From Chlamydiia bacterium (GTDB lineage: Bacteria > Chlamydiota > Chlamydiia > Chlamydiales > RGXB01): DNA of 64,000 nt. Location of the stretch: the NCBI GenBank assembly GCA_040382515.1, contig JBEIFH010000003.1, positions 6,965 to 70,964 on the forward strand, written 5' to 3'. The first letter of the stretch is position 1. Each line of letters opens with the position of its first letter. The translations under genes and the position numbers were made by a program. The notes beneath the pieces are model-generated. The model did not search any database. It was not told the DNA's origin and saw nothing but the letters and a program-made list of their open reading frames with translations. Shown piece by piece: positions 1 through 64,000 of the stretch.

Positions 1-348
1 CTGTTTGAGGCGCCCGAGAAGGTTTGCCTAGAGAGAGTTCTGGAGCGGCTCGTTTGCACCGATTGCGGATATATCACTGCAAAAAAGCTTGGCTCTATAG
101 AGGGAGCGATTTGCCCCAAGTGTAAAAAACAAAAGCTTGGGCCCAGAATGAACGATACTCTCAAGGTCACATTAAAAAGGCTTAAGACTTACCATGAAGA
201 AATAAAGCCTCTGCTCCTCGAAACCTACAAAGGGGAGAATGTGATCATTTACAACAGTGATGTCACTTATGAGGCTTTGGCGAAGGATTTTTCAGCGCTT
301 CTTGAGAAATCTTGTTCTTTGATTGATTATAGAAAAGCAGCGCCTTGA
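1..348 (+). CDS. adk: adenylate kinase, C-terminal part (5' end lies outside the window)
   Basis: Frame 1 is open from base 1. The translation LVCTDCGYITAKKLGSIEGAICPKCKKQKLGPRMNDTLKVTLKRLKTYHEEIKPLLLETYK shows the CxxC...CxxC zinc LID and the R-x-D..RL..Y....PL..Y tail typical of Adk. Confidence 0.8.
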   Translation: MFEAPEKVCLERVLERLVCTDCGYITAKKLGSIEGAICPKCKKQKLGPRMNDTLKVTLKRLKTYHEEIKPLLLETYKGENVIIYNSDVTYEALAKDFSALLEKSCSLIDYRKAAP

Positions 349-1529
349 AATGAGGGAGATATATTTTTAGACTGGGTTAGAGAAACCTTGGAGTTTTGTC
401 CTATATTGTTTACAGACCCTTTTTCAACCCCCTTTTTCTGGTGAAAGTAGCGGACGAGGAAGGGGACTGCCGACATCGCTACAGAGGCTACCCCGATTGC
501 GATAGGGACTGCACCGAATGTAACTACGCTAGATAAAACGATTGAGGAGACAGCTAGGGCAATTTGAGCAACGTAAGCGACTTTTAACGCTGTAGAGATC
601 TCTTTTTTGTCATTGAGATCGTCTATCAAAAATTTGCCGTCAATACCTAACCACATTGCATTGACCGCAAGCGAAATGCCCATTCCGACCATTTTGATGA
701 TGGGTATCGCTATCGAGACGATATTGACTATGTCGGTGACAATAAAAGCAGCGAGGCAGACGCCGAATTTTTTTTGATTGCTTTTCAAGCTATCTTTGAT
801 TTCTTGATCTAGTTGAACGGTTTCTTTGGCATTTGGTTCAGAAAACGTTTTATAAATTTTATCGACCAAATCTCGAGACCCAAGAGCACGCGTGAGACGA
901 TCGATTTTACCTGCTTTGACATCTTCTGATTCGGCTTCACTAGGTTTAAGGTAGTTGTTGTAAATCTCGTTTGCGTCTTTGCACTTTTTAATGTTGGACA
1001 TGTCCCAGACTCTAAGACTGAAGGCCACTGTTCCGGAAAGTGTAGAGAGGGTTCCAAGGTAGGTAGAGGCTTTTTGCATGGTCATGGCTAGGGCTTGGCC
1101 GCTTTTAGATAAAATCAAGTAGGCAATTTGTGTCGCGACAGATGCTTGTTTTGCTAAAAAACGGACAATTTGCGAGCTATAAATTTTTTTCCCCTCAGTG
1201 TCTTTACGGGAGACGGCAGAAGATAAGTTCAAGGAGTGAAAGAAGACGCCGTAAACACTGGTCAGACCGCTTAAAGCAGACTGGGTATAATTTCCTTCAT
1301 CTGCGTTGACTGGATTCTCGGGGAGAATAGTTTGTTGGCTGGACGGTAGCTGGGCGACGACCCTTTCGCTCAATGTACATGCTGAAACTAAATCTCCCAG
1401 GGGAAAGGTTTGTTCGAGAGCGGAGCCTATAAAAGTATGGATTTTTTCTCTTGTAGAGACCGGTTTTTTAGAAACCGAACAGGGCGTTTCTTGAGGGAGG
1501 TTGACTTGTGTTACGTAAGATACTGACAT
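327..1529 (-). CDS. hypothetical membrane protein with two paired (bilobed) hydrophobic segments, Inc-like
   Basis: 400-aa ORF. Hydrophobic pairs are FGVCLAAFIVTDIVNIVSIAIPIIKMVGMGISLAVNAMWLGI and VAYVAQIALAVSSIVLSSVVTFGAVPIAIGVASVAMSAVPFLV. No recognisable enzymatic motif. Its 3' end overlaps the adk 3' end convergently. Confidence 0.6.
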   Translation of the reverse strand: MSVSYVTQVNLPQETPCSVSKKPVSTREKIHTFIGSALEQTFPLGDLVSACTLSERVVAQLPSSQQTILPENPVNADEGNYTQSALSGLTSVYGVFFHSLNLSSAVSRKDTEGKKIYSSQIVRFLAKQASVATQIAYLILSKSGQALAMTMQKASTYLGTLSTLSGTVAFSLRVWDMSNIKKCKDANEIYNNYLKPSEAESEDVKAGKIDRLTRALGSRDLVDKIYKTFSEPNAKETVQLDQEIKDSLKSNQKKFGVCLAAFIVTDIVNIVSIAIPIIKMVGMGISLAVNAMWLGIDGKFLIDDLNDKKEISTALKVAYVAQIALAVSSIVLSSVVTFGAVPIAIGVASVAMSAVPFLVRYFHQKKGVEKGSVNNIGQNSKVSLTQSKNISPSFQGAAFL

Positions 1530-1690
1530 TTTTTACCGCCCGGGTGTATACACACCCTTATTAGTACATTTATTATAACATATTTTTTAATATTTTTGCA
1601 GATTATTTATATCCCTAATTTACAGTATGTTAAATACTCTTGTACCCATTAAAAATTAGGGGGTTATAATAGACTCAGGGTCATAGGTTT

Positions 1691-2308
1691 TTAAGAATCG
1701 GTTGATCCTAGACAGGTTTTTTTACATTTATCTAAGAACAAAAGGGTTGAGGAGACAGCGCAGGCGACAGTAGAGGCAACCGGGCCGATGAGTTTTTGGG
1801 CTGTTGGGATGCTCAAGAGGGTCAGGTTGGAGCAGTTTTTTAAGTTGAGGCCGAGGTGCTGGTTTTTTAAAATATGCAGGTAGGCTAAAAGCCCTAGAAG
1901 GGCCATATTTGAATCACATAAGGAGTATCTGGAATCAGAACTGGGATTTAGGACTTTCATACACTCTATGCCCACCAGGACATCCGAGGCCAATTTCATC
2001 ACTTTTACGCTTTGTAACGTTATCTGCTTAAAATCTCTGGTGGCGAGCTTCTTTTTAAGTTTTTTCAACTCGCTGGGTATATACAACCCGCTGGACAAGT
2101 AGAAAATATTCGATACTAGACCTAGGCCGTTTAAAACGAAGGATTCCAGGGTTTTTGGGTCTGATAGAGATCCTTGAAGCGTATCCAAATCTAAAGCTGC
2201 GCCGATAGGGGCATCTTTAGGATACAAGCAGGGTGAAAACCACCTCTCGTAAAAAAAGGAACTCGTTGGACAGCAACAAGATAGATGGCTTTGTGGCATA
2301 CAATTCAA
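1691..2308 (-). CDS. hypothetical protein with hydrophobic segments
   Basis: 205-aa ORF flanked by AT-rich promoter-like DNA. No motif recognised. Confidence 0.45.
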   Translation of the reverse strand: MNCMPQSHLSCCCPTSSFFYERWFSPCLYPKDAPIGAALDLDTLQGSLSDPKTLESFVLNGLGLVSNIFYLSSGLYIPSELKKLKKKLATRDFKQITLQSVKVMKLASDVLVGIECMKVLNPSSDSRYSLCDSNMALLGLLAYLHILKNQHLGLNLKNCSNLTLLSIPTAQKLIGPVASTVACAVSSTLLFLDKCKKTCLGSTDS

Positions 2309-2486
2309 CCCTTTTAAGGGGATATTATAATGTATGTTATGTTTTTCGTTTAATAAAATTTGATATAATTGCTTTTTTTGAACTGTTTTGACAACAATAT
2401 TTTTTTAAATTGGAATGATTAACGATTCAAATGTACGGTTGATCAATTAGAAGTTCTGTTTGTTTTCTACTAATGTATAGATTTTT

Positions 2487-3242
2487 TTGTGCCCCCTCTT
2501 TAAGATAAACCGCAATTTTATCTTTATTGGTCACTTAATGATATCTACAGGAAGTTTAAACTCTTCAGAACGTGCTGTGTGCGTCGCTCAAAATAGGCTA
2601 GATAGCGAATTTGTTCAAAAAGAGGCCAAGGGGTCTAAATTTCAAACCTCAAGTCTTGAGCAAAGCCTCAACGATGGTGACTGGATGCCACTCATGAAAA
2701 CTTTATGGAGTGACGAGGAGGGGACACAAGCATTAAGGTGGTTAAGAGATAAAGAGAAAGATTTTTTGCCCGTGCTTCTCTACGAGCAATCGATGCTCGA
2801 ATATTTGAAAAAACCGACTTTAGAGACGGCAAGTAGGATTAGTATTCCGTTGATTGTGACCGCAACTTTGAGCTTGAGGGTACAACAAAGTTTTGTCCTT
2901 GATGAGGCTCTTGTAGATGTAAACATCGCTAATACACTTGAGGAGCAGTACCTGGAAAATCTCAATCAATTGATCGGGCGTGTTCACAAGACCTCGTTGG
3001 CTGAGATGGTGCTCTTATCCGATTGCTCTGTGCACATCCTAGATAAAGTCAAACAGTTTTCGGAAAAAAAAGATTTCCCAAAACAAAAAACTTTCTTTTG
3101 GCTTATCCGCGATCCTTCAAAAGCCGGGTGTTTTCACCCCGTTGAGGGATGGAGGGATTCGGGCGATCTTGTGGTGCAAAGCTGGGTTCAAGAATGGACG
3201 CCGGGTGCAAGTTCCTTGAGATTTTTCGAAAGAAGATCATAA
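2487..3242 (+). CDS. hypothetical protein
   Basis: 251-aa ORF with a TTG start in the track. An in-frame ATG at about 2538 (MISTGSLNSS) is a more likely start. No motif recognised. Confidence 0.45.
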   Translation: MCPLFKINRNFIFIGHLMISTGSLNSSERAVCVAQNRLDSEFVQKEAKGSKFQTSSLEQSLNDGDWMPLMKTLWSDEEGTQALRWLRDKEKDFLPVLLYEQSMLEYLKKPTLETASRISIPLIVTATLSLRVQQSFVLDEALVDVNIANTLEEQYLENLNQLIGRVHKTSLAEMVLLSDCSVHILDKVKQFSEKKDFPKQKTFFWLIRDPSKAGCFHPVEGWRDSGDLVVQSWVQEWTPGASSLRFFERRS

Positions 3243-3300
3243 AAAAGCAAAAATCTTGAAAAAAAGCGGCGATCGAAATCTGTTTCATGAAGGTTAAATT

Positions 3301-6222
3301 ATGACTATTCCTAAAATCAACCATTGGGCCCGCTGGATCGAATTGGGACAAGACTTTCCCGGACGAAAAGACTCTTTAGACATTAGCCAGGTATCCGATC
3401 TAGTCCAAGAATTGCAAAAGAAGTTCTCGAGTTCGCCTACAGCAAAGAGTCTTTACTCCGGCTTGATCGAGGTTGCCCAAAAGCTTCTTCCTGCTCCGGA
3501 ACTTGGTTTTGGGTTAGCCGTGACGCCCGAGATAGCTTGCAACACCTACTATGGGGGTTTTCATAATAGATTAAAGGTTCTCCCTCTTAAGGATGGGGAT
3601 ATTTGCATGAGCGCCCAGGCCTTTAGGTTAGCTCTTATAGGGAAAGCTGTTTTTGGAGAATCTGAGAAAAGTCAACTTTTTTACGCCCTTGGGACCAAGG
3701 AAAAAAAATATATCTTAAGAAGACAGCCCGATCTTTTACCTTTTAGAACAGATTTGCCTAATTTGGTGGGGAACTCTTCTTTAGTAGAAATTTTATGGGG
3801 TAACAATTCCCCGATGGATCTCTTACATGATGCGGCCCTTTTTGGGGGAGACGCTCTTATCGAGGCGCTTGAGATACTCAAAACGATGGTCCCCCAGCTT
3901 TGTAAAGAAGAGGCGTTCAATTTACAAAAAATATTGTCTAGCTACCCGTTAGGCATGTTTATCGATGCCCCGAAAAAAGAGTTCATGGCCTATCTTTTGG
4001 TGCGCCATCAATTAGAGCTTTTTAAAGGGGGAGAAATACCGGATGGGGATATCTGTCATTTATTTGATTTGATGAATGACTATTGCAACGGACCGGGGTC
4101 TCAAAAAGGGCTTTATTCTCTGATTTTGCCCGAAAATCCCTTAAGAAGGGGAGAGACCCTTCTATTTTGGTTGAAAGAACGGAGAATAAAAGAGGTGCAT
4201 ATGCATCTCACCTCTATAGATAAAATCTATAGTTGCAACCAACTTGGCTTAGGAAAAAAGGCCCATAACCCCGCCCGGCTGATGGAAGAATATGACGCCA
4301 TGTCAGTTGAGGATAAAAAGGGATTTATTCTTAAAATCATTTTTCATGGAAAAATTGAGGCCTTGCAAGGGGCATCAAGGGCCGAATTCATCCAAAAGGT
4401 TGAAGAGAGGGAAAAAAACGATCGTCCATGGTCGGCGCTCCTAAAACTCGCACTTTTTTGTGTTGATTTTCAGCTACCTCAAGTGGAAAAAGGGACCTAC
4501 CTGGCGATTTCAGATGTGTGCGATAGGAAGCTTTTGGATGAGATTCATGAGTTGGAAAATCAAGACAAAATATGGTTTCTTGAGACGTTTTTAATGCATA
4601 AAGGGTGCGCCGGCTATTTTTTAAGAACCGGTAAATTTCTCATCCTCCAAGCTCTTTTTAGCGGTATTAGAGATGCATTAGGTTCTAGTGTCGATATGAA
4701 CCCCCTTTTAAGGGACTATGTAGATAGAATTTTAGAGATTTGTCCCGTCGAGCATGTCTCTTTAGCTCTTACGAGCCTTGGGTGCAGGGAGAAACTTGCC
4801 GTTTGTCTTAAACAATATGTGAAAAGGAACTTAACTAACGGCGTATTCGATGAAAATGTAGCACGCACTTGTAAGAAGTTTTTTGAGGTTTCGCAAGAGG
4901 GGATTGCCTTTATTCTATCTATCGCGATTTTAGAAACTAAAACCGATAAATTCGTTTTAAATGAACCCTGTTTTTCTAAAAGCATTCCAGAAAGATATCA
5001 AGAAGAGATCCAATTGCTAGAGATGCTGTTGCAACCCTTAGCAGAGCTGACTTTTGATCCGTTGAGCAGGACGATGCAAAGGCTCCCTTTAGGCTTGAAA
5101 GAGCTTTTAATGGAGGATTCATCCTTTAGCTCCTTTTTTGAAAAAGAGGTGATGGGCAGGGTGTTGTCCCTTTATAAGCAGGGCTGCGTTTTACCGGAGG
5201 AGATGTTTTTTTTAGCAACAAAACTCCCTTATCCTACTTTTTTGGAGGTTGCTGAAAAATGCCCTATCGTAAGTCCCGAACTCCATCCGGAAATCACGCT
5301 TTATGGCACAACGACCAGCATCTCCAATCACATAATAAGTTTTTTTATGATGATTCTTGAGGGAGATGATTTTGCCCAAGAAGATCTACGCAAATTCTTG
5401 AATCGCTATCCAAAGATGGTAAGCGGAGAGGGGAGATGGATCCAATATCTGGCCCGTCATGTACCAATTTTGTTTTCACAAGGGGCGATTGAAAAAATTT
5501 TCGAACTTTTGCCGATGGATCTGGTCCCATTTATGGTCCAATTCGTGCTGCCTGAGCACCAAGAGTGGCTTTTAGACTCACGTTTTGAGGCTATCTACAC
5601 CAAAAATATTGATAAATTTTCTGTTGGGGTACTTGCTTGGCTTCTTGAGAATTTAGAACAGTGGTTTTTGGTACGAAGGGATGTGATCGAATACACTCTG
5701 TTTTTGTGGGAGAGGCCAAGAAGAAATCTGAAAGCAAAGCTGGATCTTTTGGAGGAGACGAAAAACCTGTTTTGCATTTTTTTTCAGCGGTTTTCTACAC
5801 TGCAATCGCTGCATCAAAAGCTAAGGGGAAAACCCGGATCTGAAAAACTGTCAGCTCTTTTAGAGGAATTGGGGCAGATCAAGGGGGTGATAACCCCTTG
5901 GTATGAAAAGATGGACACGATCGATTTGGAATCGATCAGCGATATCGTGAATGGGGAGATTTTGGAGGGGGAGATCTACGCATTGGAGGGGAAGGGTTGG
6001 ATTTCAAAAAAGACCCGAGATCGGTTAGATGAAAACCCTTTTACTAAGATCCCTTTTTTATCCCAAGAAGATAAGGACCAACGAGTGCCCCCATTAAACC
6101 AAGAGGAGCTCAGGCAATTGGATGAAAATAGAGGGAAAATCGTCATTCAAATCACTGAGCTAAGAAATGCAATCACCGAAAAAGGGGGAAATAAAAAACG
6201 GATGACCATAGACTTAAGCTAA
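3301..6222 (+). CDS. large hypothetical protein (973 aa), candidate secreted effector
   Basis: Long uninterrupted ORF with no transmembrane segments or housekeeping motifs. It sits among Inc-like and kinase genes. Confidence 0.7.
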   Translation: MTIPKINHWARWIELGQDFPGRKDSLDISQVSDLVQELQKKFSSSPTAKSLYSGLIEVAQKLLPAPELGFGLAVTPEIACNTYYGGFHNRLKVLPLKDGDICMSAQAFRLALIGKAVFGESEKSQLFYALGTKEKKYILRRQPDLLPFRTDLPNLVGNSSLVEILWGNNSPMDLLHDAALFGGDALIEALEILKTMVPQLCKEEAFNLQKILSSYPLGMFIDAPKKEFMAYLLVRHQLELFKGGEIPDGDICHLFDLMNDYCNGPGSQKGLYSLILPENPLRRGETLLFWLKERRIKEVHMHLTSIDKIYSCNQLGLGKKAHNPARLMEEYDAMSVEDKKGFILKIIFHGKIEALQGASRAEFIQKVEEREKNDRPWSALLKLALFCVDFQLPQVEKGTYLAISDVCDRKLLDEIHELENQDKIWFLETFLMHKGCAGYFLRTGKFLILQALFSGIRDALGSSVDMNPLLRDYVDRILEICPVEHVSLALTSLGCREKLAVCLKQYVKRNLTNGVFDENVARTCKKFFEVSQEGIAFILSIAILETKTDKFVLNEPCFSKSIPERYQEEIQLLEMLLQPLAELTFDPLSRTMQRLPLGLKELLMEDSSFSSFFEKEVMGRVLSLYKQGCVLPEEMFFLATKLPYPTFLEVAEKCPIVSPELHPEITLYGTTTSISNHIISFFMMILEGDDFAQEDLRKFLNRYPKMVSGEGRWIQYLARHVPILFSQGAIEKIFELLPMDLVPFMVQFVLPEHQEWLLDSRFEAIYTKNIDKFSVGVLAWLLENLEQWFLVRRDVIEYTLFLWERPRRNLKAKLDLLEETKNLFCIFFQRFSTLQSLHQKLRGKPGSEKLSALLEELGQIKGVITPWYEKMDTIDLESISDIVNGEILEGEIYALEGKGWISKKTRDRLDENPFTKIPFLSQEDKDQRVPPLNQEELRQLDENRGKIVIQITELRNAITEKGGNKKRMTIDLS

Positions 6223-6601
6223 AAAAGTGTGGAATCAACCCACACCGCTTTTCGATTTAATATCTATTTTATCTCTAACCGGTTTTTTGCATCACGTCGA
6301 TTAGGTGTTGAAAACCCTGACCATTTCATGAATGCGCTAGCCGTGCTATTTTTACAAATAAGATCGATTTCTATTGATGAGGGGTAATTAGGGCCCTATC
6401 AAAATAAAAAGGGTGTATCAAACACCCCTTCTCACCTGTCTATCTCTAACAATCCCTCGGATGGAACTTTTTACCTAGACGATTGCTGGGGGGCCGTTTT
6501 TCTCTTTAATAGGCAGCCTCGAAGGCCTAAAAACACCACGAATGATTTATAAATGCCTATGCCTCAGCGGTTAAGAGCAGGTTTTTTTCACCTCTATTTT
6601 A

Positions 6602-6630
6602 TTGAAAAATTATTTATAAAATGATATAAT
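6602..6630 (+). promoter_or_regulatory. sigma-70-type promoter with extended -10
   Basis: TTGAAA (6602-6607), 17-nt spacer ending in TGa, TATAAT (6625-6630). It lies 28 nt upstream of the ATG at 6658, which is preceded by a G-rich RBS (AGGGGGG). Confidence 0.6.
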
Positions 6631-6657
6631 AATTAAAAGGTTTAGGGGGGTAAAACC

Positions 6658-7839
6658 ATGACACCTAGTATAGGACAGGATCTGGGTTGCGATTCTACCG
6701 GTTTACAGGTAAAAAGGCCCCGATCTTCATCGCCCACTGACAGTAAAATTTGTAAAATTGCCAAGCCTATTCTCCCTGAGGATGCGTTGCCGGTATTCCA
6801 AAATATGTATAATAAAGCGACCTATCACAAACCCCAAATCGTAAAATTGGAACATTTAAAACCAGTAGATTTACTGGTACGCAAAAGTGGCACTTTAGCC
6901 GATCAAAGGATTAGTGGATATATATCAGGAAAACTTATTGCTAAAGGGGCAGAAAGCGAATTTTTTCCTGTAGTCTCAAAGGAGGTTGAAAAATACCTTT
7001 TAGGTAGGTCAATCCATGCGTTTAATTCTACTTCAGTTCCTCAAATAGCCCAAAAAGTGGGTAAAATTGCCTCCTCGTGCGCTTTTGCGCCTCAAGAAGT
7101 TTCGCCTGGAATGAAATCTGAAGCTATTTTTAAATATCAATTGGTAGAACATGCAAGTGAGGGGGACTTAAGAAATTTTTTAAGACGAAAAGATCTTTCT
7201 GAACGGGAAAATAACGCAATCCCCAATTTAGGTCTACAGCTCTTAGAAAAGACTTTAATTCTGCATCAAGACGGAGGGGCACATTGCGATATTAAACCTG
7301 CAAACCTTCTTGTTGATAAAAGAGACGGAGTGCCGGAGCTCTTCATCGGGGATTTTGGAATGTACACTAGAGAGAAATTAAAATCTGGTCGGTGTGGAAC
7401 AAGTGGTTATCGTGGACCTGAGGCAAGCGAATTCTTTAAATTTTTTGATAAGGAATTTAAAAATCAAAGTGTCTATACCCCACAAAATTACGATCCCAAA
7501 AGTCTGGATCGGTATGCAGTCGGTGTCAGTTTGTTCGAATTATTGACAAAAGGATCGCTTGCGACTGCGATTACACAATGGTACGAGGCTAATAAAACGA
7601 TGGCAGAAGAGACCTCTGTCTACACAGAAAGGGATTTTCAAGTATTTCGACAAAAGAAAATAGATTCCTTTTTGGATCAATATATCCTTAGAGCAGTTGC
7701 AGGGTCGCTGATTCAAGTACCCCAATTTGCAAAGGTGATCAGGGGGCTGATCCAAGAGATGCCTAAGGACCGTATTCCTCTCGAGCAGGCAATTGCCCTT
7801 TGGAAAGAGGGTTTAGAGCAGATAAAAAAGGATTCCTAG
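6658..7839 (+). CDS. eukaryote-like Ser/Thr protein kinase
   Basis: Catalytic loop HCDIKPANLLV, IGDFG, activation segment GTSGYRGPE, and a Gly-rich stretch GKLIAKGAESEF. The N-terminus carries a KRPRSSSP basic patch. Confidence 0.85.
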   Translation: MTPSIGQDLGCDSTGLQVKRPRSSSPTDSKICKIAKPILPEDALPVFQNMYNKATYHKPQIVKLEHLKPVDLLVRKSGTLADQRISGYISGKLIAKGAESEFFPVVSKEVEKYLLGRSIHAFNSTSVPQIAQKVGKIASSCAFAPQEVSPGMKSEAIFKYQLVEHASEGDLRNFLRRKDLSERENNAIPNLGLQLLEKTLILHQDGGAHCDIKPANLLVDKRDGVPELFIGDFGMYTREKLKSGRCGTSGYRGPEASEFFKFFDKEFKNQSVYTPQNYDPKSLDRYAVGVSLFELLTKGSLATAITQWYEANKTMAEETSVYTERDFQVFRQKKIDSFLDQYILRAVAGSLIQVPQFAKVIRGLIQEMPKDRIPLEQAIALWKEGLEQIKKDS

Positions 7840-7901
7840 GTAGTCCGGCAAATAGCCGGTAAGGGCGCTTTAAGGGCGTTAACAACCGCCAACAAAAGTA
7901 T

Positions 7902-8016
7902 GGTTCGACCAAGTGGTTGCTCTGCTTGTTTTTAGAAAGTAGGCCTCTAGACTCACCTCGCTAAGCGATAAACCTAAATAGATCTCCTTTTCGAGCTTGC
8001 GATATAAATTGTCGCG
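7902..8016. repeat. dispersed repeat, copy 1 (second copy at 16092-16202)
   Basis: ggttcg..ctctgcttgtttttagaaagtaggcctctagact..cctcgc.a.gcgataaacctaaatagatctcc....gagc.tgcgatataaattgtcgc recurs with a few mismatches. Confidence 0.75.
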
Positions 8017-8240
8017 TTGCGATTGCAAAAAATCCAATCCCAGCTTTAGAGCCTTTTGCAATGGTACAAAATACGCCTCAGCAGAGAATTAGTCAGCCGA
8101 CGATGGCTGTGGCTTTGATTTAACGCTGTCCTAGCTAGCTAGTTTGTCATTAAAAAACTGGGGGGTAAAGCCTTTCTCTCTGTTGATTTCTTTATTAAGA
8201 TCGGCTAGCATATTCCAATGCTGTTTTACAGGGAATACTT

Positions 8241-9176
8241 ATGACTACGACCTCTGCCACCTCGATCATGAGCTCTTTTGACCATATGTTAACAGTTTAT
8301 AGAGGGGAAACTTCTCTTGAGACTTTAGAGAAAATAGAAAGGCAGGAGGTTCATACCGAAAAGGGGGTTAGAGTCTTTATCCGTTACAGCGGGTCTCTTT
8401 TGGAATCCTCACGATTTAAACTCTATGCATGCTGTAAAGAGTCTAAAGAATCGCATTGGAAAAAATACGCTTTACTAAGCGCTCACTCATCAGCTAGTGA
8501 GTTATTCAGCGAAGAGGCTTTAGCGCTCCACAAAGAGGCCGCAAGAGAGGGGATAGCATTGAAAATCCAAAAATTCAGCACCCCACTAGAAAAAGGTTAT
8601 TATTCGCACTTTGCCTTTTATGGAGATCTTCTTCAGCTATTGGGTAATGCAGAGGAGCTTCATGAGGAATCTAAGCTTTTTTTTGCCAAAAAAATCATCG
8701 ATCTGGTCGACCGATTGCACCGTTTGAACATAGCCCATCAAGACATCAAACTTGAAAATATTTTGGTCGATCAGGGTAACGAGGGCGGGCTAGTGTTTTA
8801 TCTTCATAATTTTACTTTTGCGACCAAAAATGAAACCACCACGGTACTTTGCGGGTCTGAAAACTATCTTCCGATGTACGATAGAATCTCTCATGTGGTT
8901 CACCCGAAACTGAAGGATCTATTTTCTCTGGGCGTGCTCCTTTTCAGCCTTTTTACCAAAAAAATGTGGGAGGATGAGCAGAAGCACATCCCCATGGAAT
9001 GGAAGCGAAATCCCATGAGGTATTCGGTATTGATTGAGGAGGAATATAAAAAAATTCTTGAGCGCCACCTTGATCAAATACCACGACGAATGGTCCCGTT
9101 ACTGGAGGGGTTTTTAAGAGTATGCCCATTCGATCGCATACACGCGGACGTAGCCAACCATTTTTTAGAAAAATAG
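8241..9176 (+). CDS. protein-kinase-like protein with atypical or degenerate catalytic motifs
   Basis: HQDIKLENILVD catalytic-loop-like motif. Where DFG is expected it reads HNFTFAT. No clear Gly-rich loop. CGSENYLPMYD replaces the APE segment. Confidence 0.7.
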   Translation: MTTTSATSIMSSFDHMLTVYRGETSLETLEKIERQEVHTEKGVRVFIRYSGSLLESSRFKLYACCKESKESHWKKYALLSAHSSASELFSEEALALHKEAAREGIALKIQKFSTPLEKGYYSHFAFYGDLLQLLGNAEELHEESKLFFAKKIIDLVDRLHRLNIAHQDIKLENILVDQGNEGGLVFYLHNFTFATKNETTTVLCGSENYLPMYDRISHVVHPKLKDLFSLGVLLFSLFTKKMWEDEQKHIPMEWKRNPMRYSVLIEEEYKKILERHLDQIPRRMVPLLEGFLRVCPFDRIHADVANHFLEK

Positions 9177-9470
9177 AAGGGCAAATCGCTTGAGTTCCTA
9201 GAAGAAAGCCCCCCTTTGCTAGCCCCGTCTTTAGCTCTAGATTTTAGTTTCATCCTAGTCAATCTGTAGGGATCTTAATCATTTAAATTGCAATTTTTTC
9301 TCCCTCTTTTTTTTCAAAATATGTCAAACATCCCCCCCCTAAAGGCTCAGTTAGCCATATTCAAGGACTATACCCAGCAGGAGGATCGGCGCTAGACCCC
9401 CTGATCGGTCAGGTACAGGCGGTTGCTCAATCCGTCTTGTCAAATATATCTTTATTCCCCGCTATGATAG

Positions 9471-9677
9471 GTCATTCAAGGGCTTCCTACAAATAGTCAC
9501 ATACCGCAGTTAAATGAAGATATTAGAGCGGACGAGCTATGTTGGGCAGCACGACATGGGGAACTCAAGGAGGTTCAGGCGCTTCTTGCAAATGGTCGCA
9601 TTTCTGAAGATGCTCGCGGGCAGGCTGTAATCCTGGCAGCAAAAGGTGGGCATCTTGAGGTTATTCACCAGGATTAG
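9471..9677 (+). pseudogene. ankyrin-repeat gene fragment
   Basis: The frame is open only from 9471 and has no ATG/GTG/TTG start. The translation ELCWAARHGELKEVQALLANGRISEDARGQAVILAAKGGHLEVIHQD fits the ANK consensus (L..AA..G.LEVV..LL..G). Confidence 0.5.
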
Positions 9678-9690
9678 GAAGTTTACGAAC

Positions 9691-10245
9691 TCAATTTACG
9701 TCCAACTTCTTCTTAAGAACAGTTACACATTCCTTAAATTCTTTGGCTTCCCGATCTCCTCCAAAATGTCCCCTATCTGAGAATTCATAGTATTCTGTTT
9801 TCAAGTGTTCAGAGACATATCTTGCTTCTGCGATTGGAATCCATGGGTCGTCGGTAGAGGCGAATTGAATAATCCATTCCTGATTTTTTCGAATCGATTC
9901 CCAGTCCCAAGGAGCATCGAAATAGCCACTTAATTTTTCATTTTCAATCCCCAAATCACTATGATAAGCACCTACCAAGACAGAACCTAAAATTCGGTTT
10001 TCTTCAGCAAATTTCATTGCAGCAATTGCACCTGAAGAATGGCCTATTATGATAGTTTTTTCATCAGCTTTGAGAGTGTCTTTTAGGAATGGAATCCAAT
10101 AAGAAGCTCGAGCTAAATCTGCATCTGGAAATTGGGGTGCCTCAGTTTGAATCCCAATTTTTTCTAGCTCTCTTTTGAGATAAGGAAGCCAGTTGTCTGT
10201 CGGCTTAGCTCCTCCATTCCCGTGAATTAAAATTGCTCTGATCAA
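9691..10245 (-). CDS. alpha/beta-fold serine hydrolase (YdeN/RBBP9-like)
   Basis: 184 aa. It has ILIHGNGG near the N-terminus, the nucleophile elbow GHSSGA, and late D/H residues (SDRGHFG). Size and layout fit the small YdeN/RBBP9 hydrolases. Confidence 0.65.
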   Translation of the reverse strand: MIRAILIHGNGGAKPTDNWLPYLKRELEKIGIQTEAPQFPDADLARASYWIPFLKDTLKADEKTIIIGHSSGAIAAMKFAEENRILGSVLVGAYHSDLGIENEKLSGYFDAPWDWESIRKNQEWIIQFASTDDPWIPIAEARYVSEHLKTEYYEFSDRGHFGGDREAKEFKECVTVLKKKLDVN

Positions 10246-10428
10246 TTTTGCGCTCCTGATCTCTAATGAAAGGGTTAGTGATTTATATTTTTCCCTTTCG
10301 ATGGTTTTTTCTTAGTTCTTTCAACATCAATTCCACATAGGCTAATCCCAGGAGTTATTTCAGTTCCTTAAAGAGAACAACGTAGATTGGTTGACTATAG
10401 TATATATCCTGTCCTCTCAAAATGTTCT

Positions 10429-10737
10429 CTATTTTTGTGATTGGATAGAGTTATCGGATCTCGATAGCAGGTCATTGCTGATTTTTGCAAAGGTGTTTTG
10501 GATTTCTTCTATTGTATCTTGCTTGCTGTTATCGACATCATAAGCCAAGGCTTGCTGTTTTGCAATCCAACCTGACCGTAAAGGTTCTAGGATGGGGTGA
10601 TTTGAGACGAATGGAATGATTTGAGAGCAGAATAATTCAACAAGGGCATCCCTTGAAGGAGTTTTGGTTACCTCTTCCTCAAAGCGAATTAGCATATCTG
10701 TTATACTAACGGCAGGATAATTTAAAACTGCAGCCAT
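10429..10737 (-). CDS. small hypothetical protein. Its 5' end is duplicated at 16503-16606.
   Basis: 102-aa ORF. The first ~27 codons plus the upstream DNA lie inside the 315-bp direct repeat. Confidence 0.4.
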   Translation of the reverse strand: MAAVLNYPAVSITDMLIRFEEEVTKTPSRDALVELFCSQIIPFVSNHPILEPLRSGWIAKQQALAYDVDNSKQDTIEEIQNTFAKISNDLLSRSDNSIQSQK

Positions 10738-10970
10738 TTTGTTGCTTCTTTTTTACATCCTCATTTTCTCTTCAGTTGAAATTATTACTCATGAAATCTT
10801 CTCCCCAAATACTTCATTTTCAATTTGTTTCAAAAAGTTGATTGAAAAAAAGTGTTGGAGTTCTATTTTCAGGCAGTCAAAAGCCAAACGCCTTAAGTCT
10901 GTATGCTATGAGGGGGATGAAAAAGGATGGAGTTGGAGAGACGCATTCAGAACTTTTGATTGGTCTAAAG
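10656..10970. repeat. direct repeat, left copy (right copy at 16524-16838)
   Basis: About 315 bp align base for base with only scattered mismatches (aaggagttttggttacc...cttttgattggt.taaa). Confidence 0.9.
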
Positions 10971-11174
10971 TGGCTTCAAAAATACCTGGTTTTATAGAGA
11001 AGGGGCAGGCTGGACCGCGTGTTCAACGGTCTCTTTGTAAATAATGTGTTGCTCTAAACAAATAACTTTGCATGAGTAAACAGGATTGAGTCGCCAGTTA
11101 TTTACTTCACGTTGAAGGTTTTCTAGCAGCTCAACAGTCCCTACATAGTTAAGGGAAAAATTTTTCGGTGATAT

Positions 11175-12557
11175 TTAGGGTTGTTTTTGGAGAATTATTA
11201 AAATGATCTCTTTAAAAAGATCAAAATCCAAATCTGGACTATGGGGTAATTTTTCGTAGATATAGGGGAGTGCTTTTTCTAGAATCTCTTTATCCGAGAT
11301 AAAATCGAGACTCTTGAAAAATTCTATAGACAACTGGTTAAAAGCTCCCCCCATAGCTTCCACAAAATGAGCTTGAATTTGGATCCAAACATCCTGACTG
11401 ATAGCGTCTTTGTTATTTTTTTTGAGTTTCTGGTTTAAGGAAACTAAAAAGGGCGTAGAATCTTGTTTAGCAAGGGTAAGTTGTGTCTTCAAAGCAGCCT
11501 TTAAACCCTCTACCTCTTTAAAAAAAGGTTGGGCATAAAGGGCAAATAGAAAGTGCTTTGTCCGACTCTGTGTAGTTGTAATTTTTCCCACCTGTAAACA
11601 TGTAGGAGCCGTTAGATTTAACTCTTTTCTCCAGACTGGTTCCCACCCTTTCGGATCTAAATCATTTATGACATACTTTTGCGTCTTAAACAGAAGTTTT
11701 TTTAGCTCTTTGCCTTGTTCAAACGACTCATCGTTACTAGATTCAACATCTAAACAAGCGCTCATGCTAAACTTTAAAAGGCCCTGCATAAGATCCCATT
11801 CTTCCTTTGTGATTATTGGTTTTCCATCCTGTTCCAAAATTTGATTAGCGGAACTTATAAACTCTTGAAAGTTTTCGTTCGCTCTCTGAAATCCGTCTTG
11901 TAATTCTGTAAATGTGGAGGTGATCTGCTCCTTATAAGGTTTGTAACCCTCAGAAAACATGAAAACTCTTATGATTTTAGGTATAACATGAAAGCAGATA
12001 TCGTGAATTATATCTGGGGGTTGAGAGATAATTATATCTTTAGTAAGCATAAGGTTTAAAAAATCTTCAGGTGGAAGAATTTCAGAGACCTCAATCAGGC
12101 TAAGTTGAGGAAAAAGGGGGTTTATTTTACTGTATTCGTCAAGTCTAGCTCTTAAAACCTCCGTTTTGGGGAAGTACAGGGTTTTTGAGTCTGTATCTAT
12201 TCGGATCCCCAGGCTTTCTAAAAAAGAGACTGCTTCAGGACCTTTTTCCTCTATCAGCCCTTTCAAAGAGGCAAAATTGCGTTGTCCAACTGGAAATTGC
12301 TCTAAATTCAGGTGTAAGATCTCTTTATCATCCAAACGTTGGCAGAAAACAAAGTGATCCCCCTTGTCCTCAAGTCTATAGGCCGATATAAAAGGCTTTT
12401 CTTTACTGACCCTTTTTGGATCTATTGGTGTAGCCCCTGGATCCTGCCGAATTACCGCACTTGCGATTTGGTCTACTTGCTGGGTTCTGTCATCCGTTTC
12501 TGCTGGACCTTGTCCCAGTTGCTCGCGCAGTTTATCTGGGCCTGTGCCTGGAATCAT
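11175..12557 (-). CDS. hypothetical protein, intact member of a local paralogue family (family A)
   Basis: 460 aa. It shares FPQLSLIEVSEILPPEDFL..D.IIS.PPDIIHDICFHVIP..F...E.Y.PYK with the ORFs at 13790-14476 and 15050-15658. Its C-terminal half parallels 12757-13701. Confidence 0.7.
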   Translation of the reverse strand: MIPGTGPDKLREQLGQGPAETDDRTQQVDQIASAVIRQDPGATPIDPKRVSKEKPFISAYRLEDKGDHFVFCQRLDDKEILHLNLEQFPVGQRNFASLKGLIEEKGPEAVSFLESLGIRIDTDSKTLYFPKTEVLRARLDEYSKINPLFPQLSLIEVSEILPPEDFLNLMLTKDIIISQPPDIIHDICFHVIPKIIRVFMFSEGYKPYKEQITSTFTELQDGFQRANENFQEFISSANQILEQDGKPIITKEEWDLMQGLLKFSMSACLDVESSNDESFEQGKELKKLLFKTQKYVINDLDPKGWEPVWRKELNLTAPTCLQVGKITTTQSRTKHFLFALYAQPFFKEVEGLKAALKTQLTLAKQDSTPFLVSLNQKLKKNNKDAISQDVWIQIQAHFVEAMGGAFNQLSIEFFKSLDFISDKEILEKALPYIYEKLPHSPDLDFDLFKEIILIILQKQP

Positions 12558-12756
12558 ATAAACCCCCTATTTTCAAAAAGGGGGTTTATTTTCAAGTAAA
12601 ATTGAGGTGAAAAGCTTGTTTTTGGTAGGGGGGATTTTGCAGACCCTTCGCATGGGCTACAATTAAAAAAGATAGTTTGCTAGACAAGAATCTCAACCAT
12701 TTAGGAAGGTCTTTTTATAAAGATCGAGATATCGCTTTCTTTTAAAATCTAAAATG

Positions 12757-14476
12757 CTACATGCCACCTTGGAATTCTACCGGAATCTTAGCTCTCGAAA
12801 AAATTGCACAAAGAGTATCAATTACGATATCGCGCTCTTCCTCTAATCCGGATTGTTCAGCGCCATCGTATACCAACTCTATCAACCTTTGACTCAGATT
12901 TTTATCATTGTCAGGTTTATAATCAGGATTTGTAAAATCCTGAATAAGTTGGTCTGTGAGCTGCGACGCTGCATTTTTAATCGAAGATTTAAAGTAGGGT
13001 TCCATATTTTTCCAAGAATCTGGGGAAAGTTGGATTTGAGTATCAAAATCCGAAAGAGTATTATTTAAATTTTCAAGAAAATCGTCGGAGTTTTGTTCAG
13101 CTTCTTGAAATTGCTGAAGGAGTTTAGTCTCATAATCGGCAACTTTTTGAAAAATAGGATCAGCTTCAGACTTAACAGGGATTTCAGCTTTTTCAAAAAT
13201 TCCACAAAGGGTTTGTCGTAGTTTGGGATAATCGACAGGGATTTTAAGCTTGGATGCCTCATCCATCAAAAGATGAAGGAGTAATTCCCCCACTTCATCA
13301 TTCAGATCAAGTTTTTCACCTAAGTAAAGTAAAGCAGGTAAACGGTCTAGAGCGAGCACTAAAGTTCGCTCAAAAAAATTTGAATCCAATTGGGGACTGG
13401 AGTCAGTTTGTCTTTGGAGTTTTGTTCTTAATTGCTCAGCTAGGTCAAATATGTGAGGTGCCCAAAGGGCTAAAAGAAGGGTCTCAGCCCGCTTAGAGTC
13501 TGCAATCTTTTCAAGCTGATTAAATTTTTGAGAGGAGAGGTTCAAAGCTTTTTTCCAAGCTTGTTTCCAGGCTGGGTTTCCAGATCCCTTGATTACTGAA
13601 AGCTGAAGGTCAAACAAAACCCAATTATGGTCTTTTTTAAGAATTAATTTATCAATCCCAGCTGTTAAAACATCCAAACAACCACTCAAGCTATATGCCA
13701 AAAGATCCTGTATGCTACTCCATTCCTCTCTGTCTATCGGCTTTTCGCCCCTTTTTGTTAAAATTTGATTGATAGGTTCTATAAAACTTCTAAAGTTTTT
13801 TTTTTGCTTTTTCTAATTCGGCCTCAACACGACTTATGCTGGAAATGATCTTTTCCCTAAAGGGCGTATAAGCTTCTAGATTCTCAAAAATGGTCAGAAG
13901 CAGAGGAATTATATGGAAGCCTACATCATGAATTAATTCAGGAGGATCCGAAAAAATTACGTCATTCTCGAGCAAAATTTTCAAGAACTCAGCAGGTGCT
14001 ACTATTTCAGTGACCTGTAACAAGCTCAACTGGGGAAAAGAGGGAGATTGTTTCCTGTATTCGTTCAATTTTGTTTCAAGCGTATTTTTTTTAGGAAAAT
14101 GAAGAGTACTGGTTTTGGGATCAATAAAAATGCCAAAATTTTTCAAAAACTTGGCTTTTTGACTACCAGGTACTCCCAAAAGTTTACTGATTTCTTTGAA
14201 ATTTCGTTGAAGAGCCGGAAACTGCCTATCGTTAAGTTCATTAAGCTGATCATCGGTCATCGTCTGGGTGCACCTATAGGAATCTCCAAGATCCTCAAAA
14301 TTCCAGGCCGATTGAAAGGTCTCTTCTACCTTGACCCTGTTTGGATCTAGGGCGGGCGAAACTGAAACAATATCTGCAAGAACAGTCGCTGCCACTTTGC
14401 CTAACTTAGATGTTGTCTTCGGACTTTCCTGACGAGAATCTCCGGGGAAGAGTGGGGGATCTGGGCCAATTAACAT
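12757..14476 (-). pseudogene. family A paralogue split into two ORFs by a 1-nt frameshift in an A10 tract
   Basis: ORF 13790-14476 ends ...EKAKKKL*. The next frame continues NFRSFIEPINQILTKRGEKPIDREEWSSIQDLLAYSLSGCLDV, which matches ANENFQEFISSANQILEQDGKPIITKEEWDLMQGLLKFSMSACLDV of the intact paralogue. The shift lies in T10/A10 at 13796-13805. Confidence 0.75.
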
Positions 14477-14702
14477 ACTAATCCTGAATTCTCATAAAAA
14501 AGGGTAAATTTCAATGAAATATTCAGGGTGAGTTTAAAAGGTCGATTTTTTTGGTGCTTCTAGATCGATACAACACCACATGTAGGTGATCCCCGTTCTT
14601 CTTTAGTAGGTTTTTTTGAATATTCTGTAAATAATTTTACAAATAAGGCCGTAACATATGATTTGATTGAAGAAAAAGCTGGTTTTGGATAATGGGGGGG
14701 AT

Positions 14703-15658
14703 ATGAGCGAACCTATCCAATACAAACCTGGCGACTTCAGTAGTGCACCGAATCCCCACTCGACAAAAGAGGATGGGCAATCGACAAAAGTTGCCGAAGT
14801 TGCTCTGGGCGTTCTGGGATCCCCCCCCCTCAACTTTCTCTTCCTCTTGACCCCGAGAAGGTAGAGTTAGCTGTTTCAAAACCTTTTCAATGGCATTGGA
14901 ATTATATAAAGCAGGGTGATTATCTAAAATGGGATAGAAAAGTAGCTTCTTATATTATTGAATGGGCAAATGAAGAACAATTTCCAGTATTACAACCTTC
15001 TTCTATAAAAAAAATAAAGGATCTATTTGGCTACCATATTACAGGATCGATGGAAGGATTCATAGAAAACAGGACACGTTTTCTAAATGAGATCGGATTT
15101 TCCTTAGATTCTGGTGAATTCATGACCCCAACAAGAGAACAGTTTGTAATCAACTATAATAGGTATCAAGAGAAAAATCCACATTTCCCAAAACTTGTAT
15201 TTAAAATGGCGGGTGGAGTATTAGAACCGGCTGAATTTGTTTCGTCTGTTCTAGAGTCAGATTTGATCCTATCTAAAGGTCAAGAATGGATTCATGATTG
15301 TACTTATCACACTATTCCGACATTGATAGGTATTTTTCAAGCCCCTGAATGTTATCGACCTTATAAAAATAGTTTAAGAAAAACGGTGAGTACAGTCTTA
15401 GAGTTTTTAAAAAATCAACCGAGTGAAATTCTAAAAAGACTTAACGCACGCCTAACAACACCCATCGAGGAGTCCGACATAATCGATATAATAGCAACTC
15501 TAAAATACATGGTGGGGGCTGCACTTGACGTATTGACTGGTCAAATGTTTGACTACAAGAAAATAATAGAAAAAGGCGATCAAAAGGGGGGTGTCAACTA
15601 TAAATTTTTAAATCTCTTTTGGGTGCACTGTATGATAAACGTTGGAGATCAAATCTAG
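14703..15658 (+). pseudogene. family A paralogue, frameshifted in a C9 tract and truncated at the 3' end
   Basis: MSEPIQYKPGD...STKVAEVALGVLGSPP runs into C9 (14821-14829). The +1 frame continues QLSLPLDPEKVELAVSKPFQ... without a stop into ORF 15050-15658. The C-terminal half of the family is missing. Confidence 0.65.
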
Positions 15659-16091
15659 AGAGCTCCGTACGCTTCTCGAAAAGCAATTTTTTAGAATCCT
15701 TTTCAGATAATAGACGTTGGATAGAGATTGTCAGCGCAATTTTTACTGAGACAGGATTAGGTAATCAATCTATTGAGTAGTGTCCTTTTTAGAAAAATTG
15801 ATAGAAATCGAGAGAGAGCAGGGCGTCAATTATGGATGATCCTTGGCGTGCATGATAAGCGATTGCAAAAAAAGGCTCCTTTTTTCCACTCAAGAGCAGA
15901 TAATGGATCATATTTTCCTTACCGCAAAAGGAAATAAATTGTTCATGATTTGGTTTTTGTATGGTCTTATCCATGTGTTTGCCTGATTTATTTCCGTCTG
16001 GGTTTTTCTATTAAAATGCGCTCTTTGCAGGCTTTCGGCTTTAGAAAAGCTTCCCCTTCAACAGAAGATCCTGGGATATAAGGGGCTGTGC

Positions 16092-16202
16092 GGTTCGTAA
16101 TGGTCGCTCTGCTTGTTTTTAGAAAGTAGGCCTCTAGACTCTCCTCGCAATGCGATAAACCTAAATAGATCTCCTCCTGGAGCCTGCGATATAAATTGTC
16201 GC
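16092..16202. repeat. dispersed repeat, copy 2 (see 7902-8016)
   Basis: Same ~110-bp sequence as 7902-8016, with a few substitutions. Confidence 0.75.
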
Positions 16203-16523
16203 ATATTCTGGTGAAAAAGTTAGCGTAATGGCTGGATTGAAGCAGAAATCTCCCCTCAAACCTGGATTTTTTGGAAAAAGATCTAATCGATTGTTGCCCA
16301 ATTAACTCTTAGCGGGGGGTGGCGTAAGATCTTTGTGAATTTTTATGAAGAGTTTGACCGGGTTAATTTTTTTGTTTGGAGGGAGTTCTTCTAAAAAAGC
16401 TAACTTAGTGGTATAGAGGGCTTTTAAGTTAGTATCAGTATCGTCAAGGTGGATTTTGGATACTAGATCTTGGAGAAGGTACTCCAATAAATCGATATTA
16501 TTACTTGAAAGGGCCTCTTCTAT

Positions 16524-16838
16524 AAGGAGTTTTGGTTACCTCGTCCTCAAAGCGAATTAGCATATCTGTTATACTAACGGCAGGATAATTTAAAACTGCA
16601 GCCATTTTGTTGCTTCTTTTTTACATCCTCATTATCACTTCAGTTGCAATTATTACTCATGAAATCTTCTCCCCAAATACTTCATTTCCAATTTGTTTCA
16701 AAAAGTTGATTGAAAAAAGGTGTTGGAGTTCTATTTTCAGGCAGTCAAAAGCCAAACGCCTTAAGTCTGTATGCTATGAGGGGGATGAAAAAAGATGGAG
16801 TTGGAGAGATGCATTCAGAACTTTTGATTGGTTTAAAA
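16524..16838. repeat. direct repeat, right copy (left copy at 10656-10970)
   Basis: It carries a truncated copy of the small gene start on the minus strand (MAAVLNYPAVSITDMLIRFEDEVTKTPYRRGPFK*). Confidence 0.9.
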
Positions 16839-17070
16839 TGCAGGAGAAGTTTCAGCCTCTTATCTATTTGGTCTCCTAGTTAAGGCATTTCACAACATGG
16901 CAACCCCAATCTATCAAGTAATTTCTTATTCTAGTATGGAATCAAAGGCAAATGGTATCATTCTTGCTGAAAAAACCATTTTTTCAGTGTCTTAAGCACT
17001 TTTTTAAAGATAATTTTTTAACTAAGCAGCTATTCCTGAAAAATGGGGATGGTTCAGGGAGATTTGATTT

Positions 17071-17478
17071 ATGAGTATGCCATTAAAAGCGGGAGCGGTT
17101 ACTGTTGCCCATGCTAATTCAGATAAGAATAATCAGATTTTCATGGCAGCAGAAGCGATATGGGGAATAAAATCTGACAAACTTCCTCTAGCAAAGTTCG
17201 ATGAATTAAAGACTGTTTTGATGGGTCATCTTACAAGACAATATGGACCCTATAAAGTTGAGGGTAAGCCCCTTGGTTCGGGAAATGTTTTTATGATTTA
17301 CATGGATCCAGAAGTTCTAGAGACCTCCTACAAAAAAAGCCCATGCTCACTGGATACATGCATGGTCACAAACGCAGCTTTTAAATGTGCTAGATGCCAG
17401 GAAGCCATGTATTGTTCAAAAGAACATCAGAGACAGGATTGGCCAAGACATAAAGTTGAATGTATTTCAAAGAAATAG
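17071..17478 (+). CDS. small protein with a C-terminal MYND-type zinc finger
   Basis: CSLDTCMVTNAAFKCARCQEAMYCSKEHQRQDWPRHKVEC fits the MYND pattern (C..C...C..C....YCS.ECQ..DW..HK.EC), with His in place of one Cys. Confidence 0.75.
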   Translation: MSMPLKAGAVTVAHANSDKNNQIFMAAEAIWGIKSDKLPLAKFDELKTVLMGHLTRQYGPYKVEGKPLGSGNVFMIYMDPEVLETSYKKSPCSLDTCMVTNAAFKCARCQEAMYCSKEHQRQDWPRHKVECISKK

Positions 17479-17643
17479 TCACTACCCAGAAAATAGGAAT
17501 GCGCCTCTTATAGTGATAGGGTCAGGCCTTACACTTCCAATTTGGCAAGTATTTGTTCCTTTTTGAATAATGAGGGTCCTGCCTGCAATTTGTTATGGGT
17601 AATAAAAAAGCCTTTCAGAGTAATTCTGAAAGGCTTTGTGGTT

Positions 17644-18030
17644 TGGAGGCGGAGAGAATCGAACTCTCGTGCTCAATAGCTTCACCCCAAATGACTACAT
17701 GCTTAGCTCAAGTTGTAATTTTACGCTTTATTTTTGCCGGCGGAACCTGAGCAACCTAAAACAAAAAAAAGCGACCCTGTGCATCTTGAACACCACCCAC
17801 AGGATGAAACTGTGGTGTCCGTACCAAGATTATAACGATCTCATCTTAAATCCTTGGTCCAACCTAAGGAGATCGGCTACTTACTACTGTTAGGTATTAA
17901 GCGGCGAGAAGCATTTCTGCATCTTCACGTTTTGCAGTTATCTGCTGTGCCGGAATGATTAAAGAGGCCAACCGACGTCCTCTGCATGCCACCTGAACCT
18001 CGACTACCAAGTCGAAACCAGTACGCCCCC
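17644..18030 (-). ncRNA. ssrA: tmRNA (transfer-messenger RNA)
   Basis: On the minus strand the 5' end is GGGGGCGTACTGGTTTCGAC and the 3' end is GAGAGTTCGATTCTCTCCGCCTCCA. The acceptor stem GGGGGCG/CGCCTCC has G3:U, and the T-arm is GAGAG-TTCGATT-CTCTC. An internal ORF ends ...GAAATGCTTCTCGCCGCTTAA (EMLLAA*). CCA is not encoded. Confidence 0.88.
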
Positions 18031-18264
18031 ACTCATTACTATAACAAAAAAGACCTTAAATGTCGAGGTAGCTTTTGAGCCCTTCCCTAGCTAAAAACTT
18101 TAGGGGTGGCAAATTCAGGAGCCTTAGGGGGTCATTTTTTGCAGCAAGGGCGGGCTTAAGAGGAAAGGGGGGTGATTGGACGGGGGGGATTCAGGGAGAA
18201 ATCTTGGATTGAGCTAATATCTTGCTTTTGGGCATAATACCCTAATATTACTTGAAGAAGGCCT

Positions 18265-21200
18265 ATGTTTGGGAAGAAATTGCTAAGTGAATTGGATGTT
18301 TTAGATGCCTGGCAACAACAGCAAACCTATAAGAAAATCCTTGAAACTCGCAAGGATTCCGAGCTGTTCGGATTTTACGACGGGCCCCCATTTGCTACCG
18401 GTTTGCCACACTATGGGCACCTTCTTGCAGGAACAATCAAAGATACGGTTTTACGCTACCAGACGATGAAAGGGCGTTATGCTCCAAGCCGGTTCGGCTG
18501 GGACTGTCATGGAGTGCCGATCGAATTTGCGATGGAAAAAGAGCTCAATCTGGGCGGCCCCTCTTCGATCGAAGAGTACGGGATCGATCGGTTCAATGAA
18601 GCTTGCCGAGGTATTGTTCTAAAATACACCAATGAATGGAAGGACACCGTCTTCAGGATGGGCCGATGGGTCGACTTTGAAGGGGGCTACAAAACCATGG
18701 ATACGACCTTCATGGAGTCGGTCTGGTGGGTTTTCGGGCAGCTCTACCAAAAAGGGCTGATCTACGAAGGGTTCAAGGTGATGCCCTTTTCTACAAAATT
18801 GGGAACTCCGCTCTCAAATTTCGAGGCAAATCTGAATTATAAAGAGGTGCAGGACCCCTCAGTTGTGATCCAATTCTCTATCAAGGAGGAGGAGGGGGTC
18901 TTTCTAGCATGGACAACAACACCCTGGACTCTGCCTTCCAATTTGGCCCTTGCCGTCCACCCTGAATTTGACTACGCTACCGTGTTGCACGAGGGAAAGC
19001 AGTTCACCCTTTTAGAGGCCAAAGTTGCCGACCATTTCCCACAAGAGGCAGAGATCATCCGTACAAGAAAAGGGGCAGAGCTTGCCGGACTTACCTATGA
19101 GCCGCTCTTTCCCTACTTCAAAAATCAGCCCAATGCTTTCAAAGTATTGGCGCAAACATTCGTGACTTCTGAGACCGGGACCGGAATTGTCCATATGGCG
19201 CCCGCCTTTGGAGAAGAGGATTTCGAGGCTTGCAAACAGGCGAATATCGCCCTGGTCTGCCCCGTTACGGAAGAGGGGACATTCACCGAGGCCGTTACAG
19301 ACTTTAGTGGAATGTACATCAAAGATGCTGACAAGGTGATTTTGAGACGCTTGAAGGAGGAGGGGAAGGTGTTTTCCCACACAACCTTCCAACACAGCTA
19401 CCCCTTCTGCTGGAGATCCGATACACCATTGATCTATCGTGCCGTCTCTTCCTGGTTTGTGAAAGTGGAAGCGATCAAAGAGCGCTTGATCGAAAACAAC
19501 AAAAAGGTCCACTGGGTGCCCGAGCACATCCAGACCGGAAGGTTTGGGAAATGGCTGGAGCAGGCTAGAGATTGGTCCATAAGCCGAAGCCGTTACTGGG
19601 GGACTCCTATCCCGATTTGGCGTGCCAAAGATGGGGATGTGATCGTTATTTCGAGCCTCAAAGAGCTTAGTGAGCACACTGGATTTAAGGGCGATGATAT
19701 CCACCGCCATTTTATTGACCAGCTTGTAATCCATAAAAACGGCAAAGAGTACCACAGGATCAAAGATATTTTTGATTGCTGGTTTGAATCGGGTTCTATG
19801 CCCTATGCAGAGCTGCATTACCCGTTTGAAAATAAATCGGCTTTTGAGAACGGATTTCCGGCCGATTTCATCGGGGAGGGGTTGGATCAGACCAGAGGCT
19901 GGTTCTACACCTTGAATGTCTTGTCGGTCGCCCTATTCGATTTACCGGCTGCAAAAAACATCATTGTAAATGGGATTATTTTGGCCGAAGACGGTCAGAA
20001 AATGTCGAAAAAATTGAAAAACTATCCCGATCCGAACGATGTGATCCAAAAATTTGGAGCAGACAGCATCCGATGTTATCTTTTGCACAGCCAGGCCGTG
20101 CGCGCCGAAGATCTGCGATTTAGCGAAAAGGGGGTAGAGGAGATTGTCCGCAAGCTTTTCATCCCTCTCAAAAATGCGTACCAATTCCTCGCCACGTATG
20201 CAGGTCTTGCCGGATTTGAACCAAAGAAGCGACAATCTAACCATCCTCTTGACCGTTGGATCGTATCCAAAAAAGAGGGGTTGATTCAACAGGTGACCGT
20301 CGCCATGGATGGATACGCGTTGGACAAGGCTATCGATCCGATCTATCAGTTTGTGGATGAGTTGACAAATTGGTATATCCGCCGCTCCCGGCACCGTTTT
20401 TGGGATGAAAGCGTTGAGGCTTTTGAGACTCTCTACTCGGTATTGAAGGATGTGATTATCCTTTTGGCTCCGTTCGCACCGTTTTTAACGGAAGCGCTAT
20501 ATCAGGAATTAAGGCTATCGAACGATCCTCAAAGTGTGCATGGAAATCTGATCCCTGTGCCCGATCTCTCCTTGATCGACAGGAAACTGGAGGAGAGCAC
20601 CGCCACCATACAGCGAGTTGTCAATTTGGGGCACCAGTTGAGAAAATCGCATAAATTAAAAGTTCGCCAGCCCCTCAGCCGCATCACTTTGATCACAAAA
20701 GAGCCCGGCATTATCGACGCGCTGGAGAGTGGACAAGACCAGATCCTTGAAGAGCTGAACATCAAAGAGATGGTGATCGCTTCAGAGGCGGGGAATAAGA
20801 TCAAATTGACTTTAAAACCAAACTGGAGGGGTCTTGGAGCCCGCCTTGGTAGCAAGGTACAAGAGGCTGCAAAAAAAATACAGCAGTTGGATCAGCAGGA
20901 TATTTTAGCCCTTTTGGAGGGCTCAGAGGTGGTTTTACCTTTGGAAGGGGAGAGTTTTTCGTTGAGTGAAACCGATGTCGAGGTTGTTCTCAATCCGATT
21001 GAGGGGCTTGTTGCGGCCTCATTTGGAAAAGTTGTTGCTCTGATCGACACGGCCCTTACCCAGGAGCTGGTTCAAGAGGGGATTGTCCGCGAGCTTGTCA
21101 ACAAGGTGAATACTCGGCGTAAAGAGGAGGGGCTGGAGGTTCAAGACAGGATCCATCTGACCGTCCTTGGATCGCAAGATGTGATAGACGCCGTCTCTTT

Positions 21201-21306
21201 GCATATTGAATTTTTCAAGCAGGAGGTGCTTGCCGTAAAAGTAGACCTCGTGTTGAAAGATGTCGAAGAGTGTGAAATGGAGATCGAAAAACAGGTTCTT
21301 GTATGA
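18265..21306 (+). CDS. ileS: isoleucyl-tRNA synthetase (eukaryote-like type)
   Basis: 1013 aa with HYGH (HIGH) and KMSKK (KMSKS) motifs, plus WTTTPWTLPSN and the editing-domain layout. Confidence 0.97.
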   Translation: MFGKKLLSELDVLDAWQQQQTYKKILETRKDSELFGFYDGPPFATGLPHYGHLLAGTIKDTVLRYQTMKGRYAPSRFGWDCHGVPIEFAMEKELNLGGPSSIEEYGIDRFNEACRGIVLKYTNEWKDTVFRMGRWVDFEGGYKTMDTTFMESVWWVFGQLYQKGLIYEGFKVMPFSTKLGTPLSNFEANLNYKEVQDPSVVIQFSIKEEEGVFLAWTTTPWTLPSNLALAVHPEFDYATVLHEGKQFTLLEAKVADHFPQEAEIIRTRKGAELAGLTYEPLFPYFKNQPNAFKVLAQTFVTSETGTGIVHMAPAFGEEDFEACKQANIALVCPVTEEGTFTEAVTDFSGMYIKDADKVILRRLKEEGKVFSHTTFQHSYPFCWRSDTPLIYRAVSSWFVKVEAIKERLIENNKKVHWVPEHIQTGRFGKWLEQARDWSISRSRYWGTPIPIWRAKDGDVIVISSLKELSEHTGFKGDDIHRHFIDQLVIHKNGKEYHRIKDIFDCWFESGSMPYAELHYPFENKSAFENGFPADFIGEGLDQTRGWFYTLNVLSVALFDLPAAKNIIVNGIILAEDGQKMSKKLKNYPDPNDVIQKFGADSIRCYLLHSQAVRAEDLRFSEKGVEEIVRKLFIPLKNAYQFLATYAGLAGFEPKKRQSNHPLDRWIVSKKEGLIQQVTVAMDGYALDKAIDPIYQFVDELTNWYIRRSRHRFWDESVEAFETLYSVLKDVIILLAPFAPFLTEALYQELRLSNDPQSVHGNLIPVPDLSLIDRKLEESTATIQRVVNLGHQLRKSHKLKVRQPLSRITLITKEPGIIDALESGQDQILEELNIKEMVIASEAGNKIKLTLKPNWRGLGARLGSKVQEAAKKIQQLDQQDILALLEGSEVVLPLEGESFSLSETDVEVVLNPIEGLVAASFGKVVALIDTALTQELVQEGIVRELVNKVNTRRKEEGLEVQDRIHLTVLGSQDVIDAVSLHIEFFKQEVLAVKVDLVLKDVEECEMEIEKQVLV

Positions 21307-22064
21307 TTGAAAGCTGGGTGTTGGCTATCGGCCTGCTCTTTTTTTTCCTCACGCTACTTTGGATAGTGAGCTTGAAAAAGGGGGATGTGTCCATTGTTGA
21401 TGCCGTGTGGAGTCTTGGGATCGTTTTTCAACCGTGCGTTCTATTCATACGAAGTCCAGACAAAACACTTTTTCAGTTGTCTGTTATTTTATTGGCCCTT
21501 TTTTGGGCCATTCGTCTCTGCGGTTACCTCATTTATAGAAATTGGGGAAAAGTAGAGGACAAAAGATACGCAGAAATGCGTGCAAATGACCCCCGATTCC
21601 GCATAAACAGCCTTTTTAAAATTTTCTGGTTTCAAGGGTTTTTGATGCTGATTGTAGCTCTCCCCTTGAATTTTATGATGGCCTTTCCCTTAGAATTCTA
21701 CTGGCTCAAATTGGTACCTTGTGCCGTCGCTGTGATAGGCTTTGTCTATGAGACTGTTGCCGATATGCAGCTTATAGAGTTCAAGATGGATCCAAAAAAT
21801 CAGGGGCAGATACTTGATAAGGGGCTCTGGGGTCTTTCTAGACATCCAAATTACTTCGGGGAGTTTCTTTTTTGGTGGGGGATGTTTTTTCTCTCTCTCC
21901 CTACCTTCTGGTTTTTGAGCTGGCTAAGTCCGGTATTGATGAGCATCCTGCTTTTAAAAGTTTCCGGCGTTTCTTTGTTGGAAAAACACATGAGCAGTAA
22001 TAAAAATTTTTTTAAATACACAAAAGAAATCCCCCCCTTCTTTCCAAAAATATTCACCAAATAA
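21303..22064 (+). CDS. DUF1295 / steroid-5-alpha-reductase-like membrane protein
   Basis: Polytopic membrane protein with GLWGLSRHPNYFGEFLFWWG. Its start overlaps the ileS stop (ATGA). Confidence 0.75.
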   Translation: MIESWVLAIGLLFFFLTLLWIVSLKKGDVSIVDAVWSLGIVFQPCVLFIRSPDKTLFQLSVILLALFWAIRLCGYLIYRNWGKVEDKRYAEMRANDPRFRINSLFKIFWFQGFLMLIVALPLNFMMAFPLEFYWLKLVPCAVAVIGFVYETVADMQLIEFKMDPKNQGQILDKGLWGLSRHPNYFGEFLFWWGMFFLSLPTFWFLSWLSPVLMSILLLKVSGVSLLEKHMSSNKNFFKYTKEIPPFFPKIFTK

Positions 22065-22113
22065 ATATAAAAATTTTTATATTTATTGTCGGTTTCTGCA
22101 CCCTCTGGTAAAA

Positions 22114-24711
22114 TTGGGTCAGTTTGAACCCTATTGGTTAAAGATTAGCGGAGCATTATTTATGACCTCTCCTGTAAATTCCCTACCAGGCAGCAGCCTT
22201 AATTCGCTAGTCGGACAAAATCCGTTCGAAGAGCAAAACCCGCCAGACCTAAGTGATTTTGCAGATCCACTTGAGTTCCTTCAAGATGATATCGACGACG
22301 GCTTTGTGCTGGTCGATGGTGGAGAAGTGCAAAATAATTTTTTGAATTTGCAGGCGCTGCAGCTGGCGCAAAAATGGCAAGGTTCTATTCGGGGACGTTT
22401 GGGAGCTTTTCAACAGGTTGCATGTGATATCGCCTTGCGTTGTCTTAGCCCGTTTTCAGTCGTGCGAGATTCAGGCTGGAAAGATTGTGCTAAAACTACT
22501 GTCCATAAGGTTATACAAATTTTGCAAGAGAATGCTCCAAGAGGAGAGAGTGTAACGCAAGCGGTAACTAGCCTTCATGGGGTTTTGATGGATATCTCCT
22601 CTAAAAGTCCTGTCGACCCCGTAGCGGTTTCAAGGCAAGTTGTAGAGGTGGTTTCAAAGGTATTTCACGAGTCTAACCACCCTTCTAAGGATGTAAAATA
22701 CGCTATGGCGGTCCAATCGCTTAAAGAGGTTGTGGCTTTCAGAAACTACAGCAGGGAAGATAATACCCTAGTGCTATTTAATAGAGCTTTAAGGGGTTTG
22801 AAAGACGATAGTCAAGTCAAGGTTCTTTTTTCAAGATTGAATGAATTACTTGACTCAGAGCGGCCATTTATTGTCTCTCCAAGAGATGACTACAAGGAAA
22901 TTATTCGAATTTTAGATCATTTGTCTCTTTTATCAGAGAAGACGCCTTTTGAGAACCCTGCTCTGGAACCAATTTTTACCAAGCTTTTGAAAGCAAGATG
23001 GCTAGGGACAAGCTTTGGGGGGCATTTGGAGGCGTTGGTGCAGCTCTTTACAGGTGAGGAGGGGGCGATTTCTTTGCAAGACGCTTCAAAAAGGGTGACC
23101 GATCTGGATATATCGATAGGTAAGGCCGATCCTAGAAAGGTAGGCAAGCCTCTTGCAGCTCTCTGGGCGCAGTGTTTAGAGGGTGAACTCGGTGTTAAAT
23201 ACTACACCATGGAAAATATCCCGATGGTGGCAAATACAGAGCAGTTAAGCAGTGGCCGTGAGCTCACAAGATATAGAGCCGGTTGTCCTACTGTTGGGGG
23301 CACCTATTTGAATGCTTTGTTAAAAATTGTTTACAAAACGGCCACGGCCAATGATCAAATTGCCCCGAATTTTAGGGCGCTGGTCCGTCGCATGGGTGAA
23401 CTAAATGAGCATATCCTTTTTACCGTGCACCAAACAGCCGTTTCAAAAAGATTTGGGGACGAATCGGAGCGTGTAGCCTTACTTCACGAATTATCCCAGG
23501 AATTTCCAAATTTTCACATTATAATCCAAAGCATGAGCCCACGACCCGGAGAATCGTATGTGGTTCCCGAGTTTAAAGAGGGGGAGAAACCGGCCCGTTT
23601 GTTGATGGATAGGCTGGATACTATCTTGAAATCGGGTAACCCATTTACCGAGACGGGAATTCATGTACCACAGATTTGTAGAGATGTGGACTTTAAAGAC
23701 CATATCTATTGGATTCACCAAGAAATCTTTGATTCTCAGGAGCAATTTGGACAAAACGACTGGCTCGCTTTTATGGTTATTTTTTACGAACTTCAAAAGT
23801 TGGTGATAAAAGATCGACTTTTATCGAGTGGGGTCAACCTTGTAGCTACAACTGATCCATGCAAAGATGACCTGGATCGCGGAGGGACTAAATGGTTGAC
23901 CGAAATGCTTTTGTTAGGGATTTCAACCGGTCAGATCCAAGATCCTAAATTCTTAAACTACGTAAAAAGCGTTTTCTTAGGCCGCCCTATTTTGGTAAAA
24001 AAAATTGGCGTGCACTCTCGCTGGGCCGAACCTGCAGGGGTAATTTTAAAAAAATTAACCGATCCCGCACGATTTTCGACTATATCTAGAAAAATAGCCT
24101 CCCTACAGAAAGACCCTGTAGTGCATCTCACCTATCCACAAGATTCGCCACAGCTTTATAAAGAGCCTCGCCACACCTCTGGGGCTGAGGATTTGGAACG
24201 GTTTTGGACTTTCCAAAAAACCTTCCAAAAACCACTTGAAACATGTGATCTCGAAGAGATTTTTCACGGGGAATACAATAGGACTTCCTTAGAAAAAGAT
24301 GCCCCTAGAATCAGAGTTCAGATTGATGGTAATGGCACTCTTCCTTCAGAACAAGCGTTAAATGGGATCAGGGATTTTTTTTCTACCCATGTTCCCGTTC
24401 TGGTTTCGGACCCTACACATAACCGCTACCTCGAGGCGATATGCACCCAGACTCTTTTTTCAGGTAAACCTGTGGAATCCCTGTTCGCCCTGACACCACC
24501 CGAAACGCAATATATCAATCAACCTGTAGAGCTTCAGCTTAGGACGGGACAGAGGGGAGTGGTGCAAAAGGTCCGATATTATGCGGTCTCGACAAAAACA
24601 AGTGATCATTTAGACCCTGCAGTCGTTCCACCCCTTGTTTTAGAGGTTTTCGCCCCTTTTGATCCTTCCGAAGGCGGTTATTACCGGATTTACCCTGACA
24701 CAGAGGCATAG
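22114..24711 (+). CDS. large hypothetical protein with a CX5R motif, candidate effector
   Basis: 865-aa ORF with a TTG start in the track. The in-frame ATG at 22162 (MTSPVNSLPG) is a likely start. It contains TDPCKDDLDRGGT (Cys codon at 23860). There are no transmembrane segments. Confidence 0.7.
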   Translation: MGQFEPYWLKISGALFMTSPVNSLPGSSLNSLVGQNPFEEQNPPDLSDFADPLEFLQDDIDDGFVLVDGGEVQNNFLNLQALQLAQKWQGSIRGRLGAFQQVACDIALRCLSPFSVVRDSGWKDCAKTTVHKVIQILQENAPRGESVTQAVTSLHGVLMDISSKSPVDPVAVSRQVVEVVSKVFHESNHPSKDVKYAMAVQSLKEVVAFRNYSREDNTLVLFNRALRGLKDDSQVKVLFSRLNELLDSERPFIVSPRDDYKEIIRILDHLSLLSEKTPFENPALEPIFTKLLKARWLGTSFGGHLEALVQLFTGEEGAISLQDASKRVTDLDISIGKADPRKVGKPLAALWAQCLEGELGVKYYTMENIPMVANTEQLSSGRELTRYRAGCPTVGGTYLNALLKIVYKTATANDQIAPNFRALVRRMGELNEHILFTVHQTAVSKRFGDESERVALLHELSQEFPNFHIIIQSMSPRPGESYVVPEFKEGEKPARLLMDRLDTILKSGNPFTETGIHVPQICRDVDFKDHIYWIHQEIFDSQEQFGQNDWLAFMVIFYELQKLVIKDRLLSSGVNLVATTDPCKDDLDRGGTKWLTEMLLLGISTGQIQDPKFLNYVKSVFLGRPILVKKIGVHSRWAEPAGVILKKLTDPARFSTISRKIASLQKDPVVHLTYPQDSPQLYKEPRHTSGAEDLERFWTFQKTFQKPLETCDLEEIFHGEYNRTSLEKDAPRIRVQIDGNGTLPSEQALNGIRDFFSTHVPVLVSDPTHNRYLEAICTQTLFSGKPVESLFALTPPETQYINQPVELQLRTGQRGVVQKVRYYAVSTKTSDHLDPAVVPPLVLEVFAPFDPSEGGYYRIYPDTEA

Positions 24712-24739
24712 ATCTATCTCCCCCCTTGGGGAGAGATCT
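24711..24739. terminator. inverted repeat between convergent genes (possible bidirectional terminator)
   Basis: gatctatctcccccc-tt-ggggagagatct lies immediately after the TAG of the 865-aa ORF. Confidence 0.45.
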
Positions 24740-24855
24740 TAAATACCGGGCTTTGAAATCTGCTTTACCAGTAGAAATTACGGGAAAGATATTTAGATGA
24801 ACGGCACCGGTCTTAAACTCTATGGCACCGGTATTTTCATCAATGGCGAGGGCGT

Positions 24856-26637
24856 TTAGTTGAACGGCACCGGAAATACCCGTCTTGAGCGGGTAGAAAA
24901 ATGCCGAATTCCCCAGATCCCGAAAATGAGTGCCAACACTACAACCCGAGAGTGGGTGATGAACTCATAGGAAATTTGATTGATGCTACCCGGTAGCGGA
25001 GTCACCAAAAAGGAGGGGACCCCCCTTAAATTGCTTGAGGGGACAAACCCAAAATCTCTCGAGTCGGCGCTCACCGCGTGATTATCTCCAAGGCAAAAAT
25101 AGCTCCCTTCGGGGACTTTCAGCCCATAGGTCGAAATTTTCTCTTTGTCCAAAGAGCCATCTTTGAGTAAGGGGGCTCCCTGATCGATAAAACCCTGAAA
25201 TTCCTTGTCCTCTTTCATCCGGGTTTTTTCTGCATCGACAAATTGCATCAATCTCGGATCTCTGCGGTCTAAAAACTTCTTGCCCATCACAAACAGGTCG
25301 GCATCTCTAAAGTAGATGTACCTTGAAGGGAGAAGGCCCGCAAATGGAGAATTGGGTCCAAATCGGAGATCAAATTCTATCCCGTGATTGATAAGAGTGA
25401 TCGCTCGATCCAACTGGAATTGCATGAGCGGGTGCGAGGCATCCAGCTCGACTGCATAACCCTGAAACCCTATTTTATATCCCTTCCCGTCGAAAAATTC
25501 GTAGGTCCCATCAGGAACCCCTTTCAGCACCGGCCGGTGTTCTAGAAGATGCGATAAATCCCCTTCAGCAACCCAAGGAGACGCAATCCCTTTATCCACA
25601 ACAAAGCGGCTTGTCTGCAGGTTTGAAAAGAGAGTACGGAGCATGTTTTCATCTAGAGGTATTGAAGAAATCTGGTTTTCCAGATGTCCACTCCCCGGGT
25701 TCGTCAGCCGGCTTCTATCGAAGTTCAAGCCGGGATGGTGAAAAATTTTAAGTAAAATTTTCTCCTGCTCCCGTTCGATTCTAAACATCCCGTAATTCCC
25801 CATCCCGAAAAGATCCGCATAACGCTCAATCGGTTTTTGAGAGGGTTGGTTGGTGTAAATGACCCGTCCTAAATAGGAGCCCCAAGCCGTTCTATCAACG
25901 CGTGCCACAGGGATGCTGGACTGGTAGACGTAAAGAGTGTTTTTCAACCAGCGCAACTTTCCGTCAAGACGCATGAAAGGGACGTGCTCCAGATTTTCGA
26001 ACGGGGAGGACCGGAACTCGTGGGTGATCTCCTTCCCCTCCTTATCAATCCCGTAGATCCGCCCCCCGTAAAAATAGAGGGTATCGCCCGGTTTACCAAT
26101 CATCCGTTTGACATATTGCTTGTAGCCGTCAAACAGATAAAAATACTTCATCTTGACCCCATCAATGTCCACATTTTCACCGGTAAAGGTGATAATGCCC
26201 CCCCTTTTGACCTCATTGGGATCAAAAAAGAAGTGGGCCGGAGTAAGAGGTACATTGATCCCAAACTGGTTTTTAGATACAACCAACCGGTCCAGCTCCT
26301 TCAATGTCGGACGCATAGACCCCGTCGGGATCTGGTAGGGTTCAAACCAAACTTGACGTAATACGATAATCACGGCGATGAAAAAAAGATTTGAAAAAAG
26401 GCTTTTGCAATGTCGATAGAACTTTGAACGGGGGAAGATGCGCTCTTCGGCTCGCAAAAGATCATCCAGAGTCGTTTTTGACGAGGGGATATCTTTTTCT
26501 ACGATAGAGGACTGGAGTCTTTTCAGCAGCCCCTCCATCAAAAGTCTATCGTCTAGGGAAACACCACTCTTTTTTTTCTGAAAATTGTGATAGATAACAA
26601 GAAACTTTGATCGAAATTTTTTAATTGACGAACCCAT
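24856..26637 (-). CDS. lepB: signal peptidase I (long form)
   Basis: GSMRPTL (catalytic Ser box), KRMIGKPGDTL, and GDNHAVSADSRDFGFV. Confidence 0.9.
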   Translation of the reverse strand: MGSSIKKFRSKFLVIYHNFQKKKSGVSLDDRLLMEGLLKRLQSSIVEKDIPSSKTTLDDLLRAEERIFPRSKFYRHCKSLFSNLFFIAVIIVLRQVWFEPYQIPTGSMRPTLKELDRLVVSKNQFGINVPLTPAHFFFDPNEVKRGGIITFTGENVDIDGVKMKYFYLFDGYKQYVKRMIGKPGDTLYFYGGRIYGIDKEGKEITHEFRSSPFENLEHVPFMRLDGKLRWLKNTLYVYQSSIPVARVDRTAWGSYLGRVIYTNQPSQKPIERYADLFGMGNYGMFRIEREQEKILLKIFHHPGLNFDRSRLTNPGSGHLENQISSIPLDENMLRTLFSNLQTSRFVVDKGIASPWVAEGDLSHLLEHRPVLKGVPDGTYEFFDGKGYKIGFQGYAVELDASHPLMQFQLDRAITLINHGIEFDLRFGPNSPFAGLLPSRYIYFRDADLFVMGKKFLDRRDPRLMQFVDAEKTRMKEDKEFQGFIDQGAPLLKDGSLDKEKISTYGLKVPEGSYFCLGDNHAVSADSRDFGFVPSSNLRGVPSFLVTPLPGSINQISYEFITHSRVVVLALIFGIWGIRHFSTRSRRVFPVPFN

Positions 26638-26645
26638 ATTAGGGT

Positions 26646-27608
26646 TTAATTTAGCTCAAATACCTCTATTGAGTCAAATTTACCTTGATGGATCCCTGAA
26701 GTTTTGATGCTAAGCCTGAATTTTTTCCCTTTGGTAGGGAGGTTTTTCGGAATTTTTCCCTTCAAATGGTGGGTTTCTCCCTTCTGCTCATCTGTAAATT
26801 CGATAGGCAGCGAGGTCTGGGTCCCCACTTGTTCCAAAGATAGGGTGAACGGGGCAAACCCCTTAGGGCAACAGATCGTGGCGACCAGGCTGGACCCTTT
26901 TTGTAGGATCCCCTGTTGAAATTCGGGAAAACGGCGGGGAAAGTATCTTGCCGCACCTTTGCTATGATTCCCCTGGTCCAGTTGAAAAAATCTTGCGAGG
27001 GGGTGGGTTTTGTTCTGGATGTCGATCATATAGGGGAATGTCTCGGTTGCCGTCGGGTCGAAATGCAAGTCGATCCTCAGTCCGCTTAAAGGGGAGTTGT
27101 CATCATCCCAATATTTTCTAAATAAGCTCGATTTTTCAACCAATACGGGTTTATTTGAGACCGATTTGGGGGGCGACCAGACCTTTTTTGTTTTAGGGGA
27201 TACCTTGCGTCTATTGTCCGGCATCAAATCCCACTCAATCAAGTAAAGTTTTGCCAGTGTCGGGGGCTCTTGGTCAAAGTTTATAAAGGCTTTTTTTGGG
27301 GGGCAATAGGCTTCCAGGATTTCACCGGTATCGGCATGCATTTCATATAAAATCCACTGTGTTGCGTTAAGAGCCCCTTTTTCCACCCAGCCGCTAACGG
27401 CGTCTAACGACAATTTGGGATTGGAGTCCAAAGAGTGGATCTCTTCTATGATCAGTGTTTTTTCCGTTTTATCGTAAATTGAAATATAGACGATTTGATG
27501 CCCTTGTCTGTAGACGACAAAATCCCCTTTGACACCCTTGGAATATTTTTCTTTAAAAGAAAATCCGAAAAGGGGAATGAATAGAACTAGGAGTATCCAT
27601 CGCAGCAT
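26646..27608 (-). CDS. hypothetical secreted protein
   Basis: 320 aa with the N-terminal signal-like MLRWILLVLFIPLFGFSF. It lies 8 nt upstream of lepB on the same strand. Confidence 0.6.
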   Translation of the reverse strand: MLRWILLVLFIPLFGFSFKEKYSKGVKGDFVVYRQGHQIVYISIYDKTEKTLIIEEIHSLDSNPKLSLDAVSGWVEKGALNATQWILYEMHADTGEILEAYCPPKKAFINFDQEPPTLAKLYLIEWDLMPDNRRKVSPKTKKVWSPPKSVSNKPVLVEKSSLFRKYWDDDNSPLSGLRIDLHFDPTATETFPYMIDIQNKTHPLARFFQLDQGNHSKGAARYFPRRFPEFQQGILQKGSSLVATICCPKGFAPFTLSLEQVGTQTSLPIEFTDEQKGETHHLKGKIPKNLPTKGKKFRLSIKTSGIHQGKFDSIEVFELN

Positions 27609-27939
27609 GTTTCAAAGCTTAACAAAAAACGGTGTTTTTGGGGTTGTTTTCCCTTTAATTTTTTTTATCGGGTGCGCTTCAAGGGCCGAGATCGCGGGGC
27701 CGTCCAAAGAGGAGAAGGTGTGCTACGTCCAGAGCCTCAAGGAGAGGATCCTCAAGGCGGAGACTGCCATGATGCGTTTAAAATTCGATAAAGAGAAGCT
27801 CAATAGCCGATTTGGCAAGGTGAGCAAAATAGAATTTGTAGAAAAACTTACCAAGCTTGATGCCGAAATCGAGGAGCTAAAGCGCGAGATGCTCTACTTG
27901 AGATCGCTGAACTTGGACGATCTTTACGATTACCCTTGA
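27607..27939 (+). CDS. small putative lipoprotein with a coiled-coil region
   Basis: An in-frame ATG at 27607 gives MFQSLTKNGVFGVVFPLIFFIGCASRAE, which is lipobox-like (FFIGC). The track ORF starts earlier at 27529, inside the divergent gene. Confidence 0.5.
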   Translation: MFQSLTKNGVFGVVFPLIFFIGCASRAEIAGPSKEEKVCYVQSLKERILKAETAMMRLKFDKEKLNSRFGKVSKIEFVEKLTKLDAEIEELKREMLYLRSLNLDDLYDYP

Positions 27940-27997
27940 TCCGCCCTTTAAACCGGAGGCTTGAGGTTAATTCCTTTTCCTAGTTAAATCTATTTTT

Positions 27998-29203
27998 ATG
28001 AAAAAATCGACTTTACTTGCCTGCTTGTTTTATTCTTTGGTGAATTACCTGGCCTTTTTTGTTGTCATCCCCCTTTTTACACCGGAGATATTGGACCCTA
28101 GTTCCCCGTATCGCGATCCTTTGAATTTCATTGTCGACCCCACGACTCTCTTAGGGGTCGTTTTGGGGATATACGGTTTAGGGCTTTTTTCGGGCTCTTT
28201 GACAATCGGAAGGTGGAGCGACCTGTTTGGGAGAAAATGGGCTTTGAAACTCTCCATGATCGTATTTATCTTAGGTAATCTCGGTGTCGGCTATTTCTTT
28301 TCTCTAAAGAATGTCTGGATGCTTGTATTCTTCCGCTTTGTTACAGGTTTGGGATCAAGCGGAGCCCAGCTTTTGTACAATGCGATTGACGACTTGGAAT
28401 CGGACCAGAAAAGCAAGGGGAGGGCTATGGGTTATTTGGTGGCCGTCTCCTCGTTTGCGACCGTCGTAGGTCCCGTTTTCGGCTCTTTTTTTGTAGGCGA
28501 TCAGGGGTTCTTTCTTGGGCTGCCTTTTTATTTATTAGCCTTTTTGGGGGGCGCTTCCCTTTTGTTTCTTGAAAAAACATGGCCAAAAAAGTCTATAGAA
28601 GCGAAGGCACATGTTGACAATTTGAGAACCATACTATCAAACCCAAAGATTCTTTTTTTGGCAGCGACATTTTTTCTCATGATTTTAAATATAGAGAGTC
28701 TATTTGTTGCGATCCCGATTTTGATGGTGATGGCTTTTCAGGTGACAAGCAGTTGGATTGCTTTGTTTTTTGCCTATGGAGGGCTTGTAGCGGTTTTAAC
28801 GGGTGCCTTTATCATTCCCTGGGTAGGCCGGTTTTTTTCATTAAGGTTGGCCTACTTTTTCAGTTTTATTGGGCTGACTATTGCAAATTTGGCTTTCCTG
28901 CTGGCCTCGACCCCTGAAGAGGTCTTTGTTCCGTTTACCCTGTTTGCAATTTTCGGTTTGATTGCATGGTCTAAGGGAAACGAGTTGGCTCTAGCTGTTG
29001 TTGAAAAGAATAATTCGGGTGCTGTGATGGGCGTTTTGGGCAGTTTGATAGCTATAGCTGTTTTTGCCTCGTCAGTTTTGATGGGCTACACCGCTTCGAT
29101 CAATTTGTTGCTGCCGATCTTGGCCATGGCACTCATGGCGGTCTTAGGATCTTTTTTAACTCTTGCAGGATTTCATTTGTTCAAAACGACAAAAGGGAAT
29201 TGA
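27998..29203 (+). CDS. MFS transporter
   Basis: About 12 hydrophobic segments and the loop 2-3 motif GRWSDLFGRK. Confidence 0.8.
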   Translation: MKKSTLLACLFYSLVNYLAFFVVIPLFTPEILDPSSPYRDPLNFIVDPTTLLGVVLGIYGLGLFSGSLTIGRWSDLFGRKWALKLSMIVFILGNLGVGYFFSLKNVWMLVFFRFVTGLGSSGAQLLYNAIDDLESDQKSKGRAMGYLVAVSSFATVVGPVFGSFFVGDQGFFLGLPFYLLAFLGGASLLFLEKTWPKKSIEAKAHVDNLRTILSNPKILFLAATFFLMILNIESLFVAIPILMVMAFQVTSSWIALFFAYGGLVAVLTGAFIIPWVGRFFSLRLAYFFSFIGLTIANLAFLLASTPEEVFVPFTLFAIFGLIAWSKGNELALAVVEKNNSGAVMGVLGSLIAIAVFASSVLMGYTASINLLLPILAMALMAVLGSFLTLAGFHLFKTTKGN

Positions 29204-29708
29204 GCAATAAGTCCTTTTGTCGTTTCTAGGGCCCCAAAGGGGTCAAAATCCGGCTAATCTTTGCACTTTTTGTGCAAAAAGTCTAGAACAGCCAAAGAGG
29301 CTTTGACTTTAAACGCAAACTGTCTGGGGATCTTACTGGGTTCGATGTAGCTATAGAGAATATCGCTAAAAAATCCCGCCGGTTTAGTATTTTGCTGTCT
29401 GTAATTGGCTAAAGGGCCGTATTTTAGGGGGGTGAGAAGAGAACGACCGGTGAACCTATTTCCATACGGAATGAAGGCGAAGGTTTTTAAAATTGGCGTT
29501 ATAAGAGGTCCAAACGGGAGCTGCGGCAAGTTGTTTGCAGCATTTAAAAAAGGGTGCACTCCAGATGTGGGGTTTATCATAAAGTTTTCTCCTTTGAGAA
29601 AGAATTATAATTAAACATTATAAAAAATGATACTAAAAACTTTTCTGATTGATTTTCAACCTTTTATAAAGGTATTGTACTTCTCTAGATGCGTTTTTCG
29701 ATCAGGGT

Positions 29709-30707
29709 ATGGCAATTAAATTTTTAACTTTTTATACTTTTTTATCTGCTTCTATCAACCCCTTCGAAATTCTTTTTGAAGACAAAAAAGATTTGGAAAT
29801 TGCCGACATTGTACAGATACAACACCTTCTGAGAGAGGTGGATACACAAAAAACTTTGAAAAATCTCTACCTTGATCCTGAGGAAAGGGGGATTTTTGAG
29901 AGCTACCAACCGATAGCCGAGTATGAGAATCGGATCAGTAGGTGCCTCAAGCAGGTGCTCGCGGACCCTGAAAAGGGGCTGGTTCCCGAGGTAGGGCTGG
30001 TTAAAATTAATAGGGGTGGGGGGAACTGTTTTGTTGTAGGTTGCCCTTTCAACAGGCAATATCCGGATCTGCTTAAAAGTCTGATCCAGGGTCTAAAGGA
30101 GATTGGTTTTGACGGCCACGTCTACTATAGGATAGGGGGTGTGCCCAACCCAACCGGAACGGAGGCAAAATGGGCCGGCGTCCCCTACTCCTTTAAAATT
30201 TTTATGATGATGGAGGCCCACAAGTTGGGTCTTAGCAAGGTGATTTGGCTCGACAGTGCCCTTTTCCCTTTTAAAAATCCAAAAAGCTTATTTCAAATTT
30301 TAGAAACTCAAGGGGCGTTTGTCCTCCACCGGAGCCATCCGAAAAGCGCTATTTTGCCTGCCACCATGCATCTAATCGAAGCTATGACCCGTGTAGATGT
30401 ATCCCAAGCACCTCATGTGCGGATGTGGGTTTTTGGTTTAGATATGGACCGCCCCTGGGTGTCTTCTTTTCTAAAGGACTACACCGATATGTGCAAAGTG
30501 GGGATCCCTTTCATTTCCTGTTACCCAGAGGAGTTTGTGATCTCTGCCCTTGTGAAAAAATTTGAGGCGCACATACCCATTCTCCACGATCCGGTTTATA
30601 CCCCAAAATATGGGTATGGCAAGGTTGTCAAAACCCAAGACCACGACTGGGAAAATTATTGGAGAGCCAAAAAAGAGGGCTATATGTTTGTTGTGAGGGA
30701 TCATTGA
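29709..30707 (+). CDS. family B paralogue 1 (secreted, unknown function)
   Basis: Signal-like N-terminus followed by NPFEI. Core motifs are YYRIGGVPNPTG, VPYSFKIF, VIWLDSALFP and GIPFISCYPEE. The C-terminus is GYMFVVRDH. Confidence 0.75.
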   Translation: MAIKFLTFYTFLSASINPFEILFEDKKDLEIADIVQIQHLLREVDTQKTLKNLYLDPEERGIFESYQPIAEYENRISRCLKQVLADPEKGLVPEVGLVKINRGGGNCFVVGCPFNRQYPDLLKSLIQGLKEIGFDGHVYYRIGGVPNPTGTEAKWAGVPYSFKIFMMMEAHKLGLSKVIWLDSALFPFKNPKSLFQILETQGAFVLHRSHPKSAILPATMHLIEAMTRVDVSQAPHVRMWVFGLDMDRPWVSSFLKDYTDMCKVGIPFISCYPEEFVISALVKKFEAHIPILHDPVYTPKYGYGKVVKTQDHDWENYWRAKKEGYMFVVRDH

Positions 30708-30720
30708 AAGAGCTTCTTGA

Positions 30721-31680
30721 ATGAAAAAAATTGTCTTGTGTTTTGTATCTATTTTATTAACAGCAAACCCTTTTTTGCTGGACATTCAACCCTCAAAAGA
30801 GGAAGGGTACGAATATTTGGAGCATATCCAATCGCTGATTGCAAGAATAGATGTAAAAAAAGAGGTCTCTAAAATGTATCCCAAACCCTCGCTGTTTGGG
30901 GTAAAATACAACACTCAAGAGGATTTTTATCGCAGGTCGATGCGAGGGGCTGTACAGACTTTGATCGACAGGAATTCGGGCTATTTTCCAAAAAAAGAGT
31001 TGTTGGAGGTGAATGGGGGGAGCCGTGATTGTGTGGTTTTAAGTTGTCCAATCCATCCCAAATACGAACATTTACTGTACAGCCTTGTGGAATCATTGAA
31101 GGAGATTGGTTTCAAAGGGGCGATCTATTACCGCGTAGGGGGCTTTCCAAATCCGACCGGTGAGGAGGTGAGGTATGTCGCCGTTCCCTATTCCTTTAAA
31201 ATTTTTACCATGATCGAAGCTTATCAAAGGGGCTATAAGAATGTTTTGTGGTTGGACGCCTCAGTGTATCCTTTGCAAAATTTAGATCTCCTTTTTAGAA
31301 AAATTGAGAACGAGGGGGCTTTGATCAGCTGGAAGAAATTCAGAAAGAATGGCCTTTTACCAAAAACTCAAGAGATACTGCACAGCTTAACCGGCTACCA
31401 ACCCGGAAATTTTGACCATGTGAGCATGCAGGTTTTCGGTTTAAGGATGGATTTGCCCTGGGTGCAAGATTTTATTGAGGATTATTATAAAATGGTTCGA
31501 CTGGGTACTCCGTTTCTATCGTGCTATCCTGAAGAGCATGTGATTTCTGCTTTGGCCCACAAGTATAAAAGCCACCTGCCTGCGAGATTACAAAAAATTA
31601 TCCTCCCGAGTACCGACGACAATTCCCACTATGTGGACGCGAAAAAAAACGGTTATTATTTCTTCTTAAGGAAACACTAA
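30721..31680 (+). CDS. family B paralogue 2
   Basis: MKKIVLCFVSILLTANPF, YYRVGGFPNPTGEE, VPYSFKIF, VLWLDASVYP, GTPFLSCYPEE. Ends GYYFFLRKH. Confidence 0.75.
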   Translation: MKKIVLCFVSILLTANPFLLDIQPSKEEGYEYLEHIQSLIARIDVKKEVSKMYPKPSLFGVKYNTQEDFYRRSMRGAVQTLIDRNSGYFPKKELLEVNGGSRDCVVLSCPIHPKYEHLLYSLVESLKEIGFKGAIYYRVGGFPNPTGEEVRYVAVPYSFKIFTMIEAYQRGYKNVLWLDASVYPLQNLDLLFRKIENEGALISWKKFRKNGLLPKTQEILHSLTGYQPGNFDHVSMQVFGLRMDLPWVQDFIEDYYKMVRLGTPFLSCYPEEHVISALAHKYKSHLPARLQKIILPSTDDNSHYVDAKKNGYYFFLRKH

Positions 31681-31739
31681 AACTCAGTAAGATTGTGCTT
31701 CATTGTCTCATTTTGAAAACAGTGCTTAATCAGATTCAT

Positions 31740-32690
31740 ATGCGATTGGTTTTTTTACTTTTATTTACTCTGTCCGCTTTTGCTGAGGTGCCGAATCCTT
31801 TTGAAATAGAGTTTCCGATGCAAAGTTTTTTGTCATTTGAAGACTATGAGAGGGTGCAGAGCTTGATTCAAAAAAAAGAGCTTAAAGAGCTCATAGATGC
31901 CATCTATCCCACGAAATGCCCCTATTCGAAAAACGATCTGTATCGGCGCGTCTCCTGTTTTACGAGACAAACTTTGATTTCTAGAGAAAAAAATTTATTC
32001 CCTGAGGTGGTGCATATCCGAGGTAAAGAGGGGAGTCAGGACTGTATTGTTCTAGGGTGTTCATTTGATCGTACGTATCCGGAGATGCTCAGGAGCCTTG
32101 TTGCAGGTTTGAAAGAGATCGGGTATGAGGGGGCTATCTACTATCGCATAGGGGGATATCCCAATCCCACGGGCGAAGAGGTCCGTTACGCAGCGGTCCC
32201 TTATGCTCTTAAAATGTTCATGATCTTAGAGGCGCATCAGTTAGGTTACAATAAGGTATTATGGTTGGATTGTTCTGCCTGGCCACTTAAAAACTTGGAC
32301 TATTGCTTTGAAGCTATAGATAAAGAGGGGATCCTTGTCGAGTGGGGGCGGCCGAACACAGAATTATTGATTCCTCAAACAAGGGCTATTCTGGAAAAAA
32401 CGTTTGGTATGGATTTCTCAACGGCTCCCCACGTTGCCGGGTGGTTGTTAGGTTTCAAAATGGACCTCCCTTGTGTTAAAGAGATATTTAGGGATTTCTA
32501 TTCTATGGTGCGTAAAGGGACGCCTTTTCTATCAATGACCCCTGAGGAAACAGTTTTGACCGCCCTTTTTGCGAAGCATGCCCCCCCGTTGAAATTTCAT
32601 CCAAATCTGATGCTTGCGTCAAAAGAGAGTGATACAAGGCTTGTCGAAGGGAGGCAAAAGGGGTTTCGCTTTTTGATACGCACGCATTGA
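31740..32690 (+). CDS. family B paralogue 3
   Basis: The ATG at 31740 gives MRLVFLLLFTLSAFAEVPNPFEI (the track starts at GTG 31695). It has YYRIGGYPNPTGEE, VLWLDCSAWP and GTPFLSMTPEE. Ends GFRFLIRTH. Confidence 0.75.
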   Translation: MRLVFLLLFTLSAFAEVPNPFEIEFPMQSFLSFEDYERVQSLIQKKELKELIDAIYPTKCPYSKNDLYRRVSCFTRQTLISREKNLFPEVVHIRGKEGSQDCIVLGCSFDRTYPEMLRSLVAGLKEIGYEGAIYYRIGGYPNPTGEEVRYAAVPYALKMFMILEAHQLGYNKVLWLDCSAWPLKNLDYCFEAIDKEGILVEWGRPNTELLIPQTRAILEKTFGMDFSTAPHVAGWLLGFKMDLPCVKEIFRDFYSMVRKGTPFLSMTPEETVLTALFAKHAPPLKFHPNLMLASKESDTRLVEGRQKGFRFLIRTH

Positions 32691-32719
32691 CACGGACACA
32701 TTGATACGGAAAAATTTAG

Positions 32720-33682
32720 ATGTTCTACACACTTTTGTTTTTACTGGGGGCCTTTGCCAATCCTTTCGAAATAGAGATAGAGACCAAAAAAGAGCCATTA
32801 CAGGAGGATTACGAGGCTTTAGAAAGAGCGTTGAAGGAGATATCCGTAGCACCTTTGATCCTTCAAAATTATCCGATGAATTGGGATATTGGAAACTGGT
32901 TCACAAAGAGGGAACCCTACAGCGTCCAAGATTTTATCTTACGTTGCTCAAAGGGGCTGATGCAGCATTTTTTTGTTGATGAGTATAGTTGCTATCCGAA
33001 AATCGTCCATCAAAAAGGGGAGCAGAAAAGAGATTGCATCGTATTTTTTTGTTCTTACGACGGGCCTTACCCCCACATTTTACCGGAACTTGTCGGTGCT
33101 TTAAGGGAAGTGGGCTTTGACGGGGGGATCTACTACCGGATCGGGGGGTACCCTAATCCGACCGGAGATGAACTGCGCTACGCCGGAGTTCCGTATGCGT
33201 TTAAGGTTTTCGCTATCCAGGAAGCGCTAATGATGGGTTACGAGAATGTTTTATGGTTGGATACATCAGCTTGGCCTTTAGGAGGGGTGGAGGACATTTT
33301 CCAGGAGATTGCCACTGAGGGTTTTTATTTCGATTCGGGCAAACCAAATCCTTTGGGGCTACTCCCATTAGCGAAAAAAGAATTGGATGCGTATCTTGGG
33401 CGTAGTATCGCCTCAGAAAGGAAGGTGGCCGGTTGGATTATGGGAGTCTCGAAACAAGATCCACGGACCAAAAAAATATTGGAGGATTATAAAAGCCTTG
33501 TGCGGATGGGAATTCCGTTTTTATCTGTCAACCCCGAGGAGTACGTCCTGACAGCAGTTTTATTGAAAAACGGTGTCGCTCTCAAAGATAGGAAGAATTT
33601 GATGGTATCCTGTAAAAAAGACTATAAAGGGTACGTCGATGCAAAAAAAATGGGCTGCAAATTCATTATAAGAGCGCATTGA
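32720..33682 (+). CDS. family B paralogue 4
   Basis: MFYTLLFLLGAFANPFEI, YYRIGGYPNPTGDE, VLWLDTSAWP, GIPFLSVNPEE. Ends GCKFIIRAH. Confidence 0.75.
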   Translation: MFYTLLFLLGAFANPFEIEIETKKEPLQEDYEALERALKEISVAPLILQNYPMNWDIGNWFTKREPYSVQDFILRCSKGLMQHFFVDEYSCYPKIVHQKGEQKRDCIVFFCSYDGPYPHILPELVGALREVGFDGGIYYRIGGYPNPTGDELRYAGVPYAFKVFAIQEALMMGYENVLWLDTSAWPLGGVEDIFQEIATEGFYFDSGKPNPLGLLPLAKKELDAYLGRSIASERKVAGWIMGVSKQDPRTKKILEDYKSLVRMGIPFLSVNPEEYVLTAVLLKNGVALKDRKNLMVSCKKDYKGYVDAKKMGCKFIIRAH

Positions 33683-33686
33683 TCCG

Positions 33687-34847
33687 ATGATTAGAGTATT
33701 CACCCTGTTTCGAAAATATGTTCAATCCACGCAAAGCGGTCTTGAGAGCCAATTTTATAAAAATTTTCGATTGTATTTGCCCGTGCGTGCCGAAAGTTTT
33801 TTCGAAACATCCTCAAGCGGCTATCCCTTTTTTTTATGCCGGGCGCTATTCAAAAGGGATCTTCTAAAGATCTTACTTCTATTGATATGCGTCCATTCGG
33901 ATATTTTTGCACAGAACTCCTTCTTTTCAAGGAGTCTGAAAAATCCCTTCTTGGTAGATTTTGAAATTTCTGAGGATCCTACAAACGAGGAGCTGGAACA
34001 ATATCAAAACGAGTTGCGCCAGCACAACATAGCTGATGCATTGGATAGCCGATGGAGAAAGGAACAAAAACTTGCCCGGTATTTTCAGAAACCGGTTTCT
34101 AGGGACGATTTTTTTAATAGACTGCAGAGGGGGCTTTGGCAGACGATGGTCTCAAAAAAAAAGGGGCTTTACCCTGAAAAAAATGTCGTCACTTTGAATG
34201 GTGGGGGGGAAGATTGCATTGTACTGTTTTCATCTTACGATCGTGTCTATCCAAAATATGTTAAAAGCCTCATCAAAGCGCTCGAGGAGGTCGGGTTCAA
34301 GGGGAACGTTTACTACCGGTTGGGAGGGTATCCCAATCCTACGAAAAAAGAGATCCTGTATGCGGGTGTACCGTATGCGTTCAAGATGTTCATGCTCGAA
34401 GAGGCAAGAAATCTCGGTTTTCGCTATTTATTGTGGCTTGATGCGTCGGTTTTTCCCCTTAAAAATCCACAGCCCCTTTTTGACTTGATTCGTCAAAAAG
34501 GTGTGGTTTATAAAGATGCCGCCCCGTTGCCACAGTTCATTTTCGAGGAAACTAGGAGGGATATTTTTTTACTGACGGGGATCGATGTGATGAAATGCAG
34601 ACATTTGAGGATGCCGGTCTTCGGAATCGATACTAAAGTAATCTGGTTCCAGAAATTTCTCGATTATCACCGAAATCTAGTGGAGATAGGTACCCCTTTT
34701 TTTTCAGCGCTTCCTGAAGAATTCGTTCTGACAGCCCTCAAAGAGCTCTATTTCCCGAAAACGATCACCCCAACAGAAATGCTTCTGGGTTTCGATTATG
34801 TCCCTTCAGTGGCAAATGGATATTATTTTTACCTTAGGTTCCATTAG
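33687..34847 (+). CDS. family B paralogue 5 (longer N-terminus)
   Basis: The hydrophobic LLKILLLLICVHSDIFAQ is internal, then NPFLV. It has YYRLGGYPNPT, LLWLDASVFP and GTPFFSALPEE. Ends GYYFYLRFH. Confidence 0.7.
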   Translation: MIRVFTLFRKYVQSTQSGLESQFYKNFRLYLPVRAESFFETSSSGYPFFLCRALFKRDLLKILLLLICVHSDIFAQNSFFSRSLKNPFLVDFEISEDPTNEELEQYQNELRQHNIADALDSRWRKEQKLARYFQKPVSRDDFFNRLQRGLWQTMVSKKKGLYPEKNVVTLNGGGEDCIVLFSSYDRVYPKYVKSLIKALEEVGFKGNVYYRLGGYPNPTKKEILYAGVPYAFKMFMLEEARNLGFRYLLWLDASVFPLKNPQPLFDLIRQKGVVYKDAAPLPQFIFEETRRDIFLLTGIDVMKCRHLRMPVFGIDTKVIWFQKFLDYHRNLVEIGTPFFSALPEEFVLTALKELYFPKTITPTEMLLGFDYVPSVANGYYFYLRFH

Positions 34848-34862
34848 ATCCAACAGGAAAAA

Positions 34863-36173
34863 CTATTTTTTCCTGTGGGCTACAATTGAATGGTAGGCTT
34901 TTAGCGCCTCATCGCGGGCTTCGGCGTGATCCACAATTCTCCTAGAAGGCTCTTTTACCCATTTCTTGATGTACTCGTGGGTAGGATCAAATTTAGCCTC
35001 TTGAAGATCGGGGTGGAAAATTCTAAAGAAGGGGGCCGCGTCCGCACCGCACCCTCCGACCCACTGCCATCCAAGTGTATTGGAGGCTAGATCAGCGTCC
35101 ACAAGGCAGTCCCAGAACCATTTCGCCCCCTCGAGCCAGTGAATCCTTAGATCCTTGATCAAAAACGAGCCGACAATCATCCGAACGCGGTTATGCATCC
35201 AACCGGTATACTTAAGTTCTTTCATACCAGCATCTACGATGGGAAAGCCGGTCTCGCCATTTTGCCAGGCTTTGAGGAGCTTGGCATTTTTTTGCCAGGG
35301 AAAAGCGTCAAATTCGGGTTTTAGAGGATGGTCAGTGGTATGGGGAAAATGGTAGAGCAGGTGCTTAGCAAACTCTCTCCAGACGAGTTCTTTGCGGTAT
35401 GTTAAAGAGGCCTTTGCACTATGCCAGGCTGCCCTTGGGCTGATTTCCCCGTGGTGCAGGTGGGGAGATAATTTCGAACTCCCTTCGATCGCGGGAAAAT
35501 TACGGTCATGCTCATAATCTTCCACTCGACCTTTGTCGATAAAGGTCTTAAGGCGCTTTTTCGCCCCTTTTTCTCCTGGTTCCCAGAGTAGGGGTATTTG
35601 GTGGAGATCCCAGGTTTGCGTCAAATGGAGCTTGGAAATCGGCTCACTAGCCCCTTTGAGGCAAGAAAAGAGAGATCTTGGCGCCGGCATCGGCTCTTCG
35701 GGGGCTTGAAATTGTTGGGTGCGATTCCAGAATGGAGTGTAAACCTGGTAGGGCTTCCCCTCTTTGGTAAGTACGGTTTCAGGGTTGTAGAGGAGGTTAT
35801 GGTGAAATTTGTGGGACGCAATACCGTATCGTTTGCAAAGGGCTTCCACCCTGCTTTCAATCTTTCTCTCCTCCGGCTCGTAGTTCGCACCGTAGTAGAG
35901 GGCTTCGGCCTTATGTTTTCGTATCAGTGTTTCCAGAATCTCTTCGGTTTCCCCATGAAATAGGTTTAAGAATCCCCCCTTAGCCTCAATAGACTCCTTA
36001 AAAGCCACTAAAGATTGCTCCAGCCACCATTGGGATGCGCGACCAATCGACCAGTGCTTGGTCTTTTCAAGTATATACACAAGCACCAGGGGGCGTCCTG
36101 CCTCGATGGCTAATAGAAGAGGGTAGTGATCTTCAAGTCGTAGATCCTGCCGAAACCAAACAATAGAACTCAT
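34863..36173 (-). CDS. phr: deoxyribodipyrimidine photolyase / cryptochrome family
   Basis: Contains TGFPIVDAGMKELKYTGWMHNRVRMIVGSFLIKDL and LGWQWVGGCGADAAPFFRIF. Confidence 0.9.
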   Translation of the reverse strand: MSSIVWFRQDLRLEDHYPLLLAIEAGRPLVLVYILEKTKHWSIGRASQWWLEQSLVAFKESIEAKGGFLNLFHGETEEILETLIRKHKAEALYYGANYEPEERKIESRVEALCKRYGIASHKFHHNLLYNPETVLTKEGKPYQVYTPFWNRTQQFQAPEEPMPAPRSLFSCLKGASEPISKLHLTQTWDLHQIPLLWEPGEKGAKKRLKTFIDKGRVEDYEHDRNFPAIEGSSKLSPHLHHGEISPRAAWHSAKASLTYRKELVWREFAKHLLYHFPHTTDHPLKPEFDAFPWQKNAKLLKAWQNGETGFPIVDAGMKELKYTGWMHNRVRMIVGSFLIKDLRIHWLEGAKWFWDCLVDADLASNTLGWQWVGGCGADAAPFFRIFHPDLQEAKFDPTHEYIKKWVKEPSRRIVDHAEARDEALKAYHSIVAHRKK

Positions 36174-36325
36174 CCATTTAAAATGGGGCTTTTAAGGATT
36201 TGATTGCAAGATGTAAAAAGGACGTCCCGCTTTGGCTGGAAGTGAAATGGCCACGTCCCGCTTAGGCGGGACGTGGGGAAGAATTAAAAAATTAGAAACG
36301 AAATACACCGTGGCTAATTTATTGA

Positions 36326-36757
36326 TTAAGCATTTTTTGTTAAATCGATTTCTATACCATTATTAAAAAAAGCAGATACAGACCACCTTGCAACCGATGA
36401 TGCCTTTTCAGCAACAAATGCAACTCCCTTAACGGCAGCATCCTTGAAGGCCGCAGGGTTTTTCGCCACCACTAGGGCTCCGATGACAGCGACTGTCCCG
36501 GCGGCAAAGACCGCCCGCTTAGTTCCTTTTGCAGGAGCTTCGGTTTGTGTTTCAACAGATGCACAGATAGAATGAACCTCTGTTCCTTTTGCAGGAGCTT
36601 CGGTTTGTGTTTCAACAGATGCACAGATAGAATGAACCTCTAATTTTGCGATCTTTGCATGTAGTTCTTTGTTTTCTGAATCGTATGCCGTATTAGCTTT
36701 TTGCAAATCACTGATCATAGCCATTTGCCTTTCCACAATGCTTATTTGAGAACTCAT
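36326..36757 (-). CDS. small coiled-coil protein with a hydrophobic C-terminal region and an internal 20-aa duplication
   Basis: 143 aa. EVHSICASVETQTEAPAKGT occurs twice, followed by AVFAAGTVAVIGALVVAKNPAAF. AAGGAG lies 6 nt upstream of the ATG. Confidence 0.6.
   Translation of the reverse strand: MSSQISIVERQMAMISDLQKANTAYDSENKELHAKIAKLEVHSICASVETQTEAPAKGTEVHSICASVETQTEAPAKGTKRAVFAAGTVAVIGALVVAKNPAAFKDAAVKGVAFVAEKASSVARWSVSAFFNNGIEIDLTKNA
36522..36641. repeat. perfect 2 x 60-bp tandem duplication inside the CDS
   Basis: gttccttttgcaggagcttcggtttgtgtttcaacagatgcacagatagaatgaacctct is repeated exactly, head to tail. Confidence 0.95.
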
Positions 36758-37256
36758 GGGTAACTCCTTATTAGTTTTTATAAAACAATTATATAATAAA
36801 TTTAATTTATATTTAAAGTTTTTTTTTAAATCTGTGAGTGGTAGTGGTTTGCATTTAATGTGACCGTATCTTGCTTATTTAGAATGGGTAAGAATTTGAA
36901 AAAAGCAGGGTGTTGGGAGGGGTGGGATAGAAAACTTTATGAATGCCCGAAATCTCCCCAGTAGAGGGTTCTTTTTATTCAGGTATGGACTCTCCTGAAT
37001 TTGCTGCGGTGTTAAATGGATCCATCTTGTAAGAGTTCTTACCTAAAAAAATGAACTATCTTAAGAGGAAGGATATTATCTAGCTAGTTCATTTATAGGG
37101 ACTTGAATTTGCCTGAATTGCCTCGCTAAATTGTGTACCTATTCTCTAAAGTAATGAAAAGGCCCTCCTGTGTAAGGAGGGCTTTTGGAATATAAAATGG
37201 GGAGAAAATTATTGGTCAGGGTACCCATCTCAAGTATTCAGCAACCGGTGGTGGTT

Positions 37257-37628
37257 TTATCCTTCATCAATCGCTGCATCACTTCGGAATTGACAAGCTA
37301 CAATGCCCTTAAGACAAGTCTGTTTCGCGGCTAGATAGAACTTGTTACCTACGGACGCTTGGTAAACTAGGTCATGAGAAAAAGGCCTATTTTCCCTAAG
37401 TTTGTCTAGGAATAACGCTATTGTGTGTTTTTTCAGATCTATATGAGGGATCAAAGCTTGAGATTGGGGAGCTGAAGAGGCTAATGAGCCACCTGAAGAT
37501 AAGTAACCTTGTAACTCAGTAACATCGTCTTCCTCTAAAGGTTTATGGCGAACCCTTTTTGCCTGCTCTTGAGGAGGGGGTGAAACTTTCTCTTTGAATG
37601 CGTTGAATTTTTCTCCACAAAATCTCAT
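37257..37628 (-). CDS. hypothetical protein
   Basis: 123-aa ORF with no motif recognised. Confidence 0.35.
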   Translation of the reverse strand: MRFCGEKFNAFKEKVSPPPQEQAKRVRHKPLEEDDVTELQGYLSSGGSLASSAPQSQALIPHIDLKKHTIALFLDKLRENRPFSHDLVYQASVGNKFYLAAKQTCLKGIVACQFRSDAAIDEG

Positions 37629-37664
37629 ACAGGTTGAGAAGAATTGACCAATTTTTGTAAAAAA

Positions 37665-37769
37665 TTATTTTGCTAGCTTATAGATTTTAGAATCGGCTAT
37701 TGAAATCCCAATTCTATTATAGAATGTTGCTGAATTGTTTGGATTAATATTTTCGATTGAATTTGCCAT
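37665..37769 (-). CDS. possible 34-aa small ORF
   Basis: AAGGAG lies 7 nt upstream of the ATG. Translation is MANSIENINPNNSATFYNRIGISIADSKIYKLAK. It lies just upstream of the 123-aa ORF. Confidence 0.3.
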   Translation of the reverse strand: MANSIENINPNNSATFYNRIGISIADSKIYKLAK

Positions 37770-38601
37770 CTTTGTTCTCCTTGTAAGATGTAAATTTTAA
37801 ACTATTATTGTGTTTTTTTTTATATAAATTTTTACGCAAATGTTCTAATTAGTTGGATTTGTGGGGGATAAAAATAATAATCTTTTTTTGGCCAATTACG
37901 GATTCAACGGCTAAAAAAGGGATAAAGGGGCAGATGCCTATTTAAACTAGGTTCCAGGGTTCCCTTTTAGGGGGAAAATAGCCGCTAAGGGAGTTAGGCT
38001 TAGGACTTGTAACCTCAGCAGTTTAGCGTTTTGTCCAGGAGCAATACAATGCAAGGGAAGTTGCAACCCTTTTGTGCTCGTTTGCAAATTGCTACCGGAC
38101 TCTAACCTAGGTAAGGATTGTTTGGTTTTGGAGCCTTTTTCGGGTTTTTTTATGGGTTATCCTGAAAGGCCCCTTTATTCTTTTTAGTTACCGGGGTTTT
38201 ACCAGAGGCCGGAAATTCTTCTTTATGGATCCTCATCTTTGGAGGTTACGGCAGAAAAGAGGCAAAAAGAGGGATAAAATAGGTATAATATATTTTACAA
38301 TCTTTAAAAGCTCTACGTAGAAATAAACACGATAAAATGAATTATTGGACAAACAGTGGTTTTGAGAGCATTAAGACTAAAAGTAGCGCATCTAGATGGG
38401 GGAAATTCCCTAAATTAGACCCTTAAGGCAAGCTTAAAGCCAGATAACAAAACCCTAAATAACAGTTGTCCGATTAAACTCGCTTTCTTGGAGGAGGTGC
38501 TACAGTTGTTTTTTTGGTGCTTTTCAAAGAGATCGCCTTCTTTAAGGCGCAGGAAGTAGATAGTGGTTGGCTTAGGTCGTAAAGAGGCTATCGTCAAAAA
38601 A

Positions 38602-38626
38602 AGCCCTGTTCAGAACAGGGCTTTTT
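38602..38626 (+). terminator. stem-loop plus T-run (orphan copy of the terminator module)
   Basis: agccctgtt-cag-aacagggct followed by ttttt, with an A-run on the 5' side. Confidence 0.55.
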
Positions 38627-38914
38627 CTCTTTTTGAGGATTTCTCATTTTTTTCTCTCTTCAAAAAAGAGAAAGCAGCAAACCCTATTTTGAGATCAAAA
38701 GAAGAGGAACCCTAGGCTCAATAGGGCCTCCAGCCTTTCTTTTAGACGAGTTTTGGATTTTATACCCTCGAAACCGGCTCAGATATATGTCTCATTGAAA
38801 GGGTTGCATAAATTAGGCCCTATAAATCTGATCCTTCAACTTGCGGTTTATAGCTATAAGCGCACCGTCGCGCTAACATCCTTTCCTTTAGATGTATATA
38901 AATAAATAATTTTA

Positions 38915-38943
38915 TTTACAAAAAAATATATATGTGTTATAAT
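38915..38943 (+). promoter_or_regulatory. sigma-70-type promoter with extended -10
   Basis: TTTACA (38915-38920), 17-nt spacer ending in TGt, TATAAT (38938-38943). It lies 24 nt upstream of the ATG at 38967, which has a GGGGGGAA RBS. Confidence 0.6.
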
Positions 38944-38966
38944 AAATACATTGGGGGGAAATACAT

Positions 38967-39458
38967 ATGCCATTTGATACGGTTGTAAATACATGTGCTT
39001 GCGGGGGGGCAATCGAATATTCTGGGCAGGCTAACAAAGCTCAACATCCAGACTCAGATCTTGAGAAAAAAGTCGCTAATCTTGGTAAGGAACTATTAAA
39101 TACTCAAGCACAGTTAGAAACTTTAAACGACGAATTTGAAACAGCCCAAACGGAAGCTGTAAAATTTTTTTCAGAACTTCAAGGCAAAAATGAAGAATTG
39201 AGTTCAAGTAACAGACGTCTTTTAGCGGAACTTAAAGGTTCAAAACAAAGATTAACAACATATGAAGTTAAAGATGGATTAAGCAAAGCTACAATAGAGC
39301 AGCTTCGAACTCAAATTTCTGGACTTTCTAATCGAAAAAGCTTACAGGATCGTTGTGCTCTTTTGAAATTCCAAAGAGACTTATTGGCAGGTAGCTTGGT
39401 CGGTATAACTTTGGTTGCTGGAGCTATCTTAGCCTTTATGATGGGCAAAGCTCGCTAA
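38967..39458 (+). CDS. tail-anchored coiled-coil protein
   Basis: 163 aa. It has long heptad-like stretches (LEKKVANLGKELLNTQAQLETLNDEFETAQTE...) and a single C-terminal transmembrane segment, LLAGSLVGITLVAGAILAFMMGKAR. Confidence 0.65.
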   Translation: MPFDTVVNTCACGGAIEYSGQANKAQHPDSDLEKKVANLGKELLNTQAQLETLNDEFETAQTEAVKFFSELQGKNEELSSSNRRLLAELKGSKQRLTTYEVKDGLSKATIEQLRTQISGLSNRKSLQDRCALLKFQRDLLAGSLVGITLVAGAILAFMMGKAR

Positions 39459-39530
39459 TTTAAGATCAAGATCCATTGGTTCTCTGAGCTTTAAGTTTTT
39501 TTATCTAAAGGTTAGACAATCCCATAAAAA

Positions 39531-39558
39531 AGCCCCTGTTCTGAACAGGGCTTTTTTT
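39531..39558 (+). terminator. rho-independent terminator
   Basis: agcccctgtt-ctg-aacagggct followed by ttttttt, about 70 nt after the stop at 39458. Confidence 0.7.
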
Positions 39559-40266
39559 GCTTGAGGGGTCTTCATTTTTTTCTCCCTTTAAAAAAGAGGA
39601 AAAGGGCCAATTTATTTGCAAGAGTTCGAGCTCTGCGACCTTCGGTATTCTCAAGAAGAAAGGGGGGTGGGCCTAAGAAGGTTATCTCGATTGACCGGGC
39701 TAACTATAAATGATCTCACTTTGGGGGGAAATATTCTTCAACCCAGTTTAAATAAACACTTAGCTTTCTATTTGCTTGATCCTTATAGGTCTTACCGGTA
39801 TTTGCATGCGTTCTATCTTTAAACGCTTTCAAGTTGAGTTTTTCAAAAAGATCGCAGATCTGTTCATGAACCCTCTAAGCGTTCTTGAAGCATACGGATC
39901 CATCGGGTTTCTCTTTTTAAATTTTCACAAAGTAGATGAATGATGTCATTTATAGTTTTTTGTAGTGGATCATCATCTACTTATTTTAATTTAAGATTTC
40001 ACATGTCTATAAAACATAAATTTTTGTTAAGTTTTCTTAATAGGGTCAAACGTGTAAAGGTGAATAAACTGAAAAATTTTCTGCACAGATTTTAAAATTT
40101 ACATGGTAACCTGCTGCACTTTTGCTTTTGTTTGAAAAAAAAGAGTGGCTGTTTCTTGAGAAATGAAAAGGGATTGGATTAGAAGTAGGGGCTAACGGTT
40201 GCATAAAAAAATCTCCTTAAGAAGATATCTTTAAGTTGTAGTGTGATAGAAAGAACAATTTTTCGT

Positions 40267-41016
40267 TTATTTATTAAGTGTTTTTCTAAAGATTTCTAGC
40301 CAATTGGAAGTAGGGATATCCTCCAACCTACTGTTCTTAAAAGGATTCGGGTCTATCGAAAGTTTTTTTAAAAACCAGTGAAGGGTGTGGTTGCGGTGAT
40401 TGTACCCGCTACTCAATAATTTTTTAAAATCGGCAAGTTCTTCAAAAGAGATTTGGGGGATAATAGGGGTGAGTTGAAGAAATTGAGAATCGACACGAGG
40501 GGGGACATCGAAGGCTTTTGGGGGGACAGTCGGGCCGCTTTCGACATTGTAAAAGAGGCGTAAAAGGTGAGAAAGTTTTGTGCTTTTTGGGCCGGATTGG
40601 GCTAATATCTTCTCCACAACCTCTTTTTGGAGCATCAAATAGACTTTTGTAAACAGACCGCTTAGGGGCAAAAGTTTTTCTAAGAAAGGGGTAGTAATAA
40701 GATAGGGGAGATTGCTAATCAGGCCAAAGGGGCCTTTAAATTGGTTGTATGCATTCAAAAAATCGTACTTCAGTACATCTTCATGCACTAAAGAAACATG
40801 AGCTAGGGGGGCAATTTTTGCCCGGATGGGCTGAACGAGTTGAGCGTCTCTTTCGACCAAAATCAAAGGGGTAGAGGACTCTATTAATAGATCGGTGAGT
40901 GCCATAGCCCCCGGACCTACCTCCAAAATTCCGTGCGCTTGGGGTAAAATTGCCCGAACGGCGTGCTCGATTACGCTTTTATTTTTAAGGAAATGTTGCC
41001 CTAGATAGCGTCCCAT
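40267..41016 (-). CDS. rsmA: 16S rRNA (adenine1518/1519-N6)-dimethyltransferase
   Basis: LGQHFLKNKSVIEHAV, ILEVGPGAMALTDLL and ISNLPYLITTP. Confidence 0.9.
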   Translation of the reverse strand: MGRYLGQHFLKNKSVIEHAVRAILPQAHGILEVGPGAMALTDLLIESSTPLILVERDAQLVQPIRAKIAPLAHVSLVHEDVLKYDFLNAYNQFKGPFGLISNLPYLITTPFLEKLLPLSGLFTKVYLMLQKEVVEKILAQSGPKSTKLSHLLRLFYNVESGPTVPPKAFDVPPRVDSQFLQLTPIIPQISFEELADFKKLLSSGYNHRNHTLHWFLKKLSIDPNPFKNSRLEDIPTSNWLEIFRKTLNK

Positions 41017-41030
41017 CGACTAAAACAAGA

Positions 41031-41963
41031 CTAATTGTTATCACGAGATGCAAGCACGTACCCTTGTTGGAGCTCTATGCGATACACGATAAACAGTCCA
41101 AAAGAGACAAGGGCTGTACTCAAAAGGATAATCGGATGGAAAGGCTCATTGAAAAAAAGGTAAGCGTTTATAGAAGTGAAAAGGGGGCTCAAAAGGCCGA
41201 AAAACGACAAAAGAGTCGCCGAAAACTTTTTCAGCAAGTAGCCATAGAGATTGAAGCAAACGATGTTCGAGATAAAAATAATCAGAGCCAACCAGCCTAA
41301 ATAGGGTGGAAGGTGGAGATTCGCCATTTGTGTGAGGGGGCTGGACTCTAGAAGAAAAGAGGTGATTAGAGCCAAAAGACCACCGAAAAGCATGCTGAAA
41401 GCGTTCACCTTGACCGGGTTCATCTGTTGGTCTTTGACCATCAAACGTAAAAGAATCCATCCATAAACACCACAAAAAGAGGCAAAAATAACAGCTAAGG
41501 AGGGCCAGGAAAAAAAGGTGTTAATTTTAAGTAGATCTTCCGAACCCTCTTGCAGGGCCAAAACCGGCAGAAATCCTAAAAATCCGACGCACATTCCGAG
41601 CCATTTGGTCCACGTCATTTTTTCCTTAAAATGGATATAGGAGAGGAGGGCGGTGAAAAAGGGGGACATGCTGTAGATAAAACAGGTTTTTGCCGAGGAG
41701 AGGTACTTCAGCCCCCAATATTCAAAAATATTGCAAAAATAGATGCTGAATAGGGAGAGGACAAAGGTGGAAAGGGCCTCTTTTAAAGAGATTTTTATAG
41801 ATTCAGAATTTTTTATGTACAGCCACCCTAAAAGAAGAATAGACGCTAATAGCATTCGGACTGCTACGGTGAAAACCGGCTCCGCATAGGCCACCAGAGC
41901 TTTACCGATCGGAAAAGCCAAAGACCAGATGCTGTACAGAAAAGGGATTATCCAAATCATCAT
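41031..41963 (-). CDS. EamA/DMT-family transporter
   Basis: 310 aa, about 10 hydrophobic segments in two similar halves. Confidence 0.75.
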   Translation of the reverse strand: MMIWIIPFLYSIWSLAFPIGKALVAYAEPVFTVAVRMLLASILLLGWLYIKNSESIKISLKEALSTFVLSLFSIYFCNIFEYWGLKYLSSAKTCFIYSMSPFFTALLSYIHFKEKMTWTKWLGMCVGFLGFLPVLALQEGSEDLLKINTFFSWPSLAVIFASFCGVYGWILLRLMVKDQQMNPVKVNAFSMLFGGLLALITSFLLESSPLTQMANLHLPPYLGWLALIIFISNIVCFNLYGYLLKKFSATLLSFFGLLSPLFTSINAYLFFNEPFHPIILLSTALVSFGLFIVYRIELQQGYVLASRDNN

Positions 41964-42042
41964 GAAATCAGGTTACCTTAAGGGGGGTTAAAAGGGTAGT
42001 CATTCCTTGAAAAAATCTAAATCAAGTTACAAAAACCGCCCT

Positions 42043-43185
42043 CTAAACGGCGTCTAAAATAATCTTTTGTCTCACCCGATCCATAAAGCGGATCATGTAG
42101 GAAAGGTTGTGCGCGCTGGCTAGGGAGAGCCCTAATAGTTCATTCGCCTTGAAGAGATGGTGCAAAAATGAACGGCTGACGGTTCGGCAAGCTCTGCAGG
42201 GGCACCCCTCCTCAATCGGTCGCAAGTCCTCCTTATAGGCCCCTGAAACAATCCGCAAGGTCCCCTGGTCGGTCAAAAGGGTGCCGTGACGGGCGGCTTT
42301 TGTCGGGTAGGAGCTGTCGAAACTATCGATTCCGAGTGGGATCGACGAGTAGAGCGAAGGGAGGTCGGCTATCCCTAAAAGGTGTACAGGTTTTTCAGGT
42401 GGCAGGCACGGGATGGTATAGCTAAGCATTTCAATCATCTCATCCCGATTCTTTCCCAAGCTTCCGCCAACCGCATGCCCGTCAAAATCCATCGACGAAA
42501 GGATTTTGCAGCTTTTTTTACGCAAGTCGGGGTCGATCCCTCCGTGTACTACCGAGTAAAGGGCCTGGTCTGAGGGGTCTTGTTTGTGGTGTTCCAAAGA
42601 GCGTTTTTCCCATCGGTGGGTTCTCTCGAAAGAGGAGCGCAGCGCCTCCTTGGAGATGTGGTAGGGGGGGAGCTCATCAAAAGAGATCATGATATCGGCC
42701 CCTATTTTCTTTTGGGCGCCGATCGAAGTTTCGGGAGTTAAAAAAATGGTCCTGCCATCCCTATAGGAGCGGAATTTCACCCCTTCTTCAGTGATTTTTA
42801 ACACGCTGTTGGAGTGTTTTTTCGTCCCCTGGCTTTTCAGCTCCGATGCGACCGAGCCATAAGCTAAACTAAAAACCTGGAACCCACCCGAGTCGGTGAT
42901 GATCGGCCGGTCCCTCCCGCTAAAGCGGTGGATCCCCCCCATTTGCCGAATCAGATCCTCTCCCGGCTGCACCATAAGATGGTAGGTGTTGGCAAACATC
43001 AGATCCAGACCCGATTCGATCGCCTCATCATGCCCTAGCGCTTTTAGGGCTCCGTTTGTCCCCACTCCTACAAAGGCGGGTGTCATAAAAGAGCCGTGCG
43101 GTGTAGTGATCCTGCCCACTCTGGCGTTAGATTTCTTCGAGCGGTGCAAGATTTCAAAAGAAAACGTATTTGTGAACACACTCAT
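42043..43185 (-). CDS. tgt: tRNA-guanine transglycosylase
   Basis: TPAFVGVGTNGALK, ANTYHL, ITDSGGFQVFSL and the zinc site CPCRAC...HHL. Confidence 0.95.
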   Translation of the reverse strand: MSVFTNTFSFEILHRSKKSNARVGRITTPHGSFMTPAFVGVGTNGALKALGHDEAIESGLDLMFANTYHLMVQPGEDLIRQMGGIHRFSGRDRPIITDSGGFQVFSLAYGSVASELKSQGTKKHSNSVLKITEEGVKFRSYRDGRTIFLTPETSIGAQKKIGADIMISFDELPPYHISKEALRSSFERTHRWEKRSLEHHKQDPSDQALYSVVHGGIDPDLRKKSCKILSSMDFDGHAVGGSLGKNRDEMIEMLSYTIPCLPPEKPVHLLGIADLPSLYSSIPLGIDSFDSSYPTKAARHGTLLTDQGTLRIVSGAYKEDLRPIEEGCPCRACRTVSRSFLHHLFKANELLGLSLASAHNLSYMIRFMDRVRQKIILDAV

Positions 43186-43889
43186 ACGGGCACCATCCGC
43201 TTAGCTAGTTTGGAAAAAGGGGTCAAAAATACAATCACAACAAATTTTACACCTAGGCTCATCGCAATGATCTCCCAAATAGAGCCGGCGATCCCCCATA
43301 AAGCTAAATAGGAGAACAGGATCGTGTCGATTGTCTGGGAGATAAAGAGCGAGGCAAGGATGGAAAAGGGGAGGGAGCGGGGAAAAAAATGTTGGCGCAG
43401 TTTTGTAAAAAACCGTACATCCAGTTTTTGCACTAAAAAAAAGACTGTGAAGGAGGCAAGAAGAGTTCTAGGGGAATTGTTGAGAATGGTGAAGAAGGCG
43501 CTGTGGGACTCGTCATGCAGCGAAGGGGGATATAAAAGATGGATTTTGGCCATGACGGCGAACGTTAAAAGGAGGAAAAAATTGATTTTGATTACTTTAT
43601 TTGCCGCATCTTTGCCAAAATATTCTTGTACAAGGTTGAGGGAAAAAAGGCTCAAAATCGCGTACGCGTCCGTACACGTCACCTCAAGGCCGAAAAGGTG
43701 TGTCTGTTTTTGAATAAAAAGGTTGGCAAGGATCGCCTGCAGAGCGGAGAAAGCAATCAACGCCTCTTTGCCGATTCTTAGGGCAGCCAGCCCAAAAAAC
43801 ACCAGGACCCCTAAATGTAATGTAAAAATAATTTCATTCATACACAAAGCCAAAACTATACCAAAAATCCCCCTTTTTGCCCAGAACAT
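43182..43889 (-). CDS. yhhQ: YhhQ/VUT-family queuosine-precursor transporter
   Basis: Polytopic membrane protein. LASFTVFFLVQKLDVRFFTKLRQ and SQTIDTILFSYLAL parallel E. coli YhhQ ASFMAYALGQILDVHVFNRLRQ and GNVSDTLAFFFIAF (from memory). Its stop overlaps the tgt start (ATGA). Confidence 0.75.
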   Translation of the reverse strand: MFWAKRGIFGIVLALCMNEIIFTLHLGVLVFFGLAALRIGKEALIAFSALQAILANLFIQKQTHLFGLEVTCTDAYAILSLFSLNLVQEYFGKDAANKVIKINFFLLLTFAVMAKIHLLYPPSLHDESHSAFFTILNNSPRTLLASFTVFFLVQKLDVRFFTKLRQHFFPRSLPFSILASLFISQTIDTILFSYLALWGIAGSIWEIIAMSLGVKFVVIVFLTPFSKLAKRMVPV

Positions 43890-44057
43890 GTGGCAGCTCG
43901 TTTTGGACTTCGAAAACGATGCTCAAAAACTCTTTTGAGGGTGATAAGGGGCTTTAGGCGTAAGGTGTTCATTAGAACCGATGGCAACCCTTTTGTTTGA
44001 ATTCGTACTAAAAGATAGTATTGACAGTCTGTATCCGCTTCTTACATTCTAGAGTCC

Positions 44058-44939
44058 ATGAAAATTGCGATTACCGGCGCTGCAGGGCAAATCGGCTATG
44101 CCCTCATTCCGCTTCTTTTGGAGCGTTTTAAAGTGCCCATGGAACTATCCCTTGTGGACCTGCCTGATAAATTGACCCAGTTGCGCGGTCTTGAGATGGA
44201 GATAGAAGATTTTTGTTATCCCCATTTAAAAAAAGTAGAATCGGGCTCCGACGAGGCTACCCTTTTTAAGGGGGCGGACGTCGCTATATTCCTTGGGGCA
44301 AAACCGAGGGGGCCGGGGATGGAGCGCAATGATCTGATCACAGTGAATGCAGCCACGTTTCTTCGTCAGGGGAAGATCCTGGCCGAAACGGCAAATCCCC
44401 ATGTCAAAGCCCTGGTTGTGGGAAACCCGGCGAATACAAATGCTTTGATGCTGATTCGGGGGGGGAACTACAAATTAAAAAATCAGATCCAAGCTTTGAT
44501 GCGCCTGGACCAAAACAGGGCAAAAAGTGCGATGGAACTCTCTTTTGGCCCTAGAAAAGAGATGTATGTTTTTGGAAACCACTCGCCGACAATTTTGGTC
44601 CATCAAGCTCCGCCGGAGGTTCTCGAATTTGTGCGCAAAAGGGGAGCCGAAGTGATAAAGGCGAGGGGAGTATCCTCGCAGGCATCAGCGGCCAAAGCGA
44701 TCGTCGATCACCTTGAAGACTGGATCTCAAAAGAGGAGCGCACCTATAGCGCAGCGATCTACAGTGAAAAAAACCCCTACGGCATCGATGAGGACCTTGT
44801 TTTTTCGTTTCCATTTTCCAACAAAAAAGGTATTTTAAAATTGCCTTTGTCCCAGGAGGAAAAGCAGATGCTGCAGATAACCGAAGATGAGATGAAAAAG
44901 GAGCGCCAGATCGCATGCACGATACTCTTTTCGAACTAA
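44058..44939 (+). CDS. mdh: malate dehydrogenase (short form, 293 aa)
   Basis: MKIAITGAAGQIGYAL, PRGPGMERNDL, GNPANTNALM, RLDQNRA and GNHSPT. Confidence 0.8.
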   Translation: MKIAITGAAGQIGYALIPLLLERFKVPMELSLVDLPDKLTQLRGLEMEIEDFCYPHLKKVESGSDEATLFKGADVAIFLGAKPRGPGMERNDLITVNAATFLRQGKILAETANPHVKALVVGNPANTNALMLIRGGNYKLKNQIQALMRLDQNRAKSAMELSFGPRKEMYVFGNHSPTILVHQAPPEVLEFVRKRGAEVIKARGVSSQASAAKAIVDHLEDWISKEERTYSAAIYSEKNPYGIDEDLVFSFPFSNKKGILKLPLSQEEKQMLQITEDEMKKERQIACTILFSN

Positions 44940-45853
44940 CTGAAGACCACCTTTTGGAGGGGCCCCGTTCCATACCGATGGGATACTGCTCAACATCCCA
45001 CGTCGATCCCGATCTCGGCTTGATGTACTTTGGAGAACCGGTCGAGAATTTTATTGATATCCCCACCGATGAATTGGTTGAAAGGTTTTTAGGTCAGATT
45101 CCCGTACACATCATGAAGGGGGAGACAAAAGTTCTGATCGATAGGATAGACCGTCAACTGGATCCCCTTGAGCAGCTCCATCAGGCAATAGAAATTTTAG
45201 GTATTGAGGAGCGCAAAGAGACCTTTTTTGATCAGCTACAGGTGATCTTGGGGTCGATGAAAGAGATCGCCGAACTCCTTTTTGGCCCGCTTCCGATCGA
45301 TCCGCTCTTTTTTGCCCTCCATTTGGATGAGGGGGGAGGCTCTCCGCCCGCTTTTGTGGCAAAGACATTGGCCTCGAACGGGTGCGACGCGTACAAAGCG
45401 ATACAGGGTTCTCTGCTCGCTTTTGGCGCATCCCGCGTAGGCAAGGAGATGGAGAATGCTCTCAAGCAGTTGCAAAATATTGACCTAGATGCGATGGATG
45501 AAGAGATCGCTGCGATGGATCGAGACGGGCAGATTTTTTACGGATACGATTTGTATCCTTTTGTAAAAATTGATACAAGGGCGGATCTTTTTGAACGGGC
45601 TCTTCAGGAGCGGTTTATGGATGAACCTTTGTTTCAAAAAGCCGAGCTGCTGCGACAAAAGATGAAAAGGGTACCCAACAGCCACGCCTTCTCGGGTCTA
45701 TACCTTTTTTATCGAGGATTTGAGGAGGTCCGCTACTATAGCGTGATCCTTTTTTTGGCAAGACTTGTTGGGATAGGGGCCCAGCTTATAGAGGATTGCC
45801 AAAGAAAATGCTTGGAGATCCACCCCTACTATTTTTATAAAAAAAGAGAGTAG
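44915..45853 (+). CDS. citrate-synthase-like protein, short and apparently catalytically degenerate
   Basis: CS-like segments: GLMYFGEPVENF, LDEGGGSPPAFVAKTLASNGCDAYKAIQGSLLAFGASRVG, GYDLYPFVKIDTRA, and PNSHAFSG...LFLARLVGIGAQLIED. Confidence 0.6.
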   Translation: MHDTLFELTEDHLLEGPRSIPMGYCSTSHVDPDLGLMYFGEPVENFIDIPTDELVERFLGQIPVHIMKGETKVLIDRIDRQLDPLEQLHQAIEILGIEERKETFFDQLQVILGSMKEIAELLFGPLPIDPLFFALHLDEGGGSPPAFVAKTLASNGCDAYKAIQGSLLAFGASRVGKEMENALKQLQNIDLDAMDEEIAAMDRDGQIFYGYDLYPFVKIDTRADLFERALQERFMDEPLFQKAELLRQKMKRVPNSHAFSGLYLFYRGFEEVRYYSVILFLARLVGIGAQLIEDCQRKCLEIHPYYFYKKRE

Positions 45854-45855
45854 AA

Positions 45856-46644
45856 TTGGCTATGCTAACGGAAGAAATGGTAAAACGGGCAATAGAGGCC
45901 TCCTTAAAAAAGGAGAAAACTTTTCTCGCTTACCCGGTCCTCCTTTTAGCTGCGCTGATCACAGTTTTTGTTTTGGCTTTGCTTCACCAGGCGCATGACT
46001 GGGTGATTTTTGGGGCCATAGGGATTCCGGTCTATTTGAGTCTCGGTCTTTTGGGTTCTTTGTCAGTTTTCATCCACCGCCTCTACTACCATGAGTTGAA
46101 AGGGGAGTCGATAGACTACAAAGAAATTTTCAAAGCATCGATGAACCGGATGTGGAACGGCGTTTTTCTCGCATTGCCACTTATTTTGACCCATCTTATT
46201 TTATGGGTGCTGATGGGTTTGTTTTATCTTTTGCAAGGGGTTCCCTATGCAGGGCCGATCATAGCGGTCCTTTTTTCTATGCTCCCTTTTGCATTTATGA
46301 TGGTTTTGTCTCTGCTTCCCCTAGGGGCTTTTTTTATCCTTTTTTACGGCTCCACTTTTTTTGCTTTTGATCTGAAAGTAGATTTGGATCCAGTCAGAGA
46401 AAATCCCCTTTCGATAGCGAAAAATTTTGTCATCGCGACCATCCCCCTCCTTTTGGGAATTCTTTTTTTGGGGGGCATCTATTGGGCCACAATGGAACTT
46501 TTCGGGATCACTCAAAATATAGTAGCCCTTTCCTTGCAAAGACTTTTTCTCTTGATCCCCTTTACCTTTTATTTAACCCCTTTTGTGCTGTTCTTTTTTC
46601 ACTTTGGACTTGAAAGTTATAGACACTTCTACAAGAAGGGGTAG
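45856..46644 (+). CDS. hypothetical polytopic membrane protein
   Basis: 262 aa with multiple hydrophobic segments. The C-terminal 25 codons are duplicated at 53122-53201. Confidence 0.6.
   Translation: MAMLTEEMVKRAIEASLKKEKTFLAYPVLLLAALITVFVLALLHQAHDWVIFGAIGIPVYLSLGLLGSLSVFIHRLYYHELKGESIDYKEIFKASMNRMWNGVFLALPLILTHLILWVLMGLFYLLQGVPYAGPIIAVLFSMLPFAFMMVLSLLPLGAFFILFYGSTFFAFDLKVDLDPVRENPLSIAKNFVIATIPLLLGILFLGGIYWATMELFGITQNIVALSLQRLFLLIPFTFYLTPFVLFFFHFGLESYRHFYKKG
46566..46641. repeat. direct repeat flanking the export cassette, left copy
   Basis: cttttatttaaccccttttgtgctgttcttttttcactttggac...ttctacaagaagggg resembles 53122-53201. At protein level FYLTPFVLFFFHFG..YKKG matches FYINPFVLFFFHFG..YKKG. 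Confidence 0.7.
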
Positions 46645-46696
46645 GTTTTTTCTGCCGATTCCTTATCAATCGGTTTGATCTTTATAAAAATAGATG

Positions 46697-49675
46697 CTAG
46701 AAAGAGTTTTGTTTTTTTGATTGTGAAACCAGATCTTTGAACAGACCCTCTTTACTCATCAAATCTGTATATGTTCCTGAGTCGACAACTTTCCCCTGAT
46801 CCATCACATAGATCCGGTCTGCATTGACGATTGTGCTAAGTCTGTGGGCGATAACGATTCTTGTTATGTTGAGTTCGGCTACGTTTTTAGATAAAATTTC
46901 TTGAGAATTTGCATCCAGGCAATTTGAGGCTTCGTCTAAAATCAATACTCTAGGCTTACCGATCAAGGCCCTTGCGATCAAAATCCGCTGCGCTTCGCCG
47001 CTGCTTAATGTGAGGGCATCACTTTGTAAAAAAGTGTGCAGGCCCATACCCATTTTTTTAAGATCTTCCTCTAAGTTAGCCAGCTTCACGGCCCTCTCGA
47101 CGTCTTCTTTTGAGTAGAGGCCACCACAAACTATATTCTGATAGATAGTTCCTGTAAAAATGGATCCATTTTGGAGCACCACCCCGAGTTTACGCCTCAG
47201 TTCTCTTTTGTTGAGAGTGCGGATGTCCTGATTATCGAAAAAAACAGTGCCTATCTGGGGAGTTTCAAAACCCAGAAGAATCCTAACTAAAGTGGATTTC
47301 CCACAACCGGAAGCTCCGACTAAAGCTACAAATTCTCCGGGCAAAAATTGGAGCGAGATATTATCCAATACATTTGGTAAACCTTCCCCATAGCTGAAGG
47401 TGACGTGATCCACATTCACCAAACCCTCCAGATCGTCCACCTTGATTTTATCCTTTTCGGACTCTATTTCACCTTTTAAAATACACTGTGCCCTTTCCCA
47501 TAACGGTATGACCTTAGCTAAATCCATGAAAATTTGAACTAAATTTGTGATTCCAACAGAAAAGGGGATGTAGGCTGAAAAAAAACCTACAAGCTTTCCA
47601 ATCGTGAATATATAGTCTCGAATATGATCATTAGTCGAGATGAGATATTTTGTAATTACCCCAAAAAATATTAAATAAGAGACAATAGGGACAAGATTTA
47701 TTAGAATTTCAACAGAGTTTGTTAAAACCAGAGACTTTGAAAATAGAAGCCGCTGTTTAGAAAAAAATGGACACCAGTACTCAAAAGCGTAGGCTTCTGC
47801 CCCATGCGATCTGATCTTGGAAATACCCGAAATTACTTGCGAAATTATGCTATTGATGAACCCACTCAATTCGAGGTATTTTCTCTGGATCAATACTTTT
47901 TTATATAGAAGAAAAGAGTTTACCGCGCCAACAGCTGAGACGATACATAAACCCAATAAGGCTAATTTGGGATAGATGTAATACATAGCAAAAAAATAGA
48001 ATAGAGAGAAAAAACCTGTTAAAAGGATGTTTGAGGTAGACTGACTGAACTTTTCTTGTATCGCTTTCATGGAAGAGGCCCTTTGGATCAGATCTCCCAC
48101 AGAATATTTCTTAAAAAAGTTTACCGGGAGCTTTAAAAGTCGATCCCAAATAGCTGATTCGACTTTTAAAGAAAAAAGAGTCGACATCCGAATGAGAATG
48201 AGTCCGTTGATTATGTTGAATGTCATGACACTTATAGTAATCAAAAAAAGGGCTAGAATGACCTCTAAGTACTGACTTTTATGCCCTAATTGGATCACAT
48301 TTGTAAAAAGGAATTGATTTAAAAAGGGGACCGTTGCCGCAAGAATACCACCGAGAGTTCCGAAAAACAAAATGTAGCAAAAACTTTTTAAATTCCCGGT
48401 GAATGAAAATTTCAGAATATCTTTAATTGTCATATTCTGTTCCGGGAACGGAATGTAAAAAATGTATCCTTTTTCTTGTAGTCTATCGATCACAGGATTT
48501 GAAAGAGGCTCCTTCTCGTCTGTTTCGGGGTCATGCAAAAAATATTTTTTGCCCTTGTTGTTTAAAAGGGCTACCGGTTTCCCCTCTTTAGTAAACGCAA
48601 ATATAGGGAGGCAATCATGGGACCAAAAACCATGTACAAGTTTGATCTCTCTGTAGCGGACCCCATTTTTCTCACAAATTTCACACATCTCAAGAAAAGG
48701 ATTAGTTTCAGGAAGAGTATGTTTTTCGAATGTGAAACCCATTTCTTGTCCGATCCAGCTGCAAACTTTGAAGATAGCATCCTTACTATCTAAAGGTTCC
48801 CTTTTTTTAAACTTATTTTGGGGAATGAACGATTTTAGCCCTTTTGTAATTGAGTACTTTTTCAGTGCGATTTTTTTTTCTCTGGTCTCAATCTCTAGCT
48901 TTTTCTTTTCTGGAAAATAACGATCTATGGCACTTTCTAGAACTCGATTACGGATCCAGTTGAAAGCAAGCCAAACTCCGGGGTGCAGCAGTACCTTTTC
49001 CGGGGGTAAAGGCTTAAGTTTTGTTTTTTCTAAAGCTTTGAGGCTCCAGGTATCTAGGTAAGGATAGATTTGAATATTTTTGTCCCAGTCTAAAGTGTAA
49101 GAGGAGTCAAGATCTAATCTCCCCTCAATAATTTCCATCCAGTGCTCATGTTCCAAATTCTTTCGTGGGGGGTTTTTTTTGATACCAAATCTCTGATTTG
49201 CCTCCAATTCTACAGGCTGCTCAAAATCAATTAAAAGGTCGTTATTTTTGAAAGACTCGTTTTTAGTAAATAATCTCCTGTAATTTAAAATAGTTCTATT
49301 TATAAGCTTTAAGATTTCTAAATTAAGATGAGGTTCTTTACGAATGATTTCATCAATTTTACCGCGGGTCAATTTTAAAATCTTCATCGGGGTAAAATTG
49401 AAAAGGGCCAATCCTTGATGCTCATGAGGACGCTCGGTAGCTATAAAAAAAAGATCGCCGGGATTTAAGGCGCGTAAAAATCTCAATTGCCCCTTTTCAA
49501 TCCCTTTTATCTCAGTATTAGGGATATTTTCTGTCAAAAAGATACCGCCGTTACCCTCTTTTATAAGCCAAAAACACTCTTCCGCATCAAAGAAAGTTTT
49601 TTTATTGATCTCGATGGCAACTTCCTCGAGATCGTAATGTTTCAATTTTTCAAATAGAAATATTGGATCGCTCAT
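46697..49675 (-). CDS. ABC transporter (TMD+NBD) with a cNMP-binding-like N-terminus and a Cys-less C39-like domain
   Basis: 992 aa. Walker A GASGCGKST, signature LSSGEAQR, Walker B ILILDEAS. The N-terminus has LIKEGNGGIFL...LRALNPGDLFF. The middle region ICEKNGVRYREIKL...CLPIFAF...FLHDP resembles C39 but lacks the QxxxxCG box. Confidence 0.88.
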   Translation of the reverse strand: MSDPIFLFEKLKHYDLEEVAIEINKKTFFDAEECFWLIKEGNGGIFLTENIPNTEIKGIEKGQLRFLRALNPGDLFFIATERPHEHQGLALFNFTPMKILKLTRGKIDEIIRKEPHLNLEILKLINRTILNYRRLFTKNESFKNNDLLIDFEQPVELEANQRFGIKKNPPRKNLEHEHWMEIIEGRLDLDSSYTLDWDKNIQIYPYLDTWSLKALEKTKLKPLPPEKVLLHPGVWLAFNWIRNRVLESAIDRYFPEKKKLEIETREKKIALKKYSITKGLKSFIPQNKFKKREPLDSKDAIFKVCSWIGQEMGFTFEKHTLPETNPFLEMCEICEKNGVRYREIKLVHGFWSHDCLPIFAFTKEGKPVALLNNKGKKYFLHDPETDEKEPLSNPVIDRLQEKGYIFYIPFPEQNMTIKDILKFSFTGNLKSFCYILFFGTLGGILAATVPFLNQFLFTNVIQLGHKSQYLEVILALFLITISVMTFNIINGLILIRMSTLFSLKVESAIWDRLLKLPVNFFKKYSVGDLIQRASSMKAIQEKFSQSTSNILLTGFFSLFYFFAMYYIYPKLALLGLCIVSAVGAVNSFLLYKKVLIQRKYLELSGFINSIISQVISGISKIRSHGAEAYAFEYWCPFFSKQRLLFSKSLVLTNSVEILINLVPIVSYLIFFGVITKYLISTNDHIRDYIFTIGKLVGFFSAYIPFSVGITNLVQIFMDLAKVIPLWERAQCILKGEIESEKDKIKVDDLEGLVNVDHVTFSYGEGLPNVLDNISLQFLPGEFVALVGASGCGKSTLVRILLGFETPQIGTVFFDNQDIRTLNKRELRRKLGVVLQNGSIFTGTIYQNIVCGGLYSKEDVERAVKLANLEEDLKKMGMGLHTFLQSDALTLSSGEAQRILIARALIGKPRVLILDEASNCLDANSQEILSKNVAELNITRIVIAHRLSTIVNADRIYVMDQGKVVDSGTYTDLMSKEGLFKDLVSQSKKQNSF

Positions 49676-49677
49676 AA

Positions 49678-51900
49678 TTACTCTATCACCTCAGCCAAGA
49701 TAGAGTCCTTGTAGTGTCCATCTTGAAGCATAAGCTCCTGATGCGTCCCTCTTTGGACTATCTCACCCTTATTCAGGACAATAATTTCATCGCAATCTTT
49801 TACGGTAGCAAGCCTTTGGGCTATAATGATCGAGGCGCAACCCCTGGTGCGTAAATTGAGGCTTATTGTGGCTTCAGTTTTATAATCCAAAGCGCTTGAG
49901 ACCTCATCTGTAATTAGAATAGTAGGGTTCTTTGCTAAACCCCGGGCTATTTCTAATCTTTGTCGTTGGCCTCCGCTAAAAACTGTCCCCCCTTCACAAA
50001 TCACATTCTCGTAGCCCTTGGCTCTCTTCATAATGATGTCGTGTATGCAAGCATCTTTACATGATTTTGTCAGATCCTCCTCACTCACTAACTCATCCCA
50101 AAAAGTGAGATTGTTTTTTATGGTTTCCTGAAAAAAGAATAGAGAGGAATCTATAAAGGAAATAGAGGATCTAAAAACTTCATCGGGGATTTCTTCGATA
50201 GGTTTACCATCGTAAAGGATTTGACCTGTCCAAGGACGATACAAACCTGCAGCTAGGCGTGCTATTGTTGTTTTGCCTGAACCAACAGGCCCCACAAGTC
50301 CGATTCTTTTACCGGGTTCTAACTTTAGGTTGATGTTTTTTATTCTAGGCCCCTCTGTTTTACTGAAACCGAACGAAACGTCTATGAATTCAACGTAACC
50401 CTTTAAATTTTCTAAAGACGCCCCATTTTCGATGCTTTTAGGGCGTTCAAATAACGTTTCAGATGTATTGTCCATCACGTCATTCAATCTTTTGATATTG
50501 ATTAACATCGTCTGTAATTGACTCGACACATTCATCAATTGATTTATTGGAAACATGAAATATAAAAAAAACGATTGTAACGAGATCAGCATACCAACCG
50601 TGAGTTCCCCGTTTAAGATCTGTAGCGCGCCAATCGCTAAAAGAGCCGCCATCCCAAGCTGCAACGATGCAGTAGGGAACATTGTGAGGATAAGACTCTT
50701 GAATTGCGTATTGAAGGACGCATTTGTCATTTTTGCGTAATAACCGCTGAGAATCCCAAACGAGGTCATTTCATTCCCGGCCGATTTTATCGCCTCAATA
50801 GATCGTAAAAGGCTATAAGCGTAACCGACAGTTTTACCGTATTCCTGTTGCATAGCTGTGAATGCATCATTGCGGGAGCGGTTAATCAAAATGAATAAAA
50901 GAACATTCAAACTAGCCAAAATCAAAGCTAAAATACCTATTGGACCACTAAATAAAAAAATGGTGCAGAGGTAAAAAACCAGTAAAAGAATATTTATAGC
51001 CAAGTAGATGAATTGGCTCGACAGCACTGAAGATACAATCTCATTTAAGGTGTATCTCCATGCGATCTCCCCGGTAGATCTTTGTGAGAAAAAAAGCAAG
51101 GGGAGCTTCAAAATATGCCAAAAAAATGAGGTCGTCGAAGTTATAGTCATTTTAGTGAATAATTTCTGTATCATGTTATATTCGAATAGATTCAATAACA
51201 GTGTGACAATAAAAACAGCTAGCAATAGTCCTATTAGCAAATAACCCGCTTGTGCATTTGAGGCCGTAAGCACTTTGTCGTAAAAAAACTGGATTGAAAT
51301 AGGGACGAAAAAACAGGGAAGTAAAAGGAACGTTTTGCAAATCGACAAAAATACAATCGGTTTATAGAAACCTTTTAAGCGTCTTACCAACAGGTTTCGA
51401 AAACTATCAGGTTCACCCTTTGGTTGAAAATTTTCCGTTGGTTTAAAAGTGAGAACGTAACCGGTAAACCCCTCATCAAATACCTCGCGCGTGACTCTTC
51501 TTGGGCCCCCTTCCGGATCATTTAAGTAGATAAAATTCTTGTCCATTCCCTCGAACACTAGGTAATGGTTAAAATTCCAGTATATTATGCTTGGCAGAGG
51601 AATTTTATCGAGATCCTCCATCTCATAAGTCCGACCTTCTGTCTTAAGGCCAAAAGTTTCGGCTGCATTCGCAATATCTTTTATTGAGGTGCCATCCCTT
51701 GTGACACCGCATGTAACTCTTAGTTCTGCCAAAGGGACAAACAATTTATAATATCCGAGAATAATAGCTAAAGCAGCAGCGCCACATTCGACATTTTGCA
51801 TTTGAATAATAGTCGGAGTTCTTACTCTTTTGATCCCAAACCGGAAGGAGGGGAATTTCAGGCTACATAACTCTTTAATCCAACTGAAAAAGGGTCTCAA
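49678..51900 (-). CDS. bacteriocin/peptide-exporting ABC transporter with an N-terminal C39 peptidase domain
   Basis: 740 aa. QMQNVECGAAALAIILGYY carries the catalytic Cys, NHYLVFEG the His, and LNDPEGGPR follows. Walker A GPVGSGKTT, signature FSGGQRQR, Walker B ILITDEVS. Confidence 0.9.
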   Translation of the reverse strand: MRPFFSWIKELCSLKFPSFRFGIKRVRTPTIIQMQNVECGAAALAIILGYYKLFVPLAELRVTCGVTRDGTSIKDIANAAETFGLKTEGRTYEMEDLDKIPLPSIIYWNFNHYLVFEGMDKNFIYLNDPEGGPRRVTREVFDEGFTGYVLTFKPTENFQPKGEPDSFRNLLVRRLKGFYKPIVFLSICKTFLLLPCFFVPISIQFFYDKVLTASNAQAGYLLIGLLLAVFIVTLLLNLFEYNMIQKLFTKMTITSTTSFFWHILKLPLLFFSQRSTGEIAWRYTLNEIVSSVLSSQFIYLAINILLLVFYLCTIFLFSGPIGILALILASLNVLLFILINRSRNDAFTAMQQEYGKTVGYAYSLLRSIEAIKSAGNEMTSFGILSGYYAKMTNASFNTQFKSLILTMFPTASLQLGMAALLAIGALQILNGELTVGMLISLQSFFLYFMFPINQLMNVSSQLQTMLINIKRLNDVMDNTSETLFERPKSIENGASLENLKGYVEFIDVSFGFSKTEGPRIKNINLKLEPGKRIGLVGPVGSGKTTIARLAAGLYRPWTGQILYDGKPIEEIPDEVFRSSISFIDSSLFFFQETIKNNLTFWDELVSEEDLTKSCKDACIHDIIMKRAKGYENVICEGGTVFSGGQRQRLEIARGLAKNPTILITDEVSSALDYKTEATISLNLRTRGCASIIIAQRLATVKDCDEIIVLNKGEIVQRGTHQELMLQDGHYKDSILAEVIE

Positions 51901-51909
51901 ACATGACTC

Positions 51910-52940
51910 CTATTCCGGAAAAATTAAATCTATAGGACGCTTTTTCGAAATATGAACCCGAATATTGCAAAATTCAGGTGTAAAGCGGAAATTTTTTGGA
52001 CCTTTTTTTGAGGTCCATAGATAACCGGAAGGATCATTAGGATCTTTTTGTATTTCTATCCTTAAGTTGTATTTAGGATATTCTTCACCAATAAATTTTT
52101 GGAAAACTTCATTTTTTGCTAAATATTTCAAAAAACGTTCAGAGGTCCCCGGGTACGGATCCACATAAACAACTTTGCCCACTATGCTCCCATAAACAGG
52201 ATCCACATATTTTTGCATGGAGATGTAAGCTGTCATCCCCGCTTGGATTTTTCGCCCACTCGTGATATCAAAAAATCCGTAGACAAGGATATCATCCCCT
52301 TTCGTAAAGGGGGGGTCAACTAGGCAGATTTCAGTCCCAGCGGAAATGTAGTCTCCGGGCCCAACATACTTTGCAACAATCTCGCCTTCCACCTCGGAAA
52401 AAATAGGGATAAGAAGGGGATTTGCCTCTAATTCGTTTAAAATTTGTGTCTGTTGTTCGAGTTCCAGCTTAAGAGCTTCTACTTCGGGAGTGCTTTCTTG
52501 AGACTTCATACGATCTAAAGAAAATTGGATCTTGGCTATTTTAGAACACTGGTCATTGTAAGAACTTAGGTAGTTTTTGTCGTAAATTTTAGCTACTATC
52601 GTATGTTCATTTACAATTTCCCCTTCAAAAAGGGGCATTGATTCGACCAATCCCTCGTTTCTTGAGTATATGTAGTGTAACCCTTCCGAAGTTAAAACAA
52701 TTCCCTTCCCATCGGCATCGGAAACGATTTTCCCTTTGAAAAGCCAAATAAAAAAAAAGAGGACTATGACTCCTAAACAACCGAGGCCTAGCCATTCTTT
52801 GGGTCGAATAATCCGGATTAAAATATTTAGATCATCGGGTGAGATGAATGTATCTTCTTTTCCTTTTCTAAAGCGGGGTGAGTCGTAATTGTTTTTATTT
52901 TTTTCGAGCTGAGTTTGCCCGTTTTCTTTTGTAGAATCAT
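51910..52940 (-). CDS. HlyD-family membrane fusion protein with a disrupted or unclear 5' end
   Basis: The track ORF (TTG at 52650) lacks the membrane anchor. The same frame stays open up to 52989 and encodes FRKGKEDTFISPDDLNILIRIIRPKEWLGLGCLGVIVLFFFIW, a typical HlyD N-terminus, but it has no ATG/GTG/TTG. The ATG at 52940 is one frame off and would be joined by +1 A in the A7 run at 52898-52904. Confidence 0.7.
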
Positions 52941-53121
52941 CAGCGTTATTTTTTCCACAAAATATCTCAAAAAAACAATTAATTTTCTGTTAATAGAACC
53001 GCAATTAATTGTCAAAAATAGTTCCCCGGAAAAAATAAAAATAAATTTATATAATTCTTTACTTCCAAAATGCTGTTCAAAAAATTCGTCAGTCGACGGC
53101 CCTTTTTTTATTTTGCTCTGA

Positions 53122-53201
53122 CTTTTTATATAAACCCATTTGTGTTATTCTTTTTTCACTTTGGACGGAAGGAAAGTGAGATACGTATCTACAAAAAGGG
53201 A
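53122..53201. repeat. direct repeat flanking the export cassette, right copy
   Basis: Diverged copy of 46566-46641. It overlaps the 5' end of the oxidoreductase gene. Confidence 0.7.
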
Positions 53202-54129
53202 ATGCTATTTTGTTGCAGGGAGAGGTTTTGGGGGCCTTGCCATCTGTTACCATTTAAAGAAAAAGGTTCCCGATTCAAAAATTTTCCTCTTCGATCCCAA
53301 TCCTCTTTTCACATCCGCTTCCTCTGCGGCGAGTGGTCTTTTGGAGCCGATCGGGGGGCGCCTTGCAGCCAGATCGCCAAGAGCGAATGAGGGGTTGGAG
53401 GCGACCAAAGAGCTCTTGGATGCGGCAAGTTTTCATGTGAACAAAAAAGTTTATAAAGAGGGGGGGGTGCTCCATGCGCCCATCTCAGCTGAACAAAGGG
53501 CGGTGTTTGAAAAAAAAAGGGGGCTGAATCCCCAGTATTTCGAATGGACGCAAGGGGGAGAATTTCTGGTTAAAGAGGGGGTGAATGTATTTTCCAGAGA
53601 CTATCTTGAGGCGCTCTATTCCTTGGTACTATCCATGGGGGTGGAATTTGCCCCTGAAAAGGTTCCCCAAGACTCCAATGTCAAACAGATTTTTTATGCC
53701 ATCGGTAAAGAGATAGATAAAAAGCTTCCCGGCCAATTCCAATTGATTAGGGGGCAAGCTATGCAGGTGCAAACGGGGGAATCCATTTTTAACCTCCCTA
53801 AAGTTCATAAAGGTTACATAGCTTTGGATAGCGATCCCACCATTTACCACGTGGGTTCCACCTTTGAAAGGACAAATTTGGATCTTCCAGGTGACAAACA
53901 GGTTGCGGTGAAGGAGTTGATCGAGCGCAATAGGGAAATTTTTCCCGAAGTGGCCTTTTTGAGTCCTTTGGGTGTGTACGAGGGGATAAGGGTCTATTCT
54001 CAAACACAAGACCGGCTTCCCCGGATTATTTCTTTGGGGGGGAATCAAGTTGCCTTAGCCGGCCTTGGATCAAAGGGTCTTTTGTACCATGCACTCTATG
54101 CTAAGGAGATTGTGAGTGGGTACGCTTAA
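53140..54129 (+). CDS. FAD-dependent oxidoreductase (DAO-like)
   Basis: N-terminal dinucleotide fold YFVAGRGFGGLAICYHL. The real start may be the GTG near 53176. The C-terminus has GLGSKGLLYH. Confidence 0.7.
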   Translation: MCYSFFTLDGRKVRYVSTKRECYFVAGRGFGGLAICYHLKKKVPDSKIFLFDPNPLFTSASSAASGLLEPIGGRLAARSPRANEGLEATKELLDAASFHVNKKVYKEGGVLHAPISAEQRAVFEKKRGLNPQYFEWTQGGEFLVKEGVNVFSRDYLEALYSLVLSMGVEFAPEKVPQDSNVKQIFYAIGKEIDKKLPGQFQLIRGQAMQVQTGESIFNLPKVHKGYIALDSDPTIYHVGSTFERTNLDLPGDKQVAVKELIERNREIFPEVAFLSPLGVYEGIRVYSQTQDRLPRIISLGGNQVALAGLGSKGLLYHALYAKEIVSGYA

Positions 54130-54215
54130 TTTTCTGTAGCTCAAAGAACTTTTTTTCTAAAATTTACCGGAAGCAGTTTCACAAAAAAATTCAAAGCGGT
54201 GTACTATGGAAAGTT

Positions 54216-55019
54216 ATGACGCAAGCTCTATTCACTCTATTGGGGGTCGGCACCTCATCAGGCGTACCGCGCTTAGGTTGTTCGTGTCCCATTTGCACAA
54301 AAACTGACATCGAACCCAAGAACAGGCGCCAAAGGGTCGCCGGTTTGCTTGAGATCGGCGATAAAAAACTCCTCGTGGATGCGGGGCCCGATATAAGAAA
54401 TCAACTGTTGGAGCAAAAAGTCTGTCACATTGATGCCCTCTTTTTGACACACGAACATTTTGATCATATCGCCGGGATCGATGATGTGAAATGGATCACC
54501 GGTTATCCAAAACAATCTCTACCGATTTATGCGAACAGACCTACATATTTAGACCTAAAGAAACGGATCGCTTATCTTTTAAAGCCTGCTCTTCCCGGAA
54601 ATTCCCCCTCTTTTTATTTAAAGCAGATGCGCACATGGGAGGTGCTTGATTTTCACGGGGTAGAAATTCAAACTCTGGAGTACTCGCAGCAAAATGAGGG
54701 GCATACGAAGCCGACCCAAGTCACCGGTTTCAGGCTCGGAGATTTTGCTTTTTTAACCGATATCAAGCGTTATGAGCCCAGGTTGATCCAAGAATTGAAA
54801 GGGATAAAGACCCTAGTGTTAGGTGCTGTTCGCGACGGGGATTCGATTGCCCATTTTACCTTTGAGGAGGCGCACCATTTCAGTAAGCTCTCAGGGGCAG
54901 AAAAAACCTTTTTTATCCATCTCGACCACTCAGTCGATTACCCCGAAGCTTCAAAGCGGTTGCCCCCCAATGTCCAACTTGGGTATGATGGGTTGAAAAT
55001 AGTGATCAATCTTTCTTAA
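54216..55019 (+). CDS. MBL-fold metallo-hydrolase (PhnP-like)
   Basis: LLGVGTSSGVPRLGCSCPICT and the THEHFDH (HxHxDH) motif. Confidence 0.8.
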   Translation: MTQALFTLLGVGTSSGVPRLGCSCPICTKTDIEPKNRRQRVAGLLEIGDKKLLVDAGPDIRNQLLEQKVCHIDALFLTHEHFDHIAGIDDVKWITGYPKQSLPIYANRPTYLDLKKRIAYLLKPALPGNSPSFYLKQMRTWEVLDFHGVEIQTLEYSQQNEGHTKPTQVTGFRLGDFAFLTDIKRYEPRLIQELKGIKTLVLGAVRDGDSIAHFTFEEAHHFSKLSGAEKTFFIHLDHSVDYPEASKRLPPNVQLGYDGLKIVINLS

Positions 55020-55059
55020 AAATGGATATATCCTTAAGACCCCTTTCGAAGAGTAGCCT

Positions 55060-56340
55060 ATGACAACCCCATTAAAAAAAGCCCTACTTGTAGGCCCCTA
55101 TAGCGGTGCATCCGCAAAACAGGCTTGCCTGGATTCTTTAGAAGAGCTCAAGGCCTTGGGTGAAACCTATGGTTTTACCGAGTTTGGATTCGAGCCTTGT
55201 CCGATCAAAAAAGTGGAGGCTGCTACCTTTATCGGGGAGGGAAAAGTGGAGGAGGTGCATCAAAGGATGCAGGCTGAGGGCTTTGATTGCATGATTTTTG
55301 ATGAGGAGATCTCTCCAAACCAGCAGCGCAACATGGAGGAGATTTTAAAAAAACCGGTGATCGACAGGACAGGTCTCATCATTGAGGTTTTTGCCCAAAG
55401 GGCCCACTCCAAGGAGGCAAGACTACAGGTTGAATCGGCTAAGATCCGCTATGAGCTGCCCCGTTTGAAGCGCCTTTGGACACACCTTTCACGCCAGCGT
55501 ACCGGTGGCGGAGGGGGGAGTGGAGGTGGTGGATACCTCAAAGGGGAGGGGGAGAAGCAGATTGAGATAGACCGGCGTATTTTGGATCGTCGCCTTGTTA
55601 TGGTGGAGCAGGAGATCAAAGAGGTGCGTGCCCACCGCGCTCTGCAAAGGCAGCAACGGATGCGTTCTTATATCCCGGCATTTGCAATTGTGGGGTATAC
55701 GAATGCGGGAAAATCGAGCCTTTTGAACAGCCTGACGAATGCGGGAGTTTTATCTGAAGACAAGCTCTTTGCCACGCTGGACACGACCACAAGGCGGTTT
55801 CAGCTCCCCAATCACCAAAATGTTCTTCTGATCGATACGGTTGGATTCATCCGAAAACTTCCGCATAAGTTAGTGGATGCATTCAGAAGCACCCTGGAAG
55901 AGTCGGTGTATACCGATATACTTCTTCACGTTGTGGATGCCTCGCACCCCGAAGCTTTGGAGCATGCAGCGGAATCGATACGGGTTTTAGAGGAGATCGG
56001 TGCTAAAAATAAACCGGTCATCACCGTCATCAATAAAGCTGACAAGGTGGAAGACACGAAGATCATTGATGATTTACGTTATATTTACCCGTGTACTGTG
56101 GTGATTTCTACATTGACACGTCAGGGTTACGATGAGCTTTTTCAGTTGATGATAGAGAAGATCCAGTCTTTAAGAAAAGTTATGGAGCTGTGCATTCCCC
56201 AAAGTCATTATCACGTAGCCGCAGAGTTGATGAAGGAGGGGCGGGTTTTGGATACCGCATACGAGGGAAACGATATTCTCCTTACTATAGAAATTCCTCA
56301 GTCTCTCGAATACAAAGCGCTCCCTTACAAAAGGGGATGA
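55060..56340 (+). CDS. hflX: GTPase HflX
   Basis: G1 GYTNAGKSSLLN, G3 DTVGF, G4 NKAD, and the HflX N-terminal domain with a Gly-rich insert. Confidence 0.92.
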   Translation: MTTPLKKALLVGPYSGASAKQACLDSLEELKALGETYGFTEFGFEPCPIKKVEAATFIGEGKVEEVHQRMQAEGFDCMIFDEEISPNQQRNMEEILKKPVIDRTGLIIEVFAQRAHSKEARLQVESAKIRYELPRLKRLWTHLSRQRTGGGGGSGGGGYLKGEGEKQIEIDRRILDRRLVMVEQEIKEVRAHRALQRQQRMRSYIPAFAIVGYTNAGKSSLLNSLTNAGVLSEDKLFATLDTTTRRFQLPNHQNVLLIDTVGFIRKLPHKLVDAFRSTLEESVYTDILLHVVDASHPEALEHAAESIRVLEEIGAKNKPVITVINKADKVEDTKIIDDLRYIYPCTVVISTLTRQGYDELFQLMIEKIQSLRKVMELCIPQSHYHVAAELMKEGRVLDTAYEGNDILLTIEIPQSLEYKALPYKRG

Positions 56341-56341
56341 A

Positions 56342-57025
56342 ATGTACGACACCCCCCATCCGGGACTGCTCAACAGGAAAAAAAGGATCGATTTTAGCGA
56401 GATAAGCCAACTTAGCGATACACAACTATGGGGTCTTTTTTGGAAGGGGAAATCGGATGCTGAAATGGCAGAATCTGAAAAGGAGTATTTTGAGCGAATT
56501 GGGGGACAGGGCCCTTTTTTGATGGTTTCTGCCAAACAACTTGTTGAGGAGTTGGGTTTCCCCAAATCGAGAGCTTTTTTATGGGATGTTTTTCGTGAGA
56601 TGGCCAAAAGAAGAGTGGTAAAGGCAAAAAATAAGAGGATTTGCAGCCCGAAGGATATTTTTGAATCCACCAGAGGAGATTTTATCGGGTTAAAGAGGGA
56701 ACTTTGCATGGTGATCGGTCGTGGAAAGGAAAAAGAGCTCCTTTTTAAAGAGTCGGTGAGTGTCGGCAATCAAGATGCGATACGGTGTGAAATGAGAGAT
56801 ATTTTTAGATCGTGTTTTGTGGAAGATGTTGCAGAGTTTGCCCTTGTGCATAACCATCCCTCCTCTCTTTTGGCTCCGTCTAAGGAGGATCTTATTCACA
56901 CACAAGCCGTCCGAGAGGCGGGTCAAATATTTGGGATACAACTGATCGATCATCTCATCGTGCAAGAAGAGCACTATCTATCTTTTTATGAAATGGGGTA
57001 TCTTCCTAAAAGGGAGAATTATTGA
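56342..57025 (+). CDS. radC: RadC-family JAB-domain protein
   Basis: ALVHNHPSSLLAPSKEDLIHTQAVREAGQIFGIQLIDHLIV (JAMM-like HxHPS..PS..D). Confidence 0.85.
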   Translation: MYDTPHPGLLNRKKRIDFSEISQLSDTQLWGLFWKGKSDAEMAESEKEYFERIGGQGPFLMVSAKQLVEELGFPKSRAFLWDVFREMAKRRVVKAKNKRICSPKDIFESTRGDFIGLKRELCMVIGRGKEKELLFKESVSVGNQDAIRCEMRDIFRSCFVEDVAEFALVHNHPSSLLAPSKEDLIHTQAVREAGQIFGIQLIDHLIVQEEHYLSFYEMGYLPKRENY

Positions 57026-58752
57026 TGCCTCTTTTTGATCCTGCCATGCTCGATGAGCTGAAAAAAAAGGTCGACATCGTCGACGTCCTTTCCCCTTACA
57101 TGCAATTTCAAAAAGCGCAAGGGGCGCTGAAAGCTCTTTGCCCCTTCCACTTTGAGCATACCCCCTCTTTTGTTGTGCAAAGAAAAGATATGCACTACCA
57201 CTGTTTCGGTTGCGGTGCGCATGGAGACTCTATCAGTTTTCTGATGCAATATCTCAAAATCCCCTTCAAGGAAGCTGTGGAAATGCTCGCCGAAAGGTTT
57301 GGTGTCGAAATCCGCTTTGTTGAAGAGGTGCAAAAAGGGCCGAGTATCCTCCCGCTCAAACAGGCGATGAAAGAGCTTGGACGATTTTACCATTTCTCTC
57401 TTCTTCATACCGCTCAAGGGCAGCAAGCCCTCGCCTACTTATATGATAGAGGGATCGATCTCTCTTTTATCCGCCTCTTTGAAATCGGGCTCGCCCCAAA
57501 AGATCCACAATTTTTTGAAGCCTGGGTCCACGATTTCAAGGTGGATATGCACGCTTTGTCTGAAGCAGGGGCGATGAAAGGGAAAGGAAATCTACCCTTT
57601 TTTATGGATCGCATCACCATTCCTATTAAAGACTGGCACGGAAATATTTTGGGGTTTACGGCAAGGAGGTTTCAGGAGGGGGACAACGGACCGAAGTACA
57701 TCAATACCAAAGAAACACCCCTTTTTAAAAAATCTCAGATCCTATTCGGAATCTATGAATCGAGAAAAAGGATCGTCAAAGAAAAGAAAGCACTCATCGT
57801 CGAGGGGCAGATCGATGCGATGCGCCTGATTCATGAAGGATTTGATTTCACCCTTGCAGGTCAAGGGACCGCATTTGGTGAACTGCATGTGCAGCAAGCA
57901 AAAAATCTAGGGGTGGAAACGGCTTACATCGCATTTGACGGAGACACAGCAGGGCAGACGGCAGCTTTGAAAGTGGGGCAGCTTTTCTTGAAAGAGGGGA
58001 TCGAGGTGATGGTTGTCCTCTTGGGTAAAGGGGAAGATCCCGACACTGTGATTCTAAAAAAAGGGAAAGCTCACTTTGAAGAGCTTATTCAAAAGGCGAT
58101 CCCTTACCTCGATTTTTTAAGAGCCCTTTTCACGCGCAATAAAGATCTTTCGCTCCCGGCTGTAAAAAGCGGTGTGATCAAAGAGATGACCCACTATGTC
58201 AACGGCTGGTCGGACCCGGTGATGCGCCATGAGGGAAAACGGCGGATCGCAGAGCAATTTGATGTACCGGTGGATTTTATAGAGATCAAAGAGGATCTCA
58301 AACTTGTGGAACACACCTCAAAATCTGATGAAACCGTAGACTTTGATCTCATTTTAGAGGGGGATCTGGTCCGTTGGTTGATTGTGGCACATGAATTGAC
58401 CAGAGAAATAGCGGTGAGAAATTTAAAAAAAGAGGATCTATTCCATCTGGGGATGCAGCAGCTTTACGAGCTGTTGCTCCAATCAAAAGGGGATCTGATG
58501 GCCGTTTTATCGACAAAAGAATCGGAACAACTCCAGCCTTATGTAGATACCGTCCTCTCCAAAAAAATCCCTATCGAACGGGCCGAAAATCTTATGATGG
58601 AGACGGTGCGAAAAATATTGGAGCGCAACTGGCTGAAAAAAAGGGAAGCGATCATCAAAAAAATGCAGGAAAATAGCCACAATGATTCGCTTCTAGAAGA
58701 GCTTGCGCGCGCTTTTGATGAGATCAAACAACAACGCCCTGTTGTACGTTAG
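57025..58752 (+). CDS. dnaG: DNA primase
   Basis: Zinc finger CPFHFEHTPSFVV...YHCFGCGAHGD and TOPRIM EGQIDA...DGDTAG. The start overlaps the radC stop. Confidence 0.92.
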   Translation: MPLFDPAMLDELKKKVDIVDVLSPYMQFQKAQGALKALCPFHFEHTPSFVVQRKDMHYHCFGCGAHGDSISFLMQYLKIPFKEAVEMLAERFGVEIRFVEEVQKGPSILPLKQAMKELGRFYHFSLLHTAQGQQALAYLYDRGIDLSFIRLFEIGLAPKDPQFFEAWVHDFKVDMHALSEAGAMKGKGNLPFFMDRITIPIKDWHGNILGFTARRFQEGDNGPKYINTKETPLFKKSQILFGIYESRKRIVKEKKALIVEGQIDAMRLIHEGFDFTLAGQGTAFGELHVQQAKNLGVETAYIAFDGDTAGQTAALKVGQLFLKEGIEVMVVLLGKGEDPDTVILKKGKAHFEELIQKAIPYLDFLRALFTRNKDLSLPAVKSGVIKEMTHYVNGWSDPVMRHEGKRRIAEQFDVPVDFIEIKEDLKLVEHTSKSDETVDFDLILEGDLVRWLIVAHELTREIAVRNLKKEDLFHLGMQQLYELLLQSKGDLMAVLSTKESEQLQPYVDTVLSKKIPIERAENLMMETVRKILERNWLKKREAIIKKMQENSHNDSLLEELARAFDEIKQQRPVVR

Positions 58753-58864
58753 AGAAAGATTTTGAAGTTGCTTTAGCGGTTTTCTCAAAGCATTTAATAC
58801 TAAAGTTGATTTTTTAATTAAGATTGAAATACTATTTCGAGGAAATTTTATTTGGGGTTGAAGA

Positions 58865-59548
58865 ATGCACGTTTTTTTAAAAATATTTGCACTCTCAGTG
58901 CTTGTTTTTTTATCAAACAATTTGGATGCCAAGGGACTGGAGCTGGATGCAATCTATAGAAATTATGAAAGAAAACCCGGCGACATTCATCAGCATCTGA
59001 AGCATTTGAGGCGGCTGGCTAAAGATTCCGATTCCGTTTTGGAATTAGGGGTAAGAAATATGGTGTCCACTTTTGCTCTCCTTGCAGGTCTTTCTGAAAA
59101 TGAAAAACCGGTAAAGGTCTATGTAGGTGTGGATTTGTCCTACCCCCCCCAGAATCTGATGCGTCGAGCTTATACCGCCTGTAAAGACAAGGCGATTGAC
59201 CTGAAGTTTGTAGATTGCGACGATGCGCTGTTTGACCCGATGGATGTAGATCTACTTTTTATCGATTCGCTCCACACCTACGCACAGCTCTCTTTTGAGC
59301 TCGAAAAATTCAGCCCTAAAGTAAGAAAATACATAGCGATGCATGATACCGACGCCCCCTGGGGTTTTGAAGATGAGCCAAACTCCTACGGGAGCGAAAA
59401 TAGTTCCAATTTGAAATGGGCCGATCCGACAAAAAAAGGGTTATTGATCGCAGTGAAAGATTTTTTATACAGGCATCCGGAGTGGCAATTACAAGAACAT
59501 TACAAAAATTGCCACGGCTTTACCGTTCTTACACGAAAAAGCTACTAA
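58865..59548 (+). CDS. signal-peptide-bearing class I methyltransferase-like protein (paralogue 1)
   Basis: MHVFLKIFALSVLVFLSNNLDA, VLELGVRNMVSTFALLAG (motif I-like), and DLLFIDSLHTYAQLSFELEKFSPKVRKYIAMHDT. Confidence 0.55.
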   Translation: MHVFLKIFALSVLVFLSNNLDAKGLELDAIYRNYERKPGDIHQHLKHLRRLAKDSDSVLELGVRNMVSTFALLAGLSENEKPVKVYVGVDLSYPPQNLMRRAYTACKDKAIDLKFVDCDDALFDPMDVDLLFIDSLHTYAQLSFELEKFSPKVRKYIAMHDTDAPWGFEDEPNSYGSENSSNLKWADPTKKGLLIAVKDFLYRHPEWQLQEHYKNCHGFTVLTRKSY

Positions 59549-59576
59549 GTATGATTTTTTTTAAGCGTGCTGTTTT

Positions 59577-60269
59577 ATGACAAAATATTTTTCCTTAGCT
59601 CTCTTTTTAGTTTTCTCTACCAACTTTTTACAGGGGGGGCTTGAGAGGAGGCTTTTTTGTCTGGAAAAAGAGTACACCTTCTTGTGTTGCGAAGATGTCC
59701 TTTATAATGAGGTCGCACCATTTATGCCGAGACTGAGGAATCTGGCCAAAGAGTGCGAAAGCGTTATCGAGGTCGGGGGTGATCTGGGGGCGGGCTCCAT
59801 CAGCATCGTTTTAGGGTTAAGCGAAAACTTACACCAAAAGAAAAAATTTTCTGTAGTGTCCTACAGGGGGATAACGCCACAGGACATGAAAAAAAAGATC
59901 CACAAGCTCAAAGTGCCCGCTATCCATTTTTCTTTTGAGCAGGGGGAATATCTGGGTAAAAATATAGACTATGCGGACATGGTGTATATAAATTCTTTTC
60001 ACACTTATGCGAGACTTGTTTCAGAACTGGAGCATTTTGCCCCTAGAACAGGGAAATACCTAGCTCTTTTGCATACCGGTTTTCCATGGGGATACGAGGA
60101 TGAGCCCGATTATTATTTGGAAAGGTATGTCCCTTTCTCCTGGATTCGAAAAGACCTAAAAGGTTTGGTCAGAGCGGTCGAGGAATTTTTACTATTGCAT
60201 CCGGAATGGGAGAAATTCGAAGACTACACAAATAGTCATGGATTCACGATCCTAAAAAGGGTAAAATAG
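59577..60269 (+). CDS. signal-peptide-bearing class I methyltransferase-like protein (paralogue 2)
   Basis: MTKYFSLALFLVFSTNFLQG, VIEVGGDLGAGSISIVLG, and DMVYINSFHTYARLVSELEHFAPRTGKYLALLHT. Clearly paralogous to the preceding ORF. Confidence 0.55.
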   Translation: MTKYFSLALFLVFSTNFLQGGLERRLFCLEKEYTFLCCEDVLYNEVAPFMPRLRNLAKECESVIEVGGDLGAGSISIVLGLSENLHQKKKFSVVSYRGITPQDMKKKIHKLKVPAIHFSFEQGEYLGKNIDYADMVYINSFHTYARLVSELEHFAPRTGKYLALLHTGFPWGYEDEPDYYLERYVPFSWIRKDLKGLVRAVEEFLLLHPEWEKFEDYTNSHGFTILKRVK

Positions 60270-60299
60270 CCCTTTGTTTTTTTCTAAAGCTTTAGGGCT

Positions 60300-61829
60300 G
60301 TGAAGAGATTTTTTAAGGAGACTATGATTCGTCAAGCTGTCCATTTTTTTTTGGGGACACTTATCAGCCGGTTGGGTGGGCTTTTAAGGGAACTCTCCAT
60401 GTCAGCCTGCTTTGGGGCTAGCGCACTTGTTGGTGATTTTTTTATCTCTTATCGCTGGTCGAATATCTTCCGCCGCCTTTTGGGTGAAGGGGGGGTAAGT
60501 AACGGATTTATTCCGATGTTTGAAAGGTATAGGCAGGAAGACCCCTACAAAGCCGATCTGTTTTTTCGGGATCTGTTCTGGTCTTTGGCGATCCTATTAG
60601 TCCCAACTCTGTTGCTTTTTAGTTTGATATTTTTCGGCCATATAGCGAGCTTTATGATGCCGGGGGTGATTTTTATCGTCTTTTACGCCCTTTTTATGGC
60701 TTTTTTGCAATGTCACAACCATTTTTTTCTCCCTTCTGTGGCGCCGACTATTTTTAATCTCATCTGGGTGGGTGGGTGCTTTTTGTTCAAATCCGAGGAG
60801 CAGTCTTATGCTTTAAAAGGGATAGCCCTTTGTATTTCGGTGGCGTTCTTCTTTCAATGGGTTGTGCTTCTGCCTAAAACAGCCAAGTGTCTGAAAATAG
60901 GTTTGTCCGATTGGCTTAAAATCCGTCCGTTCTCCGCTGAAGTGAAGCAGCTTTTGAAGCCATTGCTCCTAACTTTGGTCGGGGTGGCAGCAACACAACT
61001 CAATGGCGCTATCGATCTGCTGTTTGCAAAATGGGCAGATCCGAAAGGGGCTGCGTTTTTAAGCTATGCGATTAAATTGGAGCAGGTGCCGATGGCCCTA
61101 TTCGGTGTTGCGGTGAGCCAAGCGATCGCCCCATTACTTGCACGCGCCTACCAGGGAAAAAATTATGCAGAATACAATTTACTTACTGAAAAAAGCCTGC
61201 GCATTACCCTAAAACTCTTAGCCCCTTTCACGCTACTGTTCTTTGTTGCTGCACCCCCTTTTGTGAGTCTGATCTACGGCAGGGGAGCTTTTTTAGATGC
61301 GGATGTGACCCACACGGCCCAGGCGTTAGCATTCTATACGATAGGGCTTGTACCCGCGGGCCTTATTTTGCTTTTAGCCCCCTCGTTTTATGCGGCGCAG
61401 GACTTTAGAACCCCGATGAAAGCCACTTTCATGGCGGTGGGGATGAATACTTTTTTAAATTTCTTGCTGGTTTTCGTTTTTTCGGCCGGCTCATGGGCAA
61501 TTGCTTTGACCACCTCTTTGAGTTTTTGGGCGCAATGGGCCTATTTGGCATGGAAACTTCAAGCCCCTTATCCGCTCAAAAGCTTGGTGAAACATTTGCT
61601 CTTGGTTTGTCTCATCACCCTAATCTCTTTTTATCTATTTCCCGACTTATACTGGTCCATAAGCTACCCTACGGCAATTCTAGATAAAGGATGGCAGTTA
61701 CTCAACGTGGCGGCGGTTCCGTTTTTTCTTTATACTTTAGGCGCTTTTTGCCTAAAAGACTCTGCGATTGTGGAAAAAGGGGAAAACATTGTTGATGAAA
61801 AAAATCTTAAGCCCGATGTGGATGCTTAA
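60300..61829 (+). CDS. murJ: lipid II flippase MurJ/MviN
   Basis: ISRLGGLLRELSMSACFGAS...GEGGVSNGFIPMF and about 14 hydrophobic segments. GTG start in the track; alternative ATG at 60324. Confidence 0.85.
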   Translation: MKRFFKETMIRQAVHFFLGTLISRLGGLLRELSMSACFGASALVGDFFISYRWSNIFRRLLGEGGVSNGFIPMFERYRQEDPYKADLFFRDLFWSLAILLVPTLLLFSLIFFGHIASFMMPGVIFIVFYALFMAFLQCHNHFFLPSVAPTIFNLIWVGGCFLFKSEEQSYALKGIALCISVAFFFQWVVLLPKTAKCLKIGLSDWLKIRPFSAEVKQLLKPLLLTLVGVAATQLNGAIDLLFAKWADPKGAAFLSYAIKLEQVPMALFGVAVSQAIAPLLARAYQGKNYAEYNLLTEKSLRITLKLLAPFTLLFFVAAPPFVSLIYGRGAFLDADVTHTAQALAFYTIGLVPAGLILLLAPSFYAAQDFRTPMKATFMAVGMNTFLNFLLVFVFSAGSWAIALTTSLSFWAQWAYLAWKLQAPYPLKSLVKHLLLVCLITLISFYLFPDLYWSISYPTAILDKGWQLLNVAAVPFFLYTLGAFCLKDSAIVEKGENIVDEKNLKPDVDA

Positions 61830-61933
61830 ACGTTGATATTCAGGGATTTAAGATGTTCAAAACTTATCAACAAAGTTGCAACAATGACCAAAATGGGCCC
61901 GGTTTGCTATTGTGATCTCAAGTTCAAATTAGG

Positions 61934-62386
61934 ATGAGGGATATGGCGATTTACAACATCTTTGATCACGGCACACTTCAGGGGCAAAAGGAGGAGCAAC
62001 TCTTTATCCCTCAGGCGCCAAAAGCTGTTGTAGAGGAAAAGGGGAGCTTTTTTAGCGCTCTGGCGGCAAGGCTTTTTTTCTTCGTACTCCTGTTGGCTGA
62101 TATTATCTGGGGGATCTACTCGGCGATTGCCCTTATCGTCAAAGCGATTTTAATGATGCTCACATTCCACAAAATCGAATCGTTAAAAGAATCGTTCGGC
62201 AGGACTTTCCTCTCGTTCAAAAGGTCGCTTGTTTGCGCCATAGCCCTTGTTGTGGCCCTTTTCAGCCCGGCTTTGGGGATCATGTTTTCTTGCATGTATT
62301 TTTTGATGTATGACAAAAACGGTGTTGATGAAATTGTCCCATCGTCCTTGAAAGACCAGTTTAGAGATATTTTTCCAAACGTTTAA
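61934..62386 (+). CDS. hypothetical small membrane protein
   Basis: 150 aa with two long hydrophobic stretches (LFFFVLLLADIIWGIYSAIALIVKAILMML and LVCAIALVVALFSPALGIMFSCMYFLM). Confidence 0.5.
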   Translation: MRDMAIYNIFDHGTLQGQKEEQLFIPQAPKAVVEEKGSFFSALAARLFFFVLLLADIIWGIYSAIALIVKAILMMLTFHKIESLKESFGRTFLSFKRSLVCAIALVVALFSPALGIMFSCMYFLMYDKNGVDEIVPSSLKDQFRDIFPNV

Positions 62387-62454
62387 ATCAAAAAATCTCT
62401 TTTTGTTTTAAATTGTAGTGCTGTATAAAAACTCTTCTTTTCGAGGAGTTTTTT

Positions 62455-63564
62455 ATGTTTAGACCCCATTGCCCTTTGAATGTTCTTGAGGGACATACCC
62501 TCTTTTCTTTGGAAGAAAAAGTTGGCCAGCTCATGATGGTCTCTTTTCAAGGGGATAAGGGGGAGGGAGAGGTCCAAAAAATTGTAGAGGAGTGCTTTCT
62601 AGGGGGTGTGATCTACTACAATTTCGCTAACGGGCGTTTAGATAGAGATTCCGTTTCTGTTTTGAGTAAAAAGATCCAATCTTACAAAGGGATCCCTAGG
62701 TGGATCGCTGTAGATCAAGAGGGGGGGAGGGTGCAAAGGTGTGCAATCGGTTTTACCAAGATTCCACCTGCCTCCAATTGGAGTGTCTTAAGTCATGAAA
62801 CTCTATTTCATTTAGGTAAAAACGTCGCAATGGAGCTTAAAGAGGTCGGAATCGGAATGAATTTTTCACCTGTGATCGATTTAGAAAACAATCGGTGCAA
62901 GGCCCTTTTTCAGCGCACGATCAGTCAAGACCCTGTGGAGATTGCGCGTGTTGCAACAGCTCTTTTAAGAGGTTTTGAAAAGGGGGGCATACTCGGCGTT
63001 ATCAAGCATTTTCCTGGGCACGGTGCAGTGGATCTTGATTCGCACTATGAAATGCCGGTGATCCATAAACCTTTTGAAATGCTCATGGAGGAGGATCTGG
63101 CCCCTTTTTTTTCGATGAGCAAAAAGGCTGATGCCCTCATGACCGCCCACATCTTAGTTCCCGATTTTGACAGCGAGAAGATTGTTTCTTTGTCAAAAAA
63201 ATGGCACGCATATATCAGAGACAAAATGAAATTTAAGGGGCTTATTATTACAGACTCTTTGACTATGCAAGCGGTTACAAAATCGGGTCTATCGATCGAA
63301 AGGGCCGCCCTTGAAGCTTTAAAAGCCGGAAGCGATATTTTGTTGTTTGGGGGGCAGATTTTACTTGGATCTAAGTTGACGACGCTTGAGCTCAATAAAA
63401 TCAGATCTATTCATCGCTATCTATGCCAAGAGGCACTAAAAGATCCTGAGTTAAAAGATAAAATTGAAGAAGCTTTTGAAAGAAACCTATTCTACAAAAG
63501 AAAATGGGGGGTAGCCCCTTTTGAAACCCCCATGGTCATCATAAAAAACCAGGTTTTGTTTTAG
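62455..63564 (+). CDS. nagZ: beta-N-acetylhexosaminidase (GH3, NagZ-like)
   Basis: KVGQLMMVSFQG, VDQEGGRVQR, KHFPGHG and GLIITDSLTM. Confidence 0.85.
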   Translation: MFRPHCPLNVLEGHTLFSLEEKVGQLMMVSFQGDKGEGEVQKIVEECFLGGVIYYNFANGRLDRDSVSVLSKKIQSYKGIPRWIAVDQEGGRVQRCAIGFTKIPPASNWSVLSHETLFHLGKNVAMELKEVGIGMNFSPVIDLENNRCKALFQRTISQDPVEIARVATALLRGFEKGGILGVIKHFPGHGAVDLDSHYEMPVIHKPFEMLMEEDLAPFFSMSKKADALMTAHILVPDFDSEKIVSLSKKWHAYIRDKMKFKGLIITDSLTMQAVTKSGLSIERAALEALKAGSDILLFGGQILLGSKLTTLELNKIRSIHRYLCQEALKDPELKDKIEEAFERNLFYKRKWGVAPFETPMVIIKNQVLF

Positions 63565-63582
63565 CCGTGGTTGGTAGGGGGT

Positions 63583-64000
63583 TTATTGAGAAGTCCTTTT
63601 GATAAAGAGTGTCCTTCTTGCAAAAAAGAGGGAAAAAAATCCGGTGTTGAGTAGAAAATAGATAAAAAGACCCTCTTTAAATGCGAAATCCATGAAGAAT
63701 GGGGCCACCATCGGGCCGAAAACACAACCGATTCCGTACGCAATAATCCCTTTTGTGACGCCGCTCACCGTTTGGTTTACCGGTATTTTTTCACAAAGGC
63801 TATTAATCGCCAAAGGATAGATTGAGAATGCCAACATCCCAAAAATAAACATCACCAGACACAGAAAATAAAAATTAAGCTGCGTTCCAAATAACATCGG
63901 GATCGAAACAAAAGAAAGGGCAAGGGATGTGAAAAAGAGCACTTTATCCTTAGAAAACAGATCTGAAATTTTTCCAATAGGCCACTGACCAATAAACCCC
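63583..64000 (-). CDS. MFS transporter, C-terminal part (5' end outside the window)
   Basis: The minus-strand frame is open to the window edge. It has hydrophobic segments and GQWPIGKISDLFSKDK (MFS loop motif). Confidence 0.6.
   Translation of the reverse strand, partial: GFIGQWPIGKISDLFSKDKVLFFTSLALSFVSIPMLFGTQLNFYFLCLVMFIFGMLAFSIYPLAINSLCEKIPVNQTVSGVTKGIIAYGIGCVFGPMVAPFFMDFAFKEGLFIYFLLNTGFFSLFFARRTLFIKRTSQ

Follow-up and report, generated by a model that had tools for sequence, protein, structure and literature searches.

Five ancient tandem paralogues of an unclassified GT-A-fold family in Chlamydiota, probably exported glycosyltransferases

A stretch of Chlamydiota DNA of 64,000 nucleotides, analysed as a whole and here called the window, harbours five adjoining genes of a single protein family. 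The account that we hold to be probable, rather than certain, is that they are anciently duplicated GT-A-fold paralogues, most likely nucleotide-sugar-dependent glycosyltransferases, which are Sec-exported and have diverged in function. In this account we infer the enzymatic activity, export and cleavage, the site of action, the donor and the acceptor, while the host- or envelope-directed role proposed in the initial annotation would be plausible.

The five open reading frames lie in the same direction on the + strand between 29709 and 34847, separated by intergenic gaps of 13, 59, 29 and 4 nt. Each matches the family HMM at E = 1e-105 to 1e-125, far beyond chance, and a search with this model found no sixth family copy within the 64-kb window. 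Pairwise identity among the five copies is 31–42%, with 53 invariant columns in their alignment. The features are as follows.

27998..29203, + strand: MFS transporter gene, directly upstream of the array and in the same direction
29204..29708, + strand: upstream intergenic region, 505 nt, the sole gap big enough for a promoter
29709..30707, + strand: copy 1, 332 aa, E = 5e-123 to the family HMM
29709-29756, + strand: copy 1 leader (aa 1-16), MAIKFLTFYTFLSASI
Copy 1 motifs, + strand: NPF 29757-29765; WLDSA 30246-30260; tail GYMFVVRDH 30678-30704; stop TGA
30721..31680, + strand: copy 2, 319 aa, the copy used for the structure model
30721-30765, + strand: copy 2 leader, MKKIVLCFVSILLTA
Copy 2 motifs, + strand: NPF 30766-30774; WLDAS 31249-31263 (Asp179); tail GYYFFLRKH 31651-31677
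31740..32690, + strand: copy 3, 316 aa with ATG 31740 as start; GTG 31695 opens the longest ORF
31740-31793, + strand: copy 3 leader, MRLVFLLLFTLSAFAEVP, with AFA|E
Copy 3 motifs, + strand: NPF 31794-31802; WLDCS 32262-32276; tail GFRFLIRTH 32661-32687
32720..33682, + strand: copy 4, 320 aa
32720-32758, + strand: copy 4 leader, MFYTLLFLLGAFA
Copy 4 motifs, + strand: NPF 32759-32767; WLDTS 33254-33268; tail GCKFIIRAH 33653-33679
33687..34847, + strand: copy 5, 386 aa if the start is ATG 33687
Copy 5 hydrophobic segment (aa 59-75), + strand, after 57 N-terminal aa that form an extension whose status is uncertain: LLKILLLLICVHSDIFA
Copy 5 motifs, + strand: NPF 33942-33950; WLDAS 34434-34448; tail GYYFYLRFH 34818-34844

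The identity of 31–42%, the common NPF, WLD and terminal His, and the gaps of 4–59 nt bear out the initial annotation in its description of five tandem paralogues of one family, and in all five copies R-x-His is followed at once by the stop codon, as it had said of the C-terminal His. The core motifs that it listed are all present but some were given inexactly, as DC(I/V)V reads NCFV in copy 1, the YP closing its block reads YE in copy 2, and copy 5 departs through loss of the second Cys and a PNPTK. A hydrophobic N-terminus directly before NPF describes copies 1–4 (leaders of 13–18 aa), while the segment of copy 5 follows the 57-aa extension. This extension is poorly conserved (dN/dS 0.37 vs 0.13 for the remainder of the protein), and the copy 5 orthologues in the loci L002, L004 and L005 carry an ordinary leader ~34 aa ahead of NPF.

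Since the internal gaps span only 4–59 nt, the array is likely one operon. A weak sigma-70-like match is present at 29594-29621, upstream of copy 1; promoter and terminator matches are no commoner here than in shuffled sequence and so are not evidence on their own. The MFS gene adjoins the array in L001–L003 as well, and the array's gene order and flanks are conserved among related genomes. The window also carries a CT021-family gene adjoining lepB and ileS, and the genome matches are Chlamydiota MAGs throughout (the closest at 88–94% protein identity), in agreement with the intracellular bacterium proposed earlier.

The array is ancient, and each of its copies is conserved under purifying selection. 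In seven genomes each copy groups with its counterparts at the same place in the array (bootstrap values of 98–100), the positional orthogroups are common to at least seven genomes, and identity is 66% within orthogroups vs 36% between them. Every copy has a dN/dS of 0.08–0.20 at a dS of 0.30–0.44, with individual values of 0.13 for copy 1 (against L001), 0.09 for copy 2, 0.10 for copy 3, 0.08 for copy 4 and 0.20 for copy 5. These values denote purifying selection and contradict the diversifying pressure previously suggested. A recently amplified secreted family, diversifying in a host arms race, would suit five adjoining copies with export-type leaders and the range of 1 to 7 copies per chlamydial locus among lineages, but it is already contradicted by the position-wise grouping, the conserved gene order and flanks, the low dN/dS of every copy and the mere 31–42% identity of the paralogues, and we regard it as very improbable. 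The group-specific fixed residues, at 203, 208, 235 and 237, form an orthogroup-specific cluster at 203–237. In the preferred reading of functional divergence, the five enzymes would differ in the sugar that they transfer or in the acceptor.

The relationship of the family to known proteins is evident in the predicted fold. The AlphaFold (AF2) model of copy 2 has a pLDDT of 94.6 and a pTM of 0.92, and in a Foldseek search of the PDB its top 50 matches are all GT-A glycosyltransferases, the leading ones at a probability of 1.00. The best match is XXYLT1 (GT8; E = 2e-5), and others include the UGGT catalytic domain (GT24), BoGT6a (GT6), MNT2, LARGE1, WbbM, LgtC, glycogenin, A64R and C2GnT, with CpsY, a Stealth-like sugar-phosphate transferase, as match 15 in the PDB list. 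UGGT and BoGT6a match at E = 1e-4 to 1e-3, BoGT6a having the highest target-normalised TM-score (0.58), while query-normalised TM-scores against the PDB reach only 0.34–0.45, owing to additional elements at both termini. Against BFVD, phage and giant-virus GT-A proteins are retrieved, the best at only E = 5e-10 (TMt 0.70), so that this library's viral proteins apparently include no member of the family. As modelled, the proteins constitute an unclassified family of GT-A fold.

Sequence comparison, on the other hand, places the family nowhere among curated ones. None of the five copies is matched in Pfam, in NCBIfam or among PDB sequences, consistent with the earlier statement that no named domain could be assigned, and profile and sequence searches found no sequence-level link to characterised glycosyltransferases. 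Of the GT-A/GT8 layout that had been proposed, GT-A stands at the level of fold but GT8 membership was rejected: PF01501 (Glyco_transf_8) has no match at E <= 1 for any of the five copies (1 of 42 distant family members matches it, at E = 0.0014), the DxD is missing, and the GT8 C-terminal H..G..KPW motif is found nowhere in the five-copy alignment. WaaO and WaaJ of E. coli carry IHYxGxTKPWH; the five copies instead hold a conserved G(T/I)PF(L/I/F)S..PEE block, the two regions not being mutually aligned. The idea that the WLD strand occupies the DxD position agrees with a topologically coherent but statistically weak hhalign alignment of A2 to a two-sequence WaaO/WaaJ template profile (probability 0.9%, E = 0.06, 97 columns), which sets VLWLDAS over VLYLDAD and beta1 over beta1. 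GT71 (Mannosyl_trans3, PF11051) was also rejected, being matched by copy 2 only, over residues 157–221, at 12.3 bits vs a cut-off of 22 (E = 0.11); the GT71-related structure MNT2 is among the fold matches. Legionella SetA, a GT-A glucosyltransferase effector, was alone among PDB sequences in recurring, through a segment of 33–41 residues below significance (E = 0.03–1.4). This covers G(Y/F)xxVLWLD...P...L..LF, a single strand-loop-helix, in SetA residues 31–71, presumably not where its DxD lies, and is read as chance or local analogy.

Conserved residues suggest where a catalytic centre may be found. The WLD tryptophan is kept in 196 of 198 members and the Asp in 195, with Asn in the other 3. 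The two positions that follow are S/A/T/C and A/S/G and never acidic, so that DxD is reduced to D-[SATC]-[ASG] (consensus D-S-A) and its second acidic residue is missing in 198/198. The initial annotation had the second Asp replaced by Ser in all copies, which is correct for copies 2–5 (AS, CS, TS and AS) but not for copy 1 (SA). The domain starts at NPF and encloses a Rossmann-like core, in which the almost unvarying Asp (copy 2: Asp179) caps the WLD strand at the GT-A DxD position. As no member has the second acidic residue, the centre may be atypical or independent of metal, completed by the invariant R72, E149, K160, E166 and E271/E272 and putatively by the C-terminal F-x-x-R-x-His at the chain end. 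The terminal His, last residue in 121 of 198 members, may have an active-site role. A reading of NPF as an EH-domain-binding motif mimicking eukaryotes was rejected: it is conserved in viral proteins and where the domain lies inside a fusion protein, opens a segment modelled at pLDDT 80–98, and behaves like an integral element of the domain.

Members of the family occur in two settings, Chlamydiota and giant-virus MAGs, and were found nowhere else. In those from Chlamydiota, NPF is immediately preceded by a short, hydrophobic, Sec-like leader, and the chain ends in R-x-His. Giant-virus members either are leaderless, starting at NPF, or form fusions with domains of FkbM methyltransferase, GT32, Fringe or GT11 type, and their neighbours are GT2, GT32, FkbM and GFAT genes within glycan gene clusters; the viral contigs, at 30% GC and bearing PCNA, are classed as giant-virus MAGs. 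Such fusions and neighbourhoods argue indirectly for a glycosyltransferase function. They also bear on a quite unlikely alternative, that these are exported non-glycosyltransferases of GT-A fold in the periplasm or envelope, either carbohydrate- or nucleotide-binding pseudo-enzymes or catalysts of another chemistry. Absence of the DxD from every one of the 198 members allows for this, including Stealth-like sugar-phosphate transfer as in the structural match CpsY, as does the missing GT8 C-terminal His/Lys motif, and we know of no periplasmic nucleotide-sugar supply. Against it, the 40 columns invariant over 33 array proteins are rich in charged and polar residues and fall where the nucleotide site and DxD canonically lie, genuine metal-independent GT-A enzymes without DxD (BoGT6a, C2GnT) are among the structural matches, and the leaderless viral relatives are fused to or clustered with active-type glycan enzymes.

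Export of the preferred glycosyltransferases is suggested by their leader, judged here by heuristics (n-region, h-region of ~7–15 residues, small −3/−1 residues, N-terminal position). Copies 2–4 fit a Sec signal peptide (LTA|N, AFA|E, AFA|N), copy 1 does so more weakly, its leader being only moderately hydrophobic (KD9 1.39), and the start of copy 5 is uncertain. Across 151 chlamydial proteins a median of 19 aa precedes NPF, with a median uncharged run of 15 aa. A small residue stands at −1 in 64%, K/R stands N-terminal of the run in 64% and is absent in 36%, and NPF is followed by an acidic flank. KD9 is >= 2.0 in 91% of chlamydial leaders, whereas its median is 0.13 in the 18 standalone viral proteins, whose ORFs offer at most 21 codons before NPF. 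The leader behaves as an added targeting peptide, lacking in viral homologues that start at NPF, in keeping with the signal peptide originally called. A lipoprotein (SPase II) signal was rejected, there being no conserved Cys at the leader/NPF junction, where residues such as A, S, T, E or I precede. In Chlamydiota, the hydrophobic leader of 13–20 residues directly before NPF would be a Sec signal peptide cleaved by signal peptidase I, which would place the enzymes outside the bacterial cytoplasm.

Only the cytoplasm provides nucleotide-sugar donors, an established point which counts against the export model, as an exported Leloir-type enzyme would have no obvious donor supply. It favours, in turn, cytoplasm-facing glycosyltransferases tethered by an uncleaved N-terminal anchor and adding successive sugars to a bacterial surface glycan (LPS/LOS outer core or similar), in the manner of tandem GT8 paralogues from enterobacterial core operons, an option that we consider unlikely. 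The tandem GT8 paralogues waaO-waaJ adjoin in the E. coli waa operon, the fold is nearest GT8-like retaining enzymes, and a pathway of successive steps would suit five copies that are each conserved and specialised. However, the uncharged run (median 15 residues) is short for a membrane span, and K/R, where present, lies N-terminal with an acidic flank following, predicting N-in/C-out and thus a domain outside. An N-terminal segment of this kind is lacking in classical GT8 core enzymes, and no glycan or secretion genes, including flippase, ligase, polymerase and sugar-nucleotide genes, stand beside the family in the chlamydial loci examined (the window and four others). This last point weighs against the favoured export model as well. 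For the favoured Sec-exported enzymes, nucleotide sugars are not expected in the periplasm, so that the most coherent model would be their onward release to the lumen of the inclusion or to the host cell, with type II secretion as one route.

Among the nearest known systems, GT8 (XXYLT1, LgtC, glycogenin, the LARGE1 Xyl domain, WaaO/WaaJ) accounts for the leading structural match and for many others high in the list, and shares the order of beta1-alpha-beta2 ... beta-strand ending in Asp as well as tandem paralogues (waaO-waaJ). The family differs in lacking a PF01501 match and H..G..KPW, in its D-[SATC]-[ASG], and in adding a ~85-residue N-terminal helical segment from NPF, the R-x-His end and the export leader. 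UGGT (GT24), a eukaryotic ER-lumen enzyme with a DxD, and BoGT6a (GT6), for which we know of no export leader, have no sequence similarity to the family. BoGT6a is nevertheless a fold match that works without DxD or metal (PDB 4ayj title), though it makes blood-group A antigen (PDB entry title). PBCV-1 A064R is a characterised multi-domain GT + GT + methyltransferase protein (PMC9614988); its domain 1 (2p6w) is a structural match, and viral family members share its multi-domain logic in their fusions to FkbM methyltransferase or other GT domains and their glycan gene clusters. The domain studied here is of a distinct, unnamed family, however, and the window's proteins are single-domain with leaders. 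The chlamydial Sec/T2S proteins and GlgA, which is GT-B, are unrelated to the family and come from Chlamydia trachomatis, not the window's environmental lineage. They are precedents all the same: the Sec/T2S proteins CPAF, HtrA, CT311 and CT795 reach the inclusion lumen and host cytosol, and UDP-glucose enters the inclusion, where lumenal glycogen synthesis with T3S-secreted GlgA uses the imported UDP-glucose, a case of a nucleotide-sugar-using enzyme at work in the lumen (PMC6717882).

The array of five tandem paralogues lies on the forward strand, with gaps of 13, 59, 29 and 4 nt between successive copies:

29709-30707, forward strand, copy 1, 332 aa
30721-31680, forward strand, copy 2, 319 aa
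31740-32690, forward strand, copy 3, 316 aa from ATG, the longest open reading frame (ORF) starting from GTG at 31695
32720-33682, forward strand, copy 4, 320 aa
33687-34847, forward strand, copy 5, 386 aa

That these are co-directional members of one family, as the initial annotation held, is borne out by a family HMM, which retrieves exactly these five copies from the window (E = 1e-105 to 1e-125), by pairwise identities of 31-42% and by 53 invariant columns in the alignment of the five. The shared C-terminal tail with a final His also holds, R-x-His directly preceding the stop codon in 5/5 copies. The conserved motifs ascribed to all copies are real, but have exceptions, with copy 1 carrying NCFV and WLDSA, copy 2 YE for YP, and copy 5 PNPTK while lacking the second Cys.

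The window is chlamydial, as seen from the genes next to the array and from matches in the genome collection, all of which are Chlamydiota MAGs; the closest genome, "Chlamydiae bacterium K_DeepCast_35m_m2_096", shares 88-94% protein identity. Just upstream of the array are ileS, lepB and a CT021-family gene, and a photolyase gene lies downstream, convergent on it. The order lepB, CT021, small ORF, MFS transporter, array and photolyase is the same in the window and in the arrays L001-L003 of related Chlamydiota MAGs, with the downstream photolyase also kept in the related arrays L004-L006. The MFS transporter gene (27998-29203, forward strand), directly upstream of the array and conserved in position in L001-L003, could be unrelated to the array or could supply or remove a substrate, the evidence favouring neither. 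Apart from this gene, seen within the closest clade, no conserved functional partner of the array was found in the neighbourhoods compared. Pfam searches of the window and of neighbours at four loci with family members in other genomes (L008, L012, L013 and L016) gave housekeeping genes only, and matches in promoter and terminator scans were not enriched relative to shuffles. Such chlamydial neighbourhoods fit free-standing secreted enzymes better than a surface-polysaccharide cluster, while giving no positive clue to substrate. The small ORF (27529-27939, forward strand) is 96, 71 and 62% identical in L001-L003; read from an internal Met it begins MFQSLTKNGVFGVVFPLIFFIGC/ASRAE, a lipobox-like leader, followed by coiled-coil-like sequence. 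Its product is probably a small lipoprotein, and at the true start the overlap that it seems to have with the CT021-family gene would vanish. Further upstream, a tmRNA gene (17644-18030, reverse strand) with the tag peptide AKREDAEMLLAA is located just upstream of ileS.

Arrays of related MAGs have five copies (L001, L002, L004, L005 and L006) or, in the case of L003, seven. Neighbour joining clusters the copies by array position, not by genome, into five positional orthogroups with bootstrap values of 98-100% and mean identities of 66% within and 36% between orthogroups. Selection was measured on orthologue pairs; dN/dS between paralogues was set aside because synonymous sites are saturated at 31-42% identity. 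Relative to their L001 orthologues, copies 1-5 have dN/dS values of 0.13, 0.09, 0.10, 0.08 and 0.20 (dS 0.30-0.44). Four columns just after the WLD strand (203, 208, 235 and 237, copy 2 numbering) are fixed inside every orthogroup while differing among at least three. This is the pattern of long-retained, specialised paralogues. The initial annotation had proposed local amplification under diversifying pressure; recent amplification of this kind, in an arms-race scenario, is contradicted by the positional grouping and by dN/dS of 0.08-0.20. The MAGs of L004, L005 and L003 also contain a second, two-copy locus (L017, L018 and L019) from a divergent branch of the family, at about 30-35% identity, which brings each of these genomes to a minimum of seven to nine copies in all.

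The literature searched yielded nothing that describes the family. Pfam and NCBIfam searches with the five copies returned no match other than a sub-threshold Mannosyl_trans3 on copy 2, and Pfam on 42 distant members gave nothing significant, with one GT8 match at E = 0.0014. PDB sequence searches with three profiles of growing breadth likewise gave no significant match, the sole recurring one being a non-significant SetA segment of 33-41 residues and the rest obvious noise. The AlphaFold2 model of copy 2, built on a 90-sequence alignment, has a pLDDT of 94.6 and a pTM of 0.92 and is uncertain only in the first ~10 residues. When this model was compared with the PDB by Foldseek, 15 structures matched at E ≤ 1e-3, and each of the 50 best-ranked was a GT-A glycosyltransferase. 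These included GT8 enzymes (XXYLT1 at 2e-5, LgtC, glycogenin and LARGE1), the GT24 catalytic domain of UGGT, the metal-independent GT6 enzyme BoGT6a with the best target-normalised TM-score (0.58), as well as MNT2/Ktr4p, WbbM, the Stealth enzyme CpsY, C2GnT and PBCV-1 A64R. A search of a viral structure library agrees with the PDB result (best E = 5e-10, TMt 0.70). Model and matches together therefore support, at fold level, the GT-A reading first offered from sequence. Query-normalised TM-scores are modest (0.34-0.45), and one likely reason is that the model contains an extra helical N-terminal segment (residues ~19-90, from NPF) and extra C-terminal elements. Profile-profile alignment (hhalign) to Escherichia coli WaaO/WaaJ is topologically coherent, although not significant (E = 0.06), matching DCVVLSC to the first strand and VLWLDAS to VLYLDAD.

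Among 198 near-full-length members, the WLD strand retains Trp in 196 and Asp (Asp179 in copy 2) in 195, with Asn in the other 3. The two residues which follow the Asp are S/A/T/C and then A/S/G, and are never acidic. Invariant polar residues include R72, Q79, E128, R138, E149, K160, E166 and E271/E272. His is the last residue in 121/198 members and occupies the last profile column in every member whose alignment extends there. We infer a metal-independent or otherwise atypical centre, where part of the DxD/His role may fall to basic residues and to the C-terminal tail; that such a centre is possible is shown by BoGT6a and C2GnT, metal-independent GT-A enzymes among the structural matches. A rival explanation takes the proteins for exported pseudo-enzymes, or assigns them a different chemistry.

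An exhaustive profile search retrieved 1,054 cluster representatives at E ≤ 1e-3, including 189 at ≤ 1e-30, all annotated "hypothetical". Those with a named source come from Chlamydiota (Chlamydiia, Rhabdochlamydiaceae, Parachlamydiaceae, Simkaniaceae and Ca. Algichlamydia), plus one "Micropruina" entry (L023, NCBI JASGHL010000002.1) on a 968-kb contig assigned to an actinobacterium. An actinobacterial member was rejected on the GC content of this locus (0.46), its dacA-ybbR-folP neighbours and the grouping of its protein with one from Chlamydiales; the MAG is probably mislabelled, or the entry mis-binned. Multi-domain members are fused to FkbM methyltransferase, GT32 (Gly_transf_sug), Fringe-like or GT11-like domains. 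One of these is found on a 133-kb contig of 31% GC, with neighbours including PCNA, thymidylate synthase, GFAT, asparagine synthetase, GT2, two GT32 and FkbM, and IMG/VR contigs designated giant-virus MAGs carry close copies of this protein. A search of IMG/VR that used the chlamydial alignment added 37 further loci, many labelled GVMAG, of 23-36% GC (two at 44%), whose proteins are 29-35% identical over full length, as close to the window copies as these are among themselves. Monophyly of the viral sequences is supported at 100/100, but support for deeper nodes is 12-39%, which would be compatible with transfer in either direction between chlamydiae and giant viruses. Giant viruses make their own glycans with multi-domain glycosyltransferase/methyltransferase enzymes, such as A064R (PMC9614988), and this glycan context is the best functional evidence for the family.

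Standalone viral proteins start at the motif (MENPFLLD..., MNIDFFEKLENPF...), their ORFs having at most 21 codons before NPF, which are hydrophilic (median KD9 0.13), and end in ...QRxY, not RxH. Fused proteins keep NPF internally, so it marks where the domain begins; its reading as an EH-domain ligand or as a post-cleavage sorting tag was rejected, since NPF belongs to the domain in fused and viral proteins alike. In 151 chlamydial proteins, by comparison, a median of 19 residues precedes NPF, with a median uncharged run of 15, KD9 ≥ 2.0 in 91%, a small -1 residue in 64%, K/R N-terminal of the uncharged run in 64%, and an acidic flank after NPF. The window junctions LTA/NPF, AFA/EVPNPF and AFA/NPF satisfy the -3/-1 rule, copy 1 being weaker. 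Copy 5 has a 57-codon extension under relaxed constraint (dN/dS 0.37 vs 0.13); in L002, L004 and L005 the orthologous proteins carry leaders of the ordinary kind. A lipoprotein was ruled out for the family, which has no lipobox Cys. In a rival explanation the leaders are uncleaved anchors of cytoplasm-facing enzymes in an LOS-like pathway; the uncharged run, however, is shorter than a membrane span would require, and the charges predict the domain outside, for which reasons we read the leader as a putative Sec signal peptide gained in the chlamydial lineage.

The most coherent model would comprise Sec export with cleavage before NPF, then onward release, and finally glycosyl transfer by the five enzymes, each with its own acceptor or linkage specificity, inside the inclusion lumen or the host; its weak point is donor supply. 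An exported Leloir-type enzyme requires a donor, and a periplasm is not known to supply nucleotide sugars. In Chlamydia trachomatis, a recruited host transporter carries UDP-glucose into the inclusion, and the Sec-leader proteins CPAF, HtrA, CT311 and CT795 reach the inclusion lumen and host cytosol via type II secretion (PMC6717882). It is possible, if on balance doubtful, that environmental Chlamydiota Sec-export a conserved set of five (up to seven) DxD-less GT-A enzymes which act in the inclusion lumen or host with host nucleotide sugars, building or remodelling a glycan, and that the family has been exchanged with giant viruses sharing their protist hosts. Were this true, the enzymes would form a new class of glycosylating effectors that depend on Sec, and the family would be new to CAZy.

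Other features of the window are recorded here. Neighbouring ORFs at 6658-7839 and 8241-9176 (forward strand) contain eukaryote-type protein kinase domains (Pkinase E = 1e-16 and 2e-17) and could form a further tandem pair of proteins directed at the host. The region 36200-40200, which separates the photolyase gene from ksgA, has lower GC (0.38-0.39) and short ORFs only. A 143-aa ORF (36326-36757, reverse strand) without a Pfam match has a perfect 20-residue tandem duplication (EVHSICASVETQTEAPAKGT twice) followed by a hydrophobic C-terminal part. At 46697-52650 (reverse strand) lies a type I secretion-like block, made up of an ABC transporter (991 aa), a C39-peptidase ABC exporter (739 aa) and an HlyD-family protein; its exported substrate may be a processed peptide or bacteriocin-like.

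What is new is the definition of an unannotated protein family with a confident, model-based fold assignment and a clear distribution over two habitats, Chlamydiota with the leader and giant viruses without it. Several hundred chlamydial genes could move from "hypothetical protein" to a predicted "GT-A-fold glycosyltransferase-like, exported", and the sharing with giant viruses makes a concrete case that parasites living together in protists exchange genes. If active and exported, the proteins would be the first GT-A glycosyltransferases known to depend on Sec in an intracellular bacterium, would suggest that glycans are made, or the host glycosylated, in the vacuole that chlamydiae occupy in protists, and would extend the GT-A repertoire by a catalytic variant without DxD. 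The chlamydial form is predicted to be exported and has a terminal His, whereas the giant-virus form is leaderless or fused. Membership of GT8 was rejected, DxD being lost and no GT8-type H..G..KPW motif being seen in copies 1-5 of the array; the family is an unnamed, DxD-less variant of GT-A common to Chlamydiota and giant viruses.

What the first reader, a model, noticed from the sequence alone, without database searches (positions are those of the whole stretch)
46697..52992. Three-gene Gly-Gly-leader peptide export cassette with no visible substrate gene
The minus strand carries three genes in order: an HlyD-family adaptor, an ABC exporter with an intact C39 peptidase domain (QxxxECG Cys box and NHY His box), and a second ABC exporter. 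The second exporter has a cNMP-binding-like N-terminus followed by a C39-like domain that lacks the catalytic Cys.

From memory, this triad and order match the TIGRFAMs 'NHLM bacteriocin system' secretion set (HlyD TIGR03794, peptidase-ABC TIGR03796, second ABC TIGR03797). In cyanobacteria and other free-living bacteria that set exports nitrile-hydratase-leader or Nif11-leader peptides. I found no short ORF with a Gly-Gly leader next to the cassette and no modification enzyme. Such a system is unexpected in a genome that otherwise looks like an obligate intracellular bacterium, and its cargo is unknown.
Basis: partly seen in the sequence, partly recalled or inferred. Interest (0 to 1): 0.7.

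Follow-up and report, generated by a model that had tools for sequence, protein, structure and literature searches.

The report
Divergent chlamydial peptide exporter, adaptor frameshifted
An environmental chlamydia carries a three-gene machine of a known type that cuts a leader off small peptides and pumps them out, but this copy has a one-base frameshift in one gene and its cargo gene lies outside the 64-kb window.

Summary
The three minus-strand genes are real: ABC2 (46697-49675), C39-peptidase ABC1 (49678-51900) and a HlyD-like adaptor (51910-52970). The NHLP/NHLM export models are by far the best match. However, both ABC proteins fall just under the curated cut-offs (809.9 vs 853.3; 700.5 vs 709.4).

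1. The adaptor gene is frameshifted eight codons in. Its poly-A run is A6, against A7 or A9 in relatives, and an independent assembly shows the same A6.
2. ABC1 has a His-to-Gln H-loop and ABC2 has an LSSGE signature. This clade-specific pair predicts a heterodimer with one degenerate ATP site.
3. Related Chlamydiae MAGs carry this cassette plus a sister copy. The sister copy sits beside a stand-alone LanM-type dehydratase and a 38-aa gene with a hypervariable tail.

No precursor or modification enzyme lies in the window or about 12 kb of extra flank, by HMM, tblastn and motif scans. Unlinked cargo is normal for this family. The cassette is under purifying selection and lies in a recombination block.

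Verdict: a divergent variant of a known exporter type, cargo unresolved, possibly switched off in this strain. Moderate interest.

The parts
46697..49675 (-). ABC2: 992-aa ABC exporter subunit with canonical Walker A (GASGCGKST), Walker B (LILDEA) and H-loop (IAHR), but a deviant signature motif (LSSGE)
   Evidence: ORF. TIGR03797 700.5 bits against cut-off 709.4, residues 299-984; next best family 303 bits. PF00664 and PF00005. Motifs. dN/dS 0.12.
49226..49675 (-). ABC2 N-terminal extension (about residues 1-150) with a CRP/cNMP-binding-like beta-roll. It lacks the Arg-Ser/Thr-Ala phosphate-binding motif.
   Evidence: No Pfam hit in the window protein or in 10 homologs. A 7-sequence profile gives NtcA at E=0.09. 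A 24-sequence profile gives 4EV0 (Crp family) at E=2.3e-5 and 2PQQ at E=1.6e-3, profile positions 31-110. The single-sequence AlphaFold model was unusable (pLDDT 34.5).
48416..48781 (-). ABC2 C39-like domain (about residues 299-420) without catalytic residues: Asp299 at the Cys position, Pro367 (invariant PVALL) at the His position, Asp-Pro retained
   Evidence: TIGR03797 alignment starts at residue 299. HlyB aligns from residue 353 to HlyB residue 69, inside its C39-like domain. Column comparison across 7 homologs. hhalign against C39 is weak (E=0.076) but co-linear at the His and Asp motifs.
49678..51900 (-). ABC1: 740-aa peptidase-containing ABC exporter (PCAT) with canonical Walker A/B and signature (FSGGQ), but H-loop His replaced by Gln (IIAQR, residue 695)
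   Evidence: ORF with TTG start and a GGAG motif 6 nt upstream. TIGR03796 809.9 bits against cut-off 853.3; next best family 332 bits. H-loop Gln occurs only in the window and P0001-P0009, out of 120 homologs. dN/dS 0.11-0.13.
51433..51819 (-). C39 double-glycine peptidase domain of ABC1 (residues 28-156) with intact Gln33/Cys39/His112/Asp128
   Evidence: PF03412 123 bits. 6MPZ LahT150 at E=8e-40. LahT catalytic residues from PMC6363468. Residues conserved in 114-120 of 120 homologs.
51910..52970 (-). HlyD-like periplasmic adaptor gene, disrupted by a 1-nt frameshift. Orthologs are 356 aa. The helical hairpin is shortened: TIGR03794 positions about 117-227 are unmatched.
   Evidence: Frame-corrected translation scores 162.8 bits on TIGR03794 against cut-off 156.2, in two stretches. 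Orthologs in L001 and L002 are intact at 356 aa. dN/dS 0.17-0.20.
52949..52954 (-). Poly-A tract at codons 6-8 of the adaptor gene: A6 here (out of frame), A7 in L001, A9 in L002/L061/L062
   Evidence: DNA alignments. Tract counts. The same A6 occurs in an independent Logan assembly, L019. The gene is called as a 242-aa truncated product in two other ENA assemblies.
52971..53139 (.). 169-bp AT-rich intergenic region shared with the divergently transcribed FAD-oxidoreductase gene. It is the presumed promoter region of the cassette and includes a TTGACA conserved in L001 and L002.
   Evidence: Sequence and alignment. The consensus promoter scan was no better than shuffles, so promoter function is inferred only.
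46800..55200 (.). Block of unusually high identity to the L001 lineage (87-93%, against 72-77% in both flanks). It covers the cassette plus the DAO-type oxidoreductase and MBL-fold hydrolase genes. The left edge coincides with the 3' end of ABC2. The cassette itself has lower GC (0.34-0.45) than its flanks.
   Evidence: dS for cassette genes is 0.42-0.46 against about 2.1 for Mdh. Sliding identity and GC profile.

Best explanation
This is a divergent, chlamydial version of the NHLP/NHLM-type tripartite peptide exporter.

How it most likely works:
- ABC1 and ABC2 form a heterodimeric ABC exporter (inferred).
- ABC1 supplies the active C39 protease, which cuts a leader after a Gly-Gly-type site (residues shown, activity inferred).
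- ABC2 supplies a non-catalytic C39-like domain and a CRP-like beta-roll domain. These probably tether the cargo or sense a ligand (inferred).
- In this clade one of the two ATP sites is degenerate. That site is built from the ABC1 H-loop, where His is replaced by Gln, and the ABC2 signature LSSGE. ATP hydrolysis would therefore run mainly at the other site (sequence shown, consequence inferred).
- The HlyD-like adaptor, which has a short hairpin, would connect the pump to an outer-membrane channel encoded elsewhere (inferred).

Cargo: it is not in the window. Most likely it is one or more short precursor peptides with a Gly-Gly-type leader encoded elsewhere in the genome (inferred). This inference rests on the small genes found next to the closest relatives' cassettes and on the NHLP gene next to a more distant one.

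State in this strain: the adaptor gene is frameshifted in a poly-A tract. The system is therefore either switched off or makes only trace full-length adaptor, through a -1 slip of tRNA-Lys on the A-run.
For: - Family and anatomy.
- Tight operon spacing: a 2-nt gap between ABC1 and ABC2, and 9 nt with a GGAG motif between HlyD and ABC1.
- Purifying selection on all three genes, dN/dS 0.11-0.20.
- The co-varying H-loop Gln and LS[S/N]GE signature are restricted to one clade and map to the same composite ATP site.
- The cassette is conserved in at least three related species-level MAGs and several metagenome contigs, all with an intact adaptor.
- The sister cassette is linked to a LanM-type dehydratase domain and a 38-aa gene with a hypervariable tail, a Shine-Dalgarno-like motif and a terminator-like hairpin.
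- The type-A relative P0006 has two called genes of 36 and 35 aa just upstream of its adaptor gene.
- A 43%-identical relative has an NHLP precursor 2.7 kb upstream, with a conserved leader and 5-6-aa variable cores.
- Precursors of this system are known to be unlinked in many genomes.
- The frameshift recurs in an independent assembly.
Against: - Both ABC proteins score below the curated equivalog cut-offs.
- No cargo gene was found in the 64 kb or in about 12 kb of extra flank, and the rest of the genome could not be searched.
- No outer-membrane partner was found among the ORFs scanned.
- Heterodimer formation and the degenerate site are inferred from motifs only.
- The 36- and 35-aa genes beside P0006 could not be read, because no DNA was returned.
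- The type-B 38-aa peptide has a Lys-rich leader unlike the classical hydrophobic double-glycine leader, and it is absent from the more divergent type-B locus L007.
- The frameshift means the machine may not work at all in this strain.
Confidence: 0.65

Rival explanations
1. In this particular strain the cassette is a freshly inactivated remnant. The adaptor gene lost its start and membrane anchor through the A7-to-A6 deletion, the pump cannot span the envelope, and the still-intact ABC genes simply have not yet decayed.
For: The frameshift sits at codon 8, with a stop 47 codons later. There is no canonical start codon before 52650, which is downstream of the transmembrane helix. The same A6 occurs in an independent assembly, and gene callers give a 242-aa product in two more assemblies. 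All relatives are in frame.
Against: ABC1 and ABC2 have no lesions, and pairwise dN/dS values that include the window sequence are as low as those between relatives. The lesion lies in a homopolymer whose length differs between lineages (A6, A7, A9), so it is easily reversible. A -1 slip of tRNA-Lys on the run would restore exactly the orthologous sequence (read directly from the sequence). The reads may hold a mix of A6 and A7 that consensus assemblies hide.
Confidence: 0.3
2. The cargo is a canonical long-leader NHLP or Nif11 precursor, possibly several, encoded elsewhere and modified by TOMM or LanM enzymes, exactly as in cyanobacteria.
For: The C39 domain is closest to LahT150, which cleaves Nif11 and NHLP leaders. 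A 43%-identical relative has an NHLP gene nearby. The family was defined by co-occurrence with NHLP.
Against: No NHLP or Nif11 domain occurs in the window or its flanks. Searches with the L011 precursor found no homolog in the window's clade. The nearest relatives (type B, and type-A P0006) have 35-38-aa genes upstream rather than 70-100-aa ones. LahT150 is promiscuous, so similarity to it says little about leader type.
Confidence: 0.25
3. It is a generic multidrug or HlyB-type type I secretion system for a large protein, not a leader-cleaving peptide exporter.
For: HlyB, MsbA and ABCB1 all align to the membrane and nucleotide-binding domains.
Against: Those families score 300-330 bits against 700-810 for the NHLM models, far below their own cut-offs. 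ABC1 has a complete, LahT-like catalytic C39 domain, which HlyB lacks.
Confidence: 0.04

Closest known systems
NHLP/NHLM bacteriocin export system (TIGR03794 HlyD-like, TIGR03796 peptidase-ABC, TIGR03797 second ABC; Haft, Basu and Mitchell 2010, PMC2887384)
   Same: Same three proteins in the same order, and top-scoring models for all three. The first ABC has an active C39 domain and the second has none. The second ABC carries the roughly 300-residue N-terminal extension that is family-wide. Cargo is often unlinked.
   Different: Both ABC proteins are under the curated cut-offs. The adaptor hairpin is shortened. A clade-specific degenerate ATP site is present (H-loop Gln plus LSSGE). No NHLP or Nif11 precursor or TOMM/LanM enzyme is in reach. 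The host is an environmental chlamydia, and the adaptor gene is frameshifted here.
LahT / PCAT1 / ComA peptidase-containing ABC transporters (PDB 6MPZ, 4RY2, 8HF4)
   Same: The C39 domain is highly similar to LahT150 (E=8e-40), with all catalytic residues present. The domain order of peptidase, membrane domain and nucleotide-binding domain is the same.
   Different: The solved PCAT1 and ComA entries carry a single protein sequence, and these transporters act as homodimers in Gram-positive bacteria (the latter from my own knowledge). Here a second, non-catalytic ABC subunit and a HlyD-like adaptor are encoded alongside, implying a heterodimer in a diderm envelope.
HlyB/HlyD type I secretion (C39-like domain exporters; PDB 7SGR, 8DCK)
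   Same: ABC2 resembles HlyB in having a non-catalytic C39-like domain ahead of the membrane domain, together with a HlyD-family adaptor.
   Different: HlyB scores are far below its family cut-off. HlyB works as a homodimer and exports large proteins with C-terminal signals (from my own knowledge). Here an active protease subunit is paired with the non-catalytic one.
Heterodimeric ABC exporters with one degenerate ATP site (for example TM287/288, TmrAB) - from my own knowledge, not tested here
   Same: Non-canonical residues are concentrated in one composite site: the H-loop of one subunit and the signature of the other.
   Different: Those transporters lack peptidase or C39-like domains. The analogy rests on motifs only.

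Membership tests
NHLP/NHLM export system | Peptidase-ABC subunit reaches the TIGR03796 curated cut-off (853.3 bits) | tested here: not met
   809.9 bits over model positions 1-707 of 710. It is the top hit; the next family scores 332 bits. The sister type-B copy scores 833 bits, also below the cut-off.
NHLP/NHLM export system | Second ABC subunit reaches the TIGR03797 curated cut-off (709.4 bits) | tested here: not met
   700.5 bits over model positions 2-683 of 686. It is the top hit; the next family scores 303 bits.
NHLP/NHLM export system | HlyD-like adaptor reaches the TIGR03794 curated cut-off (156.2 bits) | tested here: met
   162.8 bits, but only on a frame-corrected translation and in two stretches that skip model positions about 117-227. 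The gene itself is frameshifted.
NHLP/NHLM export system | Three genes adjacent and co-oriented (adaptor, peptidase-ABC, second ABC) | tested here: met
   Gene coordinates and 2-9 nt spacing. The same order occurs in all relatives.
NHLP/NHLM export system | Peptidase domain present in the first ABC and lacking in the second | tested here: met
   PF03412 hits ABC1 only. The catalytic Cys and His are absent from the ABC2 N-terminal region.
NHLP/NHLM export system | Genome also encodes NHLP (TIGR03793) or Nif11-type (TIGR03798) precursors | tested here: inconclusive
   None in the window (57 small ORFs scanned). None by tblastn or leader motif (which also covered extra flank). The rest of the genome was not available. 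A 43%-identical relative has an NHLP gene.
Peptidase-containing ABC transporter (PCAT/AMS) | N-terminal C39 domain with catalytic Cys/His/Asp, fused to an ABC membrane domain and nucleotide-binding domain | tested here: met
   PF03412, PF00664 and PF00005 all above gathering scores. Cys39/His112/Asp128 align to the LahT triad.
HlyB-type type I secretion ABC (TIGR01846) | Score at or above the 725.55-bit cut-off | tested here: not met
   332 bits (ABC1) and 303.5 bits (ABC2).
Class II lanthipeptide cluster | LanM synthetase (dehydratase plus LanC cyclase) and a LanA precursor next to the exporter | tested here: not met
   No LanM or DUF4135 homolog in the window. The paralogous type-B cassette of related MAGs has only the N-terminal dehydratase part (TIGR03897 positions 10-271, 208 bits against cut-off 304; PF13575 193 bits) and no cyclase.
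cNMP-binding domain (CRP/FNR-type effector domain) | Sequence match to the beta-roll, and presence of the phosphate-binding Arg-Ser/Thr-Ala motif | tested here: inconclusive
   The fold-level match appears only with a 24-sequence profile (4EV0 E=2.3e-5). Pfam PF00027 is not detected. No RSA/RTA motif is visible in the aligned stretch, so ligand binding is untested.

The most novel reading that the evidence does not exclude
Freshwater chlamydiae of this genus may run a lineage-specific ribosomal-peptide system built from two paralogous heterodimeric exporters. One (type B) is hard-wired to a stand-alone LanM-type dehydratase and to tiny Lys-rich precursors that end in a Gly5 run and an 8-residue hypervariable tail. 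The other (type A, the one in this window) would be a free-standing, recombining copy switched on and off by a poly-A tract in its adaptor gene. Together they would deliver diversifying peptides into the host or against competitors, giving chlamydiae a secretion route and a natural-product class not described for the phylum.
Probability: 0.12. Interest if true: 0.7.

Novelty: new variant of a known kind. Interest (0 to 1): 0.4.

Why it matters
Chlamydiae are studied mainly through type III secretion and host manipulation. My full-text search found no paper containing both 'Chlamydiae' and 'NHLP'.

A leader-cleaving peptide exporter that is conserved, under selection and duplicated suggests that environmental chlamydiae make and export ribosomal peptides. 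That bears on how they compete or communicate inside protist hosts or outside them.

For transporter biology, the paired H-loop and signature changes give a natural, testable case of a PCAT-type heterodimer with one degenerate ATP site.

For this window alone the practical message is more modest. The annotation is essentially right, the missing cargo is expected for this family, and the adaptor gene is broken in this strain.

Tried and rejected
1. Precursor in the window. Three tests all came back negative: NCBIfam scan of 57 small and mid-size ORFs in the inter-gene gaps, tblastn with the L011 NHLP and with all type-B accessory proteins, and regex scans for classical double-glycine leaders and for C-terminal Gly-run peptides in every stop-to-stop segment of the window and about 12 kb of extra flank.
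2. Neighbouring genes as modification or immunity genes. The DAO-type oxidoreductase, MBL-fold hydrolase, 262-aa membrane protein and citrate-synthase-like protein show no RiPP-related identity.
3. Finding NHLP precursors in chlamydial genomes with the L011 peptide gave only unrelated phyla or a few tiny contigs.
4. Fetching the P0006 contig with its 36- and 35-aa upstream genes failed. No DNA came from the look-up, and the contig is absent from both the genome and metagenome collections.
5. Homolog search with the ABC2 N-terminal 440 residues returned nothing, so no deep alignment was available for structure prediction. No fold search was run on it.
6. BLASTP and hhalign of the ABC1 C39 domain against the ABC2 C39-like region were not significant.
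7. The promoter/terminator consensus scan of the cassette was no better than shuffles.
8. Exact look-up of the 38-aa type-B peptides found them absent from the protein collection.
9. A recent cyanobacterial donor is rejected. The nearest non-chlamydial ABC1 proteins are only 38-43% identical, and the chlamydia-affiliated sequences sit at the base of a neighbour-joining tree made without bootstrap support.

Full report
WHAT IS THERE

The minus strand between 46697 and 52970 carries three tightly packed genes.
- ABC2 (46697-49675, 992 aa) and ABC1 (49678-51900, 740 aa from a TTG preceded by GGAG) are intact.
- The third gene, a HlyD-like adaptor, ends at 51910 but is not an intact ORF.
- In the closest relatives it starts TTG AGA TAT TTT GTG GAA AAA AAT AAC and encodes 356 aa.
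- The window has one A fewer (A6 at 52949-52954). The TTG-started frame (52970) therefore stops at 52827. The remaining 345 codons, including the transmembrane helix, are open in another frame that has no ATG/GTG/TTG until 52650.
- The same A6 is present in an independent Logan assembly (L019). Two further ENA assemblies call the gene as a 242-aa stump.
- The other lineages have A7 (L001) or A9 (L002, L061, L062) and are in frame.

WHAT FAMILY

- Against NCBIfam the three proteins hit TIGR03797 (700.5 bits), TIGR03796 (809.9 bits) and TIGR03794 (162.8 bits on the frame-corrected translation). For the two ABC proteins the next families (HlyB, MsbA and others) score 300-330 bits.
- The curated equivalog cut-offs are 709.4, 853.3 and 156.2. 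Two of the three proteins therefore narrowly fail formal membership, and one narrowly passes.
- Pfam confirms C39 plus ABC membrane plus ABC ATPase domains for ABC1, and membrane plus ATPase domains for ABC2.
- The ABC1 peptidase domain matches the crystallised LahT150 double-glycine protease at E=8e-40. Gln33, Cys39, His112 and Asp128 align with LahT's Gln21, Cys27, His101 and Asp117. These residues are conserved in 114-120 of 120 homologs.
- ABC2 has Asp where the catalytic Cys would be and an invariant Pro (PVALL) where the His would be, but keeps the Asp-Pro motif.
- HlyB aligns with ABC2 from inside its own C39-like domain. A direct profile-profile comparison with C39 is weak (E=0.076).
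- The 300 residues ahead of this domain give no Pfam hit in the window protein or in ten homologs from other phyla. A 24-sequence cross-phylum profile does match CRP-family cyclic-nucleotide-binding domains (4EV0 E=2.3e-5, 2PQQ E=1.6e-3). The phosphate-binding Arg-Ser/Thr-Ala motif is not evident, so the ligand is open.
- This extension is family-wide: ABC2 homologs in cyanobacteria, actinobacteria and proteobacteria are also 940-1020 aa.

A CLADE-SPECIFIC TWIST

- ABC1 has Gln instead of the H-loop His (IIAQR). Only the window protein and P0001-P0009 share this; 110 other homologs have His.
- In the same clade the ABC2 signature motif is LSSGE or LSNGE rather than xSGGQ. ABC2's Walker A, Walker B and H-loop, and ABC1's signature (FSGGQ), are canonical.
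- In an ABC dimer, the H-loop of one subunit and the signature of the other face the same ATP (established ABC architecture, from my own knowledge). The two changes therefore fall in one composite site.
- This predicts an ABC1/ABC2 heterodimer with one degenerate and one consensus ATP site. This is inference from motifs, not a demonstrated property.

WHOSE GENOME, AND HOW WIDESPREAD

- The closest loci are MAGs titled Chlamydiae bacterium (ZE-3nov15-36, K_DeepCast_35m) at 90-93% ABC1 identity with conserved flanks.
- The window encodes a CT021-family protein. A more distant relative sits next to an ATP/ADP translocase gene.
- ABC1 relatives form a graded series: 83-93%, about 60%, 52%, 43-46%, then cyanobacterial NHLP exporters at 38-43%.
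- A genome scan with the adaptor protein showed that two MAGs (ZE-3nov15-36 and ERP107066_co1_15) each carry two cassettes. One is the window type ('type A'). The other is a roughly 50-60% identical sister ('type B').
- On a neighbour-joining tree, types A and B are sister clades, and the other chlamydia-affiliated sequences are basal to the cyanobacterial group (no bootstrap support).
- I see no recent foreign donor. The system looks long resident and duplicated within this lineage.

THE CARGO QUESTION

- Nothing in the window qualifies as cargo. Neighbours are housekeeping genes: Mdh, a citrate-synthase-like protein, Tgt, a DAO-type oxidoreductase, an MBL-fold hydrolase, HflX, RadC and DnaG.
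- 57 small ORFs gave no NHLP, Nif11 or bacteriocin hit. tblastn and motif scans of the window plus extra flank were empty.
- This is not anomalous. Haft et al. report that precursors are often far from the export genes, and that the exporter is more widespread than NHLP.
- Relatives give three leads.
  1. A 43%-identical relative (L011) has a 91-aa NHLP gene 2.7 kb upstream. Its few homologs show a conserved leader ending ...ILASG or ...AVAGG, followed by 5-6-residue or longer variable cores.
  2. The type-B cassette is preceded by two small proteins (one weakly peroxidase-related), a 535-aa protein that is only the dehydratase half of LanM (PF13575 193 bits; TIGR03897 positions 10-271), and, further upstream, a 38-aa ORF.
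  3. The 83%-identical type-A relative P0006 sits in a different genomic context, with an intact adaptor and two called genes of 36 and 35 aa just upstream on the same strand. Its DNA could not be retrieved.
- The 38-aa ORF of lead 2 deserves detail. Across four loci the DNA is about 98% identical, yet ten substitutions with no indels fall in the eight codons after GGA GGC GGA GGT GGG. The stop codon is kept, an AAGGG motif precedes the ATG, and an 11-bp hairpin plus T-run follows (dG -12 kcal/mol, z -3.3). The products are MKKQPKN..KKITGGGGG followed by QAIPGGRP or FTTPGSKP. This looks like a real small gene with a hypervariable tail. However, its Lys-rich leader is unlike classical double-glycine leaders, and it is absent from the more divergent type-B locus L007.
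- My best guess is that type A exports short precursors encoded elsewhere. This is inference.

EVOLUTIONARY BEHAVIOUR

- All three genes are under purifying selection (dN/dS 0.11-0.20).
- Against L001 the cassette genes have dS 0.42-0.46, while the adjacent Mdh has dS about 2.1.
- Nucleotide identity jumps from 72-77% to 87-93% exactly at the 3' end of ABC2 and stays high to about 55.2 kb, then falls again. Against L002 the pattern is different.
- The cassette is also lower in GC than its flanks.
- This mosaic is what homologous exchange of the block between related chlamydial species would produce. Together with the different context in P0006, it suggests the cassette moves.

MECHANISM AND STATE IN THIS STRAIN

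- Shown by sequence: domain content, catalytic residues, motif asymmetry, operon packing, the frameshift and the selection signal.
- Inferred: the heterodimer, cleavage coupled to export, the link to an outer-membrane channel (none found in the ORFs scanned), the cargo type, and the role of the CRP-like domain.
- With A6, the adaptor lacks its start and membrane anchor unless the ribosome slips. A -1 slip of tRNA-Lys from AAA onto the preceding AAA would read ...GAA AAA AAT AAC..., which is identical to the ortholog (read directly).
- I cannot tell whether this is a switch, a leak or a dead gene. I give about 0.3 to plain inactivation.

VERDICT

- This is a divergent variant of a known exporter type in a phylum where it has not been discussed. 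It has a broken adaptor in this strain and unresolved cargo.
- Interest is moderate (0.4). The more novel material, the type-B locus with its LanM-half enzyme and hypervariable 38-aa gene, lies outside this window.

Noticed in passing
L026:6813-6929 (also L009:3522-3638, L010:798-914, L071:1755-1871): A 38-aa gene lies upstream of the paralogous type-B cassette. The leader MKKQPKN..KKITGGGGG is conserved. The 8-residue tail differs (QAIPGGRP or FTTPGSKP) through 10 clustered substitutions, in DNA that is otherwise about 98% identical. It has a Shine-Dalgarno-like AAGGG motif and a downstream hairpin with a T-run. It is a candidate new precursor-peptide type.
   Followed up: partly
L026:7289-9936 (also L007:6245-8888, L071:2231-4875): The type-B cassette is preceded by a 156-aa protein (weak peroxidase-related/CMD-like hit), a 187-aa protein with no family, and a 535-aa protein that is only the N-terminal dehydratase part of LanM, with no LanC cyclase.
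   Followed up: partly
L011:5857-6132: An NHLP-type precursor sits next to a 43%-identical cassette. Its close homologs have very short variable cores after the ...ILASG site (IVPPA, TLPNN, VLPPEP).
   Followed up: partly
window 49678-51900: The public protein record for ABC1 (P0001) is 707 aa and starts at Met34, which would remove Gln33 and the start of the C39 domain. The TTG at 51900, with GGAG 6 nt upstream, gives 740 aa, which is the length recorded for the ortholog P0002. It is the more likely start.
   Followed up: partly
window 34863-36173: A complete DNA photolyase gene (PF00875 plus PF03441). This hints at light exposure in the life cycle of a supposedly intracellular bacterium.
   Followed up: no
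window 6658-7839, 8241-9176, 17071-17478: Two eukaryotic-type Ser/Thr protein kinase genes and a zf-MYND domain protein (Pfam marks on the same genes in L014 and L015). These are typical of host-interacting chlamydial proteins. A 973-aa protein at 3301-6222 and an 865-aa protein at 22114-24711 have no Pfam family.
   Followed up: no
window 36522-36641: A perfect 60-nt tandem duplication (two identical copies) lies inside the 143-aa ORF at 36326-36757.
   Followed up: no
window 37629-40266: A gene-poor, AT-rich stretch of about 2.6 kb. It holds two copies of a 79-nt element whose core is a palindrome (AAAAAGCCCTGTTCAGAACAGGGCTTTTT) at 38595-38674 and 39526-39604, resembling bidirectional terminators.
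   Followed up: no
window 17644-18030: A tmRNA gene on the minus strand with tag peptide AKREDAEMLLAA.
   Followed up: no
window 26646-27608: A CT021-family protein (PF24683), a Chlamydia-specific family, next to a long signal peptidase I gene (24856-26637). This supports the chlamydial origin of the window.
   Followed up: no
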